Shown here one piece after another: positions 1-64,000 of a DNA stretch of 64,000 nucleotides. The notes under the pieces are model-generated. The model saw only the letters and a program-made list of their open reading frames with translations. It ran no database searches and had not been told where the DNA came from. This DNA comes from Ranitomeya imitator (taxonomy: Eukaryota), in contig NC_091284.1 of NCBI RefSeq assembly GCF_032444005.1, positions 826,522,001 to 826,586,000 of the forward strand, written 5' to 3'. The position numbers and the translations under genes were made by a program. Every line of letters begins with the position of its first letter. Within the stretch, counting starts at the first letter, position 1.

Positions 1-929
1 GCTTCATTGTCTCCGGACCAGACTGCTGCGGCTGCAGCATCTCCGGACTTGTCTTCCATTGAGCACATTGGGGACATCATTAGTCGGTGATTACACAGGA
101 GCTGCCAGCATCAGATCTTGGGTGATTTGCCCAAGTGCAGAACCTTCCTCAGATGACCATTAATGACCTCAGTGATAGCAGCCGAGGCTGGAGGTGCCGG
201 GATTTCAGTATGAGGCTCAGACTCCAGAGTGAAGAAATCCAGAGGTTGTGAATGTTTCCATCATGTACAGATGAGTGACGTCTCCATCCTGTGATTTCCA
301 TCATCCCACTTTTCATTCTTAGTGCTGTTGTTGTCGAGTGCATTTTTAAACTGTTTTTTTATTACTTTTAGTTTAGATTTTAATTCTGGAATTTCAAGTT
401 TTCAGCATTCTGTAGGATAGGAGATAACTTAGTTATATCTGGGGATCCAACTGCTGAGACCCCCAGTGATGCAGAGATCGGGGGCCTGACCTTTGCTCCA
501 TTCATTACATATGGGACTGCTGGAGATGGTTGAACAGTGCTGCTCTTGCTGTGGCCGTCCAATAGACAATGAATGCAGAACCTCTCCGGTTCTTCTGGCT
601 CTGGACTCCCAGGGATCTCTAAGTTTTGTTGTATCATGGAAAGGGCAGAACCTTGAATCTTGGGAATACCCCTTTAATTGCTTCTTTATTACACTGTAAT
701 CCTTCCATTATTCAGCAGCACACAGGAGACCTGTCAGCCATTATTTCCCCCCAACGGCAGTGTGGCCTGGGATCCCTGTGATTAACCACTTACCTGCTGA
801 GGCTCCTACTGAACGCAGCGGGTATAAACTGATCACAGTGATCTCTGATCCTGTACCATACACCAACCTCAGAGCCTGCACAGACACCTATATGTAATGG
901 ATATATAGTCCACGCTGCCAAGGACTTAA

Positions 930-1178
930 AGGGGCTGTCGCCTCAGGAAAAGCGGCTTTCTCTCGATCCATGGTTATGTGCGGTATCGAAGCTCAGCTCA
1001 ATAAACTTCAAAAAGCCGGAGTGATGTCGTTTCTGGGAGGAAGACGCCATGTTTTTCCGATCCCTTTAAGTGTAAGGAGACAATATAAAGTAACAATTGA
1101 TCAGCGGTGATGTTGGCTCTATTTTCCTGCTGCTCCACCTCGCAATCTGAGGACTTAGGTGCAATATGGACATTCCCT
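930..1178. mobile_element. Kolobok/T2-type MITE
   Basis: TTAA|AGGGG...CCCT|TTAA termini with a TTAA target duplication. Confidence 0.55.
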
Positions 1179-1249
1179 TTAAGTGCAGGTACCGGCTTCC
1201 TATAGCGATCCAGCACATTATTAAGATGTCGGCAGCTCCAGACTCAGCT

Positions 1250-1593
1250 GAGGTGAAGTTCCGGCCTCCCCTCCCCGAGCAGCGGCCCCTTACCACACAC
1301 AGCTCCGCGCACCACACGGGGCACAGACACCACTTTCACGTTACATGGAGCCGGGCGCAGGCTGATGACGTCAGCACTCCAGACACTAGAGGTCAAACTC
1401 TGGGACACCGCAACCAATAGAGACTCGTACGGCAGGACGCTGTGTCGCTGACTGATGACGCACGGGTCACATGACACAACAGCCGCTGCCGTCCTGCAGG
1501 CTCCTCCTCCCGTGCTCTCCGTGCTGCACTGTGCACTCCGGCCGCTTCCGCCACCGCCGCCTCTTGTTCTCCGGTGTTTCTGGAGCCCGTTGG
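1250..1593 (+). promoter_or_regulatory. CpG-rich promoter and non-coding first exon of the + strand KRAB-ZNF gene
   Basis: CpG-dense segment with a full CRE TGACGTCA (1366-1373), CCAAT (1414-1418), ETS-like CTTCCG near 1545 and a strong donor TGG|GTAAGT at 1593/1594. Confidence 0.6.
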
Positions 1594-1744
1594 GTAAGTG
1601 TCGCCACTGTGAGTGCAGGGCGGGGCCGACACCATCTTGTTGGTGGGTTACAGTCCAGTGTGGGTATGTGAGGCCCCCGGTGTCCATCTGCTCCTGACCG
1701 CTCCGGCCACATAGACTGAGAATCCCCGCAATATTATCAATAAC

Positions 1745-3358
1745 TGCCCCCATAACTGTGCGTCACCCACAGATCCCCCATAACTGTGCGTCCTCCACAG
1801 ATCCCCCAAAACTGCGTCCTCCACAGATCCCCCATAACAGTGCGTCCTCCACAGATCCCCCATAACAGTGCGTCCTCCACAGATCCCCCATAACTGCGTC
1901 ATCCACAGATCCCCCATGTCCGTCCTCCACAGATCCCCCATAAATGTGCGTCATGCACAGACCCCCATAACAGTGCATCATCCACATATCCCCCATAAAA
2001 ATGCATCATCCACAGATCCCCCATAACAGTGTACCATCCACAGATCCCCCATAACAGTGCATCCTCCACAGATCCCCCATAACTGTGCGTCCTCCACAGA
2101 TCCCCCATAACTGTGCGTCCTCCACAGATCCCCCATAACAGTGCACCCTCCACAGATCCCTCATAACAGTGCATCCTCCACAGATCCCCCATAACTGTGC
2201 GTCCTCCACAGATCCCCCATAACTGTGCGTCCTCCACAGATTCCCCATAACAGTGCGTCCGCCACAGATCCCCAATAACAGTGCGTCATCCACAGATCCC
2301 CCATAACAGTGCGTCATCCACAGATCCCCCATAACAGTGCGTCCTCCACAGATCCCCCATAACAGTGCATCATCCACATATCCCCCATAAAAATGCATCA
2401 TCCACAGATCCCCCATAACAGTGTACCATCCACAGATCCCCCATAACAGTGCATTCTGCACAGATCCCCCATAACTGTGCGTCCTCCACAGATCCCCCAT
2501 AACTGTGCGTCCTCCACAGATTCCCCATAACAGTGCGTCCGCCACAGATCCCCCATAACAGTGCGTCCGCCACAGATCCCCCATAACAGTGCGTCCTCCA
2601 CAGATCCCCCATAACAGTGCGTCCTCCACAGATCCCCCATAACAGTGCGTCCTCCACAGATCCCCCATAACAGTGCGTCCTCCACAGATCCCCCATAACT
2701 GTGCGTCCTCCACAGATTCCCCATAACAGTGTGTCCGCCACAGATCCCCAATAACAGTGCGTCATCCACAGATCCCCCATAACAGTGCGTCACCCACAGA
2801 TCCCCCATAACAGTGCGTCCTCCACAGATCCCCCATAACAGTGTGTCCTCCACAGATCCCCCATAACAGTGCGTCCTCCACAGATCCCCCATAACAATGC
2901 GTCCTCCACAGATCCCCATAACAGTGCGTCCTCCACAGATCCCCCATAACAGTGCGTCCTCCACAGATCCCCCATAACAGTGCGTCCTCCACAGATCCCC
3001 CATAACAGTGCGTCCTCCACATATCCCCCATAACAGTGCATCCTCCACAGATCCCCATAACAGTGCGTCCTCCACATATCCCCCATAACAGTGCGTCCTC
3101 CACAGATCCCCCATAACAGTGCGTCCTCCACAGATCCCCCATAACAGTGCATCCTCCACAGATCCCCCATAACAGTGCGTCCTCCACAGATCCCCCATAA
3201 CAGTGCGTCCTCCACAGATCCCCCATAACAGTGCGTCCTCCACATATCCCCCATAACAGTGCGTCCTCCACAGATCCCCATAACAGTGCGTCCTCCACAG
3301 ATTCCCCATAACAGTGCGTCCTCCACAGATCCCCCATAACAGTGTGTCCTCCACAGAT
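1745..3358. repeat. 28-bp minisatellite (~57 copies) in intron 1 of ZNF gene 1
   Basis: Unit ATCCCCCATAACAGTGCGTCCTCCACAG; period of 28 read directly (e.g. 2583 to 2611). Confidence 0.97.
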
Positions 3359-3377
3359 CCGCCCTCGTCTCAGGATC

Positions 3378-6300
3378 ATGCATGTCTGTACGGAGCACAG
3401 ACGGGTCTCGGACTTCTTGCACCATTCTCTGATGATGAGTAAGGACAAGATCGAGGTGACCGGGAAGATTCTGAACCTCACGCTGGAGATCATTTTCCTG
3501 CTGACAGGAGAGGTAAGTGGAGGCCGAGATAAGAGGAAGGAGCAGTCATGGAAGACAGGACTCGCCGGCACCTCAACACTTTCCTATAAACTCTGCTGCC
3601 CCTTATTTGTGCTCCCTTGAACTTTACCTTTAGTGATCGGGCAGAGCGCGGATGAATGCTCATTGGATTAGCGGTAGCATTTCTCTCCACACTAACACCC
3701 AGCAGCTGAAAGGAACAGACAGGCTGCAGCCTATGGTCATAATGGAGGTGTGCAGGGACCAAAGCTAAACACTAGTGTGTGGGGGGAGGAGTGTCTGTCA
3801 GTGCAGTGCTGATGGAGCCTTCAGTGGCAGTTGTTAAATGTTTGGATGCAGCTTTGGATGTGACTGGAGTACAAGACATTAACTATAAACTTACTATGAG
3901 AATAGTCACAGCAGAAAGTGTCATCGGCCCCCAACTATTCCAAATAGCACGAAATACTGAGGCTTCTGTGGCAGCAGGATGTTGAAATTGAGGATCAGTG
4001 GAGGCAGGATGTAGATATTGAGGATCAGTGGCGGCAGGATGTAGATATTGAGGATCAGTGGCGGCACGATGTAGATATTGAGGATCAGTGGCGGCACGAT
4101 GTAGATATTGATGTAGATGTTGAGGATCGGTGGCGGCACGATGTAGATATTGAGGATCAGTGGCGGCACGATGTAGATATTGAGGATCAGTGGCGGCATG
4201 ATGTAGATATTGAGGATCAGTGGCGGCAGGATGTAGATATTGATGTAGATGTTGAGGATCAGTGGCGGCAGGATGTAGATATTGAGGATCAGTGGCGGCA
4301 GTATGTAGATATTGATGTAGATGTTGAGGATCAGTGGCGGCAGGATGTAGATATTGAGGATCAGTGGCGGCAGTATGTAGATATTGAGGATCAGTGACGG
4401 CAGGATGTAGATATTGAGGATCAGTGGCGGCAGTATGTAGATATTGAGGATCAGTGACGGCAGGATGTAGATATTGAGTATCAGTAACGGCAGGATGTAG
4501 GTATTGAGGATCAGTGGCGGCACGATGTAGATATTGATGTAGATGTTGAGGATCAGTGGCGGCAGGATGTAGATATTGAGGATCAGTGGCGGCAGTATGT
4601 AGATATTGAGGATCAGTGACGGCAGGATGTAGATATTGAGGATCAGTGGCGGCAGTATGTAGATATTGAGGATCAGTGACGGCAGGATGTAGATATTGAG
4701 GATCAGTAACGGCAGGATGTAGATATTGAGGATCAGTGGCGGCAGTATGTAGATATTGAGGATCAGTGACAGCAGGATGTAGATATTGAGGATCAGTAAC
4801 GGCAGGATGTAGATATTGAGGATCAGTGGCGGCAGGATGTAGATATTGAGGATCAGTGGCGGCAGGATGTAGGTATTGAGGATCAGTGGCGGCAGGATGT
4901 AGGTATTGAGGATCAGTGACGGCAGGATGTAGGTATTGAGGATCAGTGGCGGCAGGATGTAGATATTGAGGATCAGTGGCGGCAGTATGTAGATATTGAG
5001 GATCAGTGAAGGCAGGATGTAGATATTGAGGATCAGTGGCGGCAGTATGTAGATATTGAGGATCAGTGACGGCAGGATGTAGATATTGAGGATCAGTGGC
5101 GGCACGATGTAGATATTGAGGATCAGTGGCGGCACGATGTAGATATTGATGTAGATGTTGAGGATCAGTGGCGGCACGATGTAGATATTGAGGATCAGTG
5201 GCGGCACGATGTAGATATTGAGGATCAGTGGCGGCATGATGTAGATATTGAGGATCAGTGGCGGCAGGATGTAGATATTGATGTAGATGTTGAGGATCAG
5301 TGGCGGCAGGATGTAGATATTGAGGATCAGTGGCGGCAGTATGTAGATATTGAGGATCAGTGGCGGCAGTATGTAGATATTGAGGATCAGTGACGGCAGG
5401 ATGTAGATATTGAGGATCAGTGGCGGCAGTATGTAGATATTGAGGATCAGTGACGGCAGGATGTAGATATTGAGGATCAGTAACGGCAGGATGTAGGTAT
5501 TGAGGATCAGTGGCGGCACGATGTAGATATTGATGTAGATGTTGAGGATCAGTGGCGGCAGGATGTAGATATTGAGGATCAGTGGCGGCAGTATGTAGAT
5601 ATTGAGGATCAGTGGCGGCAGTATGTAGATATTGAGGATCAGTGACGGCAGGATGTAGATATTGAGGATCAGTAACGGCAGGATGTAGGTATTGAGGATC
5701 AGTGGCGGCACGATGTAGATATTGATGTAGATGTTGAGGATCAGTGGCGGCAGGATGTAGATATTGAGGATCAGTGGCGGCAGTATGTAGATATTGAGGA
5801 TCAGTGACGGCAGGATGTAGATATTGAGGATCAGTGGCGGCAGTATGTAGATATTGAGGATCAGTGACAGCAGGATGTCGATATTGAGGATCAGTGGCGG
5901 CAGGATGTAGATATTGAGGATCAGTGGCGGCAGGATGTAGGTATTGAGGATCAGTGGCGGCAGGATGTAGGTATTGAGGATCAGTGACGGCAGGATGTAG
6001 GTATTGAGGATCAGTGACGGCAGGATGTAGATATTGAGGATCAGTGACGGCAGGATGTAGGTATTGAGGATCAGTGGCGGCAGGATGTAGATATTGAGGA
6101 TCAGTGGCGGCAGTATGTAGATATTGAGGATCAGTGACGGCAGGATGTAGATATTGAGGATCAGTGGCGGCACGATGTAGATATTGAGGATCAGTGGCGG
6201 CACGATGTAGATATTGATGTAGATGTTGAGGATCAGTGGCGGCACGATGTAGATATTGAGGATCAGTGGCGGCACGATGTAGATATTGAGGATCAGTGGC

Positions 6301-9300
6301 GGCATGATGTAGATATTGAGGATCAGTGGCGGCACGATGTAGATATTGAGGATCAGTGGCGGCACGATGTAGATATTGATGTAGATGTTGAGGATCAGTG
6401 GCGGCACGATGTAGATATTGAGGATTAGTGGCGGCACAATGTAGATATTGAGGATCAGTGGCGGCATGATGTAGATATTGAGGATCAGTGGCGGCAGTAT
6501 GTAGATGTTGAGGATCAGTGGCGGCACGATGTAGATATTGAGGATCAGTGGCGGCAGTATGTAGATATTGAGGATCAGTGGCGGCATGATGTAGTCAGAT
6601 ATTGAGGATCAGTGGCGGCAAGATGTAGATATTGATGTAGATGTTGAGGATCAGTGGTGGCAGGATGTAGATATTGAGGATCAGTGGCGGCAGTATGTAG
6701 ATATTGAGGATCAGTGGCGGCAGGATGTAGATATTGAGGATCAGTGGCGGCACGATGTAGATATTGATGTAGATGTTGAGGATCAGTGGTGGCAGTATGT
6801 AGATATTGAGGATCAGTGACGGCAGTATGTAGATATTGAGGATCAGTGATGGCAGGATGTAGATATTGAGGATCAGTGGCGGCATGATGTAGATATTGAG
6901 GATCAGTGGCGGCACGATGTAGATATTGATGTAGATGTTGAGGATCAGTGGTGGCAGGATGTAGATATTGAGGATCAGTGGCGGCAGTATGTAGATATTG
7001 AGGATCAGTGGCGGCATGATGTAGATATTGAGGATCAGTGGCGGCACGATGTAGATATTGATGTAGATGTTGAGGATCAGTGGTGGCAGGATGTAGATAT
7101 TGAGGATCAATGGCGGCAGTATGTAGATATTGAGGATCAGTGACGGCAGTATGTAGATATTGAGGATCAGTGACGGCAGGATGTAGATATTGAGGATCAG
7201 TGACGGCAGGATGTAGGTATTGAGGATCAGTGACGGCAGGATGTAGATATTGAGGATCAGTGACGGCAGGATGTAGGTATTGAGGATCAGTGGCGGCAGG
7301 ATGTAGATATTGAGGATCAGTGGCGGCAGTATGTAGATATTGAGGATCAGTGACGGCAGGATGTAGATATTGAGGATCAGTAACGGCAGGATGTAGGTAT
7401 TGAGGATCAGTGGCGGCAGGATGTAGATATTGATGTAGATGTTGAGGATCAGTGGCGGCACGATGTAGATATTGAGGATCAGTGGCGGCAGGATGTAGAT
7501 ATTGATGTAGATGTTGAGGATCAGTGGCGGCAGGATGTAGGTATTGAGGATCAGTGGCGGCAGGATGTAGGTATTGATGTAGATGTTGAGGATCAGTGGC
7601 GGCAGGATGTAGATATTGATGTAGATGTTGAGGATCAGTGGTGGCACGATGTAGATGTTGAGGATCAGTGGCGGCACGATGTAGATATTGAGGATCAGTG
7701 GCGGCAGGATGTAGATATTGAGGATCAGTGGCGGCACGATGTAGATATTGAGGATCAGTGGCGGCAGGATGTAGATATTGAGGATCAGTGACGGCAGGAT
7801 GTAGATATTGAGGATCAGTGACGGCAGGATGTAGGTATTGAGGATCAGTGGCGGGAGGATGTAGATATTGATGTAGATGTTGAGGATCAGTGGCGGCACG
7901 ATGTAGATATTGAGGATCAGTGGCGGCATGGTGTAGATATTGAGGATCAGTGGCGGCATGGTGTAGATATTGAGGATCAGTGGCGGCACGATGTAGATAT
8001 TGAGGATCAGTGGCGGCAGGATGTAGATATTGATGTGGATGGTGGTTTGGATCTGATGCTTCTCCACCGTGTGACACCAGTTCTTTCTTGTACAGGATTT
8101 TGTCCTCAGGAAGAGACAGAACGACCAATCCACAGACGACTGCCAGTTGTGTTTATCAGACGGATCCACCAAGGATCGAATTCCAAGTGAGCAACGTCCA
8201 TGTCCGTCCCCAGCACACGAGGAGACCCCAGAACCTGGCGAGACCCCGCACAGTTCAGACGAGGAGGTGGGCATATTGTCTCCTCTGCAGCTACCGACAT
8301 GATAGGAGAATGAGGATTCCGGTGTCTTCATCGGGTTTCTCTTCTGATCCTCAGATTCCTGTGCGGTGCGAGGACGTCGCTGTCTTCTTCTCCGTGGAGG
8401 AGTGGAAATATCTCGAAGGACATAAGGAACGTTACAAGGATGTGGTGCCTGGGAATAACCCTCCTCCAGGATCTGCTGGTATTTAATCATCACCTTTAAT
8501 AGCGTGCATTCCTCTTTAAATACCGTCTTACGCACTTCTATCCATTCCCCAGGCTGTGACGAGGTCAGTGCTGCCGAGACGGCAGCAGATGAAGGCATGA
8601 ATACCCTCCAGGTGGATGCAGCCGCTGACGCCCCTCTCCCAGGTCAGCGGCATAAACAGTTGCTTACTATCTGCTTTGTGTATACAGCTCCTATGCAGAG
8701 TCATATGTCTCCATGGTTACAGACCACAGATCAGTGTGGTCGGATTATGGATTACTCTGCAAAAAAGGGGCATAATCATGGAAACGTATGAGTCTGCATG
8801 TGATCTTCCAAAAATAATTACTACAAACCTGCCATTGGGTTCTCTCCAGAATTCAGTCTGCACAGCACTGCCGTAAAGTGAGACGTACAACAAGGGAGGC
8901 ATCATCCTATTGTGTGGCCATTGTGAAAACTATCTCTGCACCACATAGGCTCATGCCTGTCTATTCCCCACAGGTGGACACATCCCGACAAAGCCCCCCG
9001 AAAGCATTAAGAGCCCCCTTGTTATCGAGGAAGACCCGGAGGAAGATACCAGGATGGTGACGCAGGAATATCAGGTGCAAGGACCTGTCCAGCCTCTCAC
9101 CATCACCCCCAGCTCCGTCAGACAGGTCACATGGGACCACGTTTCCCTGCCCTGTTGACTCCTTAGCAGTCAGTAGAGTCCTGGAGGCGGAGCAATGCTG
9201 TCATGTGACCCCTCTCAGGGTCCCCGATTGGCCATTCTCACTATGTAGAAAGCTCCACCGCTAACATTATATTATACATATTATAAACCTGTCCCTGTGT

Positions 9301-11115
9301 TTTTTTTGTGACAGGCTCATCTGGTAAAAGAGATCTCACCGCCCCGGTGCAAAGAGGAAGACGCCCCTGTACAGATCAGCTCAGGTGAGACGCAATCATC
9401 CGCAGAAGAAAAGAAAAGTTATAGATGAAGAAAAGAGATAAATTGCTCATGGCGGGAAGGGGTTAACATAGCAATTGTTCAATTCTCCATAATATTCTAT
9501 AATCTGACACCAGTAATCACCTATCGATGGCGGATTTTCCAGCATTTCCACATTTTTCCATCATGGGGCTCCTGTAAACTTTAGAATATAACACTACGGC
9601 CAAGAGGTGTCATTCTCTGGCTCCTACAGATTACCTGCAGCAGGGGCCCCGGACATGGAAGGGGCCCCTCCATGGGTGATGCACTTGCTTCAAACGTGCG
9701 TGTCCCTTTCCCACAGGTGACCACGGATCGGTGAACTCCCCCGAAATAAGTGGGAGCCCTATCTGTATAGAGGATGATACCGAGATGATCCTAGAGGAAT
9801 ATCAGGTACTGAGACCCTTTCTACCTTTAACTCTGCACATTTTGATTTTCAGCCATTTTTTTTATTTTTAGACATTTCTACTTGTCCCTGTCATATTAAA
9901 TTATCAGATCTGTACAGTCGATGTAGACATATATATATATATGTATGATCTTTGTGACACATCTCGTATTACAGGCTGAAGCTGGAGACATTGCGCTGCC
10001 CGACTGGTGTAAGGAAGAACGAGATCCCCCTAAGAGGCGCTCAGGTGAGTACTGAGACCCTGCTGTGATGGTGGTGTGCTTCCATAGCTGAGAGCTAGCA
10101 AATACTGGATATTCCTGCATATACTAGACATTTCCAGCACCTGACTAGCTCCTCATGGGCGGGGCTGCAGTATGGGAGGGGCTCTACATCGAAGATTATT
10201 CACCTTCTCCCCTTTGACTATATTACAGGTCTACCAACCACCTGGAAAGTGCAGCCGGAATCCCCCCACCTGTTAATTCCTATCCACCATAAAAATGGAG
10301 TTATCCCAACTAAGCAGAAAGGCAATACTTCCCGTGACTGCTCCCCCAAAATGGTAGTGGTAAAACCCAAGAATGCTCAGAATGAAGCTCCGCCCCTGAG
10401 GAGCAAGACAAATTTACCAACCTTGCTTCGGAATACCCCCCATGTGGACGCCTCATCCAGTAATCTAATGACATACAGGGGTGGGGCCGTAAATGTCGCA
10501 CCGGCCCTGGAGATCCTCACGGCCCATAAATGTCTGCAGTGCGGTCGGGGCTTCCGAAGCGAGAGCGACCTGATCTCTCACCACAGGACGCACGAGAAAG
10601 TCTACCACTGCGCCTTGTGTCAGCAGACCTTCATGGATAAATCCGCCCTGGTGGTCCACGAGTGGAGCTTTCACCTTCACGAACCCAAGGTGGGGGAACC
10701 GCAGCCGAGACAAGCTCCAAAAGAAGAAAGGCCGTTCTCCTGCTTGGAATGCGGGAAGTCGTTCATGAAGAAGTCGAGCCTGGTGAAGCATCAGAGGATC
10801 CACACCGGCGCCTTCGCCTGCCCCGACTGCGGGAAGTGTCTGTCGGACAAGACGGGTCTCATTATTCACCGGAGGACTCACACGGGAGAGAAGCCCTTTT
10901 CTTGCTCCGAGTGCGGGAGACGGTTCACCCAGATGTGCCACCTCATCACCCATCAGAGCGTCCACACGGGCAAAGGTTCCTTCATTTGCTCCGATTGCGG
11001 GAAGTGTTTTTCGATCAGATCGGTTTTGGAAGCCCACCAGGCCCTCCACAATCGGCACAGAGTGCAGAGATTCGAGCTTACGGCCCACGTGAAGGACTCA
11101 GACTCCACGTCCTGA
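3378..11115 (+). CDS. KRAB-domain C2H2 zinc-finger protein (amphibian oocyte/gastrula XlCOF-like family), ~578 aa
   Basis: Coding exons 3378-3512 (MHVC...ILNLTLEIIFLLTGE), 8096-8266, 8355-8478 (KRAB: IPVRCEDVAVFFSVEEWKYLEGHKERYKDV), 8553-8642, 8974-9074, 9315-9384, 9717-9805, 9975-10044, 10229-11115. All introns are GT-AG with compatible phases; total 1737 nt. The last exon has 6 C2H2 fingers, including a TGEKPF linker. Probable non-coding exon 1 ends at 1593 (G|gtaagt). Confidence 0.88.
3975..8035. repeat. 30-bp minisatellite (~130 copies, with 42-bp variant units) in intron 2 of ZNF gene 1
   Basis: Unit GATGTAGATATTGAGGATCAGTGGCGGCAG; variant units carry an extra GATGTAGATRTT 12-mer. Confidence 0.97.
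10229..11115 (+). CDS. Terminal zinc-finger exon of the + strand KRAB-ZNF gene
   Basis: ORF 10249-11115 contains CLQC..HHRTH, CALC..HEWSFH, CLEC..HQRIH, CPDC..HRRTH, CSEC..HQSVH and CSDC..HQALH; acceptor tattacag| at 10228. Confidence 0.95.
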
Positions 11116-11457
11116 TCCCGAAGGGGCTCACATTCCAGAAGAGCTGCTCATGTCTAGAATCCCCACCCTGACTACTAACCCTGAACGGATGCCCGCCCGG
11201 ACATTCCACCAATTCGCTGATCAACCATTGGCCTATTGCATTCTGATGAATTCGATCTCTCCGCTTTTTCAAAAAGGGGCGTAAAAATTGGCAAAAGTCA
11301 TAACACTTCAATCAGTTTTACAGAAAGAGTTCTGGTTAAATCTGATGATTCCGAGCCGGAAAAGTCCTAGAAAGTTAATGCCTGTAAGGTAAATAGGTGG
11401 GAGAACTTCCAAAATACATAAGCCCAAAGGGTAATATATAATAATCTTTATTAAATA

Positions 11458-12294
11458 CCGTATTTTTCGGACCATAAGACGCACCGGACCATAAGACGCA
11501 CCCCAAATTTGGGGTGAAAATTGCAGAAAAAAAGATTTTTTTTTTATAATATGGGGGTCCGTCTTATTGTTCGAATTTACAGTATCTTACCTGAGGGCTG
11601 GCGGTGGCAGAGCAGGGTCACAGGAGGCATGGTGTCAGTAGAGGTGGGGTGATGCGGTATGGCGTGCACCTGAGCAGGGTCCCTTCCTGCTTAGGTGGGC
11701 GACGCCACGGACTGGTATCCATGGGGGGGTTGCAGCAGTGGTGTGGCGACGGCAGAGGTGCGGGGATAATGAGCGGTATGACGTGAGCAGGCTCCCTTCC
11801 ACATGTGAGGTGATGCAGCAGCCAGGTAAACAGCAGAGCCGGGTTAATTACCGGTTTATCGGTGGCACGGCCTTCTTCCTGAGGCTGCGCGTGCGCAGAT
11901 GGAGATCGCGGCGGCCATTTTCCTGAAGCTGAGATCTAAATCTGCGAACTCTGCTTCAGGAAAATGGCCGCCGCGATCTCCATCTGTGCACGCGCGGCCA
12001 TTTTCCTGAAGCCCAGGGAAGCAGAGCGCTCCATCTGCGCACGCGCGGCCTCAGGAAGATGGCCGCCGCCTCAGATAAACCACTAATTAACCCGGCTCTG
12101 CTGCTTACTGGGCTGCTGCATCACCTCACCTGTGGAAGGGACCCCACTCACGCCATACTGCCTCCTCATCCCCGCACCTCTGCCGCCGCCGCACCACTGC
12201 CGGTAAGCCTGCATTACGACTATAAAACGCACCCCCCATTTTCCCCCCTTTTTTTGGGGGGGAAAAAGTGCTTCTTATAGTCGGGAAAATACGG
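11458..12294. mobile_element. Non-autonomous Tc1/mariner (Tc2/pogo-like) MITE with an internal palindrome
   Basis: TA|CCGTATTTTTCGGACCATAAG ... CTTATAGTCGGGAAAATACGG|TA; ~11790-11930 is inverted at ~11950-12140. Confidence 0.85.
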
Positions 12295-14107
12295 TACTTA
12301 GTTTAAAATCCAATAAAATATTAAATTGTAAGAAGAGGGAGAGAAAATTTCAGAGGGGAGTGAAGCCCAAGCACAAGGAATAATAAATAAATTAACATCC
12401 AGTTAAATCCACCTATGATGGAATTTACCAAAAAGTTACTGTGATAGATGAGGCCGGCCAGTGGGCCATTGCTGTAATATCCAAGGAGGTATAGTGTTTA
12501 AATATATGGTATGTGAGTTAGATCGATGTAAGGAGATATATATATATATATGTCTCTAAAGGTAATTATTCTCCTGAAATGGTTATAAAAAGTGGTGCAT
12601 TATAATATATATTCATGTGAAGGAGAATATGCACATGCACCATACAAATGCGACTAATAACTGTTCATAGTCATGTTGCTAATTAAGGTGCACAAATAAA
12701 TATACTATATAAGGTAAGGTAGTATCCAATAAAGTGCTCCTGCAGAGACCATAGTAAATAAATCCACAATGTGGGTAATAGTAAAGTTCTCGTGCAGAAA
12801 CTGTAAGAAGTAAATCCACAGTATAGGTATTAAAGCCAGATTTCTGTAAGAGAATGCAGCATGAAATAGTCAAAGATATAGAAATGATGTATGAATAATG
12901 ATGTGTTTGCTGAGGTTGGCAAAATAGCCCCGGCGCGCGTTTCGCACTCGCTTCTTCATGGGGGGTGCTGCAGTCTTTAAATAAGGGTATCACTGCTGTG
13001 AAGTGGTTTTGATGGAGCTAGATGTGGTCAGACTCGAGCCGGAAACATCGGCGCCAGCGTCCCACGTCATCAATCCCCACTCTCCTCTGATGTGTCAGAG
13101 AATAAGAAGGAAGTGACAAAGTAACTGAGGTAAAAAATAGGGTTCAACCAGGATTAGAGAAACGTCTGTGCTGCCGCTGTATTTGGTGGGCTTGAGCCTG
13201 TGGACAGGAGTGTTTGTTTTTGTTTTGTTTTTTGTAGTGGTGGAAGAGGTTGTAGAAAGCAGCCATGTTTTTTTTTTTAATTCTGGGACCCCCATCCCAT
13301 ACTCCTCAACTACTAGGACAACTAGAAAGCCTAAATAATATGAGCAAGTGTATATCAATCACACAAAACCAAAGAAGAGAAAAAAAAAACTTTTAATCAT
13401 AGCAGTTTAAAAACACAATGTATAAAAGAATGGTGATACCAAATGTATATATAATGCCAGGTCGGTATGGTCTATAGGAAATAACCTAAGGGGATAGGGA
13501 AGAGTCTTACCCTTGAGTGCCCGCCCTGGCAGCGGAGGTTGGCACTGTCGATGTGGCGCCCCTCTCTGCGTAGGCTGTCCTTACCTGACCCGCAAACAAC
13601 CTCCCTAATAACTCACCTTCCGTGCTGCCACTGTTCCCGCGGTGTCGGCACTCGTGGTCCCAAAGCTCTCGTGCGATGCTGTCACACGTGCCCGGCGCTC
13701 AGTCAGTAGTGGACAACCCCTTTAAGCTTTTCTTACAAAGACTGTGAGTCGGAACCTCGGCACAGGAGCAGCACTTCTCCAGGACGGTGTCCTCGTTGGA
13801 GCGGCACATTGCAGACCCTCATATATTAATTTTCTGGAGCGAATATGGTTTATCGTTTCCATTTCCAAGCTTCTCGTCCAAGGCGGTGATCATCAGGAAC
13901 AAACCAAGAGTCTGGTGTGACGATAACGGAGATTCGGCCACAGAGATGAAAACCGCCGGCGTCCTTTGTTTCTTTCCGTTTGTACATATTTGCCTTATTT
14001 ATCATTAAATGTAGGATACGCAGGACGGTACGTTCTGTAGTCACTGTATCGCTGTCACATTTTACTTTCCCACCTTCATCAATGTGTTTTTTTTTTTAAT
14101 ATGTTAA

Positions 14108-14535
14108 AGGGGTTGTCCATTTGATCGTGGGTGGGTCCGGCCTCTGAGACCTGCACTGATCTGCAGAACTGGGCGCCTTCCTTCCCATTACAATGGAGTG
14201 ACAGTGCGACCTGCGCGCCATTCATTCCCCGTGGGGCTCGGCCTTTTTCGGCAGCCCCATAGAGAAAGAACGGAGCGGCTGTTAGACGTCCGACCCATCC
14301 AAAAGTTCCTCATTCTGCAGATCCCAGCTGTCCCGATCTTTACCCATCACCAGGTAGTAGTCCATTACTGTTAGAAAATGACCACTGCAGCCAATCAGTA
14401 GCTGCTGGTCGGCTACATTGGACACCTGACCAATCCCAGCCAGAAGATGATGCCAGGAAGCTCCAGCAAAACCCCGAAGGGTTCAGTGGTTTTATTTTTT
14501 TTAAAGTTGGCTCCGCCAAATAGTGGAAATTCCCT
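14108..14535. mobile_element. Kolobok/T2-type MITE (possibly composite)
   Basis: TTAA|AGGGGTTGTCC ... GGAAATTCCCT|TTAA. Confidence 0.5.
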
Positions 14536-15942
14536 TTAATTCTATTCCGCTAAAAAAAAAAAATTGCCTAAATTGAAATTGCAGGCCCAAAGCCTGAGGC
14601 TGCACCACTGAGATATTAAAGGCTCATTCAGATGTTCAAATGTGGACACATTATAGTCTACGGGGCTGTTCAGATGTCTGTGTTTTTGGGGAGTTTTTTC
14701 AGATCGAGTGTCCGCAAAAAAAAAAAAAAATCACAGATACGTCCAATCCCAGTCAGGGACCAAAATCTCCCACACAAATCTATGGGTCCGTAAAAATCTT
14801 ACAATGCACACGGACCGGAGATTGTGACTGTTGTCCGTTTGTAACCGAAATTGGGAAGAGCGTTGCAATTTTTCTATTTTTTGGGAGGATAAATCTGATC
14901 CAGAGCATTAATTAAAACCAGTCCATATTTTACACACATTGCAAAAGAACAGATGTCTGTAGCTACTGATGGAAATGTTTCAGAATTTACTGCTTCCATT
15001 GGTGATGCTACTAATCTGAACAGAATCAGTCTCCTTCCCCCTCTGGCAGCTGACAATTCAGTCCCTTCTTACTTGCCCTGTAGAAGGCATAGTCTCAGCT
15101 GCACACCATGTATTACAAAGACTCTGCTCCTTCCCTGACAAGTCAGAACGCTATAACGGCAGCCCGGGAGTGAGCATAGGGTCACTGTACACAGATCTGG
15201 CTGTGGGGAGGGTGATTGGATCATGTGCGACCAACAAAATTCTGTGAATCTGATATACCAGTGGCGATCCTTATCTCTTAGCCAGAATAGAGAGCATTTA
15301 GAGAGTCTCTCTGGAGAACTCTTCCGATCTTGCCTTACACGCGTTGATATGAATGAATACTGGGTAATACTTCATTTCTCCTGTGGGGGCAGTGTAGGGA
15401 AATCAAACACTTGGGTTTCCCAGGTAATCTCTGTAGATCTCAGCAGGAGGAAACTTTGTGATCATCTTATTGGCATGGGACCTTTCTAACAAGTAGAGAT
15501 TGTCCATGGTGGAGAACGCCTTTATATGAAGCAGAAGTGCTTTACGGTAAATAATAATACTAGATCATTGTGGAACTAATTTATTCATGATTGATACTCT
15601 AGTCACACCCAGAGCTGCAGATTCTAAAATATATATATATATATATATTTTTTTTTTTTTATTATAGACTGGGACCAAAATGTGGCCCTGTCGGTCCCTG
15701 GCCATCCAGCGCCCCCATTAGACATTGGTAAGACCATAATAACCGGTGCACTAGAGCTTCTCTTACACGGTACAATTCATAGCCAAAAGTATGTGCCCCC
15801 CGGGGGTTGAGAACCAAGCCCTATGCTCACCATAGTCCAAACATGGACCCTGGTCGTGGGGGGTTAGTGGTTATGACCTTAATGTAGGGCAGCATCTCCC
15901 AGTTAATCAGGTTCATTGAAGGAGCTGACTGGTTAGCAGTAA

Positions 15943-18202
15943 GGCCGCCGTCACACTAGCGAGTTTTACGGACGTAAGAGCGCAGAAAATACGTCCGTAA
16001 AACTCGCAAAACAAACGGCACAATGCTTCTCTATGCCCCTGCTCCTATCTGCCGTATTTTACTGATCAGTATTATACGGCTTTCTACAGCCGTAGAAAAT
16101 CGCAGCAGGCTGCGTTTGTCACCGTATTGCGCAAAAAAACCGCCAATGAAAGTCTATGGAAGCCCCAAAAATACGGATTACACACAGACCAGCAGTGTGA
16201 CTTGCGAGAAATACGCAGCGAAGTTAGAGAGAAAAGCCGGTAATTCAGTGCGGTGTACAGTAAAATCACACTGACAGCTTCCAGTAGAATAGGTAGAATA
16301 AATATGTACACATAGAATAGGTATATATATATATATATATATGTCAGTGAGACACATATATGTATATACTTACTTCATACAGCGCTAGACAGCTTTAAAG
16401 CCGGTAATTCAATTACCGGCTTTTGCTATCTCCTTCCTAAACCCGACATGATATGAGACCTGATTTACATACAGTAAACCATCTCATATCACCATTTTTT
16501 TTGCATATTCCACACTACTAATGTTAGTAGTGTGTATGTGCAAAATTTGGCAGTTCTAGCTATTAAAGGGTTAAATGGCAGAAAAAATTGGCGTGGGCTC
16601 CCGCACAATTTTCTCTGCCAGAGTAGTAAAGCCAGTGACTGAGGGCAAATATTAATAGCCTGGAGAGGGTCCATGGTTATTGCCCCCCCCCCCCCCCCCC
16701 GGCTAACAACACCTGCCCCCAGCCACCCCAGAAAAGGCACATCTGGAAGATGCGCCTATTCTGGCACTTGGCCACTCTCTTCCCATTCCCGTGTAGCGGT
16801 GGGATATGGGGTAATGAAGGGTTAATGCCACCTTGCTATTGTAAGGTGACATTAAGCCAAATTAATAATGGAGAGGCGTCAATTATGACACCTATCCATT
16901 ATTAATCCAATACTAGTAAAGGGTTAAAAAAAACAACCACATTCGTAAAAATTATTTTAATGAAATAAAAACAAAGGTTGTTGTAATATTTTATTCTACG
17001 CTCAATCCTTCTGAAGACCCTCGCTCTGTAACAAAAAAATAAAATAAACCAACAATATCCATACCTTCCACAGATCTGTAACGTCCAACGATGTAAATCC
17101 ATCTGAAGGGGTTAAAATATTTTGCAGCCATGAGCTTTGCTAATGCAGCTGCTCCTTGCTGCAATACCCCGGAGAACGAAGGTAAAGTAGGTCAATGACC
17201 TATATTTACATTCATTTGCGGTGAGGCGCCCTCTGCTGGCTGTTCCTAGATCGTGGGAACTTTCCTAGAAAGCTCCCAGGCTCGAGTTCATATGAGGACA
17301 ACCAGCAGAGGGCGCCTCACCGCAAATGAAGGTAAATATAGGTCATTGACCTACTTTACCTTCATTCTCCAGGATTTTGCAGCAAGGAGCAGCGCTGCAT
17401 TAGCAGAGCTCCTTGCTGCAAAATATTTTAACTCCTTCAGATGGATTTACATCGTTGGACGTTACAGATCTGCGGAAGGTAAGGATATTGTTGGTTTATT
17501 TTTATTTTTTGTTACACATCGAGGGTCTTCAGTGATTGGATTGAGCGTAGAATAAAATATTACAACAACCTTTGTTTTTATTTCATTAAAATAATTTTTA
17601 CGAATGTGGTTGTGTTTTTTTTAACCCTTTACTAGTATTGGATTAATAATGGATAGGTGTCATAATTGACGCCTCTCCATTATTAATTTGGCTTAATGTC
17701 ACCTTACAATAGCAAGGTGGCATTAACCCTAAATTACCCAATATCCCACCGCTACACAGGAATGGGAAGAGAGTGGCCAAGTGCCAGAATAGGTGCATCT
17801 TCCAGATGTGCCTTTTCTGGGGTGGCTGGGGGCAGATGTTTTTAGCCAGGGGGGGCCAATAACCGTGGACCCTCTCCAGGCTATTAATATCTGCCCTCAG
17901 TCACTGGCTTTACTACTCTGGTGGAGAAAATTGCACGGGAGCCCATGCCAATTTTTTCCGCCATTTAACCCTTTAATTTAATAGCTAGAACGGCCAAATT
18001 TTGCATATACACACTACTAACATTAGTAGTGTGGAATATGCAAAAAAAAAATGGTGATATGAGATGGTTTACTGTATGTAATCATGTCTCATATCATGTC
18101 GGGTTTAGGAAGGAGATAGCAAAAGCCGGCAATTGAATTACCGGCTTTAAAGCTATCTAGCGCTGTATGAAGTAATAATATATATACATATATGTGTCTA
18201 CT

Positions 18203-18240
<38 letters not shown>

Positions 18241-18498
18241 TATATTAGACAGTATATATGTTTTTTGTTTTTTTTAACACATGGATCCCTTGTATAGCCG
18301 TATGTTGGTTTGGCAAGCCTGCGCTAAAAACACGCAGTACGGCTGCCATACGGATTACATACGGAGGATGCCATGCGCAAAAAACGCTGACACACCCTGC
18401 CTACGGAGGAGCTACGGACCACTATTTTGGGGACTTTTCAGCGTATTACGGCCGTAATATACAGACCGTATTGTCTTACACTGAGTGTGACTCCAGCC
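15943..18498. mobile_element. Non-autonomous PIF/Harbinger element carrying a ~1.9-kb internal palindrome
   Basis: TAA|GGCCGCCGTCACACT ... AGTGTGACTCCAGCC|TAA (3-bp TAA target duplication). Arms ~16320-17248 and ~17300-18245 are reverse complements. Confidence 0.85.
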
Positions 18499-19299
18499 TA
18501 AGGGTTTACTCACACGACCATAGACTGGAGCTGCCAAACCGAAGCCCGAGATCATTATACTCAATGCCAGGTGGCAGCTGGACAGCGGTAAAGCTCCCAG
18601 TACTGGATCATGGAGCAGTGGAGGATGGGAGACGGCACAGTGATTCCACGCTGTAGGGTCTGGAGGATGAGGAGTAATGGTCAGGTGTCCTCCACACTGT
18701 TGAGCACCCCCCAAAATCAACGTGGAAAGGCGATAACGATCTCGCCAATTATCCCGGCAGCCATGTTCCAAAATAAGGAAAAATATTCCCAGTGGACTAG
18801 GGGCAGTTCTATCAGCAAAATGGATCCTACGCCTTAAAGGGTTATTCCGAGACCAGTGATGTCATGTCTACAAGTACCCGCAGATCATGTGTGGTCACCG
18901 GCGCCACTCACCGCCCAATGTGGAAGTGCATGGCACTGGGAATAAGTCTTTTAATAAGATGTTTAGGGGTTCACTTACTTTTGGTCATACAGTGCAGATC
19001 AAACTTTTCAGTTACATTCGTCTATGTAATGGGAGAGCGGTCAGGAGATACTGGTGAGGAATGGTCCATGAACTCGGGTCACCACACAGCACTACACCGC
19101 GTGCAGAATTATTAAGAGCTTCTCCTTTATCCATCTCTGATAAGTCTGTTCCCAGTCTACAGAGGACGCAGCTCCTGAGATTGTCAGATATCGGGGCGAT
19201 CCCAGAAACAGCAAAAGGTTTGTTGCGAATAATCGTCAAGTGACCTGGAAGCCATTAACCTCAAGAGCTGTCATTCCAGAGCTGCAGCCTCCCCAGAGG

Positions 19300-22162
19300 C
19301 CAGAAGGACAAAGTGTGCAAGTATCACCACTGAAGAAGACTGTCGGGCTCACCAGGTTAGGTAGATCCTCTAAGCCTTAGGTCCGGGTGGACACATGGAC
19401 CCTGGGCATTAATCAAACAAACAGGAAGGCACGTGAACAAGGACTTGGCACACACAGGAATCTCAGGAGCAGTAGGATGGAGGATGTTGAACCCATCAGG
19501 CATGACAGCAAGCACAAACAAAAAGCAAAGATGGTGGAGCACATCATACATAGGACTAGAGCCGAAATCCCAAGACAGGTGTGTGTCTAAATGGGCCTTA
19601 AAATAGGTCTATGGAGATATTATTGATGCACTCCGGGCAACTTGCAAAACCAGACGTGGAGCACAGCAGAGGGCGACGGACCCAGGAGAAGGAAGTGGAG
19701 TCAGAGATAGCCGGGACACGTGTGTAACAATACCCAGTAGGGACCCTCCCAGATAGCAAAAAGGATGCTTAGTATGGAATCTCTTGAGCAAGATTGGAGC
19801 ATCCAAGTCCTTTTTAGGCACCCAGCATTTCTCCTCAAGAGCACGAGTCATTTCACAGTACAGAACTTGCTTAATTTCATACTTTGACAGTAGATCAGAA
19901 GCAGGAATTGTTTTGACTGTAGAAGAGGACCTGTTGAAGGCCAGAAGAGTTGTGAAACAAACATAGTAACATAGTAACATAGTAACATAGTTAGTAAGGC
20001 CGAAAAAAGACATTTGTCCATCCAGTTCAGCCTATATTCCATCATAATAAATACCCAGATCTACGTCCTTCTACAGAACCTAATAATTGTATGATACAAT
20101 ATTGTTCTGCTCCAGGAAGACATCCAGGCCTCTCTTGAACCCCTCGACTGAGTTCGCCATCACCACCTCCTCAGGCAAGCAATTCCAGATTCTCACTGCC
20201 CTAACAGTAAAGAATCCTCTTCTATGTTGGTGGAAAAACCTTCTCTCCTCCAGACGCAAAGAATGCCCCCTTGTGCCCGTCACCTTCCTTGGTATAAACA
20301 GATCCTCAGCGAGATATTTGTATTGTCCCCTTATATACTTATATAAGAGGGAAACAAAGAGGAAGGATAAATTCAGGTATAGTCACATCTTCCCTGCAGT
20401 TCTTTTTGACCCCATGTTTGGAGAAGACATCTGCAAGTCCTGGTAGGAGGCAGGAACATTAGAGGCCGAGGATGCAGAGCTTCTGAGAAGGTGGTTGAGG
20501 TGGAATTTGGAAGCAGTTATGACAAGATGATCCCCACTGGGTGATCTGGTCGGACGACTAGTCAATGTCCAGAGCGAGTAGCCGCAGACACAGAAGTCCC
20601 AAAAGCACCGCTGCATCAGGAAGAGGCAAAACTTGAAAAGAAATATCCTCTACGTGTAGTGCACCAAACTGGAGAGTTACCTTCACTGTCTGGGACTGGA
20701 TACGACCACCAGGACTTGCTGAGGGATTCATGGAGGTTAGCTTCAGGCATCTCTGCAAAGAAACTAAAGGAATTTTCAGCCTTTTGGCCATAAAACTCTC
20801 TGCTGCGCCAGAATAAGTGCCTGTCCCGTGAACACGGAGGAACTGTAGGACACGGTGATAGGCAGGAGTAACTTATCTTTATTGGAAGAAAGCGTTAATC
20901 CTAGGGCTCTACAACCCGCTATGCCCAGATGCTGAAGTTTCCGTTTGGCCTTCAGTTTGGAACAATTTGTGCAAAAATTATCCCCAATACAAGCAAAGTC
21001 AACTAGTAAGGCGACGGGATCTTTCAGCTGGAGATCTATTCTGGCCGATATCCATGGGTTCCAGTTCAGCCATTCTGGGAGGAGAATTTGAAGACTTTTT
21101 GGATTGGGGACATAGGAATCAAGCGTTTTTTCCTTAGACCACTCTTTAAATTGTGAGTCCACTCGGGAGGCAGAGGAAATCAAGTCATCGAGAGACGACA
21201 GCCAGGATAGCGTCATTGTTCCAGGTCAGTTCAGCAGACAGAGTGCACAACTGGATGGTATAATGTCTCACAGAGCGAGTCCCTTGTCCTGCCGCAGTAT
21301 GGAGAGAGGACAACACTCAGGTCATCAAAAGTTTTAGAGAAGGCAGCCAGGAAAGATTCAGAATACCTCATATGGTCAACACGCTCCCACAATCACAGCG
21401 TCCCCAGACAGCAAAGAAAAAAAATATATGCCACTTTGGAATAGTCAGGAAAAAACTGGTGAAGACAAAACTCAATGTGTACAGGGTATCAATTCACAAA
21501 ACCGATCTTGTGATCTTAAGATCACAATTAAAACGTGCAGGAGTGGGCAAATGGGGAGATGTCACCAAGGCTGAGTGGAGCAGACATTAGGCTGTGGCAG
21601 GTGTTCACGAGCTGGTTGACAAAGTGCAGGAATCTGGGACAATGCGTCCACAAGAGCTGCGAGATCCTGCACAATTTTGACAAGGTCCTACTGACTCCCA
21701 GAAAGTTGCATCACCAGTCCAGACAGATCGTCCGTATCCCAAGGCAATGGTGTAGCTGCTGGACCTTTTGGGATCCATGTTCTTGGAATTCTGTGAGGGC
21801 TCACCAGCTAAGGTGGATTCGCTTCTCTTCTCCGGGTGGGCACATGGACCCCAACTGTTGGTGCAGCTTCCAGAGGACACGTGGAATTGTGGGGACTAGG
21901 ACTAACTGGAAACCTAGGAGCAGATGGACAGATGGAGGGGAACCAAGCGGGAATGGATGCAAGCTGTAACACCGTAGTATTGATGTCAAACAAGGAAAGT
22001 AGAGTCATTATCCCAAGACACAGGTGCATGTATATTGGCCTTAGATAGATCTAGGGAGACAGTGATCCACCCCGTGCAACTTGCAAAACACGAGGTGGAG
22101 CACAACAGAAGGCAGTGGACCCAGTGGAAGGAAACAGAGCCTGGGATACCAGGTATGTAACA
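19300..22162 (-). mobile_element. Old, internally deleted Gypsy-type LTR element remnant
   Basis: Two diverged LTR-like ends finishing in TGTAACA (19729 and 22162; 19570-19729 resembles 22010-22162). Decayed gag/protease-like fragments on - (20558-20791, 20776-21216). Confidence 0.55.
19960..20342 (-). mobile_element. 5'-truncated CR1-type LINE 3' end
   Basis: TRGHSLRLEERRF..RRGFFTVRAVRIWNCLPEEVV..FKRGLD (CR1 ORF2 C-terminus) followed by a (GTTACTAT)n tail. Confidence 0.9.
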
Positions 22163-22279
22163 AAGTCACAATATCTGAAGACGGATTGTTAAAAGGACTG
22201 ATGAGATGACTCTGGATGGAGCAGATCGATGGATCGTGACTGGATTAGTCCTGGGCACAGGCCTCCACATCCCCTCAGA

Positions 22280-22738
22280 TGCCAGCAAGGTGGAGGTGGG
22301 AACTGCTATGGGCCGGAGTTATTACAGATGAGCTCATTGGATCTTTTCAGGTTGAAGCCGGACTCAAAATCACCTTGCACACCTCCTGTTGGTGTATAGA
22401 AGACACTTTCTTCCAGCAGTGGAGCAGGAAAAAGTCTGTAGCTTTCCAGAAAATTAGGATTGTTCTGCAGGACAAGGCTCCATCGCAGCATCAAACTCTC
22501 CACTGCTCGGAGCCAGGAAAGGCCATAACGATGAAGAATAATAACCCAGATCCATCCTCACCGGACTTTAACCCTAGTGAAAACTCCTGGTACTTCTTAC
22601 ACGGGAGATTTATGGTGAAGGAGGACAGTCTCCTCTCTGATCAATGTCTGTGGCTGTGGTTGGTGCGGCCCAAAAAATGTGGAACCTGACAGACTCCATG
22701 GATGGAGCTTATGGCTGTTATTGAGAAGGGCAACCATA
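22280..22738 (+). mobile_element. Decayed Tc1-family transposase remnant
   Basis: LQDKAPSQH...PSSPDFNPSENSW resembles the DD34E motifs QDNAPxH and SPDLNPIENxW. Confidence 0.65.
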
Positions 22739-23259
22739 TCTATAATATAACGCTGAGAGCGTCACTCTGTCCGAAGCCTTTATAGACTGCGCAAGCACCG
22801 GCGCAGTCTGGACCCCACAGAGTGACGCTCCCAGGAGATCGCGGTATGCGTAAACACTGAACGCACACCGCGATCTCCACCGGATAGCAGGGACCGCCAG
22901 GAGGGTAAGTATATTCACCTGTCCCCCGTTCCAGCACTGCGTGCGGCTCCATTTCCCGGGTCCTCTGCTGTGACGTTCACAGTTCAGAGGGCGCGATGAC
23001 GCGCTTAATGCGTCGCCGGCGCCGCCCTCTGATTGAACAGTCACAGCCAGAGGAGCCGGAAGATGGCGGCGCGCAGCGGTGGAACGGGGCCAGACAGGAG
23101 AGTATAGCAAGTGCTGGGGGCCTGAGCTAGCGGTGATACCGGCACCTGACCCCCACAGCGCGCCGGTGTCCCCGCCTGCTCAGGCCCCCCAGCACTCGGC
23201 GCCCAGCGACCATAGGTGAGTATGGTATTTTTTTGTTTTTTTATATATGGCAGCAGCAT

Positions 23260-24001
23260 ATGGGGCATACACTATGGAGCATCTTATGGGGGGCATATAA
23301 CACTATGGAGCATCTTATGGGGGGCATATACTATGGAGCATCTTATGGAGGCCATATAATACAATGGAGCATCTTATGGGGGGCATATAATACAATGGAG
23401 CATCTTATGGGGCCATCAACCATAATGGAGCAGTGTACGGGGGCATATATTATGGAGCATCTTATGGGGGCCATAAACCTTTATGGCGTAGTGTATGGGG
23501 GGCATACACACTGGAGCGTCTTATGGGGGCCATAAACCTTTATGGAGCAGTGTACGGGGGCATACACACTGGAGCGTCTTGTGGGGGCCATAAACCTTTA
23601 TGGAGCAGTGTACGGAGGCATACACTATGGAGCATCTTATGGGGGCCATAAACCATAATGGAGCAGCTTATGGGGCATATGGATGGGAGAAGCAAATTAA
23701 AGAATGGTGGCGCAGGATGGGAGCAGCACATGACAGAACGGGGGCGCAGGATGGGAGCAGCACATGACAGAATAGGGCAGCACATGACAGAACGGGGGCG
23801 CAGGATGGGAGCAGCACATGACAGAACGGGCGCAGGATGGGGGCAGCACATGACAGAACGGGGGCACAGGATGGGAGCAGCACATGACAGGATGGGGGCG
23901 CAGGATGGGAGCAGCAAATGACAGAATGGAGGCGCAGGATGGGAGCAGCACATGTCAGAATGGAGGCGCAGGATGGGTGCAGCACATGTCACAATGGGGG
24001 C
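23260..24001. repeat. Helitron-internal minisatellites (GGAGCATCTTATGGGG-type, then ~30-bp GCAGCACATGACAGAATGGGGGCGCAGGATGGGA-type)
   Basis: Tandem units are visible directly; the second array resumes at 29823-30150 after the LTR insertion. Confidence 0.85.
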
Positions 24002-27000
24002 TGTTATGAAAGGTAATTCAGTACCACAATGGACATAGAGGTCAGCGCACATACAGTGACCTGGCAATAACCCAAAAAACAAGAACGAGCTCTGAGACGT
24101 GGGAACTCTGTTGACCGCAATCCCTAATCCTCTCCAACAACACTAAAGGCAGCCATGGATTGCGCCTAACGCTCCCTATGCAACTCGGCACGGCCTGAGA
24201 AACTAGCTAGCGTGAAGATAGAAAATAAGCCTACCTTGCCTCAGAGAAATACCCCAAAGGAAAAGGCAGCCCCCACATATAATGACTGTGAGTTAAGATG
24301 AAAAGACAAACGTAGAGATGAAATAGATTTAGCAAAGTGAGGCCCAACTTTCTGAACAGAGCGAGGATAGGAAAGGTAACTTTGCGGTCAACACAAAACC
24401 CTACAAAAACCACGCAAAGGGGGCAAAAAGACCCTCCGTACCGAACTAACAGCACGGAGGTACACCCTCTGCGTCCCAGAGCTTCCAGCAAGCAGTAAAA
24501 AACAAATTGACAAGCTGGACAGAAAAAAACAGCAAACAAATAGCAAAGAGGAACTTAGCTATGCAGAGCAGCAGGCCACAGGAACGATCCAGGAGGAAAC
24601 AGGTCCAATACTAGAACATTGACTGGAAGCCAGGATCAAAGCACTAGGTGGAGTTAAATAGAGAAGCACCTAACGACTTCACCACATCACCTGAGGAAGG
24701 AAACTCAGAAGCCGCAGTACCACTTTCCTCCACCAACGGAAGCTCACAGAGAGAACCAGCCGAAGTACCACTTGTGACCACAGGAGGGAGCTCTGCCACA
24801 GAATTCACAACAGTACCCCCCCCTTGAGGAGGGGTCACCGAACCCTCACCAGAGCTCCCAGGACGACCAGGATGAGCCATATGAAAGGCACGAACAAGAT
24901 CGGGAGCATGGACATCAGAGGCAAAGACCCAGGAATTTTCTTCCTGAGCATAACCCTTCCACTTAACCAGATACTGGAGTTTCCGCCTTGAAACACGAGA
25001 ATCCAAAATCTTCTCCACAATATACTCCAACTCCCCCTCCACCAAAACCGGGGCAGGAGGATCAAGAGATGTTACCATAGGTGCCACGTATCTCCGCAAC
25101 AATGACCTATGGAATACGTTATGTATGGAAAAAGAATCTGGAAGGGTCAGACGAAAAGACACAGGATTAAGAACCTCAGAAATCCTATACGGACCAATAA
25201 AACGAGGTTTAAACTTAGGAGAGGAAACCTTCATAGGAATATGACGAGAAGATAATCAAACCAAGTCCCCAACCCGAAGTCGGGGACCCACACAGCGTCT
25301 GCGATTAGCGAAACGTTGAGCCTTCTCCTGGGACAAAGTCAAATTGTCCACTACATGAGTCCAAATCTGCTGCAACCTGTCCACCACAGTATCCACACCA
25401 GGACAGTCCGAAGACTCAACCTGCCCTGAAGAGAAACGAGGATGGAACCCAGAGTTGCAGAAAAACGGTGAAACCAAGGTAGCCGAGCTGGCCCGATTAT
25501 TAAGGGCGAACTCAGCCAAAGGCAAAAAGGACACCCAGTCATCCTGATCAGCAGAAACAAAGCATCTCAGATATGTTTCCAAGGTCTGATTGGTTCGTTC
25601 GGTCTGGCCATTAGTCTGAGGATGGAAAGCCGAGGAAAAAGTCAAGTCAATGCCCATCCTACCACAAAAGGCTCGCCAAAACCTCGAAACAAACTGGGAA
25701 CCTCTGTCAGAAACGATATTCTCTGGAATGCCATGTAAACGAACCACATGCTGGAAAAACAATGGCACCAAATCAGAGGAGGAAGGCAATTTAGACAAGG
25801 GTACCAAATGGACCATCTTAGAGAAGCGATCACAGACCACCCAAATGACTTGACATCTTTTGAGAGACGGGAAGATCTGAAATATAATCCATAGAGATAT
25901 GTGTCCAAGGCCTCTTCGGGACCGGCAAGGGCAAAAGCAACCCACTGGCACGAGAACAGCAGGGCTTAGCCCGAGCACAAATCCCACAGGACTGCACAAA
26001 AGTACGCACATCCCGCGACAGAGATGGCCACCAAAAGGATCTAGCCACTAACTCTCTGGTACCAAAGATTCCAGGATGACCAGCCAACACCGAACAATGA
26101 ACCTCAGAGATAACTTTATTCGTCCACCTATCAGGGACAAACAGTTTCTCCGCTGGGCAACAATCAGGTTTATTAGCCTGAAATTTTTGCAGCACCCGCC
26201 GCAAATCAGGGGAGATGGCAGACACAATTACTCCCTCTTTGAGGATACCCGCCGGCTCAGATACACCCGGAGAGTCGGGCACAAAACTCCTAGACGGAGC
26301 ATCCGCCTTCACATTTTTAGAGCCCGGAAGGTATGAAATCACAAAGTCAAAACGGGCAAAAAACAACGACCAACGAGCTTGTCTAGGATTCAACTGCTTG
26401 GTGGACTCAAGATAAGTCAAGTTCTTATGATCAGTCAAGACCACCACGCGATGCTTAGCTCCTTCAAGCCAATGACGCCACTCCTCGAATGCCCACTTCA
26501 TGGCCAGCAACTCTCGATTGCCCACATCATAATTTCGCTCAGCAGGCGAAAACTTCCTGGAAAAGAAGGCGCATGGCTTCATCACCGAGCAATCAGAACT
26601 TCTCTGCGACAAAACAGCCCCTGCTCCAATCTCAGAAGCATCAACCTCGACCTGGAACGGAAGCGAAACATCTGGTTGACACAACACAGGGGCAGAAGAA
26701 AAACGACGCTTCAACTCTTGAAAAGCTTCCACCGCAGCAGAAGACCAATTGACCAAATCAGCACCTTTCTTGGTCAAATCGGTCAATGGTTTAGCAATAC
26801 TAGAAAAATTGCAGATGAAGCGACGATAAAAATTAGCAAAGCCCAGGAACTTTTGCAGACTCTTCAGAGTTGTCGGCTGAGTCCAATCATAGATGGCCTG
26901 GACCTTAACAGGGTCCATCTCGATAGTAGAAGGGGAAAAGATGAACCCCAAAAATGAAAACTTCTGAACACCAAAGAGACACTTTGATCCCTTCACAAAC

Positions 27001-29822
27001 AAAGAATTAGCACGCAGGACCTGAAACACCGTTCTGACCTGCTTCACATGAGACTCCCAATCATCCGAGAAGATCAAAATGTCATCTAAGTACACAATCA
27101 GGAATTTATCCAGGTACTCTCGGAAGATGTCATGCATAAAGGACTGAAACACTGATGGAGCATTGGCAAGTCCGAATGGCATCACTAGATACTCAAAATG
27201 GCCCTCGGGCGTATTAAATGCAGTTTTCCACTCATCGCCTCGCTTAATACGCACAAGATTATACGCACCACGAAGATCTATCTTGGTGAACCAACTAGCC
27301 CCCTTAATCCGAGCAAACAAATCAGATAACAATGGCAAGGGGTACTGAAATTTAACCGTGATCTTATTTAGAAGGCGGTAATCTATACAAGGTCTCAGTG
27401 AACCATCCTTCTTGGCTACAAAAAAGAACCCTGCTCCTAATGGCGACGATGACGGGCGAATATGCCCCTTCTCCAAGGACTCCTTCACGTAACTCCGCAT
27501 AGCGGCGTGCTCAGGCACAGATAAATTAAACAGTCGACCTTTTGGGAATTTACTACCAGGAATCAAATCGATAGCACAATCACAATCCCTATGCGGAGGT
27601 AGGGTATCAGACTTGGGCTCATCGAATACATCCCGGTAATCAGACAAGAACTCAGGAACCTCAGAAGGGGTGGATGACGAAATAGTCAGAAATGGGACAT
27701 CACCATGTACCCCCTGACAACCCCAGCTGGACACAGACATGGATTTCCAATCTAATACTGGATTATGGACTTGTAGCCATGGCAACCCCAACACAACCAC
27801 ATCATGCAGATTATGCAACACCAGAAAGCGAATAACCTCCTGATGTGCAGGAGCCATGCACATGGTCAGCTGCGTCCAGTACTGAAGCTTATTCTTGGCC
27901 AAAGGCGTAGCATCAATTCCTCTCAATGGAATAGGACACTGCAAGGGCTCCAAGAAAAACCCACAACGCCTAGCATACTCCAAGTCCATCAAATTCAGGG
28001 CAGCGCCTGAGTCCACAAATGCCATGACAGAATACGATGACAAAGAGCAGATCAAGGTAACAGACAGAAGAAATTTTGACTGTACCGTACCAATGGTGGC
28101 AGACCTAGCGAACCGCTTAGTGCGCTTAGGACAATCAGAGATAGCATGAGTGGAATCACCACAGTAGAAACACAGCCCATTCAGACGTCTGTGTTCTTGC
28201 CGTTCAACTCTGGTCAAAGTCCTATCGCACTGCATAGGCTCAGGTTTAAGCTCAGGTAATACCGCCAAATGGTGCACAGATTTACGCTCGCGCAAGCGTC
28301 GACCGATCTGAATGGCCAAAGACATAGACTCATTCAGACCAGCAGGCATAGGAAATCCCACCATAACATCCTTAAGGGCTTCAGAGAGACCTTTTCTGAA
28401 AATAGCTGCGAGCGCACCTTCATTCCACTGAGTGAGTACGGACCACTTTCTAAATTTCTGACAATATACCTCTATCTCATCCTGACCCTGACACAGAGCC
28501 AGCAAATTCTTCTCTGCCTGATCCACAGAATTAGGCTCATCGTACAGCAATCCGAGCGCCAGGAAAAATGCATCGATATTACTTAATGCAGGATCCCCTG
28601 GCGCAAGGGAAAATGCCCAGTCCTGAGGGTCGCCACGCAAAAAAGAAATAACGATCCTAACTTGTTGAACTGGGTCACCAGAGGAGCGAGGTTTCAAAGC
28701 CAGAAATAGTTTACAATTATTTTTGAAACTCAGAAATTTAGTTCTATCTCCAAAACACAAATCAGGAATAGGAATTCTCGGTTCTAACATAGAATTCTGA
28801 ACCACAAAGTCTTGAATACTTTGTACTCTTGCCGTGAGCTGATCCACACATGAAGACAGACCTTTAACGTCCATTGCTACACCTGTGTCCTGAACCACCC
28901 AAATGTCTAGGGGAAAAAAAAGGCAAAACACAGTGCAGAGAAAAAAAAAAATGGTCTCAGAACTTCTTTTTTCCCTCTATTGGGAATCATTAGTACTTTT
29001 GGCCTCCAGTACTGTTATGAAAGGTAATTCAGTACCACAATGGACATAGAGGTCAGCGCACATAGTGACCTGGCAATAACCCAAAAAACAAGAACAAGCT
29101 CTGAGACGTGGGAACTCTGTTGACCGCAATCCCTAATCCTCTCCAACAACACTAAAGGCAGCCGTGGATTGCGCCTAACGCTCCCTATGCAACTCGGCAC
29201 GGCCTGAGAAACTAGCTAGCCTGAAGATAGAAAATAAGCCTACCTTACCTCAGAGAAATACCCCAAAGGAAAAGGCAGCCCCCACATATAATGACTGTGA
29301 GTTAAGATGAAAAGACAAACGTAGAGATGAAATAGATTTAGCAAAGTGAGGCCCAACTTTCTGAACAGAGCGAGGATAGGAAAGGTAACTTTGCGGTCAA
29401 CACAAAACCCTACAAAAACCACGCAAAGGGGGCAAAAAGACCCTCCGTACCGAACTAACGGCACGGAGGTACACCCTCTGCGTCCCAGAGCTTCCAGCAA
29501 GCAGAAAAAAAACAAATTGACAAGCTGGACAGAAAAAAACAGCAAACAAATAGCAAAGAGGAACTTAGCTATGCAGAGCAGCAGGCCACAGGAACGATCC
29601 AGGAGGAAACAGGTCCAATACTTGAACATTGACTGGAGGCCAGGATCAAAGCACTAGGTGGAGTTAAATAGAGCAGCACCTAACGACTTCACCACATCAC
29701 CTGAGAAAGGAAACTCAGAAGCCACAGTACCACTTTCCTCCACCAACGGAAGATCACAGAGAAAACCAGCCGAAGTACCACTTGTGACCACAGGAGGGAG
29801 CTCTGCCACAGAATTCACAACA
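24002..29822 (-). mobile_element. Full-length chromodomain-bearing Ty3/Gypsy (sushi-like chromovirus) LTR retrotransposon
   Basis: LTRs 24002-24812 and 29013-29822 (TG...CA, about 14 differences by eye); PPT AAGGGGGGGG next to the 3' LTR; GGGGGC on both flanks. Confidence 0.97.
24644..28874 (-). pseudogene. Gypsy gag-pol (gag, CCHC knuckle, protease, RT, RNase H, integrase, chromodomain) with two lesions
   Basis: CFYCGDSTHAISDC, FVDSGA, YLDD, integrase (GQTERTNQTLE) and chromodomain (EYIVEKILDSR..YLVKWKGY). 1-bp insertion near 25850 and an in-frame TGA at 25256-25258 where Trp is expected. Confidence 0.92.
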
Positions 29823-30228
29823 GGGGGCGCAGGATGGGAGCAGCACATGTTACAATGGGGGCGCAGGATGGGAGCAGCACATGACAGAATGGGGCGCAGG
29901 ATGGGTGCAACACATGACAGAATGGGGGCGCAAGATGGGTGCAACACATGGCAGGATGGGGGCGCAGGATGGGTGCAGCACATGACAGGATGGGGACGCA
30001 GGATGGAGCAGCTCATGACAGGATGGGGGTGCAGGATTGGAGCAGCACATGTCAGAATGGGGGTGCAGGATGGGTGCAGCACATGACAGGATGGGGACGC
30101 AGAATGGAGCAGCTCATGACAGGATGGGGACGCAGGATGGAGCAGCACATACCAGGATGGAGACCATATACCAATATAGATGCTCGCCACCCGGGCGTAG
30201 AACGGGTTCAATAGCTAGTTACTATATA

Positions 30229-31738
30229 CAGTGGTGTGAAGAAGTGTTTGCACCTTCCTGATTTCCTATTCTTTTGCATGTTTGGCACAATTAAATGTTT
30301 CAGATCACCAAACAAATGTAAATATTAGACAAAGATAACACAAGTAATCACAAAACGCAGTTTATAAATGAAGGACTTTATTATTAAGGGAAAAAGAAAT
30401 CCAAACCTCCAGGGCCCTGTGTGAAAACTGATTCCCCCCCTCCCCCCTTAAAACGTAAAGTAACTGTGGTTTATCACATCTCTTTAAAGCGAAGTTCAAT
30501 TTTATAAGCCACACCCAGGCCTGATTGATAACAGGTGCGGCAGTAATCAAGAAATCACTTAAATAGGACCTGCCTGAAAAGTAAACAATGAGATCCTCAA
30601 AGGCTAGACATCATGCCATGATCCAAAGAAATTCTGGAACAAATGAGAAAAAGTAATTGAGATCCATCAGTCTGGAAAATGTTACAAAGCCATCTCTAAA
30701 GCTTTGGGACTCCAGCGAGCCACAGTGAGATCCATTATCCACAAATGGCGAAAACAAGGAATAGTGGTGAACCTTCCCAGGGGTGGCCAGCCAAAACTAC
30801 CCCAAGAGTGCAGCGAAGATTCATCCAAGAGGTCACAAATGACCCAACAACTACAACCAAAGAACTGCAGTCCTCACTTGCCTCAGTTAAGGTCAGTGTT
30901 TGTGACTCCACCATAAGAGACTGGTAAGAGACATTTGATGATCCCAACCACACTTTTGGTAGAATACTCTGTGGACTGACTAGACAAAAGTTGACCTCTT
31001 TGCAAGGTGTCATTACATCTGGCGTAGAAGTAACACAGCATTTCAGAAAATGAACATCATAGCAACAGTAAAATATGGTGGTGGTAGTGTAATGGTCTGG
31101 GGCTTTTTTGCTGCTTCAGGACCTGGAAGACTTGCTGTAGTAAATGGAATCATGAATTCTACTGTCGACCAAAAAATCCTGAAGGAGAATGTCCGGCCAT
31201 TTGTTTGTGACCTCAAGCTGAAGCGCACTTGGGTTATGCAGCAGTACAATGAACCAAAACACACCAACAAGTCCACCTCTGAATGCCTAAAAACAAAACT
31301 ATGACTTTGCAGTGGCCTAGTCACAGTCCTGATCTTAATCCGATTGAGATGCTGCAATGACCTTAAAAAGGCTGTTCATGCTCGGAAACCCTCCAATGTG
31401 GCTGAATTACAACAATTCTGCAAAGATTAGTGGCCAGAAATCTTCCAGAGCGTTATAAAAGACTCATTGCCAGTTATCACAGACACTTGTTGCAGTTGTT
31501 GGGTGGCCCAACCGGTTATTAGGTTTGGGGGACAATCACTTTCACACAGGACCCTGTAGGTTTGGATTTCTTTTTCCCTTAATAATAAAGACCTTCATTT
31601 ATAAACTGCATTTTGTGATTGCTTGTGAAATCTTTGTCTAATATTTACATTTGTTTGGTGATCGGAAACATTTAAGTGTGACAAACATGGAAAAGAATAG
31701 GAAATCGGGAAGGGGGCAAAGACTTTTTCACATCACTG
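30229..31738 (+). mobile_element. Tc1-family DNA transposon with long TIRs and a decayed transposase
   Basis: TA|CAGTGGTGTGAA ... TTCACATCACTG|TA; ~200-bp TIRs; fragments TVKYGGGSVMVWG and QQYNEPKH broken by stops and frameshifts. Confidence 0.92.
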
Positions 31739-32289
31739 TATATTACTTGTCCGGACATCTGTGGAAATGTCAGAATTGGGTTTTGTACATTGATGTTCGG
31801 TTCCTATTCTCACTGTAACAGATGAAAACAAACAATAGAGATGGAAAATTCACGTTTTTCATTTGGTTGCCCAATAATTGTGCACACAGGGATATGAGAC
31901 AAAACCGCACTGTGACTTTCTTAAATATTCAGGTTTATTAACCTTTTGGATTGACAGATAGATAATAATATTAGTTATCGAAAATACAAATTGCCTAATC
32001 TGTACACGGTGCAGAATTGCGTCTGCACAGAATGAGCTCTCTATCAACGATGGGGCAGAGCAGTCCGTTACTCCGCCCAATCATGCCGAGAACTATGGGG
32101 CTGTACAGTTAACAGCAGCTCCTCGCTCTCTACCCTCCATGCTCTCATCTGAATGATCTTAAAGGATAAAGATCTTAAAATTAACCGTTTGACTGCCTTA
32201 GACTATCAGGGACCATTACATGGACCTCTTCACATTATTAGACCATCAGGGATACTGGATGTTCACTGCATTGGAGGACCATAAAAAGA

Positions 32290-33700
32290 CTAGATCCCCA
32301 CTGCCCTAGACCACCAGAGACGTAGGATCCCCACTGCCCTAGACCACCAGAGACGTAGGATCCCCACTGCCCTAGACCACCAGGGACGTAGGATCCCCAC
32401 TGCCCTAGACCACCAGGGACGTAGGATCCCCACTGCCCTAGACGACCAGGGACATAGGATCCCCACTGCCCTAAACCACCAGAGACGTAGGATCCCCACT
32501 GCCCTAGACGACCAGGGACGTAGGATCCCCACTGCCCTAGACCACCAGAGACGTAGGATCCCCACTGCCCTAAACCACCAGAGACGTAGGATCCCCACTG
32601 CCCTAGACGACCAGGGACGTAGGATCCCCACTGCCCTAGACCACCAGAGACGTAGGATCCCCACTGCCCTAGACGACCAGGGACATAGGATCCCCACTGC
32701 CCAAGACCACCAGAGACGTAGGATCCCCACTGCCCTAGACGACCAGGGACGTAGGATCCCCACTGCCCTAGATGACCAGGGACGTAGGATCCCCACTGCC
32801 CTAGACGACCAGGGACGTAGGGTCCCCACTGCCCTAGATGACCAGGGACGTAGGGTCCCCACTGCCCTAGACCACCAGAGACGTAGGATCCCCACTGCCC
32901 TAGACCACCAGAGACGTAGGATCCCCACTGCCCTAGACGACCAGGGACGTAGGATCCCCACTGCCCTAGACCACCAGAGACGTAGGATCCCCACTGCCCT
33001 AGACGACCAGGGACATAGGATCCCCACTGCCCAAGACCACCAGAGACGTAGGATCCCCACTGCCCTAGACCACCAGGGACGTAGGATCCCCACTGCCCTA
33101 GACCACCAGAGACGTAGGATCCCCACTGCCCTAGACGACCAGGGACGTAGGATCCCCACTGCCCTAGACCACCAGAGACGTAGGATCCCCACTGCCCTAG
33201 ACGACCAGGGACATAGGATCCCCACTGCCCAAGACCACCAGAGACGTAGGATCCCCACTGCCCTAGACGACCAGGGACGTAGGATCCCCACTGCCCTAGA
33301 TGACCAGGGACGTAGGATCCCCACTGCCCTAGACGACCAGGGACGTAGGGTCCCCACTGCCCTAAACCAACAAGGACCCCAGATCCCCACTGCCCTCGCC
33401 CAACAAGGACGCCGGATTCCCACTGTCTAAGACCACCATGGGCATCTGATCCCCACTGCCCTAGACCACCAGAGACGTAGGATCCCCACTGCCCTAGACG
33501 ACCAGGGACGTAGGATCCCCACTGCCCTAGACGACCAGGGACGTAGGATCCCCACTGCACTAAACCAACAAGGACCCCAGATCCCCACTGCCCTAGTCCA
33601 ACAAGGACGCCGGATTTCCACTGTCTAAGACCACCATGGGTGTCTGATCCCCACTGCCCTAGCTCTCCAGGGACCCTGGATCCTCACTGCACTAGACCAG
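32290..33700. repeat. 33-bp minisatellite (~42 copies)
   Basis: Unit GGATCCCCACTGCCCTAGACCACCAGAGACGTA; it produces the 11-aa periodic ORFs in the track. Confidence 0.95.
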
Positions 33701-33724
33701 ATCCAGGGCATGTGGTCGTATATA

Positions 33725-34895
<1,171 letters not shown>

Positions 34896-35283
34896 TATCT
34901 GGCAGCTTTATAGCTAATTATAAGGACTGTACATTAATAGTTATTGAATGCAAGTGCTTATTGCAAACCTTAGAGGGGGCAGTGCCCCGGTTCCTAAATG
35001 CCACGCTCACTAGCTATAAAGGCTCACAGGGATCCCGGCCTCGTCTCCATGCCCCCCATGAGATCTGGTATTGGGTGCTCAAGGCCGGTGTCACATTTCT
35101 GTCTTTCTTCATATCCGAGGCATCCGCACAGCAATGCCTGTTCTCCGAGACATCCTTCACTTCCAGACATTGAGATGTTGCATTCTAATATTCATCCACC
35201 CCTAATAAAAAATGGTTCCTTCCGCAATGAGTGGAGACAAACCCAAGGAGCAGCCTACAGAACAGTCAATGGGGGGGGGGCTT

Positions 35284-35822
35284 CTATAAAAACTGGTGCA
35301 GTATTCTTTGGTGTCGCACGAGATTGGAGCTCTGAGAGAACCTACGTCCGCAGTGAGAGCACACGAACGGCCGCTCGCCAGTGTGGATGCGCTGGTGCTT
35401 GACGAGGCTGGATCTCTGGACAAAGCTGCGGGCGCATTCTGTGCAGTTAAAGGGCTTCTCTCCAGAATGGATCCGCTGATGAGTAACGAGCGCAGATCTC
35501 TCCGCAAAGCAGCGTCCGCACACTGGGCACGAGAACGGCTTCTCCCCCGTGTGCTTCCTCTTATGTGACAGAAGGCGAGAGCGCTGGCTGAAGGATTTGC
35601 CGCAGTAAGCGCAGGAATGGGGTTTCTCCTCGCTGTGGAATCGCTGGTGAGCGGCGAAAGCCGTCTCAGAACCGAAGTGAACTCCGCAGATGGAGCAGAA
35701 GAACAGGCTATCTGTACAGGGGGACTGCTGGCCGGGAGCGGGGTCCGAGGGATTTCGGACATGTCCTGGGGTCTGCAAACAATGGCGAATCATCACCGCA
35801 TCCAGTGAAGAGACGGTCGGAC
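35284..35822 (-). CDS. Terminal zinc-finger exon of the - strand ZNF gene
   Basis: ORF 35284-35841 has 5 tandem C2H2 fingers; acceptor ctcactgcag| at 35823. Confidence 0.93.
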
Positions 35823-38800
35823 CTGCAGTGAGCGAGATCAATGGTACACGGTCCCATCAGTGAGAACATGTAGAAGAAAGAAAAGCAGAATAAAGTAACA
35901 CTGTATAATCTACAGTATCCAATATACACATACTACACTGTGCTGCACTATTATATAATGGTATACTACTATATACAGTGGGTACAGAAAGTATTCACAC
36001 CCCTTTCAATTATTCACTCTTTGTTTCATTGCAGCCATTTGGTAAATTCTATAAAGTTCATTTTTTTCCTCATTAATGTTCACTCTGCATCCCATCTTGA
36101 GTGAAAAAACAGAAATGTAGAAATGTTTGCAAATAAAAAAAGAAAAACTGAAATATCCCATGGTCATAAGTCTTCAGCCCCTTTGCTCAGACACTCATAT
36201 GTAAGTCCCATGCTGTCCATTTCCTTGTGATCCTCCTTGAGATGGTTCTACTCCTTCATTGGAGTCCAGCTGTGTGTAACTAAACTGATAGGACTTGATT
36301 TGGAGCGGCGCACACCTGTCTATATAAGACCTCACAGCTCACAGTGCATGTCAGACCAAATGAGAATCATGAGGCCAAAGGAACTGGCCGAGGAGCTCAG
36401 AGACAGAATTGTGGCAAGGCACAGATCTGGCCAAGGTTACAGAATTTCTGTAGTACTCAAGGTTCCTAAGAGCACAGTGGCCTCCATAATCCTTAAATGG
36501 AAGAAGTTTGGGACCAGCAGAAGTCTTCATAGACCTGGCCGTCCAACCAAACTGAGCAACTGTGTATGACTGCATGCAGCTGCCCGGCCATAAAGCTCCT
36601 GGCGGGGCGCAGTGTTTGTGATGATACCAGAGGAGGTCTGGACTCTGCCGTTATGGGGTCAGCAGAGCGGTGGTGACGTTACGGGGTCTCCACTTGCTAC
36701 AGTTCCTTCAACTTCTCAGTAACAGCACTAACAAGAGATGGGGGAAGATTCAGGAGGAAGAAATGTAATGGTCGGACTTGTCACCCCGGTTGCTCCTATT
36801 ACAGGACCATGCTGGTATCAGGAGCTTTGCACCACCGGCCGCTCTGTCACATGTTAGTAAAGGCTGATGGCACGGTGGGGGGCACGGTGGGAGGGCCGGA
36901 GGTTATACATCGGGGGGGCGGCTGGTGTTGGATGTTATACATAGGAGCAAGGGACCAGATGTTGTACACCGGGGTTAATGGGGAATGAGGTCATACATCA
37001 GGGCCGAGGGGCCACATGTTGTACACTGGGGGGCAACTGGGCTGCGTTATACACCAGAGGCCGGATGTTATATATTGGGGGACAATTTGGCAGTAGCAAA
37101 CAAGAGAAATTCATTTGGTAGATGTGCGGCCCACCACTGTCCTCCATACGGTGTGTGCTGTAATTATAGAACACCACATAATAATATATGATATAATGTG
37201 CTATACTGCAATATAATGTACACTATGCAGTAATAATCCTGCACTATACGATCCTGTGCTCTGCCGCCATATACTGCACACTGCACAATACGGTGTTCCC
37301 TCTGTAATCATTACTATATGGATATACATCGGCCGCACGGTACTTATAGATCCCAAAACACAATGGCTGCCGCTCGTCTGACGTGACTTCCTTACCGGAG
37401 ATTATATAGTCAGGCGCGGCCTCCTCCTTACACGGCTGCTGACGGATCCAGTCGCTGACATCGGACTGTAATACAGGACCGCGGGTTAGAAGTGACGGCG
37501 GTATGCCGGGGTACAGAGTACATGATGTGACAGACTACCTGATCCTCCGGCGTCATCGCCTCATTATCCTCCTCTATGAAGTCGTCGGTACAGGCCGCCA
37601 TCGAGCAGTGATGGAGGCGATCCGCGGAATCCTCTCCACCTGCGCAAGATTAAAGGGGACCTCCAGCCAAAACTGAAAATCTGAACCCTCCGCCCCTCAC
37701 TCTCAGGCTTCAGTCTCCGGTGCAGGACATCGCCATCCAGCAGCAGCCAGTGTCGGCCATGTTGGTGTCTCCTCGTCAGCCAATCACAATGAATGAACAT
37801 TTTTGGTTTCATTTCCTTTCACTTTAGCCCCGTCCCACCCTGGGATGTACTTATTAAATTACAGGGTGGGTGCAGTGCGGCTGTCAGAATTGGATGACAA
37901 AAGGGCCCTGCTTTAAAAAAAAAAAAAGAAATCCGCACAGGCTGTGTAGGCCTCATTTATTTTAGTTGCCCATAGCAACCAATCAGAGAGCAGCTTTCAT
38001 TTCTTAAAAGGCTCTGGTAAAATGAAAGCTGAGCTGTGATTGGTTGCCATGGGCAACTAAGACAGATTTTCTCTTTATAAATCTGCCCCAATATATAAAT
38101 AATATATAGTGTCCGAGCTTCACAGGAGGACCAAGATGGCGGCCACTGGGGGTCTTTATCATGGAAACCCATCAGTTTAAAAGCTGTTGTCAGTAACCAG
38201 CTGCTTGATCATTCTCACACTTTCGTTTTCTTCCTCCCGATCTTCCGAGAGCCATCACTTTTTTATATTATTCCGGTGACATCGCCATATGAGGGCTTGT
38301 TTTTTAGCAGGACGATGAGTAATTTTGCATGTCACTATTTAATGTAATAAATTAAAAAAAAAAAAAAATCTGTAAAATTGTGAAAAAAAAAATTTCGCAA
38401 CTCCGTCAGTGTATTTTGGGTTTAGTTTTAATTGGCGTTTATTGTGGGTAAAAATAATCTGACATCATCATTATCCACGTCAGTGAGATTACGGCGAGGC
38501 GATACCAAAATTATATAAGTTTTTATTTTTTTCTAGAATTTAGTGGTGGGGAAAAAAAAAAAACCTTTAAAAGCAATTCTGGCATTTCCATTTTCTTTAC
38601 GGCTTGAATAATTTTATGTTATGATAGATCTCAATTTTACGGACGCGATGATAGCACATTTTTTATTTATTTTTTTTAACTAGGAAAAATCCAAAGGGGA
38701 GGAGTCAGTCTTTTATGTTTTACAATTTTTTATTTTTTTTTTATTTTTGGGGGGGACTTAACCCTGCGATTGTTTGATCACTTGTCTTATATAGTGTAAT

Positions 38801-41800
38801 ACTACAGTATAGCAGTGTGTAGTGATAATTGTACTCCCCTATGTCCCCAGCACACGTCTTGGCTTCACGGGAGTAGCAAGATGGCGGTTAAAGGGGTTGT
38901 TAATGGGCTGCCAATTTATCTGCAGTGGATGCCGGCTGTAAGACACAGCTCCTAGACCCGCACCCGAATGTCGGGGGGTTAAAGGTGGAAGTCGCTGGCG
39001 TCTCCCCTCGCAGTACCTAGACCACTGATACTATGATGGAGAACTCCTAGAACCATCCTGACCGGTAATCGGGTCATAGCGGTTATTGCCTTACCTGACC
39101 CGACGTCATCAGGAATGGCCGCCTCGTCCTCCTCCTTACACTGTTGAGGAAACATCCCATCCCCCGACGACTCGGCCTGCCATACACAAACAGTCATATT
39201 AGGACACCTTAAAGGGGTTGTCCATAAAGGGGCTAATTCCATGTAAATAAGATCTGACAGGTGCCGGATTATCGGATAATCCGGATTAATGTTCCTCGGA
39301 CTGTCGCCGATGCGGCCCATGTACCTGGCTCTCCTGCTGGTTGCAACACAGGGGGGTCCCACATTTTCTCAGGGGGCTTCCTGTACTAACTGCAGCTGCA
39401 GATAAAACAGTAACGAGAAACCGGAGGATCAATATTCAAGGATTAACCACAGTTTACATTTTTATTTAATCAATAGCACAGGGAAAAATACAATATTATC
39501 GGAGAAATCCACTTCTTTCTCCTCCTGCACTGATCATTTACTCTGAATTCTTGGGCACAATCTGCATTCAGTAGATTCTCCCATTACGGAGATGACAGTT
39601 GGTGCTCACAAGAGTCTATGGAGAGGGGAGGAGCTAGAAGCAGCGACCATCTGTTGCCAGCTCCATAGAACTTTATGAGAACCAACTGTCATCTCCTAAC
39701 TCCGTAATGTGAATCTGTTACAGTGAAGACACATTTTACCTGTGAACTGAGAATTTTAAGATTGAAAAATCAGTCCAGCAGGAGAAAAAAAAATCTAAAT
39801 TTCTCTGATGAGAAGTTTCTTATATTTGCACACACTATTGCGAGTTATGTAAAAAAAAAAAAAAATGACGGTTATTCTTTAATAGTAGCCGCCGCTGATC
39901 CCACTCAGCAGAGTTGATCACTCACCTGACACGTGATTTCCTATAGGGTCTGCACAGTCCGGCTCCAAAATTCTCTGATGATTTCGGGCAGAATCTTCTT
40001 GGGACAAAATGAAAAAGGTTTTTTTTTTTTGTTTGTTTTTTTTTAATTAACAAATGTACAACATCGTAATTGTTACTCATTTAACCCTTTAAAAAGAGAT
40101 GGCAATTTTTTCAACCATAGCTCCATAATCCCAAATTTTTCTTTTTCTTCCTACCTGCCTTCTGACTGATTCAGAGCCCGACCTTCACAGATGCCAAGTA
40201 ATTAACCAATCAATTAGTCGTTCAAACCATTCAGAAACTTTGAGGCCGTGTTCACTTTGCGTTTTTGCACCTTTTTTATGCATATTTTTAGCAGTGCTTT
40301 ATAGTACCAGCAAAGTCAATGAGATTTCAGAAATCTCCTGCACACACCTTGGTTTGTTTTCTGACTGTTTTGTCACAGGAGTTTGGAATTTGCAAAATGC
40401 AGCAGGTCAGTTTCAGTGTTTTTCACCCATTGAAAGCAATGGATAGTGCAAAAATATTGCAAAAACTAAGCAAAAAAAAAAAAAAACACAAGTGTTAGGT
40501 TTTGCTGCATTTTTGGTGCCAAAACCTTATGAAGTTGAATCAGGTTTTTTTTCCTTTTAATGCACTAAACTTTATCAGCATGCACAAGAGACAGTTGTAC
40601 CTTGACAAAAATGCAGGAAAAAAAAGGACAGCAAAGACAAAGCGAAAAAAGGCAACAAAGGCAAAGCGGAAAAAGGCAGCAAAAAAAGCAAAAAAAAGGC
40701 AACAAAGACAAAGCGGAAAAAGGCAGCAAAGACAAAGCGAAAAAAGGCAGCATAGACAAAGCGAAAAAAGGCAACAAAGACAAATCGAAAAAAGGCAACA
40801 AAGACAAAGCGGAAAAAGGCAGCAAAGACAAAGCGAAAAAAGGCAGCATAGACAAAGCGAAAAAAGGCAACAAAGACAAAGGGAAAAAAGGCAACAAAGA
40901 CAAAGCGGAAAAAGGCAGCATAAAAGCGAAAAATAGGCAACAAAGACAAAGCGGAAAAAGGCAGCAAAGACAAAGCGAAAAAAGGCAACAAAGACAAAGC
41001 GGAAAAAGGCAACAAAGACAAAGCGGAAAAAGGCAAACAAAGACAAAGCGGAAAAAGGTAAACAAAGACAAAGCGGAAAGAGGCAAAGACAAAGCGAAAA
41101 AAGGCAACAAAGACAAAGCAAAAAAGGGCAGCAAAGACAAAGCGGAAAAAGGCAGCAAAAACAGCGAAAAAAAGGCAAACAAAGACAAAGTGAAAAAGGT
41201 AACAAAGACAAAGCGAAAAAAGGCAACAAAGACAAAGCGGAAAAAAGCAAACAAAGACAAAGCGGAAAAAGGCAACAAAGACAAAGCGAAAAAAAGCAAC
41301 AAAGACAAAGCGGAAAAAGGCAAACAAAGACAAAGCAGAAAAAGGCAAAGACAAAGCGAAAAAAGGCAACAAAGATAAAGCGAAAGAAGGCAGCAAAGAC
41401 AAAGCGGAAAAAGTCAAACAAAGACAAAGCGGAAAAAGGCAGCAAAAAAAGCGAAAAAAAGGCAAACAAAGACAAAGTGAAAAAGGCAACAAAGACAAAG
41501 CGAAAAAAGGCAACAGAGACAAAGCGAAAAAAGGCAAGAAAGACAAAGCAGAAAAAGGCAGCAAAGACAGAGCGAAAAAAGGCAACAAAGACAAAGGGGA
41601 TAAAGGTAGCAAAGACAAAGTGGAAAAAGGCAGCAAAGACAAAGTGGAAAAAGGCAGCAAAGACAAAGTGGAAAAAGGCAGCAAAGACAAAGTGGAAAAA
41701 GGCAACAAAGACAAAGCGGAAAAAGGCAGCAAAGACAAAGCGGAAAAAGGCAGCAAAGACAAAGCAAAACCTGCTTTTTGTAAGCAGCTTTAACTTGACA

Positions 41801-44078
41801 TAAAGCAGCAAAAATGCAATGTGAACATAGCCTAAAGCTTCACTTTGGCTGTCAGTCCATCAGACTGAGTTTAAGAACGCAGCAGTCGTTCAAAACGCGT
41901 CCGGTTTCACCTCCTTGCACCCCTTGTCCTCCATCATGCCTGGGAATATTTTATAGTGTTGCCATATCTATATTAATCATGACATAAAGGATTTGATTTT
42001 ATGGATAGAAGCTGGACTCCTTCACAGGCAATATCAACATCCAGCAGAGACGAGACTCCGACTTCTCCGCACTAGAAACTTACTTGTTTTCAATCAAGGG
42101 TGAGCTGAATTGTGTTGTTGCCGTATTTGACAGACGGAGCCCCCCTCCCCCCTTGGTCTAACTGCTTAGGTGCTGCGGTTCCCAGTTGTCACAGCACTGA
42201 ACAACAGCCGGGATGACACATCTGACACCCGCTGCTGGTGACGCTCCAGGGTCCGTGCTGTGCTCGTACTGATGGAGCTGCACGTTCCCCCCCCCCCCCC
42301 GACACGTCCTGTCTGAGTGACCCCCAATTATGCAAAGAGATGCGTTGAAGACTTACTGGCGGAGCAGCGCAGCTCCATTCCACTAACCACCTTCTCATCT
42401 GCCGAACAGTCCCACGTGAAGATCACGGCGTCCTCACACTTTATGGGAACCTGCAGAGGACAGGATGCACGCGTTCAGTAGCGGACCTCAATGCATACAG
42501 AAAACAACAACTCTGCCCAAAATACGGCTCACCTGAACAGACGTAAAACATCCCACTGCTGGGGGTTTGTTGCTATTGCATCATGTCTCTATGTCCTGCA
42601 CCTAGACCTTTATACCAATTCATCGGTGCTGGTAAGTCTACTTTATACCAATTCATCGGTGCTGGTCAGTCTACTTTATACCAATTCATCTGTGCTGGTC
42701 AGTCTACTTTATACCAATTCATCGGTGCTGGTCAGTCTACTTTATACCAATGCATCGGTGCTGGTCAGTCTGGACTGGATACAACTGCAGCAAACCCTCA
42801 GCTGTTAGGTCAGGACAACGTTTCAGTCTCCGGATTTAAATTAAAGAAAAAAGTTCCATTCACTGAGAGCAAGCGGAGATCCTGAACGTGACGACAAAAC
42901 TGAAACATGAGAAAGTTGTAGAACTTCTCATTATACGAGGGTCCTCCCCCTATAATAAAAGGGACGCACATTTTCGGTATAAGTATTCTCCGCAGGTGCT
43001 GGGATCCTCCGGGCAGGATTCTCTGCAGTTACAGGTGCTGGAGGAGACTCCCCCGTCATTAGACTCGGACCCTCAGTACGTGTGTCTGACGCATGGCGTC
43101 CTTTCTTCTCCGTGATGCAGGGGTCCCCTGATTTTCTCATAACAACATAATCCTAAAAGTAAAAGGTACAGTATTAATGTCCAGTGATCACAATGATATT
43201 CATAAGATCCTTCAACGGAAAGAAAAGGGTTAATTAAAAAAAAAAAAAGGTTCTTTAATGGCTTTTTCTCCACTGGACCCAATGATCATGTGATCGCTAT
43301 GTATAGGGAGGAAGCAGAAACTGTGGGGTCCTAGAATATCCAGACAGGAGGCTGAATTTCCCCTGTAACTGGGGCAGAAATGCTCGGCCCGGTTACAGGG
43401 GATATCAAATTAGAAAACAATAAATTCAGCGTTGAAATGTCCCCCCAAAAAGGTTTTTAAGTCCCTTTATGAGATTTGACCCTGCGATCCATCAATCCCC
43501 CATACTTTATACTGCAGCTCTTTGGTGTATAGTGTGAGAGGACCGATCTCCTATGAAGCCCGAGCCTCGCTGTACTGACATGACTGCGCTGAGCATGGGG
43601 CCGATAGACACAGACTAGGCCATCCCCGCCATGTTGGAACCTTGGGGATCCATTGTCACGGCTGAACTAGCTCCGATTGTACCGGCTGCCGTGGTGTACG
43701 GAGGGTGCTCTGCTCCGGACAAGCTGCAAACGTATGGCGGATGTCAGCAAGGGGTTAAAGAGCATCGCACAGTGCCAGTCAGGGGCTGGGAAATATCTTC
43801 ACATCTTTATCCCTAGGAGAACCCTCTCAGCCAATCAGCAGAACCGACAGACATCACATGACACATGTAGTGTTTCTAAAGAGTCAGGGGGGAGGGGCTT
43901 ATTCCTCTGGCTCCTGATTGGAGGATGCAGAAAGTGAAAATGGCATGGTATCTCCCACCTCTCCGGTCAGCAGACAGATGATCTCCAGGGTCAGGTTCAG
44001 GAGCTTGTCTATGATCACATCCTTGTTCCTGTCAATCATCAGCGAGTGTCGGACGTGATCCATAAAGGGGATTTCCAT
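35284..44078 (-). CDS. C2H2 zinc-finger protein, paralogue of gene 1 with a degenerate KRAB box, ~419 aa
   Basis: Minus-strand exons 44078-43959 (MEIPF...LLNLTLEIICLLTGE), 43152-42970 (DYVVMRKSG...), 42450-42357 (VPIKCEDAVIFTW...), 39395-39325, 39176-39095 (..QCKEE..), 37639-37539, 37465-37396 (..PCKEE..), 35822-35284. GT-AG, phases consistent, 1260 nt in total. Five C2H2 fingers with SEEKP/TGEKP/SGEKP/TGERP linkers. Confidence 0.82.
35976..36567 (+). mobile_element. 5' fragment of a Tc1 element in the last intron of ZNF gene 2
   Basis: TA|CAGTGGGTACAGAAAGTATTCAC TIR; transposase N-terminus MRPKELAEELRDRIVARHRSG..KWKKFG..GRPTKLS. Confidence 0.85.
40244..41832. mobile_element. Harbinger-type MITE with an internally expanded A-rich ~24-bp repeat
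   Basis: GGCCGTGTTCAC ... GTGAACATAGCC|TAA termini (left flank TGA); AAAGACAAAGCGGAAAAAGGCAGC-like units over ~40625-41765. Confidence 0.7.
42607..42770. repeat. 33-bp tandem repeat (~5 copies)
   Basis: Unit TTTATACCAATTCATCGGTGCTGGTCAGTCTAC. Confidence 0.9.
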
Positions 44079-44159
44079 CTTCAATGGTCAATGTCGGCTG
44101 CGGGACGGAGCAAAAAAACCAAAAAGTAATGAACTACGAGACTGGGGACAGGAAGCCGC

Positions 44160-46830
44160 CTTAAGGGATCTTTCCCCTGCGGCAACTGTAATGTGTGCCC
44201 CTATATGATTGCCACTGATCTACTAACGCTCTCGGTTTTTCCAGATGGAATTGAAAGGAGAATATATTCCAACTGCTGATCCAGGAATGTGATCTACCTA
44301 CTCATTTGTTCATGCCCGAAGATATATGTTGGACAAACAAGTCAGGAAGTCAGACGAAGGATTCAGCAACATATATCAAACATTGGCAAGGCTAAAGGGG
44401 ATACGGAAAAGGATAGACCTATTTCATCAGTCGCATCCTTTTTTTTGGAAAACCATGAGAGCCATGATTGTGGACCAAGTGTTGGGCGGTATTCGTGGTG
44501 GTGATTGTGGACCAAGTGTTGGGCGGTATTCGTGGTGGTGATTGTGGACCAAATGTTGGGCAGTATTTGTGGTGGTGATTGTGGACCAAGTGTTGGGCGG
44601 TATTCGTGGTGGTGATTGTGGACCAAATGTTGGGCAGTATTTGTGGTGGTGATTGTGGACCAAGTGTTGGGCGGTATTCGTGGTGGTGATTGTGGACCAA
44701 GTGTTGGGCGGTATTCGTGGTGGTGACTGTGGACCAAGTGTTGGGCGGTATTCGTGGTGGTGATTGTGGACCAAGTGTTGGGCGGTATTCGTGGTGGTGA
44801 TTGTGGACCAAGTGTTGGGCGGTATTCGTGGTGGTGATTGTGGACCAAGTGTTGGGCGGTATTCGTGATGGTGATTGTGGACCAAGTGTTGGGCGCTATT
44901 CGTGGTGGTGATTGTGGACCAAGTGTTGGGCGGTATTCGTGGTGGTGATTGTGGACCAAGTGTTGGGCGCTATTCGTGGTGGTGATTGTGGACCAAGTGT
45001 TGGGCGGTATTCGTGGTGGTGATTGTGGACCAAGTGTTGGGCGGTATTCGTGGTGGTGATTGTGGACCAAGTGTTGGGCGGTATTCGTGATGGTGATTGT
45101 GGACCAAGTGTTGGGCGGTATTCGTGGTGGTGATTGTGGACCAAGTGTTGGGCGGTATTCGTGGTGGTGATTGTGGACCAAGTGTTGGGCGGTATTCGTG
45201 GTGGTGATTGTGGACCAAGTGTTGGGCGGTATTCGTGGTGGTGACTGTGGACCAAATGTTGGGCGGTATTTGTGGTGGTGATTGTGGACCAAGTGTTGGG
45301 CGGTATTTGTGGTGGTGATTGTGGACCAAGTGTTGGGCGGTATTCGTGGTGGTGATTGTGGACCAAGTGTTGGGCGGTATTCGTGGTGGTGACTGTGGAC
45401 CAAGTGTTGGGCGGTATTCGTGGTGGTGATTGTGGACCAAGTGTTGGGCGGTATTCGTGATGGTGATTGTGGACCAAGTGTTGGGCGCTATTCGTGGTGG
45501 TGATTGTGGACCAAGTGTTGGGCGGTATTCGTGGTGGTGATTGTGGACCAAGTGTTGGGCGCTATTCATGGTGGTGATTGTGGACCAAGTGTTGGGCGGT
45601 ATTCGTGGTGGTGATTGTGGACCAAGTGTTGGGCGGTATTCGTGGTGGTGATTGTGGACCAAGTGTTGGGCGGTATTCGTGGTGGTGATTGTGGACCAAG
45701 TGTTGGGCGGTATTCGTGATGGTGATTGTGGACCAAGTGTTGGGCGGTATTCGTGGTGGTGACTGTGGACCAAATGTTGGGCAGTATTTGTGGTGGTGAT
45801 TGTGGACCAAGTGTTGGGCGGTATTTGTGGTGGTGATTGTGGACCAAGTGTTGGGCGGTATTCGTGGTGGTGATTGTGGACCAAGTGTTGGGCGGTATTC
45901 GTGGTGGTGACTGTGGACCAAGTGTTGGGCGGTATTCGTGGTGGTGATTGTGGACCAAGTGTTGGGCGGTATTCGTGATGGTGATTGTGGACCAAGTGTT
46001 GGGCGCTATTCGTGGTGGTGATTGTGGACCAAGTGTTGGGCGGTATTCGTGGTGGTGATTGTGGACCAAGTGTTGGGCGCTATTCGTGGTGGTGATTGTG
46101 GACCAAGTGTTGGGCGGTATTCGTGGTGGTGATTGTGGACCAAGTGTTGGGCGGTATTCGTGGTGGTGATTGTGGACCAAGTGTTGGGCGGTATTCGTGA
46201 TGGTGATTGTGGACCAAGTGTTGGGCGCTATTTGTGGTGGTGATTGTGGACCAAGTGTTGGGCGGTATTCGTGGTGGTGATTGTGGACCAAGTGTTGGGC
46301 GGTATTCGTGGTGGTGATTGTGGACCAAGTGTTGGGCGGTATTTGTGGTGGTGATTGTGGACCAAGTGTTGGGCGGTATTTGTGGTGGTGATTGTGGACC
46401 AAGTGTTGGGCGGTATTCGTGGTGGTGATTGTGGACCAAGTGTTGGGCGGTATTCGTGGTGGTGACTGTGGACCAAGTGTTGGGCGGTATTCGTGGTGGT
46501 GATTGTGGACCAAGTGTTGGGCGGTATTCGTGGTGTTGACTGTGGACCAAGTGTTGGGCGGTATTCGTGGTGGTGATTGTGGACCAAGTGTTGGGCGGTA
46601 TTCGTGGTGGTGATTGTGGACCAAGTGTTGGGCGGTATTCGTGGTGGTGACTGTGGACCAAGTGTTGGGCGGTATTCGTGGTGGTGACTGTGGACCAAGT
46701 GTTGGGCGGTATTCGTGGTGGTGACCAGACTAAGGAACTACTACTACGTCGGGAATCCCGCTGGATCTTCGATTTGAATAGCACGTCACCTAATGGACTC
46801 CACGAGGAGCTTCTTTTCTCTGGGTTCTAC
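44160..46830 (+). mobile_element. Penelope-like element 3' fragment (GIY-YIG endonuclease) split by a minisatellite
   Basis: GSFPCGNCNVC...NVIYLLICSCPKIYVGQT..RRRIQQHISNI lies before the array; LLLRRESRWIFDLNSTSPNGL follows it. Confidence 0.85.
44466..46723. repeat. 37-bp minisatellite (~61 copies)
   Basis: Unit GTGGTGGTGATTGTGGACCAAGTGTTGGGCGGTATTC, very homogeneous. Confidence 0.97.
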
Positions 46831-47763
46831 GGCTGATCCGTATCCTGTACTAGTTGTCCCTGAGAAGGCTATGGTTCGGCCATTTCTGACTATAGTGGTC
46901 AATGAACATTGACAGGATTTCAGCTGATGGGACATTGCTTGTGGGTTTAAATACCAATTTATTCTGTTATCCCAACTATATAGTCTTTATATGGGACTTG
47001 TCGAGCTCTTTTGGGCTATTTTGGTCTTACCCTCATTCTATTTGGATGCTGTGTTCGGCTAGGGGTCTGTTACCATAATATTCACAGTACCATACGTCAC
47101 GAATATTTTGATTATGAAATCTAATTTTGAAATGAATATTAATAACAATGTTTCGATGCCGTGTGCTGTGTTGTGCTGGGGCGTTAGTATACAATATCAC
47201 AGTACCATACGCCATAAATATAGAAAAGTGATAATAACAACTATCTTTCCTGCATAGGTGCTGATATATGGATATTTATACTTTACAACCTTTTTGTGTT
47301 GACAGCTCGTGCCTATGTGGTCTTTATCCGCGTCGATATATTGATACTTATGTCCCATCTTTTGGACTATGGTATCAAACCCAAAGTAAGGTCTGAAAGG
47401 CTCCATATTTGCCAAATGTTGGGATGTCATTTCTATCTTATCCTTCTACATATCGGTTGGCAGCGATATCCGACGTGTGTGACATCATTCTATGGAGATG
47501 TGATCTACGGGAAACCAGATGTATATTACGTTTAAATGTCAAAAGCTTCTTTGCTCGGGATAAGGTCATGATCTTTGGCGATCATTTATTATCTATGTTT
47601 ATTTTTCTGTATATATTCTTGTACAATAGATTTTTTTTTTTTGGTTTGCCAATTCATCCCTGCATGTTCAAAAGATCATGACTTTATTTCTGTATTTGTT
47701 TCTTTCTCTTTGGTACATAATTGTAGGTACTTACTCATTTGGTCGGTGTTGGACATATTAGAT

Positions 47764-47949
47764 CAGGGGTCCCCAACTCCAGGCCTCGAGGGCCGCCAAC
47801 AGTGCAGGTTTTCAGGATTTCTTTAGTATTGCATCGGTGGTAATGTGATCATCTGCACAGGTGATGATTCCAACCCCTGTGCAATACTAAGGAAATCCTG
47901 AAAACCTGCACTGTTGGCGGCCCTCGAGGCCTGGAGTTGGGGGCCACTG
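47764..47949. mobile_element. hAT-family palindromic MITE
   Basis: CAGGGGTCCCCAAC ... GTTGGGGGCCACTG with a perfect 8-bp target duplication TATTAGAT (47756-47763 and 47950-47957). Confidence 0.9.
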
Positions 47950-49359
47950 TATTAGATGATGATGTAGCATTAGCGCTCCAGCTTTCTGTGTGCACGAGAA
48001 GCGCTTAGGATCACTGCGCTCCCTTCAGTGCGGTGCTGTGTGTTGCGCATGCGCCGGTGTTTTCTTCTACGCCTGCGCAGTAGTGATTACCTTGGCCGGC
48101 CATAAGTTGCTGGCGTACGCCGCTCTTTCGACCTCGCGCATGCGCAGTAGCCATCTAACACAACTTTATTGTTCAGTCCGGGCTTGGGCATTCACAAGAT
48201 TGTGCTCCATGTGCGCAGTTGTTTCTTTACGCAGGCGAACGCTTCCTATCATTATGAGAGCTATATATATAACTGTGAAGGACGCCTAACATAACATGCT
48301 GCTCTTTTCCCTGAGGAAGCCGCGACTTGGGCGGCGACGCGCGTGGGAACCTATCCCACATCCTGTCTCCCCACGTCACCTGACTTGATGCAGCAGCTTT
48401 TGGACTGTTGGGATGAGGGGGCTTTGGTTTGAGGATTGGGTTCTCTTATTTTTTCGTTCCCTCTCCAGAGTTCTAACTTTTTTACTTTTCATTTTTTGTC
48501 ATGTGCCTGATGTCTTGAACTGCTCAATATCATTATGCTGGAATTCTGCTCCGTATTGCTGGGTCTGTATGGTGCGGTGACAGTGACACCACCACGCACA
48601 TTGCATGATGGGCTTTGAGCCTTTGTATTCTGCAGTAACATCTTCATAGTGGGCTACACACGGTTTGTGGGTTCTCATCGCCCCCATATTAGGGCATGAC
48701 ATGCTGGATAGGTATTTTTTTGCACATTTGCAATTTTTAAGTGTTTTTAATTGTTTTGTTTTCCACATGTTCCTTTTTTTTTTAGGTTTGCTAATAAGAT
48801 ACAATTTCGATATTCCTATATGTGGAGGTGTTCCTCTATATGTGGGCATGATCTTTACCGTCACTCTCATTTCTGACCTGTCCCGACCACAGCGCTCAGA
48901 CGGACATAGACATTTGTTCATTTCGAGGGCATCTCCAAAATCAATACACGTCAGCTTTGTCAGATAACATAAAGCGAGACATTATTACTTCTAACGGCGG
49001 ATTCACTATATTTCTCTTTATTGCCCATATATGGCTTATAAAAAGCCATTTAATTAGACTGAGAATGACCTGAAGTGGCCCCGCCCATTGTAACAAGCAC
49101 AGCCAATCACAGCGCAGAATGCCAGGAGGAGCTCACGGCCATTGGCTACTTTGAACGTCAATCATTCCCTGTCTCCACAAACTGCTCATTCTCAGTAATA
49201 CAAACCACATGCGCAGGTTTTGGATAACTCCCGCCCCCTGCAGCCATAATATCAATATCTACGGCCGTCAGCCATCATTACCCCGCCCATGGGCATCCAT
49301 ACCGTGATCCCGGGGCAGCAGGGAGTATCAGCGGCACCGGATCACATTAGGATCTCTTG

Positions 49360-49820
49360 TACCTGCATTCGGCGCGCAAGGGCTGACGGAAGTTGTAGTC
49401 AGCTCTCAATACAAACTAAAGGAAAGTCAAACGAAAAGGACTACAGTTCCCAGAACGTCCACGTTACGCCCCGTCAGAAGATCGAAGTGGAACGTTTTTA
49501 TGCTGCTGCCACCTTTAGGCCGTGAGTGGAACTACAAGCGAGGAGGTACGAAGTGAGAATCACCGTGGCAACCGTGGTGTTTGTCTCCCGAGGTGCACCG
49601 CGGCCGGGCGTCCTTGGTAACAGCAGCGGGCAGAGCTGCCGGGATCGTCATGGGGCAGGATTATTACTCGGTGCTGGAGATAACCCGCAGCGCCGGGGAT
49701 GCCGACATTAAAAAAGCGTAAGAGTTATCAGCTATTGTGGGCGAGCTGTGGCAAAACTACAACTCCCAGCATGCCCCCACTGCTTGTGGCTATCTAGGCA
49801 TTCTGGGAGTTGTAGTTTTT
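49360..49820. promoter_or_regulatory. Bidirectional CpG promoter shared by DNAJB13 (+) and the - strand ZNF gene, with ZNF143/THAP11-type SBS motifs
   Basis: ACTACAGTTCCCAGAA at 49440-49455, GGAAGTTGTAGTC at 49388-49400, ACTACAACTCCCAGCATGC at 49756-49774 and its inverse at 49798-49816. Candidate minus-strand donor CAG|gtacaa at 49363 splices to the acceptor at 44097. Confidence 0.7.
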
Positions 49821-52800
49821 TGTATCACTTTTTGTGAAAGCGAAAAATGACAATTTGGATGTTTAGATATTTTTTTTCTTCACATTTTCTATAAATTGAA
49901 TTGAAATTTCCTTAGATTTTGCCAATTCTAGTGATCGTTATGTCACGCGCACTGCGCCTTATGCATCCTGCTGTGAGATCCGTCAGCAGCAGCTTGCTGA
50001 CGGTTTCCCGGTCGGGAGGGATTTCATTATCCTGCTCAGATTAGAGTAAAAAAACAAAAAAAATAATCAATGTAGATTCTAAAACTGCCGGATTTTCGGT
50101 CACTGACTACAGAGCCCCTTTTAATCCCCCCGTGTACATTTGTTTGGGGGGTCCAGGTACCGGAAGTGGGCACTGAAGTATCATCCGCTGAAAAATAAGG
50201 AGCCGTCCGCTCCGCACCGATTCTGCCAGATCGCCGAGGCCTACGATGTTCTCAGTGACCGTGAGTAAACCTGTGCCGCCTTCTCACAGCGGAGGGTTTG
50301 TTACAGTGGGACACAGCAGGAGACATGTTACCTGCGCCGATACATTGTCACAAACTACCAGGACAGGACGCCGATGATGCGTTTAGGATACAACGGTAAC
50401 AAACCTTCAGCTGCGAGTAATATCCGCGCGTGTTCACATGTGGAGTCTGCTGAATGTTGTGGTGAAGAGGCGACATGTCCCCCGTCCCCTCCTGTACTCA
50501 TCCTCCCTCGTCTCTGAGCAGCCAGGAAGAAGGCGACTTACGATAAGTTCGGAGAGGAGGGTCTGAAGGGCGGGATCCCGGCAGAATTCGGGGGTCCGGA
50601 CGCCTGGACATCGGGGTACGTGTATCACGGGAATCCGGACAAGACCTTCAAGGAGTTTTTTGGGGGAGATAATCCATTTGCAGGTAAGATCCGGTGACGG
50701 GTTGATCTGGCGGTGGGAGGGGGGTTGTGGATCGGGACCCCCCAGACCAGACACGTGATGGGGTCCTGGACCGGCCTCTTATCATTTGGGGCGCTCGTTG
50801 CACCCAGAATACAATTCGTCTCTGGTTTCTGTGAATTCCCGCCATCGGCTCAGGCGTTTCATTGTGTTTCTGCTCCAGACTTTTTCTCACCAGACGGGTC
50901 TGAAGTCAATACAGGATTTGGGGGTCTGCGAGGAAGAGGAGTGAAGAAACAGGACCCCCCGATCGAGCGAGATCTCTACGTCTCCCTGGAGGACTTGTAT
51001 TTTGGATGCATAAAGAAAATCAAAATTTCACGAAGGGTAAGAGGCGTCCTCCGGACTTGTGTAAAAAAATCTGCACGTTATACTGGATCATTATTACCCG
51101 CTCCTTCCCTCAGACCTCCAGGACACGGCACCTGCTCCCTCCCTCAAACCCTCAAGTCCCGGTACCTGCTTCCTCACTCTTTCCCTCAGGATCAGGCACC
51201 TGCTCCCTTCCTCAGACCCCCAGGACCGGGCACCTGCTGTCTCCCTCAAACACCACAGAGCGGGCACCTGCTCCCTCTCTCAGACCTCCCCGGAGGGGGC
51301 ACCTGCTCCCTCCCTCAGACGCCCAGGATCAGGCACCTGTGCTCTCCCTCAGACCTCCAGGATCAGGCACCTGCTCCCTCCCTCAGACCTCCAGGATCAG
51401 GCACCTGCTCCCTCCCTCAGACGCCCAGGATCAGGCACCTGCTTCCTCCCTCAGACCTCCAGGACAGGGCACCTGCTCTCTCCCTCAAGCCCCCCGAAGT
51501 GGACCCCTGCTCCGTCCCTCAGACCTCCAGGACTGAGCATCTGCTCTCTCCCTCAGACCCCGCAGAGCGGGCACCTGCTTCCTTCCTCAGACCCCCAGGA
51601 CAGGGCACTTGCTCCCTCTCTCAGACCACCCCGGAGGGGGCACCTGCTCCCTCCCTCAGACCCCCAGGATCAGGCACCTGCTCCATCCCTCAGACCCCTA
51701 GAACCAAGCATCTGCTCTCTCCCTCAGACCCCGCAGAGCGGGCACCTGCTTCCTTCCTCAGACCCCCAGGACAGGGCACCTGCTCCCTCCCTGAAGCCCC
51801 TCGGAGCGGGCACCTGCTCCTTCCCTCCCTCCCTCAGGCCCCCAGGTCCCGGCACCTGCTTCCTCACTCTGACTCCCAGTTCAGGCACCTGCTCCCTCCC
51901 TCAGACCTCCTGGACAGGGCACCTGCTCCCTCCCTCAGATCCCCAGGATAGGGCACCTACTTCCTCCCTCAGACCTCCTGGACAGGGCACCTGCTCCCTC
52001 CCTCAGACCTCCTGGACAGGGCACCTACTTCCTCCCTCAGATCCCCAGGATAGGGCACCTACTTCCTCCCTCAGACCTCCAGGATCAGGCACCTGCTCCC
52101 TCCCTCAGACGCCCAGGATCAGGCACCTGCTCCCTCCCTCAGACGCCCAGGATCAGGCACCTGCTTCCTCCCTCAGGGCTCCTGCTCTCTCCCTCAAGCC
52201 CCCCGAAGTGGACCCCTGCTCCGTCCCTCAGACCTCCAGGACTGAGCATCTGCTCTCTCCCTCAGACCCCGCAGAGCGGGCACCTGCTTCCTTCCTCAGA
52301 CCCCCAGGACAGGGCACTTGCTCCCTCTCTCAGACCTCCCCGGAGGGGGCACCTGCTCCCTCCCTCAGACCCCCAGGATCAGGCACTTGCTCCATCCCTC
52401 AGACCCCTAGAACCAAGCATCTGCTCTCTCCCTCAGACCCCGCAGAGCGGGCACCTGCTTCCTTCCTCAGACTCCCAGGACAGGGCACCTGCTCCCTCCC
52501 TGAAGCCCCTCGGAGCGGGCACCTGCTCCTTCCCTCCCTCCCTCAGGCCCCCAGGTCCCGGCACCTGCTTCCTCACTCTGACTCCCAGTTCAGGCACCTG
52601 CTCCCTCCCTCAGACCTCCTGGACAGGGCACCTGCTCCCTCCCTCAGATCCCCAGGATAGGGCACCTACTTCCTCCCTCAGACCTCCTGGACAGGGCACC
52701 TGCTCCCTCCCTCAGATCCCCAGGATAGGGCACCTACTTCCTCCCTCAGATCCCCAGGATAGGGCACCTACTTCCGCCCTCAGACCTCCAGGACAGGGCA

Positions 52801-55800
52801 CCTGCTCCCTCCCTCAGACCCCCAGGATAGGGCAACTGCTCCCTCCCTCAGACCCCCAGGATAGGGCACCTGCTCCCTCCCTCAGATCCCCAGGATAGGG
52901 CACCTGCTCCCTCCCTCAGATCCCCAGGATAGGGCACCTACTTCCTCCCTCAGACCTCCTGGACAGGGCACCTGCTCCCTCCCTCAGACCTCCTGGACAG
53001 GGCACCTGCTCCCTCCCTCAGATCCCCAGGATAGGGCACCTACTTCCTCCCTCAGACCTCCTGGACAGGGCACCTGCTCCCTCCCTCAGACCTCCTGGAC
53101 AGGGCACCTACTTCCTCCCTCAGATCCCCAGGATAGGGCACCTACTTCCTCCCTCAGACCTCCAGGATAGGGCACCTACTTCCTCCCTCAGACCTCCAGG
53201 ACAGGGCACCTGCTCCCTCCCTCAGACCCCCAGGATAGGGCACCTGCTCCCTCCCTCAGACCCCCAGGATAGGGCACCTGCTCCCTCCCTCAGATCCCCA
53301 GGATAGGGCACCTACTTCCTCCCTCAGATCCCCAGGATAGGGCACCTACTTCCTCCCTCAGACCTCCAGGACAGGGCACCTGCTCCCTCCCTCAGACCCC
53401 CAGGATAGGGCACCTGCTCCCTCCCTCAGACCCCCAGGATAGGGCACCTGCTCCCTCCCTCAGACCCCCAGGATAGGGCACCTGCTCCCTCCCTCAGATC
53501 CCCAGGATAGGGCACCTGCTCCCTCCCTCAGATCCCCAGGATAGGGCACCTACTTCCTCCCTCAGATCCCCAGGATAGGGCACCTACTTCCTCCCTCAGA
53601 CCTCCAGGACAGGGCACCTGCTCCCTCCCTCAGACCCCCAGGATAGGGCACCTGCTCCCTCCCTCAGACCCCCAGGATAGGGCACCTGCTCCCTCCCTCA
53701 GATCCCCAGGATAGGGCACCTGCTCCCTCCCTCAGATCCCCAGGATAGGGCACCTACTTCCTCCCTCAGATCCCCAGGATAGGGCACCTGCTCCCTCCCT
53801 CAGACCCCCAGGATAGGGCACCTGCTCCCTCCCTCAGATCCCCAGGATAGGGCACCTGCTCCCTCCCTCAGACGTCCAGGACATGGCACCTGCTCCCTCC
53901 CTCAGACCCCCAGGATAGGGCACCTGCTCCCTCCCTCAGACCCCCAGGATAGGGCACCTGCTCCCTCCCTCAGATCCCCAGGATAGGGCACCTGCTCCCT
54001 CCCTCAGACCCCCAGGATAGGGCACCTGCTCCCTCCCTCAGACCCCCAGGATAGGGCACCTGCTCCCTCCCTCAGATCCCCAGGATAGGGCACCTACTTC
54101 CTCCCTCAGATCCCCAGGATAGGGCACCTGCTCCCTCCCTCAGACCCCCAGGATAGGGCACCTGCTCCCTCCCTCAGATCCCCAGGATAGGGCACCTGCT
54201 CCCTCCCTCAGACCCCCAGGATAGGGCGCCTACTTCCTCCCTCAGACCTCCAGGACAGGGCACCTGCTCCCTCCTTTAGACCCCCAGGATAGGGCACCTG
54301 CTCCCTCCCTCAGACCCCCAGGACCAGGTACCCGCTCCTCCCTCAGATCCCCAGTATTAGGCACCTGCTAGCTCCCTAAGACCCCCAGGACTGGGCACTT
54401 GCTCCCTCAGACCCCCAGTATTAGGCACCTGCTAGCTCACTAAGACCTCCCGAACTGGGCATCTGCTCCATCCTTCAGACCCCCAGGACCGAGCACATTC
54501 TCCCTCAGACCCCCAGGACCGAGCACGTTCTCCCTCAGACCCCCAGGAGCGGGTTATGGCTGTATGGACACATATATAACACGTATCTCTGTGACCGCAG
54601 GTAATGAATGAAGACGGCCACACATCCAGCATACGAGATAAGATCCTCTCCATAGACGTCCATCCTGGATGGAAAGCGGGCACCAGGGTCACGTTCCCCA
54701 AAGAGGGCGACCAGGTCACAAGCAGCCGCTTCTCCCATAATTTATGCCGATTGTCTCTTTAAGAAATAATATAATATGTTATTCTGTGTTTAGGGCCCGA
54801 ACATCGTCCCCACGGACATCGTGTTTATCGTGAAGGAGAAGCCCCACCCCCGCTTTACACGACAGGACGACGATTTGATCCACACAGCGAACATCGAACT
54901 TAGCAAAGTAAGAAAAAAGAGAAATGTGTGAGCACCGGTGCGATCTGTAACCTGCGCTGCACCGCCAGCGCCGAGGAGGAGGAGCTGCAGACATCACGCT
55001 CGCTCTGGGGTCGCCATAGTGGTGACAACAAAGTATTCAGATGAACTTCCTGTCATGTGACCAGAAGTCATCAGACAGGATTCTGTTCATGTCACCATGG
55101 CGACCCCAGAGCGAGCATGATCATATAAACCGCAGCATGAGAGGAGAAAACAATGATGGTGCGTACCAGAGACGGGTGTCAGACTGTGACCAGACCGCAC
55201 TGCGGACGCTGTCACTAGTGGACCGGACACCTGCTATGGAGCCCTGGCTGCGTCCTCTGCTCTATGTACCATGTGTATGCCGGAATCAATGGTGACAGTG
55301 ACGACAGGAGCTCTGGGGGGGGAGACCCTAAAGGGGATGATGCACGGACGAGTGCTCTCTCCTGAAGGATCATCCTATCATCCTTGTGTCACTAGTCCCA
55401 GCACGAGCTCCTCCAGGCTGCCACATCCCTACCTGCCCCCACGGGAAGGTGCGCTGTGCCCCCCAGCACCGTCTCAGGGGAGCAGAAATCAGGACATGGG
55501 TCCTTACACCAGGAGAGACGGACAGGGACATAGACTGGAGGAACAAAGCGAGCTCGGCCAAACAGGGCACCTGCTCCTCCCTCAGACCCCCCAGGACAGT
55601 GCATCTGCACCTTCACTCAGACCCCCAGGATCAGGCACCTGCTCCCTCCCTCAGACCCCCAGGATCAGGCACCTGCTTCCTCCCTCAGCCCCCCCAGGAC
55701 CGTGCATCTGCACCTTCACTCAGACCCCCAGGATCAGGCACCTGCTCCCTCCCTCAGACCCCGAGGATCAAGCACCTGCTCCCTCCCTCAGACCCCCAGG

Positions 55801-58629
55801 ATCAGGCACCTGCTCCCTCCCTCAGACCCCCCAGGACAGTGCATCTGCACCTTCACTCAGACCCCCAGGATTGGGCACCTGCTCCCTTCCTCAGACCCCA
55901 AGGATCAGGCACCTGCTCCCTCCCTCAGACCCCCCAGGACAGTGCATCTGCACCTTCACTCAGACCCCCAGGATCAGGCACCTTCTCCCTCCCTCAGCCC
56001 CCCCAGGACCGTGCATCTGCACCTTCACTCAGACCCCCAGGATCAGGCACCTGCTCCCTCCCTCAGACCCCCCAGGACAGTGCATCTGCACCTTCACTCA
56101 GACCCCCGGGATTGGGCACCTGCTCCCTTCCTCAGACCCCCGGGATCAGGCACCTGCTCCCTCCCTCAGACCCCCAGGACCAGGCACCTGCTCCCTCCAT
56201 CAGACCCCCCAGGACAGTGCATCTGCACCTTCACTCAGACCCCCAGGATTGGGCACCTGCTCCCTTCCTCAGACCCCAAGGACCAGGCACCTGCTCCCTC
56301 CCTCAGACCCCCCAGGACAGTGCATCTGCAACTTCACTCAGACTCCCAAGATTGGGCACCTGCTCCCTTCCTCAGACCCCCAAGATCAGGCACCTGCTCC
56401 CTCCCTCAGACCCCCAGGATCAGGCACCTGCTCCCTCCCTCAGACCCCCCAGGACAGTGCATCTGCACGTTCACTCAGACCCCCAGGATTGGGCACCTGC
56501 TCCCTTCCTCAGAGCCCCAGGACCAGGCACCTGCTCCCTTCCTCAGACCCCAAGGATCAGGCACCTGCTCCCTCCCTCAGACCCCCCAGGACAGTGCATC
56601 TGCACCTTCACTCAGACCCCCAGAATCAGGCACCTGCTCCCTCCCTCAGACCCCCCAGGACAGTGCATCTGCACCTTCACTCAGACCCCCAGGATTGGGC
56701 ACCTGCTCCCTTCCTCAGACCCGCAGGATCAGGCACCTGCTCCCTCCCTCAGCCCCCCAGGACCGTGCATCTGCACCTTCACTCTGACCCTCAGGATCGG
56801 GCATGAGCTTCCTCCCTCAGACCCCCAGGATCAGGCACCTGCTCCCTCCCTCAGACCCCCAGGATCAGGCACCTGCTCCCTCCCTCAGACCCCCCAGGAC
56901 AGTGCATCTGCACCTTCACTCAGACCCCCAGGATTGGGCACCTGCTCCCTCCCTCAGACCCCCAGGATCAGGCACCTGCTCCCTCCCTCAGACCCCCCAG
57001 GACAGTGCATCTGCACCTTCACTCAGACCCCCAGGATCAGGCACCTACTCCCTCCCTCAGACCCCCCAGGACAGTGCATCTGCACCTTCACTCAGACCCC
57101 CAGGATCAGGCACCTGCTCCCTCCCTCAGACCCCCCAGGACAGTGCATCTGCACCTTCACTCAGACCCCCAGGATTGGGCACCTGCTCCCTCCCTCAGAC
57201 CCCCCAGGACAGTGCATCTGCACCTTCACTCAGACCCCCAGGATTGGGCACCTGCTCCCTCCCTCAGACCCCCCAGGACAGTGCATCTGCACCTTCCTCA
57301 GACCCGCAGGATCAGGCACCTGCTCCCTCCCTCAGCCCCCCCAGGACCGTGCATCTGCACCTTCACTCAGACCCCCAGGATCGGGCATGAGCTCCCTCCC
57401 TCAGACCCCCAGGATCAGGCACCTGCTCCCTCCCTCAGACCCCCCAGGACCGTGCATCTGCACCTTCACTCAGACCCTCAGGATCGGGCATGAGCTCCCT
57501 CCCTCAGACCCCCAGGATCAGGCACCTGCTCCCTCCCTCAGACCCCCAGGATCAGGCACCTGCTCCCTCTCTCAGACCTCCAGGATCAGGCACCTGCTCC
57601 CTCCCTCAGACCCCCAGGATCAGGCACCTGCTCCCTTCCTCAGACCCCCAGGATCAGGCACCTGCTCCCTCTCTCAGACCCCCAGGATCAGGCACCTGCT
57701 CCCTCCCTCAGACCCCCAGGATCAGGCACCTGCTCCCTTCCTCAGACCCCCAGGATCGGGCATGAGCTCCCTCCCTCAGACCCCCAGGACTCTAGGAGGG
57801 TCGCACAAACCTCCACATGATGCCAGCGGTGTCCTGACTGCTGCTCGGTGCCGGGATGATTCCTCAGAGCCATTGTCAGACCTTACTCTTTGGCCCGGGG
57901 TGACTCGGAGTTCGTCCCTCGTTTTTTTGATGAGTTTGGATTTTCATTCACCGCTGTGGCAAATTACAATTACCGCTATTTGTATCAGGAAATGTTGTCC
58001 GCCTGGGGCCGGGGCTTGGTGGCGTCACGGCTGGTGCAAACAAAGATTGCTAAGTATGGCAGCTACATCACAGCCCAGCACAAGTGAACGCCGTCACACT
58101 ACAACCAACCAAGTCCGATTTTTTGCCAAGTCTCCGTCTACCCGAAGCCTGAATCTTCCATTTATCAACATCTGATATATTGTCTCCTTATTTTTATTTT
58201 CTGAGCAGTACCTCATCCTGCCCAGCAGGAGGCGACACTTGACCCTTCACATCTTGTATTTTGCAGGCGCTGACAGGCTGCACGGTGGAAGTGGAAACGT
58301 TGGATGACCGAATATTAAACATTCCCATCAATGACATCGTACAGTAAGTCATTAACCCCTTGTGTCACCTGGAGGAAGGGGCGCAACCCCTGTGATTTCT
58401 GATTGTGGGGGGCATCTTGTCATGTCCCCTATGTGGTTATTAGGTTAATGACACAATTATGTTCTTCTCCAACAGCCCCAAATACAGTAAAGTGGTCCCC
58501 GGGGAGGGGATGCGGACGTCCTGCGACCCCACCGTGAAGGGCGACCTCATTATCCAGTTCGATATCCAGTTTCCAGAACACCTGACGCCAGAGAAGAAGC
58601 AGCTGCTCCGGAAAGCCCTGCTGTCCTGA
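49650..58629 (+). CDS. DNAJB13: DnaJ homolog subfamily B member 13 (radial-spoke HSP40), 316 aa
   Basis: Exons 49650-49717 ([14 protein letters not shown]), 50157-50260 (YHPL J-domain variant), 50522-50683, 50879-51036, 54601-54714, 54794-54907, 58267-58343, 58476-58629 total 951 nt. Length and motifs ([46 protein letters not shown]) match DNAJB13 as I recall the orthologue. Confidence 0.96.
51100..54548. repeat. 34-bp C-rich minisatellite in DNAJB13 intron 4
   Basis: Unit CACCTGCTCCCTCCCTCAGACCCCCAGGATAGGG; period of 34 (53411 to 53445). Confidence 0.96.
55562..57788. repeat. Related 34-bp minisatellite with alternating subunits in DNAJB13 intron 6
   Basis: CACCTGCTCCCTCCCTCAGACCCCCAGGATCAGG alternates with a CAGTGCATCTGCACCTTCACTCAGACCCC variant. 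Confidence 0.96.
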
Positions 58630-58675
58630 GACGTCACGTGTCCGATAATTACCAGTACGACCTGTGGGCTGTGGT

Positions 58676-58681
58676 AATAAA
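58676..58681 (+). terminator. Polyadenylation signal of DNAJB13
   Basis: AATAAA 47 nt after the TGA stop. Confidence 0.6.
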
Positions 58682-58924
58682 GAAACTTCAGACACCAGAA
58701 TCTCCAGTCTGAATATCTTCTAAGCGGGACTCTTCTCCCTGCAGAGAGTGCCAAACCTGTGTAAGGAGACTAATAGGCCGTGCAATGCTTCTCTGGGAAT
58801 TTTAATATGCAAATTGCCTCTTCAGAATGAAGAGGACTAGATCTCTGGTGCCTCCTGTGGGATGTAGCAATCCTAAATATCGACCCTTTAACGAGTCACA
58901 GGACTTAGGATAGAAGCCAAAACA

Positions 58925-59074
58925 GAAACTCCATTTACAGACACGTGTTTCAGGGTGTTTGCCCCTCATCAGTGCAAACTCCAGTCAAAGGTTTCTCATA
59001 CAGCAAAATCAGATCTCTTGCTTTGCACTGATGAGGGGCAACACCCCGAAACACACATCTGCAAATGGAGTTTC
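58925..59074. ncRNA. Inverted pair of minimal type-I hammerhead ribozyme motifs
   Basis: Plus copy 59022-59065: TTTGCA-CTGATGA-GGGG CAACA CCCC-GAAA-CACACA-TC-TGCAAA. Minus copy 58978-58934: TTTGCA-CTGATGA-GGGG CAAACA CCCT-GAAA-CACGTG-TC-TGTAAA. Confidence 0.8.
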
Positions 59075-59647
59075 CGTGATTAGATGATAATTGCAGTTTT
59101 GGCCCAACACCATTTTTGTGCAGAGATCCTTAATTTCACTGTATACTACAGCACTGGATTATAGCATGAAGGAGAGCATTGGGGTGGCAGTATGGAGATA
59201 AGGAGAGTGTGAAGTGTTGACCATAGTTCATAAGGGAGGGCAGTGTGGAGGTAATACTCAATAGGAGAGGGCAGTGTAGAGGTCACAGTTTGTGCAAGGA
59301 GCCCAGCGAGGGGAATCATTTATTCAGGAGCACAGCGTAGGGTTTATTTAGGGCACAGTATTGGGTAGTTATTTTTATTTAAAGGGCCATATAATGACTC
59401 TGTTAATTTTAAGGGGATGACGTGCTGCAGAGAACAATATTTAAGCAACCTTAAAAATTGTTTCACCCGACTAACAAACGTGCATCGGATGATTGACAGA
59501 CTGTTCAGACAGGCTGATATTTGGTTCTTGATTATTGGCCAGTGTAAATGCACCTTAAAGAATAAATAAACTTTTGGGAGATTTTTTTTACTGTTTTAGG
59601 TACTTTATTTATAAACAGTTCGGTGTGGGTCCAGGTCCTGAGAGTAA

Positions 59648-59970
59648 GGCGTGATTCATCAAGATCAGTGATTTTCTCGCCAGTCTTGATGAGGAGTCAA
59701 AAGCTCATGATTCATAAAGAAGTGCACTCCTCTTAATAAATCAGGAACGTCTGACGAGTGACGTGCGCCATGCCAGAAATCTTACTCCGGTCTCTGACTG
59801 GAATAAGATTTCTGGTGTAGGGAACAGCCCAGGTCGTCCTGAATTAGGTTGTGGTATCACGCCCAGCTATGCCCATTTTGGCAGAGCTAGACAAAATCAG
59901 CGTGAAGTTTTTGTGACCTTTCACAATGTTTATGCCACTTTTTGGGGGGAAACATTTGATGAATCAGGCC
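59648..59970. mobile_element. Harbinger-like MITE
   Basis: TIR GGCGTGATTCATCAA / TTGATGAATCAGGCC; target duplication not cleanly preserved. Confidence 0.5.
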
Positions 59971-60184
59971 CATAGTACTGTCTCCCAAGCTGCATCTTTT
60001 GAGCAATTGGTGTGGGTTCCCCGGACCCTGGCCCCACCGAATTTCTCATAACTGAAGAGCCAAAAATAACTTTTGGGAGAGATTTGAAGTTACTCCTTAA
60101 ATATTTAAGGTCATACTGGGAGTTGTAGGTTCGTGTGATACAATTGTATATGGGGCTGCCCTGGCATTGATTTTCTAAGCTTGG

Positions 60185-60485
60185 TGAGGTATTCATGTAC
60201 TGTTGGTGGTTCTGGTGATGCTGTATCCCTGTACTGACAGTGGTTCCGGTGATGCTGTATTCCTGTACTGATGGTTGTCCTGGAGATGCTATGTTTCTGT
60301 ACTGTTGGTGGTTCTTGTGATTTATTTCTGCAATATCTGTGGTTCTGGTGATGTATTCATGTACTGATGGTGACTCTGGTGATGTATTCATGCAGTGATG
60401 GTGACTCTGGTGATGTATACATGTACTGTTGGAGGTTCGGGTGATGCATTTATTTAATAACGGTGGTTCTGGTGATGTATTCATA
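60185..60485. repeat. Degenerate ~30-bp tandem repeat
   Basis: Recurring GTACTGATGGTGGTTCTGGTGATG units. Confidence 0.7.
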
Positions 60486-60539
60486 TACTGATTGTGGATC
60501 CAGTGTTGCAGTAATTATGAGAATAGAAGAAAATTATAA

Positions 60540-61790
60540 TTACACTAACTGGTAATTTGATCTTTCGGAACCTGTGACAACACCATGATTGAAGGTCTGC
60601 CTCCCAGGACCGGAAACCTGCGGATACAAAAGGGTAGAGCCTCCCACCATTTCTCCATGGTTTTCTAGAAAGAGGTCTCCTTCATGTGGCTCATTTATAG
60701 AAACATATATGTTTTTTACATAGCACCTTGTTGACATGACCTCCAACAGTGCAACACCCGAATAGGAAGGGCGAGAGCTAAGGGGTGCTGTCATGGGCTC
60801 TGGAAAATCAAATTACCGATTAGTGTAATTATCATTTTTCCCTTTACCCATGACAGCACCATGAGAGATGAGCAAGCAATTGTCCCTTTGAGTGGGACCA
60901 GCGCTTGCGGAGCTTTACATCCAAGAGATCAGAGGAAAACAAGAAATCCAATCTGTAGTGTTTGAAAAAAGATAGAGAAGACCAAGTGGACATAACCCTA
61001 CTGATGCCCCAAACTGGAAAAAAATTGAATTATTTAGATGAAAAGATGTAACAACGAGATATTTCATGACACATCTCCTTACGTCAAGGTAGATAAATTA
61101 TTTTTCTTTCCTCGATTTAGGATTATCCCAAAATAAGGGAAAGTACTATGTCCTGAGACCTTTAGTCATGCCTGAGAAGGAAGGCTGGTTTATGACAGAC
61201 CGGCCCTCTAGAATAGTAGTGTATGGCGCAGACATGGACATTGCCTGGAGTCGCAACCATAAGCAGCATTTCAATATTAGGGATTTAATGGAAAAGTCCT
61301 TAATCTGCTCAAATGGAGATTTAGCGAGAGCCTTCAGAGCCAGGTATTCTGGGAGCGGGAAGCGGACAGGACCTAGTGATCCCTTTAAATGAAAAAGAAC
61401 TTATAACCGATGGATAGTCAGAGATTCTACTGCTGAGAAAGGGAGCTATGGGCAGAGAGCGTACGCTGAAGGTCATCACCCCTGAGCCCTTGATGAAACC
61501 TGATTGGAGGAAATTCCAAGAGTAGACGATACAGGGATTCGCAATGGTATTAAATGGATCCCTGGACCAGATAAAAAAAGCTTTCCAGACCCTGAAATAT
61601 ATTCCTGAGGTGACCAGCTTCCTACATCTCAGGAACGTGGAGCCTACCTTATATAAAATTAATGTCTGTTCAAGGGCCATGCATTTTCACGACCTTTGGC
61701 TCCATCTCAAGCCATGGCAACTTGATGGATGAATGAACTGTAGGAAGATCAATCATGTGCAAGCCTAGATAGGTCCACCAGGATCTTCTC
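60540..61790 (-). mobile_element. DIRS1-like tyrosine-recombinase retrotransposon remnant
   Basis: Minus-strand STWSSLSFFKHYRLD (~60945-60990) matches the DIRS YR C-terminal ATWS..F..xYRLD motif; inverted terminal-like GGTGCTGTCATGGG/CCCATGACAGCACC at ~60784-60860. Confidence 0.65.
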
Positions 61791-62330
61791 CTCCATTATC
61801 TTGATAGTATCTTACTTGTTTTCCTATTTACCTTGATTCTTCTATTCTTCCGACCATGATGTCTTTCTCCAGTGATCACTTTCTTCATATGATGTGTCCA
61901 AAGTAGGCAAGTCATAACCTGGTGATCCCTGCTTTGAATGACATGTCTGGCTTGATTTGTTCCAAGTTTGTTCTTCTTGCCATCCATGGTGTTAACATCC
62001 TTCTCCTTTACCACATTTTGAAAGGCGTCGATTCTTCTTATGACTTGTTTCGTCATCGTCCAGGTTTCACATCCGTACGTTACTTAAGAAAAGACCAAAC
62101 TATGTATGAGCCTTGTCTTCTTTGCCAGTAAAATGTTCCTCTATTTGAAGACCTCGTCTAGTGACTTTATTGTTGATTTCCCCAGAACTATTCTCCTATT
62201 CACTTCATGTGTTGTCGCTGCATCATTCTTATGAATATGTTGAAGTTCTTACATCTTCCAGTTTGTCATTGTCCATCTCGTACCTGGCAGTAGTCAATAC
62301 CTTTGTCTTCTTTGCATTAAGTAGCAGTCC
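61790..62330 (-). mobile_element. RTE-clade LINE 3' fragment
   Basis: RRIDAF.. and the adjoining sequence are the reverse complement of the 63440-64000 copy. Confidence 0.75.
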
Positions 62331-63439
62331 CATATTTTAGCTTCCCATCTTCCCACCTTGAAACTCCTTAAGGTGTTACTGGCACCTTATGTAGACATGT
62401 ACATGTAAATGGAGGCTTCCATTGTTATTCCTTTATACTCAGGCGCCTTGCTTAGATCTCCATGCTTGTTGATTGAGCGTGTAAATACGGTTCTATGGAG
62501 AACACCCTTTCTTCACTTCCCAGGTTGCTTGACCTCTTTGAATGCTGATGTAGATATTCACAACACTCATATTTGCATTTAAACAATGATTAAAGTAGTT
62601 GCATAGTTGGTGACTCTTTCAGCTCCCCAGGGTTCAAACATTGGAGTCAGAGCCTAGGGCATCTATTGTTAGAGTTTGTTCATGCCAGTTTGGAGAGAAA
62701 AAAACGCTTTGTCTCCGTGTTTGCTTTCATTGCAAATAAATCTGTCTTGACTTCCTCACTTCTACACGTCCTGTTCTACACTGTCCGATTCCGGCACCGT
62801 TGTGACTGTATCAACGACCGAAAAAGCTGTTCCTGTGTCATCTACTCCCCTCAAATAAATTGTTGATAAGGAAAAGGGCTTAAAAGATCCATGATCTGAC
62901 TGGTCAACCCCCTTGAACCCGGAACTTCCTGGATGACTTAGCTAGTTTACCACTGTGGTGTTGTCAGACATTGTTTTGACATGTAAGGAAGTAAGTAAGG
63001 AACGCCTGTAAATCTTTTAGAATGTCTGTCAGTTTCTTTAGATTGGAAGATGTATTGTAAAGACTGTTCCTTCTCCCCTGTCTGCTGTGAGACCCTGTAG
63101 GGGCCCCCACCCAAAGGGCTGGCATTGGTTATTATACTTATTTGGTTCAATACTTTCAAGGGAATTTCACCCCTCCAGCCCTTGACGTATATCCTCAGGG
63201 ATTGTCATCAGAACGTCTAGCTGGACGTTCTTCCCCTCACTTAGGATCTAGGCCTGAAGGCATCTGAAGCCCTATGCCTATTGTAACCTTGAACTTCAAA
63301 TCATCAGGAGTAACAAGACCTTTCTTGTTATCATCCTTAGTCATTAGATTAAGTCCTCCAATAATGTACTTTGAACTTTTCCCTGAGCAGGAAACACCAT
63401 GTTTGTGGAGTCCAGGGTATGTGTAAAAATTTAAAATAA

Positions 63440-64000
63440 TTTATGGTCCATTCAAGGGAGGAAAGTTATTGACTACTACCAGGTACAATCAGTATACATG
63501 AGATGGCCGACGACAAACTGGAAGTTGTAAGGGACTTCAACCTAATCGGATCAATAATCCCTCAAGAAGATGCAACAACGACACCAGAGGAAAATAGGAG
63601 AATAGTTCTGGGCAAATCAACAATGAAGACACCGGGCAAGGTCTTCAAATCGATGAACATTTCACTCATACATAGTTCATTCTTTTCTGTGATAACTTAC
63701 AGTTGTGAAACCTGGACGATAAAGAAACAAGACAGAAGAATTGACGCCTTTGAAATGTGGAGCTGGAGGAGTATGTTATCAATACCATGGGTGGCAAGAA
63801 GAACTAAATTTTTGAAAAAATGATGCCAGACATGTCACTCGAAACAATGATCACCAAGCTATGACTTCCCTACTTTGGACACATCATATGAAGACCACAA
63901 ACACTGGAGAAGGACATCATGGTTGGAGGAAAGGAAGGAACAAGACGAAGAGGAAGACCAGCAATCCGATGGCTTGATGCTATCAAGATACCTGTGGAAA
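63440..64000 (+). mobile_element. RTE-clade (BovB/RTE-1-like) LINE RT C-terminal fragment
   Basis: LEVVRDF..GS.I...RRIVLGK...ITYSCETWTIKK..RRIDAFEMWSWR.ML.IPW.ARRT, followed by YFGHI and RRRGRP..RWLD-type motifs. Confidence 0.88.

What the first reader, a model, noticed from the sequence alone, without database searches (positions are those of the whole stretch)
44160..46830. Minisatellite amplified from Penelope endonuclease coding sequence
Seen: the 37-bp unit read in frame is IVDQVLGGIRGGD. Removing all but one copy rejoins ...RAMIVDQVLGGIRGGD-QTKELLLRRESRWIFDLNSTSPNGL, the C-terminus of a Penelope GIY-YIG endonuclease (a separate frameshift lies just upstream). The unit ends share a TGA microhomology. 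About 61 near-identical copies (2.26 kb) have therefore arisen from one piece of TE coding sequence inside intron 1 of the ZNF gene. Inference: slippage or rolling-circle amplification seeded by the microhomology, showing satellite birth from a retroelement ORF.
Basis: partly seen in the sequence, partly recalled or inferred. Interest (0 to 1): 0.7.

Follow-up and report, generated by a model that had tools for sequence, protein, structure and literature searches.

The report
Minisatellite grown inside dead Penelope copy
A 37-base piece of a dead jumping gene's nuclease code stands 61 times in a row at one place, in the first intron of a host gene, most likely grown step by step by ordinary DNA copying and recombination errors, which makes it a clean but familiar case of repeat DNA born from a transposon.

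Summary
Observation confirmed. A 61 x 37-bp array (44465-46724) sits in the endonuclease-coding end of a Penelope-like copy (44132-48856, Neptune-type motifs, cut at both ends) that fills 91% of intron 1 (44098-49302; both joints seen in two RNA-like contigs). All 30 of 33 family loci that span the site hold one unit. The junction occurs nowhere else except by chance. Read contigs of a second organism about 5% divergent also show head-to-tail junctions, so a tandem array is real; its length is not verified. Corrections: the 'frameshift' is a 20-bp deletion ending 2 bp before the array; 37 bp is not a codon multiple, so no protein repeat exists; 40 differences reduce to 8 shared variants with multi-unit blocks, which rejects one rolling-circle burst; the 3-bp microhomology is weak evidence (5-6% by chance). 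The locus lies 21 Mb from the contig end, where tandem repeats cover 30% against 9% inside. Transposon-derived minisatellites are known in human and in frog subtelomeres. This scan noted two similar Penelope-ORF arrays in other genomes (unchecked). Verdict: new member of a known kind.

The parts
44132..48856 (+). Penelope-like element copy (Neptune-type motifs), cut short at both ends; about 2.3 kb without the extra units and the nested MITE
   Evidence: Likeness to relatives begins at 44132-44133 in 17 of 19 loci while they run on upstream into the reverse transcriptase; likeness ends at 48856 while 7 of 7 relatives shown run on. No target-site duplication seen by eye.
44133..44453 (+). Linker CxxCxxC motif and GIY-YIG core with CxC; in-frame stop at 44277-44279
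   Evidence: Translation; Pfam GIY-YIG 29.6 bits; 63% amino-acid identity to the 836-aa open frame of L116 over 112 residues.
44454..44464 (+).
   Evidence: All 30 spanning loci hold the 20 bases; pairwise alignments place the gap at 44459-44463.
44465..46724 (+). Minisatellite: 61 units of 37 bp plus TGAC; 8 variant sites shared among units; multi-unit blocks
   Evidence: junctions in read contigs.
46722..46837 (+). C-terminal end of the endonuclease frame to its stop, with a 3-bp insertion near 46737
   Evidence: 76% amino-acid identity to L116 over 49 residues.
47764..47949 (.). Nested palindromic MITE (92-nt arms, 86% complementary) with an 8-bp target-site duplication (47756-47763, 47950-47957)
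   Evidence: very high read depth. The hAT-type label is recalled from the 8-bp duplication, not tested.
48307..48350 (+). Hammerhead-like motif in the 3' untranslated part (CUGAGGA, 5-bp stem); core departs from the canonical GAAA
   Evidence: Kept in 8 relatives' alignment rows; stem folds; no Rfam hammerhead hit.
49303..49365 (-). Exon 1 (non-coding as far as seen) of the host gene
   Evidence: Contigs of X4 (1407 nt) and X8 (1396 nt) lie on 49303-49365 / 49303-49358 and go on at 44098; GT donor.
43959..44097 (-). Exon 2 of the host gene with ATG at 44078; its acceptor lies 32 bases from the element's edge
42970..43152 (-). Exon 3 of the host gene
   Evidence: Joint 43151/43958 in X4 and X8; GT-AG edges.
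35284..35856 (-). C2H2 zinc-finger exon, likely the last exon of the same gene
   Evidence: Pfam zf-C2H2.

Best explanation
The array is a single-locus minisatellite made from 37 bases of endonuclease code inside a truncated Penelope-like copy, and it most likely began as one tandem duplication in chromosomal DNA after the insertion and then grew stepwise by unequal exchange, gene conversion or slippage. Shown: ancestral single unit, one locus, shared variants, intron place, repeat-rich chromosome end, junctions in a second organism. Inferred: that the first duplication came after insertion, that the TGA microhomology guided it, and that recombination in the long subtelomere drove growth. The TGAC variant equals the base of the right flank and leans to the right end, which would fit conversion from the flank into the array. 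No function is proposed; the intron is spliced out.
For: 30 of 33 loci span the site with one unit. Junction 20-mer: 58 matches in the array, 1 elsewhere, 0 for the reversed control; the one elsewhere is an unrelated 28-bp array. 40 differences from the majority unit are 8 distinct variants; independent mutation gave at least 19 (mean 26.9), or at least 9 (mean 17.9) with CpG sites at 15-fold, in 10,000 runs each. A 7-unit block recurs at units 11 and 41; lag-14 periodicity P=0.038. TGAC units are 8, 22, 26, 36, 40, 55, 57, 60, 61; one-sided P=0.047, post hoc. Tandem-repeat cover 29.7% in 20 samples of the last 30 Mb against 9.4% in 20 inner samples, P=0.004; the window holds 6 arrays of 500 bp or more. 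Organism B crosses the 5' insertion edge (contig 43121-44171, 49 other letters in 1051) and shows unit-to-unit loose ends at 44465 and 46725. No array in 98,670 ORF-derived bases of 61 other family loci. Published parallels: PMC3389668, PMC10794172, PMC13167724.
Against: The present units have been turned over, so the array cannot show how or how large it was born. The microhomology is only 3 bp (5.2-5.8% by chance) and shorter than the 5-20 bp counted for this model in PMC3389668. A 20-bp deletion abuts the array (hand estimate about 3% by chance, post hoc, from about 5 window-specific gaps in 2.3 kb); plain slippage does not predict it. The periodicity and polarity tests are marginal (P 0.04-0.05). 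Read depth over the unit is about 12-14 times single-copy, not 61, and the tool says depth is no copy number. The 61 loci are top-scoring hits, biased towards unbroken copies, and a few are pieces of one copy. No recombination rate was measured here, and the contig end is assumed to be a chromosome end.
Confidence: 0.75

Rival explanations
1. The first duplication and the 20-bp deletion were one repair event at a DNA break (end joining with template slippage), followed by the same stepwise growth. This is a variant of the birth step, not of the growth, and overlaps the best explanation.
For: The deletion ends 2 bp from the array and is absent from all 30 spanning relatives; the junction leaves a 6-mer twice, 9 bp apart (sequence), as templated repair can (recalled). 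An unchecked scan note reports a Penelope-ORF array at a deletion in another genome.
Against: About 5 other window-specific gaps lie in the 2.3-kb copy, so adjacency is only about a 3% event, post hoc. The 20-bp gap itself has no microhomology in the best alignment. Whether organism B has the deletion is not shown (one search lists no row).
Confidence: 0.3
2. The element's own reverse transcriptase, a telomerase relative, stalled after copying the unit, realigned on TGA, recopied it repeatedly and escaped by a 20-nt jump; the seed array was thus made at insertion and later homogenised.
For: The deletion lies on the side that cDNA synthesis reaches after the unit, 333 bp before the 5' cut (sequence; direction inferred). 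PLE and telomerase RTs are sisters (PMC8557442). PMC3389668 suggests that some arrays start during retrotransposition. Two unchecked scan notes describe similar arrays in Penelope RT code.
Against: 0 arrays in 98,670 ORF-derived bases of 61 other loci and 0 of 7 copies with TGA at both ends expanded. No stable RNA hairpin at the site (z +0.95, +0.75). Shared variants need DNA-level copying. The region makes arrays freely.
Confidence: 0.08
3. One burst of rolling-circle copying of a 37-bp circle made the 61 units.
For: Units are near-identical: 1.8% from the majority unit.
Against: Variants are shared by up to 9 scattered units and come in blocks. The unit holds no hammerhead, unlike Penelope-derived retrozyme arrays; the motif lies 1.6 kb away.
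Confidence: 0.03
4. The array is an assembly artefact, or a satellite unit that came in from elsewhere.
For: No contig spans the array; depth gives 12-14 fold only; X1 may be the assembly's own sample.
Against: Head-to-tail loose ends and raised depth in a different organism; structured variants; the unit is part of the family's coding sequence; no other array of this unit.
Confidence: 0.03

Closest known systems
Transposon-derived minisatellites in the extended subtelomeres of frogs (52-bp piece of SINE/tRNA-V; CR1, Kolobok-2; PMC10794172, passages read)
   Same: A short piece of a dispersed retroelement amplified in place within the last 30 Mb of a chromosome; unequal crossing over proposed.
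   Different: Here the source is endonuclease code of a Penelope-like element and the array is at one locus; there the SINE tail expanded at many subtelomeric copies. Their Supplementary Table 16 was not among the files held and may list Penelope cases.
Human TE-derived tandem repeats (Ahmed and Liang 2012, PMC3389668, parts 1-3 of 4 read)
   Same: 7,276 arrays (23%) come from transposons, 5,747 of 5,932 clusters single-locus, 601 from L1; growth is local and gradual.
   Different: Most have about 2 units; 61 is at the long end. Only 300 have 5-20-bp flanking repeats; this one has 3 bp.
Satellites from retroelement ORFs: chicken HinfI/CR1 ORF2, PROsat and Pvc20/LINE-1 ORF2, rye gag-derived (review PMC9659126, passages read)
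   Same: Repeat unit taken from coding sequence of a retroelement.
   Different: Those are multi-locus satellite families; 'penelope' has 0 occurrences in that review's main text.
Microhomology-mediated tandem duplication (PMC13167724, passages read; the Haber-Louis model as cited there)
   Same: Single-copy segment flanked by a short repeat duplicates and can then expand.
   Different: Shown mainly in microbes and human; here one case with a 3-bp arm and an abutting deletion.
Non-LTR retrozymes, tandem arrays from Penelope-like terminal repeats (bioRxiv 10.64898/2026.07.22.740005, passages read)
   Same: Tandem arrays that descend from Penelope-like elements in amphibians.
   Different: Those units come from the terminal repeat and carry a hammerhead; this unit is coding and carries none.

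Membership tests
Penelope-like element (EN+), host of the array | Single ORF with reverse transcriptase and C-terminal GIY-YIG endonuclease | tested here: met
   Met in relatives: L010 RVT_1 (26.6 bits, under the 29.6 cut-off) upstream of GIY-YIG (25.1, over cut-off); 836-aa frames with YIDD at 461 and the endonuclease at 724. The window copy keeps only the endonuclease end.
Penelope-like element (EN+), host of the array | [quoted passage not shown] | tested here: met
   CxC inside the core, then QQH and VASHF in relatives; the window copy has lost the second of these histidines (VASFF).
Penelope-like element (EN+), host of the array | Pseudo-LTRs with a minimal hammerhead (PMC4209133, part 1 of 4 read) | tested here: inconclusive
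   A conserved CUGAGGA-stem motif at 48307-48350 with a non-canonical core; no Rfam hit; no second terminal repeat in this truncated copy.
Neptune clade | CX2-5CxxC motif in the linker before GIY-YIG (absent in Penelope/Poseidon) | tested here: met
   CGNCNVC in the window and at 686 in L116; feature from PMC8557442. Nematis shares it.
Neptune clade | Place in the RT tree with reference elements | not tested
   No reference sequences were fetched.
TE-derived single-locus minisatellite (PMC3389668 criteria) | Unit 20 bp or more, GC 40% or more, units 95% alike, overlapping a transposon by one period or more | tested here: met
   37 bp, 20 of 37 G+C, 96% matches, wholly inside the element.
TE-derived single-locus minisatellite (PMC3389668 criteria) | One locus in the genome | tested here: met
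   Exact junction pattern only; diverged arrays could be missed.
Haber-Louis direct-repeat birth | Flanking direct repeat of 5 bp or more | tested here: not met
   3 bp in the nearest relative. It passes the 3-bp class of PMC13167724.
Variable-number tandem repeat | Length differs between alleles | not testable with these tools
   Only short-read contigs were served.
Non-LTR retrozyme | Hammerhead inside the repeated unit | tested here: not met
   No motif in the 37-mer (sequence).
Multi-locus satellite DNA family | Arrays at many loci | tested here: not met

The most novel reading that the evidence does not exclude
The array is a fossil of telomerase-like repeat addition by a Penelope-like reverse transcriptase: it stalled on its own RNA, realigned on a 3-base match, recopied 37 bases many times and escaped by a 20-base jump, so Penelope insertions would seed minisatellites directly, with a deletion scar on the 5' side as the mark.
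Probability: 0.08. Interest if true: 0.75.

Novelty: new member of a known kind. Interest (0 to 1): 0.27.

Why it matters
The first duplication that starts a minisatellite is rarely visible; PMC3389668 could assign a known mechanism to only 6% of human transposon-derived arrays. Here the family gives the ancestral state base by base, so the birth scar (3-bp microhomology, abutting 20-bp deletion, flank-like variant) can be read, and the array is shared with a relative. That makes a good teaching case and one row for a genome-wide survey, not a new principle. It would matter much more if such arrays proved to be made by the element's telomerase-like enzyme.

Tried and rejected
Second locus at C10: an unrelated 28-bp array. 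Rfam: no hammerhead; the microRNA-type hits, all under their cut-offs, are mostly the MITE hairpin. RNA roadblock at the unit: folds no better than shuffles. G-quadruplex drive: G4Hunter mean 0.62, best 25-mer 0.96, under the usual 1.2 (threshold recalled); the unit is among the most G-skewed 37-mers of the region (4 of 481 windows as skewed or more). Protein repeat: frame shifts at each unit. Family-wide proneness: none seen. Pfam found no family for exons 2, 3 or the KRAB-like exon from 42450. No run was on record as RNA; X4 and X8 are taken as RNA because their contigs skip GT-AG introns. Parts without cover in X1 (44404-44461) and X3 (46784-47080, 47378-47575) are not used as evidence. No look-alike windows among earlier findings. 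Print searches: (Penelope, reverse transcriptase, reiterative, template, tandem repeats) 0 papers; others (10 papers; 25 of 152 listed) showed no title on an array from Penelope endonuclease code; listings only, apart from the papers named as read, and subscription papers are not held. Supplementary Table 16 of PMC10794172 was not available.

Full report
Observation. TRF finds a 37-bp array of 61.1 copies at 44465-46724. In register it is 61 units plus TGAC, of 11 types. The flanks translate to the end of a GIY-YIG endonuclease; 44280-44453 passes the Pfam cut-off. Because 37 is not a multiple of three, only the edge units read in that frame.

The host element. A search of the own genome (5.96 Gb) with the left flank gave 19 other loci at 75-87% identity. 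They carry reverse transcriptase upstream; a protein search gave open frames of about 836 aa with YIDD, CxxCxxC and the CxC-bearing GIY-YIG core. By the features in PMC8557442 (passages) this is a Penelope-like element of Neptune type, not Penelope/Poseidon proper; no tree was built. The window copy runs 44132-48856 and is cut at both ends. It has a stop at 44277-44279, a 20-bp deletion, a 3-bp insertion, a nested MITE with an 8-bp target duplication and a hammerhead-like motif with a non-canonical core. Its nearest relative found is 92.2% alike over 370 aligned bases.

Ancestral state. I examined 33 loci: 19 and 14 of the 30 (15 duplicates and the window's own locus dropped). Thirty span the site in one piece; each has one unit and the 20 bases that the window lacks; 7 have TGA at both ends. 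Of the other three, L005 and L064 look like halves of one copy split by an insert, and L014 breaks off in the unit. The junction pattern matched 58 times in the array and once on C10, in an unrelated 28-bp array. In 98,670 ORF-derived bases of 61 loci TRF found no internal array; these are top hits, biased to unbroken copies. So the array grew in place, once.

Gene context. Contigs of two runs (X4, 1407 nt; X8, 1396 nt) join 49303 to 44098 and 43958 to 43151 at GT-AG edges. Intron 1 is 44098-49302 on the minus strand; the element is antisense and fills 4725 of 5205 bases, starting 32 bases from the acceptor. That the gene ends in the zinc-finger exon at 35284-35856 is inferred. A DnaJ-domain gene starts head to head at 49650 (the name DNAJB13 is recalled). 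That the animal is a frog is my inference from the gene style (recalled) and is not given by any search.

Reality and age. A contig of X1 (43682-44215) crosses the 5' insertion edge with 3 differences; X1 may be the assembly's own sample. X3, another organism, crosses it with 49 other letters in 1051, shows a unit end before 44465 and a unit start behind 46725, and has depth 175 over the unit against 12.6 beside it. A tandem array therefore exists in both, and likely predates their split. Length is not verified: depth is no copy number and no contig spans the array. X3's long contig stops matching at 48855, which I cannot explain.

How it grew. The 61 units differ from the majority unit at 40 places but by only 8 distinct changes; independent mutation never gave so few in 10,000 runs under either model. 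A 7-unit block recurs and lag 14 is weakly periodic (P=0.038). Variants were therefore copied after they arose, in single and multi-unit steps, which rejects one burst from a monomer circle. One variant equals the right flank's base and leans right (P=0.047, post hoc); organism B has it too. The array lies 21.2 Mb from the contig end; tandem repeats cover 29.7% of 20 samples in the last 30 Mb against 9.4% of 20 inner samples (P=0.004) and 29.1% of the window. PMC10794172 reports the same landscape, high recombination and transposon-derived minisatellites at frog chromosome ends (passages).

How it began. The array cannot show this, having been turned over. The microhomology is 3 bp, met by 5.2-5.8% of random duplications here, and 5-bp ones nearby were unused: mild support. 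The deletion ending 2 bp from the array is about a 3% coincidence by my post hoc hand estimate, so a joint repair event is a live option (0.3). Reiteration by the element's reverse transcriptase fits the side of the deletion, but other copies show no arrays and the RNA has no hairpin there: 0.08. Two unchecked notes of this scan describe Penelope-ORF arrays in other genomes, one at a deletion; they are leads only.

Comparison and verdict. Transposon-derived minisatellites make up 23% of human ones (PMC3389668, parts 1-3 of 4), ORF-derived satellites are reviewed (PMC9659126, passages), and microhomology-led duplication is general (PMC13167724, passages). I found no paper on an array from Penelope endonuclease code (listings), but one supplementary table that may bear on it was not available. 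New member of a known kind; interest 0.27.

Noticed in passing
L008/L035, L014, L015/L037, L119: Four of 61 family loci abut unrelated minisatellites (26, 34, 29, 29 bp). In L037 the same 29-bp repeat lies on both sides, so the element went into an existing array. Chance in a repeat-rich genome or a target bias; not tested.
   Followed up: partly
window 48855, run X3: A 2446-nt contig of organism B stops matching at the element's 3' edge and goes on for 88 unlike letters: its allele differs there (longer tail, deletion or another insert). Unexplained.
   Followed up: no
window 48307-48350: The family keeps a hammerhead-like motif with GAUA where the canonical core has GAAA; the window copy has lost a further two bases. 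Activity unknown.
   Followed up: partly
window 47764-47949: Palindromic MITE with 8-bp target duplication; read depth is far higher over its left half in X1 than in X3, which may mean lineage-specific spread.
   Followed up: partly
window 49303-49650: Head-to-head start of the zinc-finger gene (minus) and a DnaJ-domain gene (plus) within about 300 bases; a 34-bp-family array of 6.7 kb (51096-57790) follows a DnaJ exon.
   Followed up: partly
window 44100-44132: The insertion begins 32 bases from the exon 2 acceptor, next to a possible branch site; spliced contigs show that the intron is still removed.
   Followed up: partly
window 1747-3360, 3968-8033, 32293-33699, 40620-41769, 42608-42771: Other minisatellites of 24-33 bp; the 30-bp one lies between exons of a second zinc-finger gene (KRAB hit in 8034-8483, fingers 10099-11112). 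Their sources were not traced.
   Followed up: no
window 24644-28976 (minus): An LTR-retrotransposon-like gag-pol frame of 1048 aa with further pieces; a relative splits the Penelope-like copy at L005/L064. Described only.
   Followed up: no
L115-L131: Several Penelope-like copies with open frames of 815-942 aa, some as inverted pairs: a related subfamily looks young.
   Followed up: no

What the first reader, a model, noticed from the sequence alone, without database searches (positions are those of the whole stretch)
58925..59074. Divergent inverted pair of hammerhead ribozymes just downstream of the DNAJB13 poly(A) site
Seen: a 150-bp palindrome whose arms each carry the hammerhead core (CUGAUGA...GAAA...UC) with stem I (UUUGCA/UGYAAA) and a 4-bp stem II. 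Known: minimal type-I hammerheads with a palindromic stem-III loop are typical of Penelope-like elements and amphibian satellite/retrozyme RNAs, and often cleave as dimers. The two copies have different defects. The minus copy keeps GUC and the palindromic ACACGUGU but has a G-U pair at the base of stem II; the plus copy has a perfect stem II but AUC and a broken stem III. Inference: this may be a self-complementary non-autonomous ribozyme element. Read-through DNAJB13 RNA would contain the plus copy ~350 nt after AATAAA, either free to cleave or masked by the hairpin, which suggests a possible termination aid.
Basis: partly seen in the sequence, partly recalled or inferred. Interest (0 to 1): 0.8.

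Follow-up and report, generated by a model that had tools for sequence, protein, structure and literature searches.

The report
Decayed inverted hammerhead ribozyme relic
A 156-bp palindrome about 220 bp past the likely poly(A) site of a DnaJ-family gene carries two outward-facing hammerhead ribozyme motifs, but it is most likely a decaying leftover of a Penelope-like/retrozyme retroelement insertion, a known and common kind, and not a device for ending the gene's transcript.

Summary
Window 58922-59077 is an imperfect palindrome with 57- and 56-nt arms and a 43-nt spacer. Each arm is a 44-45-nt type-I hammerhead (HHR) plus a 12-nt 3' tail, and both ribozymes read outward from the centre. A strict HHR descriptor hits only these two sites in 128 kb and none in 200 shuffled windows. 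The minus arm aligns end to end with Rfam Hammerhead_1 but below its threshold (24.6 vs 34 bits). The plus arm gets only a partial Hammerhead_3 match.

The PLE/retrozyme affinity fits published descriptions: short palindromic helix III, activity as dimers, thousands of copies in amphibian and fish genomes, and dual motifs on opposite strands. The arms differ by six transitions (three at CpG sites) and one indel, with no compensating change. This looks like neutral decay of one canonical ancestor.

The termination idea is not supported. The gene-sense (plus) copy has lost helix III, and on either strand the sense ribozyme pairs with its antisense arm at every nascent length tested. I found no second copy, target-site duplication or PLE ORF in the window. 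A genome-wide census was not possible. This is a new member of a known kind and of low interest.

The parts
58922..58933 (-). 12-nt 3' tail of the minus copy (UGGAGUUUCUGU on the minus strand), the outer end of the left arm
   Evidence: Homology between the arms ends here. No significant extension was found with gapped alignment.
58934..58978 (-). Minus-strand type-I hammerhead motif, 45 nt. Helix I 5' strand 58978-58973; CUGAUGA 58972-58966; helix II GGGG 58965-58962, loop CAAACA 58961-58956, CCCU 58955-58952 (G10.1-U11.1 wobble); GAAA 58951-48; CACGUG 58947-42; U16.1 C17 58941-40, with the predicted cleavage site 3' of 58940; helix I 3' strand 58939-58934.
   Evidence: Full-length match to RF00163 at 24.6 bits, below the gathering score of 34. 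Descriptor hit. All 13 pairs are standard in alignment A1. The homodimer MFE is a double hammerhead.
58979..59021 (.). 43-nt non-palindromic spacer, which forms the loop of the hairpin
   Evidence: No self-complementarity beyond AGATCT. It is either upstream sequence of one 5'-truncated copy or filler. This cannot be resolved without a family consensus.
59022..59065 (+). Plus-strand degenerate type-I hammerhead motif, 44 nt. Helix I 59022-27 / 59060-65 (perfect); CUGAUGA 59028-34; helix II GGGG 59035-38, loop CAACA 59039-43, CCCC 59044-47; GAAA 59048-51; CACACA 59052-57 (helix III broken, palindrome lost); U16.1 C17 59058-59.
   Evidence: Descriptor hit. Only a partial RF00008 match at 14.2 bits and no Hammerhead_1 match. 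The only two unpaired cells of alignment A1 are in this arm's helix III.
59066..59077 (+). 12-nt 3' tail of the plus copy (UGGAGUUUCCGU), the outer end of the right arm
58475..58629 (+). Context: last coding exon of a DnaJ_C-containing gene (DNAJB13-like), stop TGA at 58627-58629
   Evidence: Pfam DnaJ_C profile positions 121-152. Homologues P0001 and P0002 carry PF01556. The exon start, after the AG at 58473-58474, is read from the sequence.
58676..58681 (+). Context: first AATAAA after the stop codon, about 240 nt upstream of the palindrome. The next + strand AATAAA is at 59561.

Best explanation
The palindrome is a decayed relic of one old retroelement insertion made by Penelope-like-element (PLE) machinery. 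The source was either a PLE itself or one of the non-autonomous 'retrozyme' derivatives that share its hammerhead-bearing terminal region.

Two severely 5'-truncated cDNA copies of the element's 3' end were laid down head to head, each a hammerhead plus 12 more nucleotides. The 3' ends therefore face outward and the truncated 5' ends meet at the 43-nt spacer. This is the layout expected when a PLE enzyme nicks and extends both DNA strands.

Both arms then drifted by ordinary mutation, mostly loss of methylated CpG. Each ribozyme picked up different uncompensated defects. At this locus neither ribozyme is expected to cleave. In any transcript crossing it, the sense ribozyme is locked in a long hairpin of about 57 bp with its antisense arm. 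The element has no role in ending the DnaJ gene's transcript.

Shown: the motifs, their orientation, the substitution pattern and the thermodynamic masking. Inferred: the PLE origin and the both-strand priming mechanism.
For: 1. Both arms are type-I hammerheads with the architecture published for metazoan PLE/retrozyme ribozymes.
- Only two descriptor hits in 128 kb, and 0 in 200 shuffles.
- Full-length RF00163 alignment of the minus arm.
- 96.9% of cells are paired when the arms are aligned with a metagenomic HHR (L005) and the coral and mussel retrozyme HHRs, the coral one shown to self-cleave in vitro. 10 of 13 pairs covary (sequences from the PMC7229834 supplement).

2. Both ribozymes read outward, with 5' ends at the centre. 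This matches the published PLE layout.
- Craig et al. 2021 (PMC8557442) describe PLE insertions as highly 5'-truncated. They often have an inverted 5'-truncated copy adjacent, forming inverted repeats, and the HHR lies near the 3' end.
- Frangieh et al. 2024 (PMC11167929) show that a PLE protein cleaves and extends both top and bottom strands and uses uncleaved RNA.
- Cervera & de la Pena 2014 (PMC4209133) already noted dual HHRs about 100-700 bp apart on opposite strands, and most motifs as lone truncated copies. They count about 9,000 in Xenopus tropicalis.

3. Both arms extend 18 nt past the predicted cleavage site. The RNA templates were therefore uncleaved at that site (direct reading), which agrees.

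4. The arms differ by 6 substitutions, all transitions, 3 of them at CpG sites, plus 1 indel (K2P 0.12). The changes hit 11.1, helix III and helix I without compensation. Choosing the CpG state at each difference gives an ancestor with G10.1-C11.1, GUC and ACACGUGU, which is a fully canonical ribozyme.

5. Masking. The hairpin is -82 and -103.5 kcal/mol. Ribozyme stem I/II pair probabilities are 1e-15 or lower in 600-nt transcripts of either strand. In nascent-transcript MFEs the sense HHR pairs with the antisense arm from about 14-20 nt onward and has 0 intra-ribozyme pairs.

6. A genomic contig of a distant orthologue (L002, 67% aa identity in the last exon) has no such element in the 341 nt after its stop codon. 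This is weak evidence.
Against: - No PLE ORF is nearby. No RT or GIY-YIG domain was found in the ten ORFs tested by Pfam out to 63159, and a further ORF at 63503-63820 gave no Pfam family.
- No second copy of the arm or any other hammerhead is in the 64-kb window.
- No target-site duplication and no recognisable 30-40-bp PLE 'tail'.
- Homology to a PLE pLTR or retrozyme consensus could not be tested, because no eukaryotic genome or repeat library is reachable with these tools. Metagenome, viral and protein-word searches found no same-family copy.
- The arms' homology stops exactly at the 5' edge of helix I. For two random truncation points that is a mild coincidence.
- The inner 20 nt are identical while the rest has 7 differences (p about 0.04 for that placement). 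This could hint at constraint or gene conversion.
- Thermodynamic masking is a prediction and was not measured.
Confidence: 0.62

Rival explanations
1. The whole 156-bp palindrome is a mobile unit of its own. It would be a foldback or MITE-like non-autonomous element whose terminal inverted repeats are hammerheads.
For: 57-nt terminal inverted repeats with a short unique loop give a compact, sharply bounded unit. The arms begin exactly at the helix I boundary.
Against: No target-site duplication. No second copy in 64 kb. I found no such element class in the hammerhead/PLE papers read. The outward 3' ends are explained more simply by known PLE insertion behaviour.
Confidence: 0.12
2. A single hammerhead-bearing fragment inserted first, and was later duplicated in inverted orientation by a replication or repair template switch. 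Transposition chemistry would then play no part in the palindrome.
For: Short inverted duplications with a spacer are a common product of fork template switching (general knowledge). The lack of a TSD and of PLE hallmarks is compatible with this.
Against: It needs an extra event. The duplicated block coincides exactly with the ribozyme plus 12 nt, and PLE both-strand priming explains that directly.
Confidence: 0.12
3. The hairpin itself has been co-opted. In read-through or long-3'UTR RNA of the DnaJ gene it would act as a substrate for Drosha/Dicer-type processing (small RNAs) or as a structured pause that helps Pol II termination. Ribozyme chemistry would not be involved.
For: A very stable hairpin lies about 220 nt past the likely poly(A) site, and the next AATAAA is at 59561, so a longer isoform would include it. 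The 2026 preprint notes that exon-overlapping retrozymes lie mostly in 3' UTRs.
Against: No Rfam miRNA family matches; the mir-745 hit has E = 0.52 and 17.7 bits against a gathering score of 62. The arms show unconstrained transition decay. There is no expression data, and the element is absent from L002.
Confidence: 0.07
4. One reading: the plus-strand hammerhead self-cleaves read-through DnaJ pre-mRNA and gives an entry point for exonuclease-driven termination.
For: The position is 346 nt after AATAAA, on the gene's strand. The core nucleotides and helices I and II of the plus copy are intact.
Against: The plus copy has lost helix III beyond A15.1-U16.1 and the palindrome needed for dimer activity, and it fails Hammerhead_1. 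No second sense copy is in cis. The ribozyme is paired with the antisense arm throughout simulated transcription. Metazoan HHRs of this type are already poor monomeric cleavers in vitro (PMC4209133, PMC7229834).
Confidence: 0.03

Closest known systems
Type-I hammerhead ribozymes of Penelope-like element pLTRs and their scattered truncated copies (Cervera & de la Pena 2014, PMC4209133)
   Same: CUGAUGA/GAAA core, open helix I, and a helix III reduced to 1-3 bp with a palindromic centre that implies dimeric action. Most occur as lone, PLE-less copies, sometimes as pairs on opposite strands about 100-700 bp apart. They are abundant in amphibian, fish and reptile genomes.
   Different: The PLE 'min-HHRs' typically have a longer helix II (6-8 bp), a shorter helix I and a bulged base before 10.1. 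This motif has the 'canonical' 6-bp helix I and 4-bp helix II, with loop CAAACA. The two copies here are only 43 nt apart and form a tight palindrome. No PLE ORF is nearby.
Metazoan non-LTR retrozymes / amphibian satellite-2-type HHR repeats (Cervera & de la Pena 2020, PMC7229834; Li, Clavereau & Pollet 2026 preprint)
   Same: Canonical type-I HHR with 6-bp helix I, 4-bp helix II and a palindromic helix III. Vertebrate versions cleave well only as dimers. A weakened pair at the base of helix II is known (U-U in axolotl HHR_Amex2). Monomeric derivatives are scattered through genomes, and those overlapping exons lie mostly in 3' UTRs.
   Different: Retrozymes are head-to-tail tandem repeats of about 50-970 bp. 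Here the two copies are head to head, each is cut down to about 57 nt, and no tandem partner exists on either strand.
Inverted 5'-truncated copy architecture of PLE insertions (Craig et al. 2021, PMC8557442; Frangieh et al. 2024, PMC11167929)
   Same: Two copies of the same 3'-terminal region in inverted orientation, with 3' ends outward and truncated 5' ends inward. The HHR is close to the 3' end. The template RNA was not cleaved at the HHR.
   Different: In described cases one of the two copies is usually long (pLTR-ORF-pLTR). Here both are about 57 nt. No 30-40-bp tail was recognised. The distance from the cleavage site to the 3' end is 18 nt, against roughly 85-90 nt inferred for the Anolis element.
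Rfam RF00163 Hammerhead_1
   Same: The minus arm aligns over all 45 model positions with every modelled pair standard, and loop II CAAACA matches the consensus CAAAUA.
   Different: The score of 24.6 bits is below the gathering score of 34. The plus arm does not match this model at all.

Membership tests
Hammerhead ribozyme, type I (canonical metazoan form; Rfam RF00163) | Conserved core: C3 U4 G5 A6 N7 G8 A9, G12 A13 A14, A15.1-U16.1, H17 | tested here: met
   Both arms carry CUGAUGA ... GAAA ... UC with C17. These columns are invariant in alignment A1.
Hammerhead ribozyme, type I (canonical metazoan form; Rfam RF00163) | Helices I (open), II and III in the right order with standard pairs | tested here: inconclusive
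   In the minus arm all 13 scored pairs are standard. In the plus arm helices I and II are perfect, but 2 of the 3 helix III pairs are broken.
Hammerhead ribozyme, type I (canonical metazoan form; Rfam RF00163) | G10.1-C11.1 closing pair of helix II | tested here: inconclusive
   The plus arm has G-C. The minus arm has a G-U wobble from a C->T change at a CpG. Natural amphibian HHRs with a weak pair here are reported (PMC7229834).
Hammerhead ribozyme, type I (canonical metazoan form; Rfam RF00163) | Score at or above the family's curated gathering threshold | tested here: not met
   The whole window gives no hit at gathering. The minus arm scores 24.6 bits against 34. The plus arm has no Hammerhead_1 hit.
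Hammerhead ribozyme, type I (canonical metazoan form; Rfam RF00163) | Self-cleavage 3' of position 17 | not testable with these tools
   This needs in vitro transcription or in vivo RNA end mapping. In silico, only the minus-arm homodimer adopts a cleavage-competent double-hammerhead fold.
Penelope-like element (PLE) insertion | RT plus GIY-YIG endonuclease ORF flanked by pLTRs | tested here: not met
   No RVT or GIY-YIG domain in the downstream ORFs tested: ten out to 63159 and one at 63503-63820. A DnaJ gene lies upstream. The only RT in the window belongs to a gypsy element at 24001-29823. Truncated PLE relics usually lack the ORF, so this does not exclude PLE origin.
Penelope-like element (PLE) insertion | Inverted 5'-truncated copies with 3' ends outward and the HHR near the 3' end | tested here: met
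   Both HHRs read outward, with 12 nt beyond helix I, and their 5' ends abut the spacer. The layout is described in PMC8557442.
Penelope-like element (PLE) insertion | Sequence homology to a PLE pLTR or retrozyme consensus of the same genome; multicopy family | not testable with these tools
   No eukaryotic genome or repeat library is available. There are no further copies in the window. Metagenome, viral and protein-word searches gave nothing of the same family.
Non-LTR retrozyme | Head-to-tail tandem repeats, each unit carrying a type-I HHR | tested here: not met
   The two copies are inverted, not tandem, and there is one sense copy per strand. The locus could still be a monomer-derived relic of such a family.
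MITE / foldback DNA element | Terminal inverted repeats flanked by a target-site duplication, in many copies | tested here: not met
   TIR-like arms are present, but the flanks share no direct repeat above chance (p = 0.93) and there is no other copy in the window. Copy number in the genome was not testable.
Ribozyme-assisted (co-transcriptional cleavage) terminator | A cleavage-competent ribozyme fold accessible in the gene's own nascent transcript | tested here: not met
   The plus copy lacks helix III. At every nascent length from 14 nt onward the ribozyme is paired to the antisense arm. Stem probabilities are 1e-15 or lower. This is a prediction only.

The most novel reading that the evidence does not exclude
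The 156-bp palindrome is not a dead relic. It would be a unit under selection. One form would be a new class of hammerhead-bearing foldback element that transposes as a whole, with its hairpin gating ribozyme activity. The other form would be an exapted structured element in the termination zone or long 3' UTR of the DnaJ gene, acting as a small-RNA source or pause site. The identical inner 20 bp of the arms would then reflect constraint and not chance.
Probability: 0.07. Interest if true: 0.55.

Novelty: new member of a known kind. Interest (0 to 1): 0.2.

Why it matters
As it stands this is one more of the thousands of hammerhead relics that PLEs and retrozymes leave in non-mammalian, non-avian vertebrate genomes. 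It is useful mainly for annotation.

It is a compact illustration of three published points. PLE-type insertions can leave inverted twin copies. The templates are uncleaved at the ribozyme. The ribozymes decay neutrally once inserted.

It also shows a practical limit of annotation pipelines. Rfam gathering thresholds miss these short-helix-III hammerheads, so searches at those thresholds will not flag them.

Had the termination idea held, it would have been a natural ribozyme terminator in a vertebrate gene. The evidence here argues against that.

Tried and rejected
1. Rfam at gathering thresholds on the whole window gave nothing. A 401-nt E-value search missed the minus arm because of the filters. 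Only 75-nt searches exposed the Hammerhead_1 match.

2. Other copies in the window: blastn with word size 7, the strict descriptor and a covariance model with filters off found none.

3. Same-family copies elsewhere:
- The exact 20-mer in metagenome and viral contigs gave 0 hits.
- A degenerate core pattern gave 3 + 2 loci, all unrelated hammerheads. Several look like phage-type motifs. One, L005, is a type-I motif with similar helix II and III.

4. A protein-word search with the 55-aa ORF that starts at the AUG inside CUGAUGA of the minus arm found no candidates.

5. Orthologous loci: the last-exon search found two Logan contigs at 67% identity. They carry only 115 and 341 nt of downstream DNA and no palindrome. 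They are too distant and too short to serve as an empty-site test. The window's own ORF is not on record.

6. Target-site duplication and arm extension: local alignments of the flanks are no better than shuffles. An apparent TTAGGATAGAA / TTAGATGATAA similarity and a TTTTGGC match beyond a 20-nt gap were rejected as chance.

7. A 50-nt periodicity (AAACTCCA at 58926 and 58976) suggested a tiny tandem unit. One repeated 8-mer in 200 nt is expected about 0.3 times by chance, and the flanks do not continue the period. I dropped it.

8. Literature sequence-string searches for this ribozyme's helix II and III returned only unrelated primers. Supplements of three of the four HHR/PLE papers held no usable sequences. 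The supplement of PMC7229834 gave the coral and mussel HHRs.

9. The mir-745, snoRNA and other weak Rfam hits are far below threshold and are driven by the UGAUGA box or the hairpin shape.

10. A three-sequence independent covariance model was abandoned because MAFFT misaligned helix II.

Full report
**What is there**

Window 58922-59077 is an imperfect palindrome. The arms are 58922-58978 and 59022-59077, and they flank a 43-nt non-palindromic spacer. The inner 20 nt of the arms are perfectly complementary. With one gap the arms are 50/57 identical. As RNA the region folds into one long hairpin: -82 kcal/mol on the + strand and -103.5 on the - strand, z = -11 and -15 against dinucleotide shuffles.

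Read 5'->3' on its own strand, each arm is UUUGCA-CUGAUGA-GGGG-(CAACA/CAAACA)-CCC(C/U)-GAAA-(CACACA/CACGUG)-UC-UG(C/U)AAA, followed by UGGAGUUUC(C/U)GU. That is a 44-45-nt type-I hammerhead plus a 12-nt tail. Both ribozymes read outward from the centre of the palindrome.

**Is it more than chance?**

I wrote a descriptor requiring all of the following:
- 6/6 helix I pairs
- CUGANGA
- a helix II of at least 4 bp
- GAAA
- 0-10 nt of helix III insert
- U followed by a non-G

It finds exactly these two sites on both strands of the 64-kb window, and none in 200 first-order Markov shuffles of the window.

Rfam gives a mixed answer:
- Nothing in the window reaches any family's gathering score.
- With the search space reduced to 75 nt, the minus arm aligns with Hammerhead_1 (RF00163) over the whole model (1-45/45). 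Every modelled pair is standard, and loop II CAAACA matches the consensus CAAAUA. The score is 24.6 bits against a gathering score of 34, E = 1.6e-4.
- The plus arm gets only a partial Hammerhead_3 match covering the core and helix II, at 14.2 bits.

I aligned the two arms with a metagenomic type-I motif (L005) and with the coral and mussel retrozyme ribozymes, the coral one shown to self-cleave in vitro (sequences from the supplement of PMC7229834). In that alignment 96.9% of pair cells are standard, against 70% in shuffles. Ten of 13 pairs change on both sides. The only two unpaired cells are in the plus arm's helix III. So the motifs are genuine hammerhead-family sequences: one nearly intact, one degenerate.

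**How the two copies differ**

Over 56 aligned positions there are six substitutions and one single-base indel in loop II, giving K2P = 0.12. All six substitutions are transitions. Three sit at CpG dinucleotides:
- C11.1-G12: CG in plus, TG in minus
- the centre of helix III: CG in minus, CA in plus
- the tail: CG in plus, TG in minus

None is compensated. They produce the G-U at the base of helix II in the minus copy, a G-U in its helix I, and the loss of two helix III pairs and of the palindrome in the plus copy.

Taking the CpG state as ancestral gives a fully canonical ribozyme with G10.1-C11.1, GUC and ACACGUGU. This is the signature of two copies of one active-type sequence decaying neutrally, not of selection on either ribozyme.

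The one oddity is that all seven differences avoid the inner 20 nt (p about 0.04 for that placement). I treat this as weak. It could be chance, gene conversion near the hairpin loop, or constraint.

**Can either ribozyme act here?**

Ribozymes of this architecture have a one- to three-pair helix III. They are reported to cleave poorly as monomers and to work as dimers formed through the palindromic helix III (PMC4209133; PMC7229834).

In silico, two minus copies do fold as a double hammerhead with an 8-bp ACACGUGU helix at -25.3 kcal/mol. But there is no second sense copy on either strand anywhere in the window.

More importantly, on either strand the antisense arm is transcribed first and the sense ribozyme second.
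- In 600-nt transcripts the pair probabilities of ribozyme helices I and II are 1e-15 to 1e-36.
- In MFE structures of growing transcripts, the ribozyme is paired with the antisense arm from about 14-20 nt onward and has no intra-ribozyme pairs at any length.

These are thermodynamic predictions, not measurements.

**Surroundings**

A + strand gene with DnaJ_C-domain exons ends at TGA 58627-58629. Pfam pieces lie at about 50962-51045, 54634-54717 and 58477-58575. The first AATAAA is at 58676 and the next at 59561. Calling the gene DNAJB13 specifically rests on my memory of that protein's C-terminus.

The palindrome starts about 240 nt after the AATAAA, about 220 nt past the likely poly(A) site.
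- ORFs downstream to 63.8 kb: ten tested by Pfam and one more at 63503-63820 show no reverse transcriptase or GIY-YIG domain.
- There is no tRNA-like sequence and no compositional break.
- The flanks share no direct repeat above chance, and the arms cannot be extended.

**What it most likely is**

Published work describes what is seen here:
- Type-I hammerheads sit in the terminal repeats of Penelope-like elements and are scattered in thousands of mostly lone, truncated copies in fish, coelacanth, amphibian and reptile genomes. There are about 9,000 in Xenopus tropicalis, and some dual motifs lie close together on opposite strands (PMC4209133).
- PLE insertions are highly 5'-truncated. They often carry an inverted 5'-truncated copy that creates inverted repeats, and the ribozyme lies near the 3' end (PMC8557442).
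- A purified PLE protein nicks and extends both DNA strands and uses RNA that is not cleaved at the ribozyme (PMC11167929).
- Vertebrate retrozymes are non-autonomous PLE derivatives. Their monomeric copies are dispersed, and those overlapping exons lie mainly in 3' UTRs (bioRxiv 10.64898/2026.07.22.740005).

The locus fits this picture:
- The 3' ends face outward and the truncated 5' ends face inward.
- Both copies run 18 nt past the cleavage site, so the templates were uncleaved there.
- The ribozyme has the canonical metazoan shape.

I therefore read it as a relic of a single PLE-machinery insertion primed on both strands, long since decayed.

The shown parts are the motifs, the orientation, the decay pattern and the masking. 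The PLE origin and the priming mechanism are inferred, because I could not reach the source genome or a repeat library. Searches of metagenomic and viral contigs and a protein-word search for the ORF starting at the AUG of CUGAUGA found no same-family copy.

**Rivals**

- A self-contained foldback/MITE-like hammerhead element is not excluded. It lacks a TSD and a second copy (confidence 0.12).
- A later inverted duplication of a single fragment is possible but needs an extra event (0.12).
- Co-option of the hairpin itself as a small-RNA source or pause site has no support beyond position and stability (0.07).
- Ribozyme-assisted termination of the DnaJ transcript is contradicted by the broken helix III of the only sense-strand copy and by the masking (0.03).

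A distant orthologue contig (L002) has no such element in the 341 nt after its stop codon. It is too divergent to count for much.

**Verdict**

The hammerhead and PLE/retrozyme affinity is supported. The functional speculation is not. This is a new member of a known and very abundant kind, so interest is low (0.2). The decisive missing piece is a genome-wide census plus an orthologous empty site, which these tools cannot provide.

Noticed in passing
window 51096-57790: A 6.7-kb GC-rich minisatellite (34-nt unit, about 195 copies, with higher-order periods of 69 and 103 nt) fills the introns between DnaJ_C exons. It creates spurious ORFs of up to 929 aa in several frames.
   Followed up: partly
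window 1747-3360; 3968-8033; 32293-33699; 40620-41769; 44465-46724: Five more large minisatellite arrays: 28 nt x58, 30/60 nt x64-115, 33 nt x43, 24 nt x48 and 37 nt x61. About a quarter of the window is tandem repeat, which explains most of the long 'ORFs' in the window.
   Followed up: partly
window 24001-29823 (-): A young Ty3/gypsy LTR retrotransposon. It has 814-bp LTRs that are 98% identical (24001-24813 and 29012-29823). A 1033-aa ORF carries gag, protease, RT, RNase H and the integrase zinc domain, and downstream ORFs carry the integrase SH3 and chromodomain. It is inserted inside a 34-nt minisatellite (23713-24001 / 29823-30160).
   Followed up: partly
window 10249-11115 (+) and 35284-35841 (-): Two C2H2 zinc-finger ORFs. 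The first has 5 fingers by Pfam. The second was read by eye only and has several HTGEKPF linkers.
   Followed up: partly
window 36237-36569 (+): Fragment of a Tc1/Sleeping Beauty-type transposase (HTH_SB domain, E = 9e-22).
   Followed up: partly
window 63503-63823 (+) and 61796-62056 (-): Short ORFs containing '...RRIDAFEMWSWRSMLSIPW...' and '...RRIDAFQ...'. From memory they resemble the C-terminal part of LINE (RTE/BovB-like) reverse transcriptases. Pfam gave no hit, so this is unverified.
   Followed up: partly
window 59159-59283: Three loosely similar 30-nt direct repeats (63-80% identity) lie about 80 nt downstream of the palindrome. No relation to the hammerhead arms was found.
   Followed up: no
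L005:148-192 (+) (JGI metagenome contig JGI26657J51804_10022808): A type-I hammerhead motif with nearly the same helix II, loop and helix III as the window's minus arm (CUGAUGA-GGGGCAAUAACCCC-GAAA-CACGUG-UA). It has a different helix I (GCACUG/CAGUGC) and A17. It is presumably from a eukaryote in that sample.
   Followed up: partly
L004:899-926 = L007:899-926; L006:13471-13498 (-): Hammerhead core matches on large phage-like contigs (IMG/VR). A closed hairpin precedes CUGAUGA, so they look like the phage-type hammerheads. They are unrelated to the window's element.
   Followed up: no
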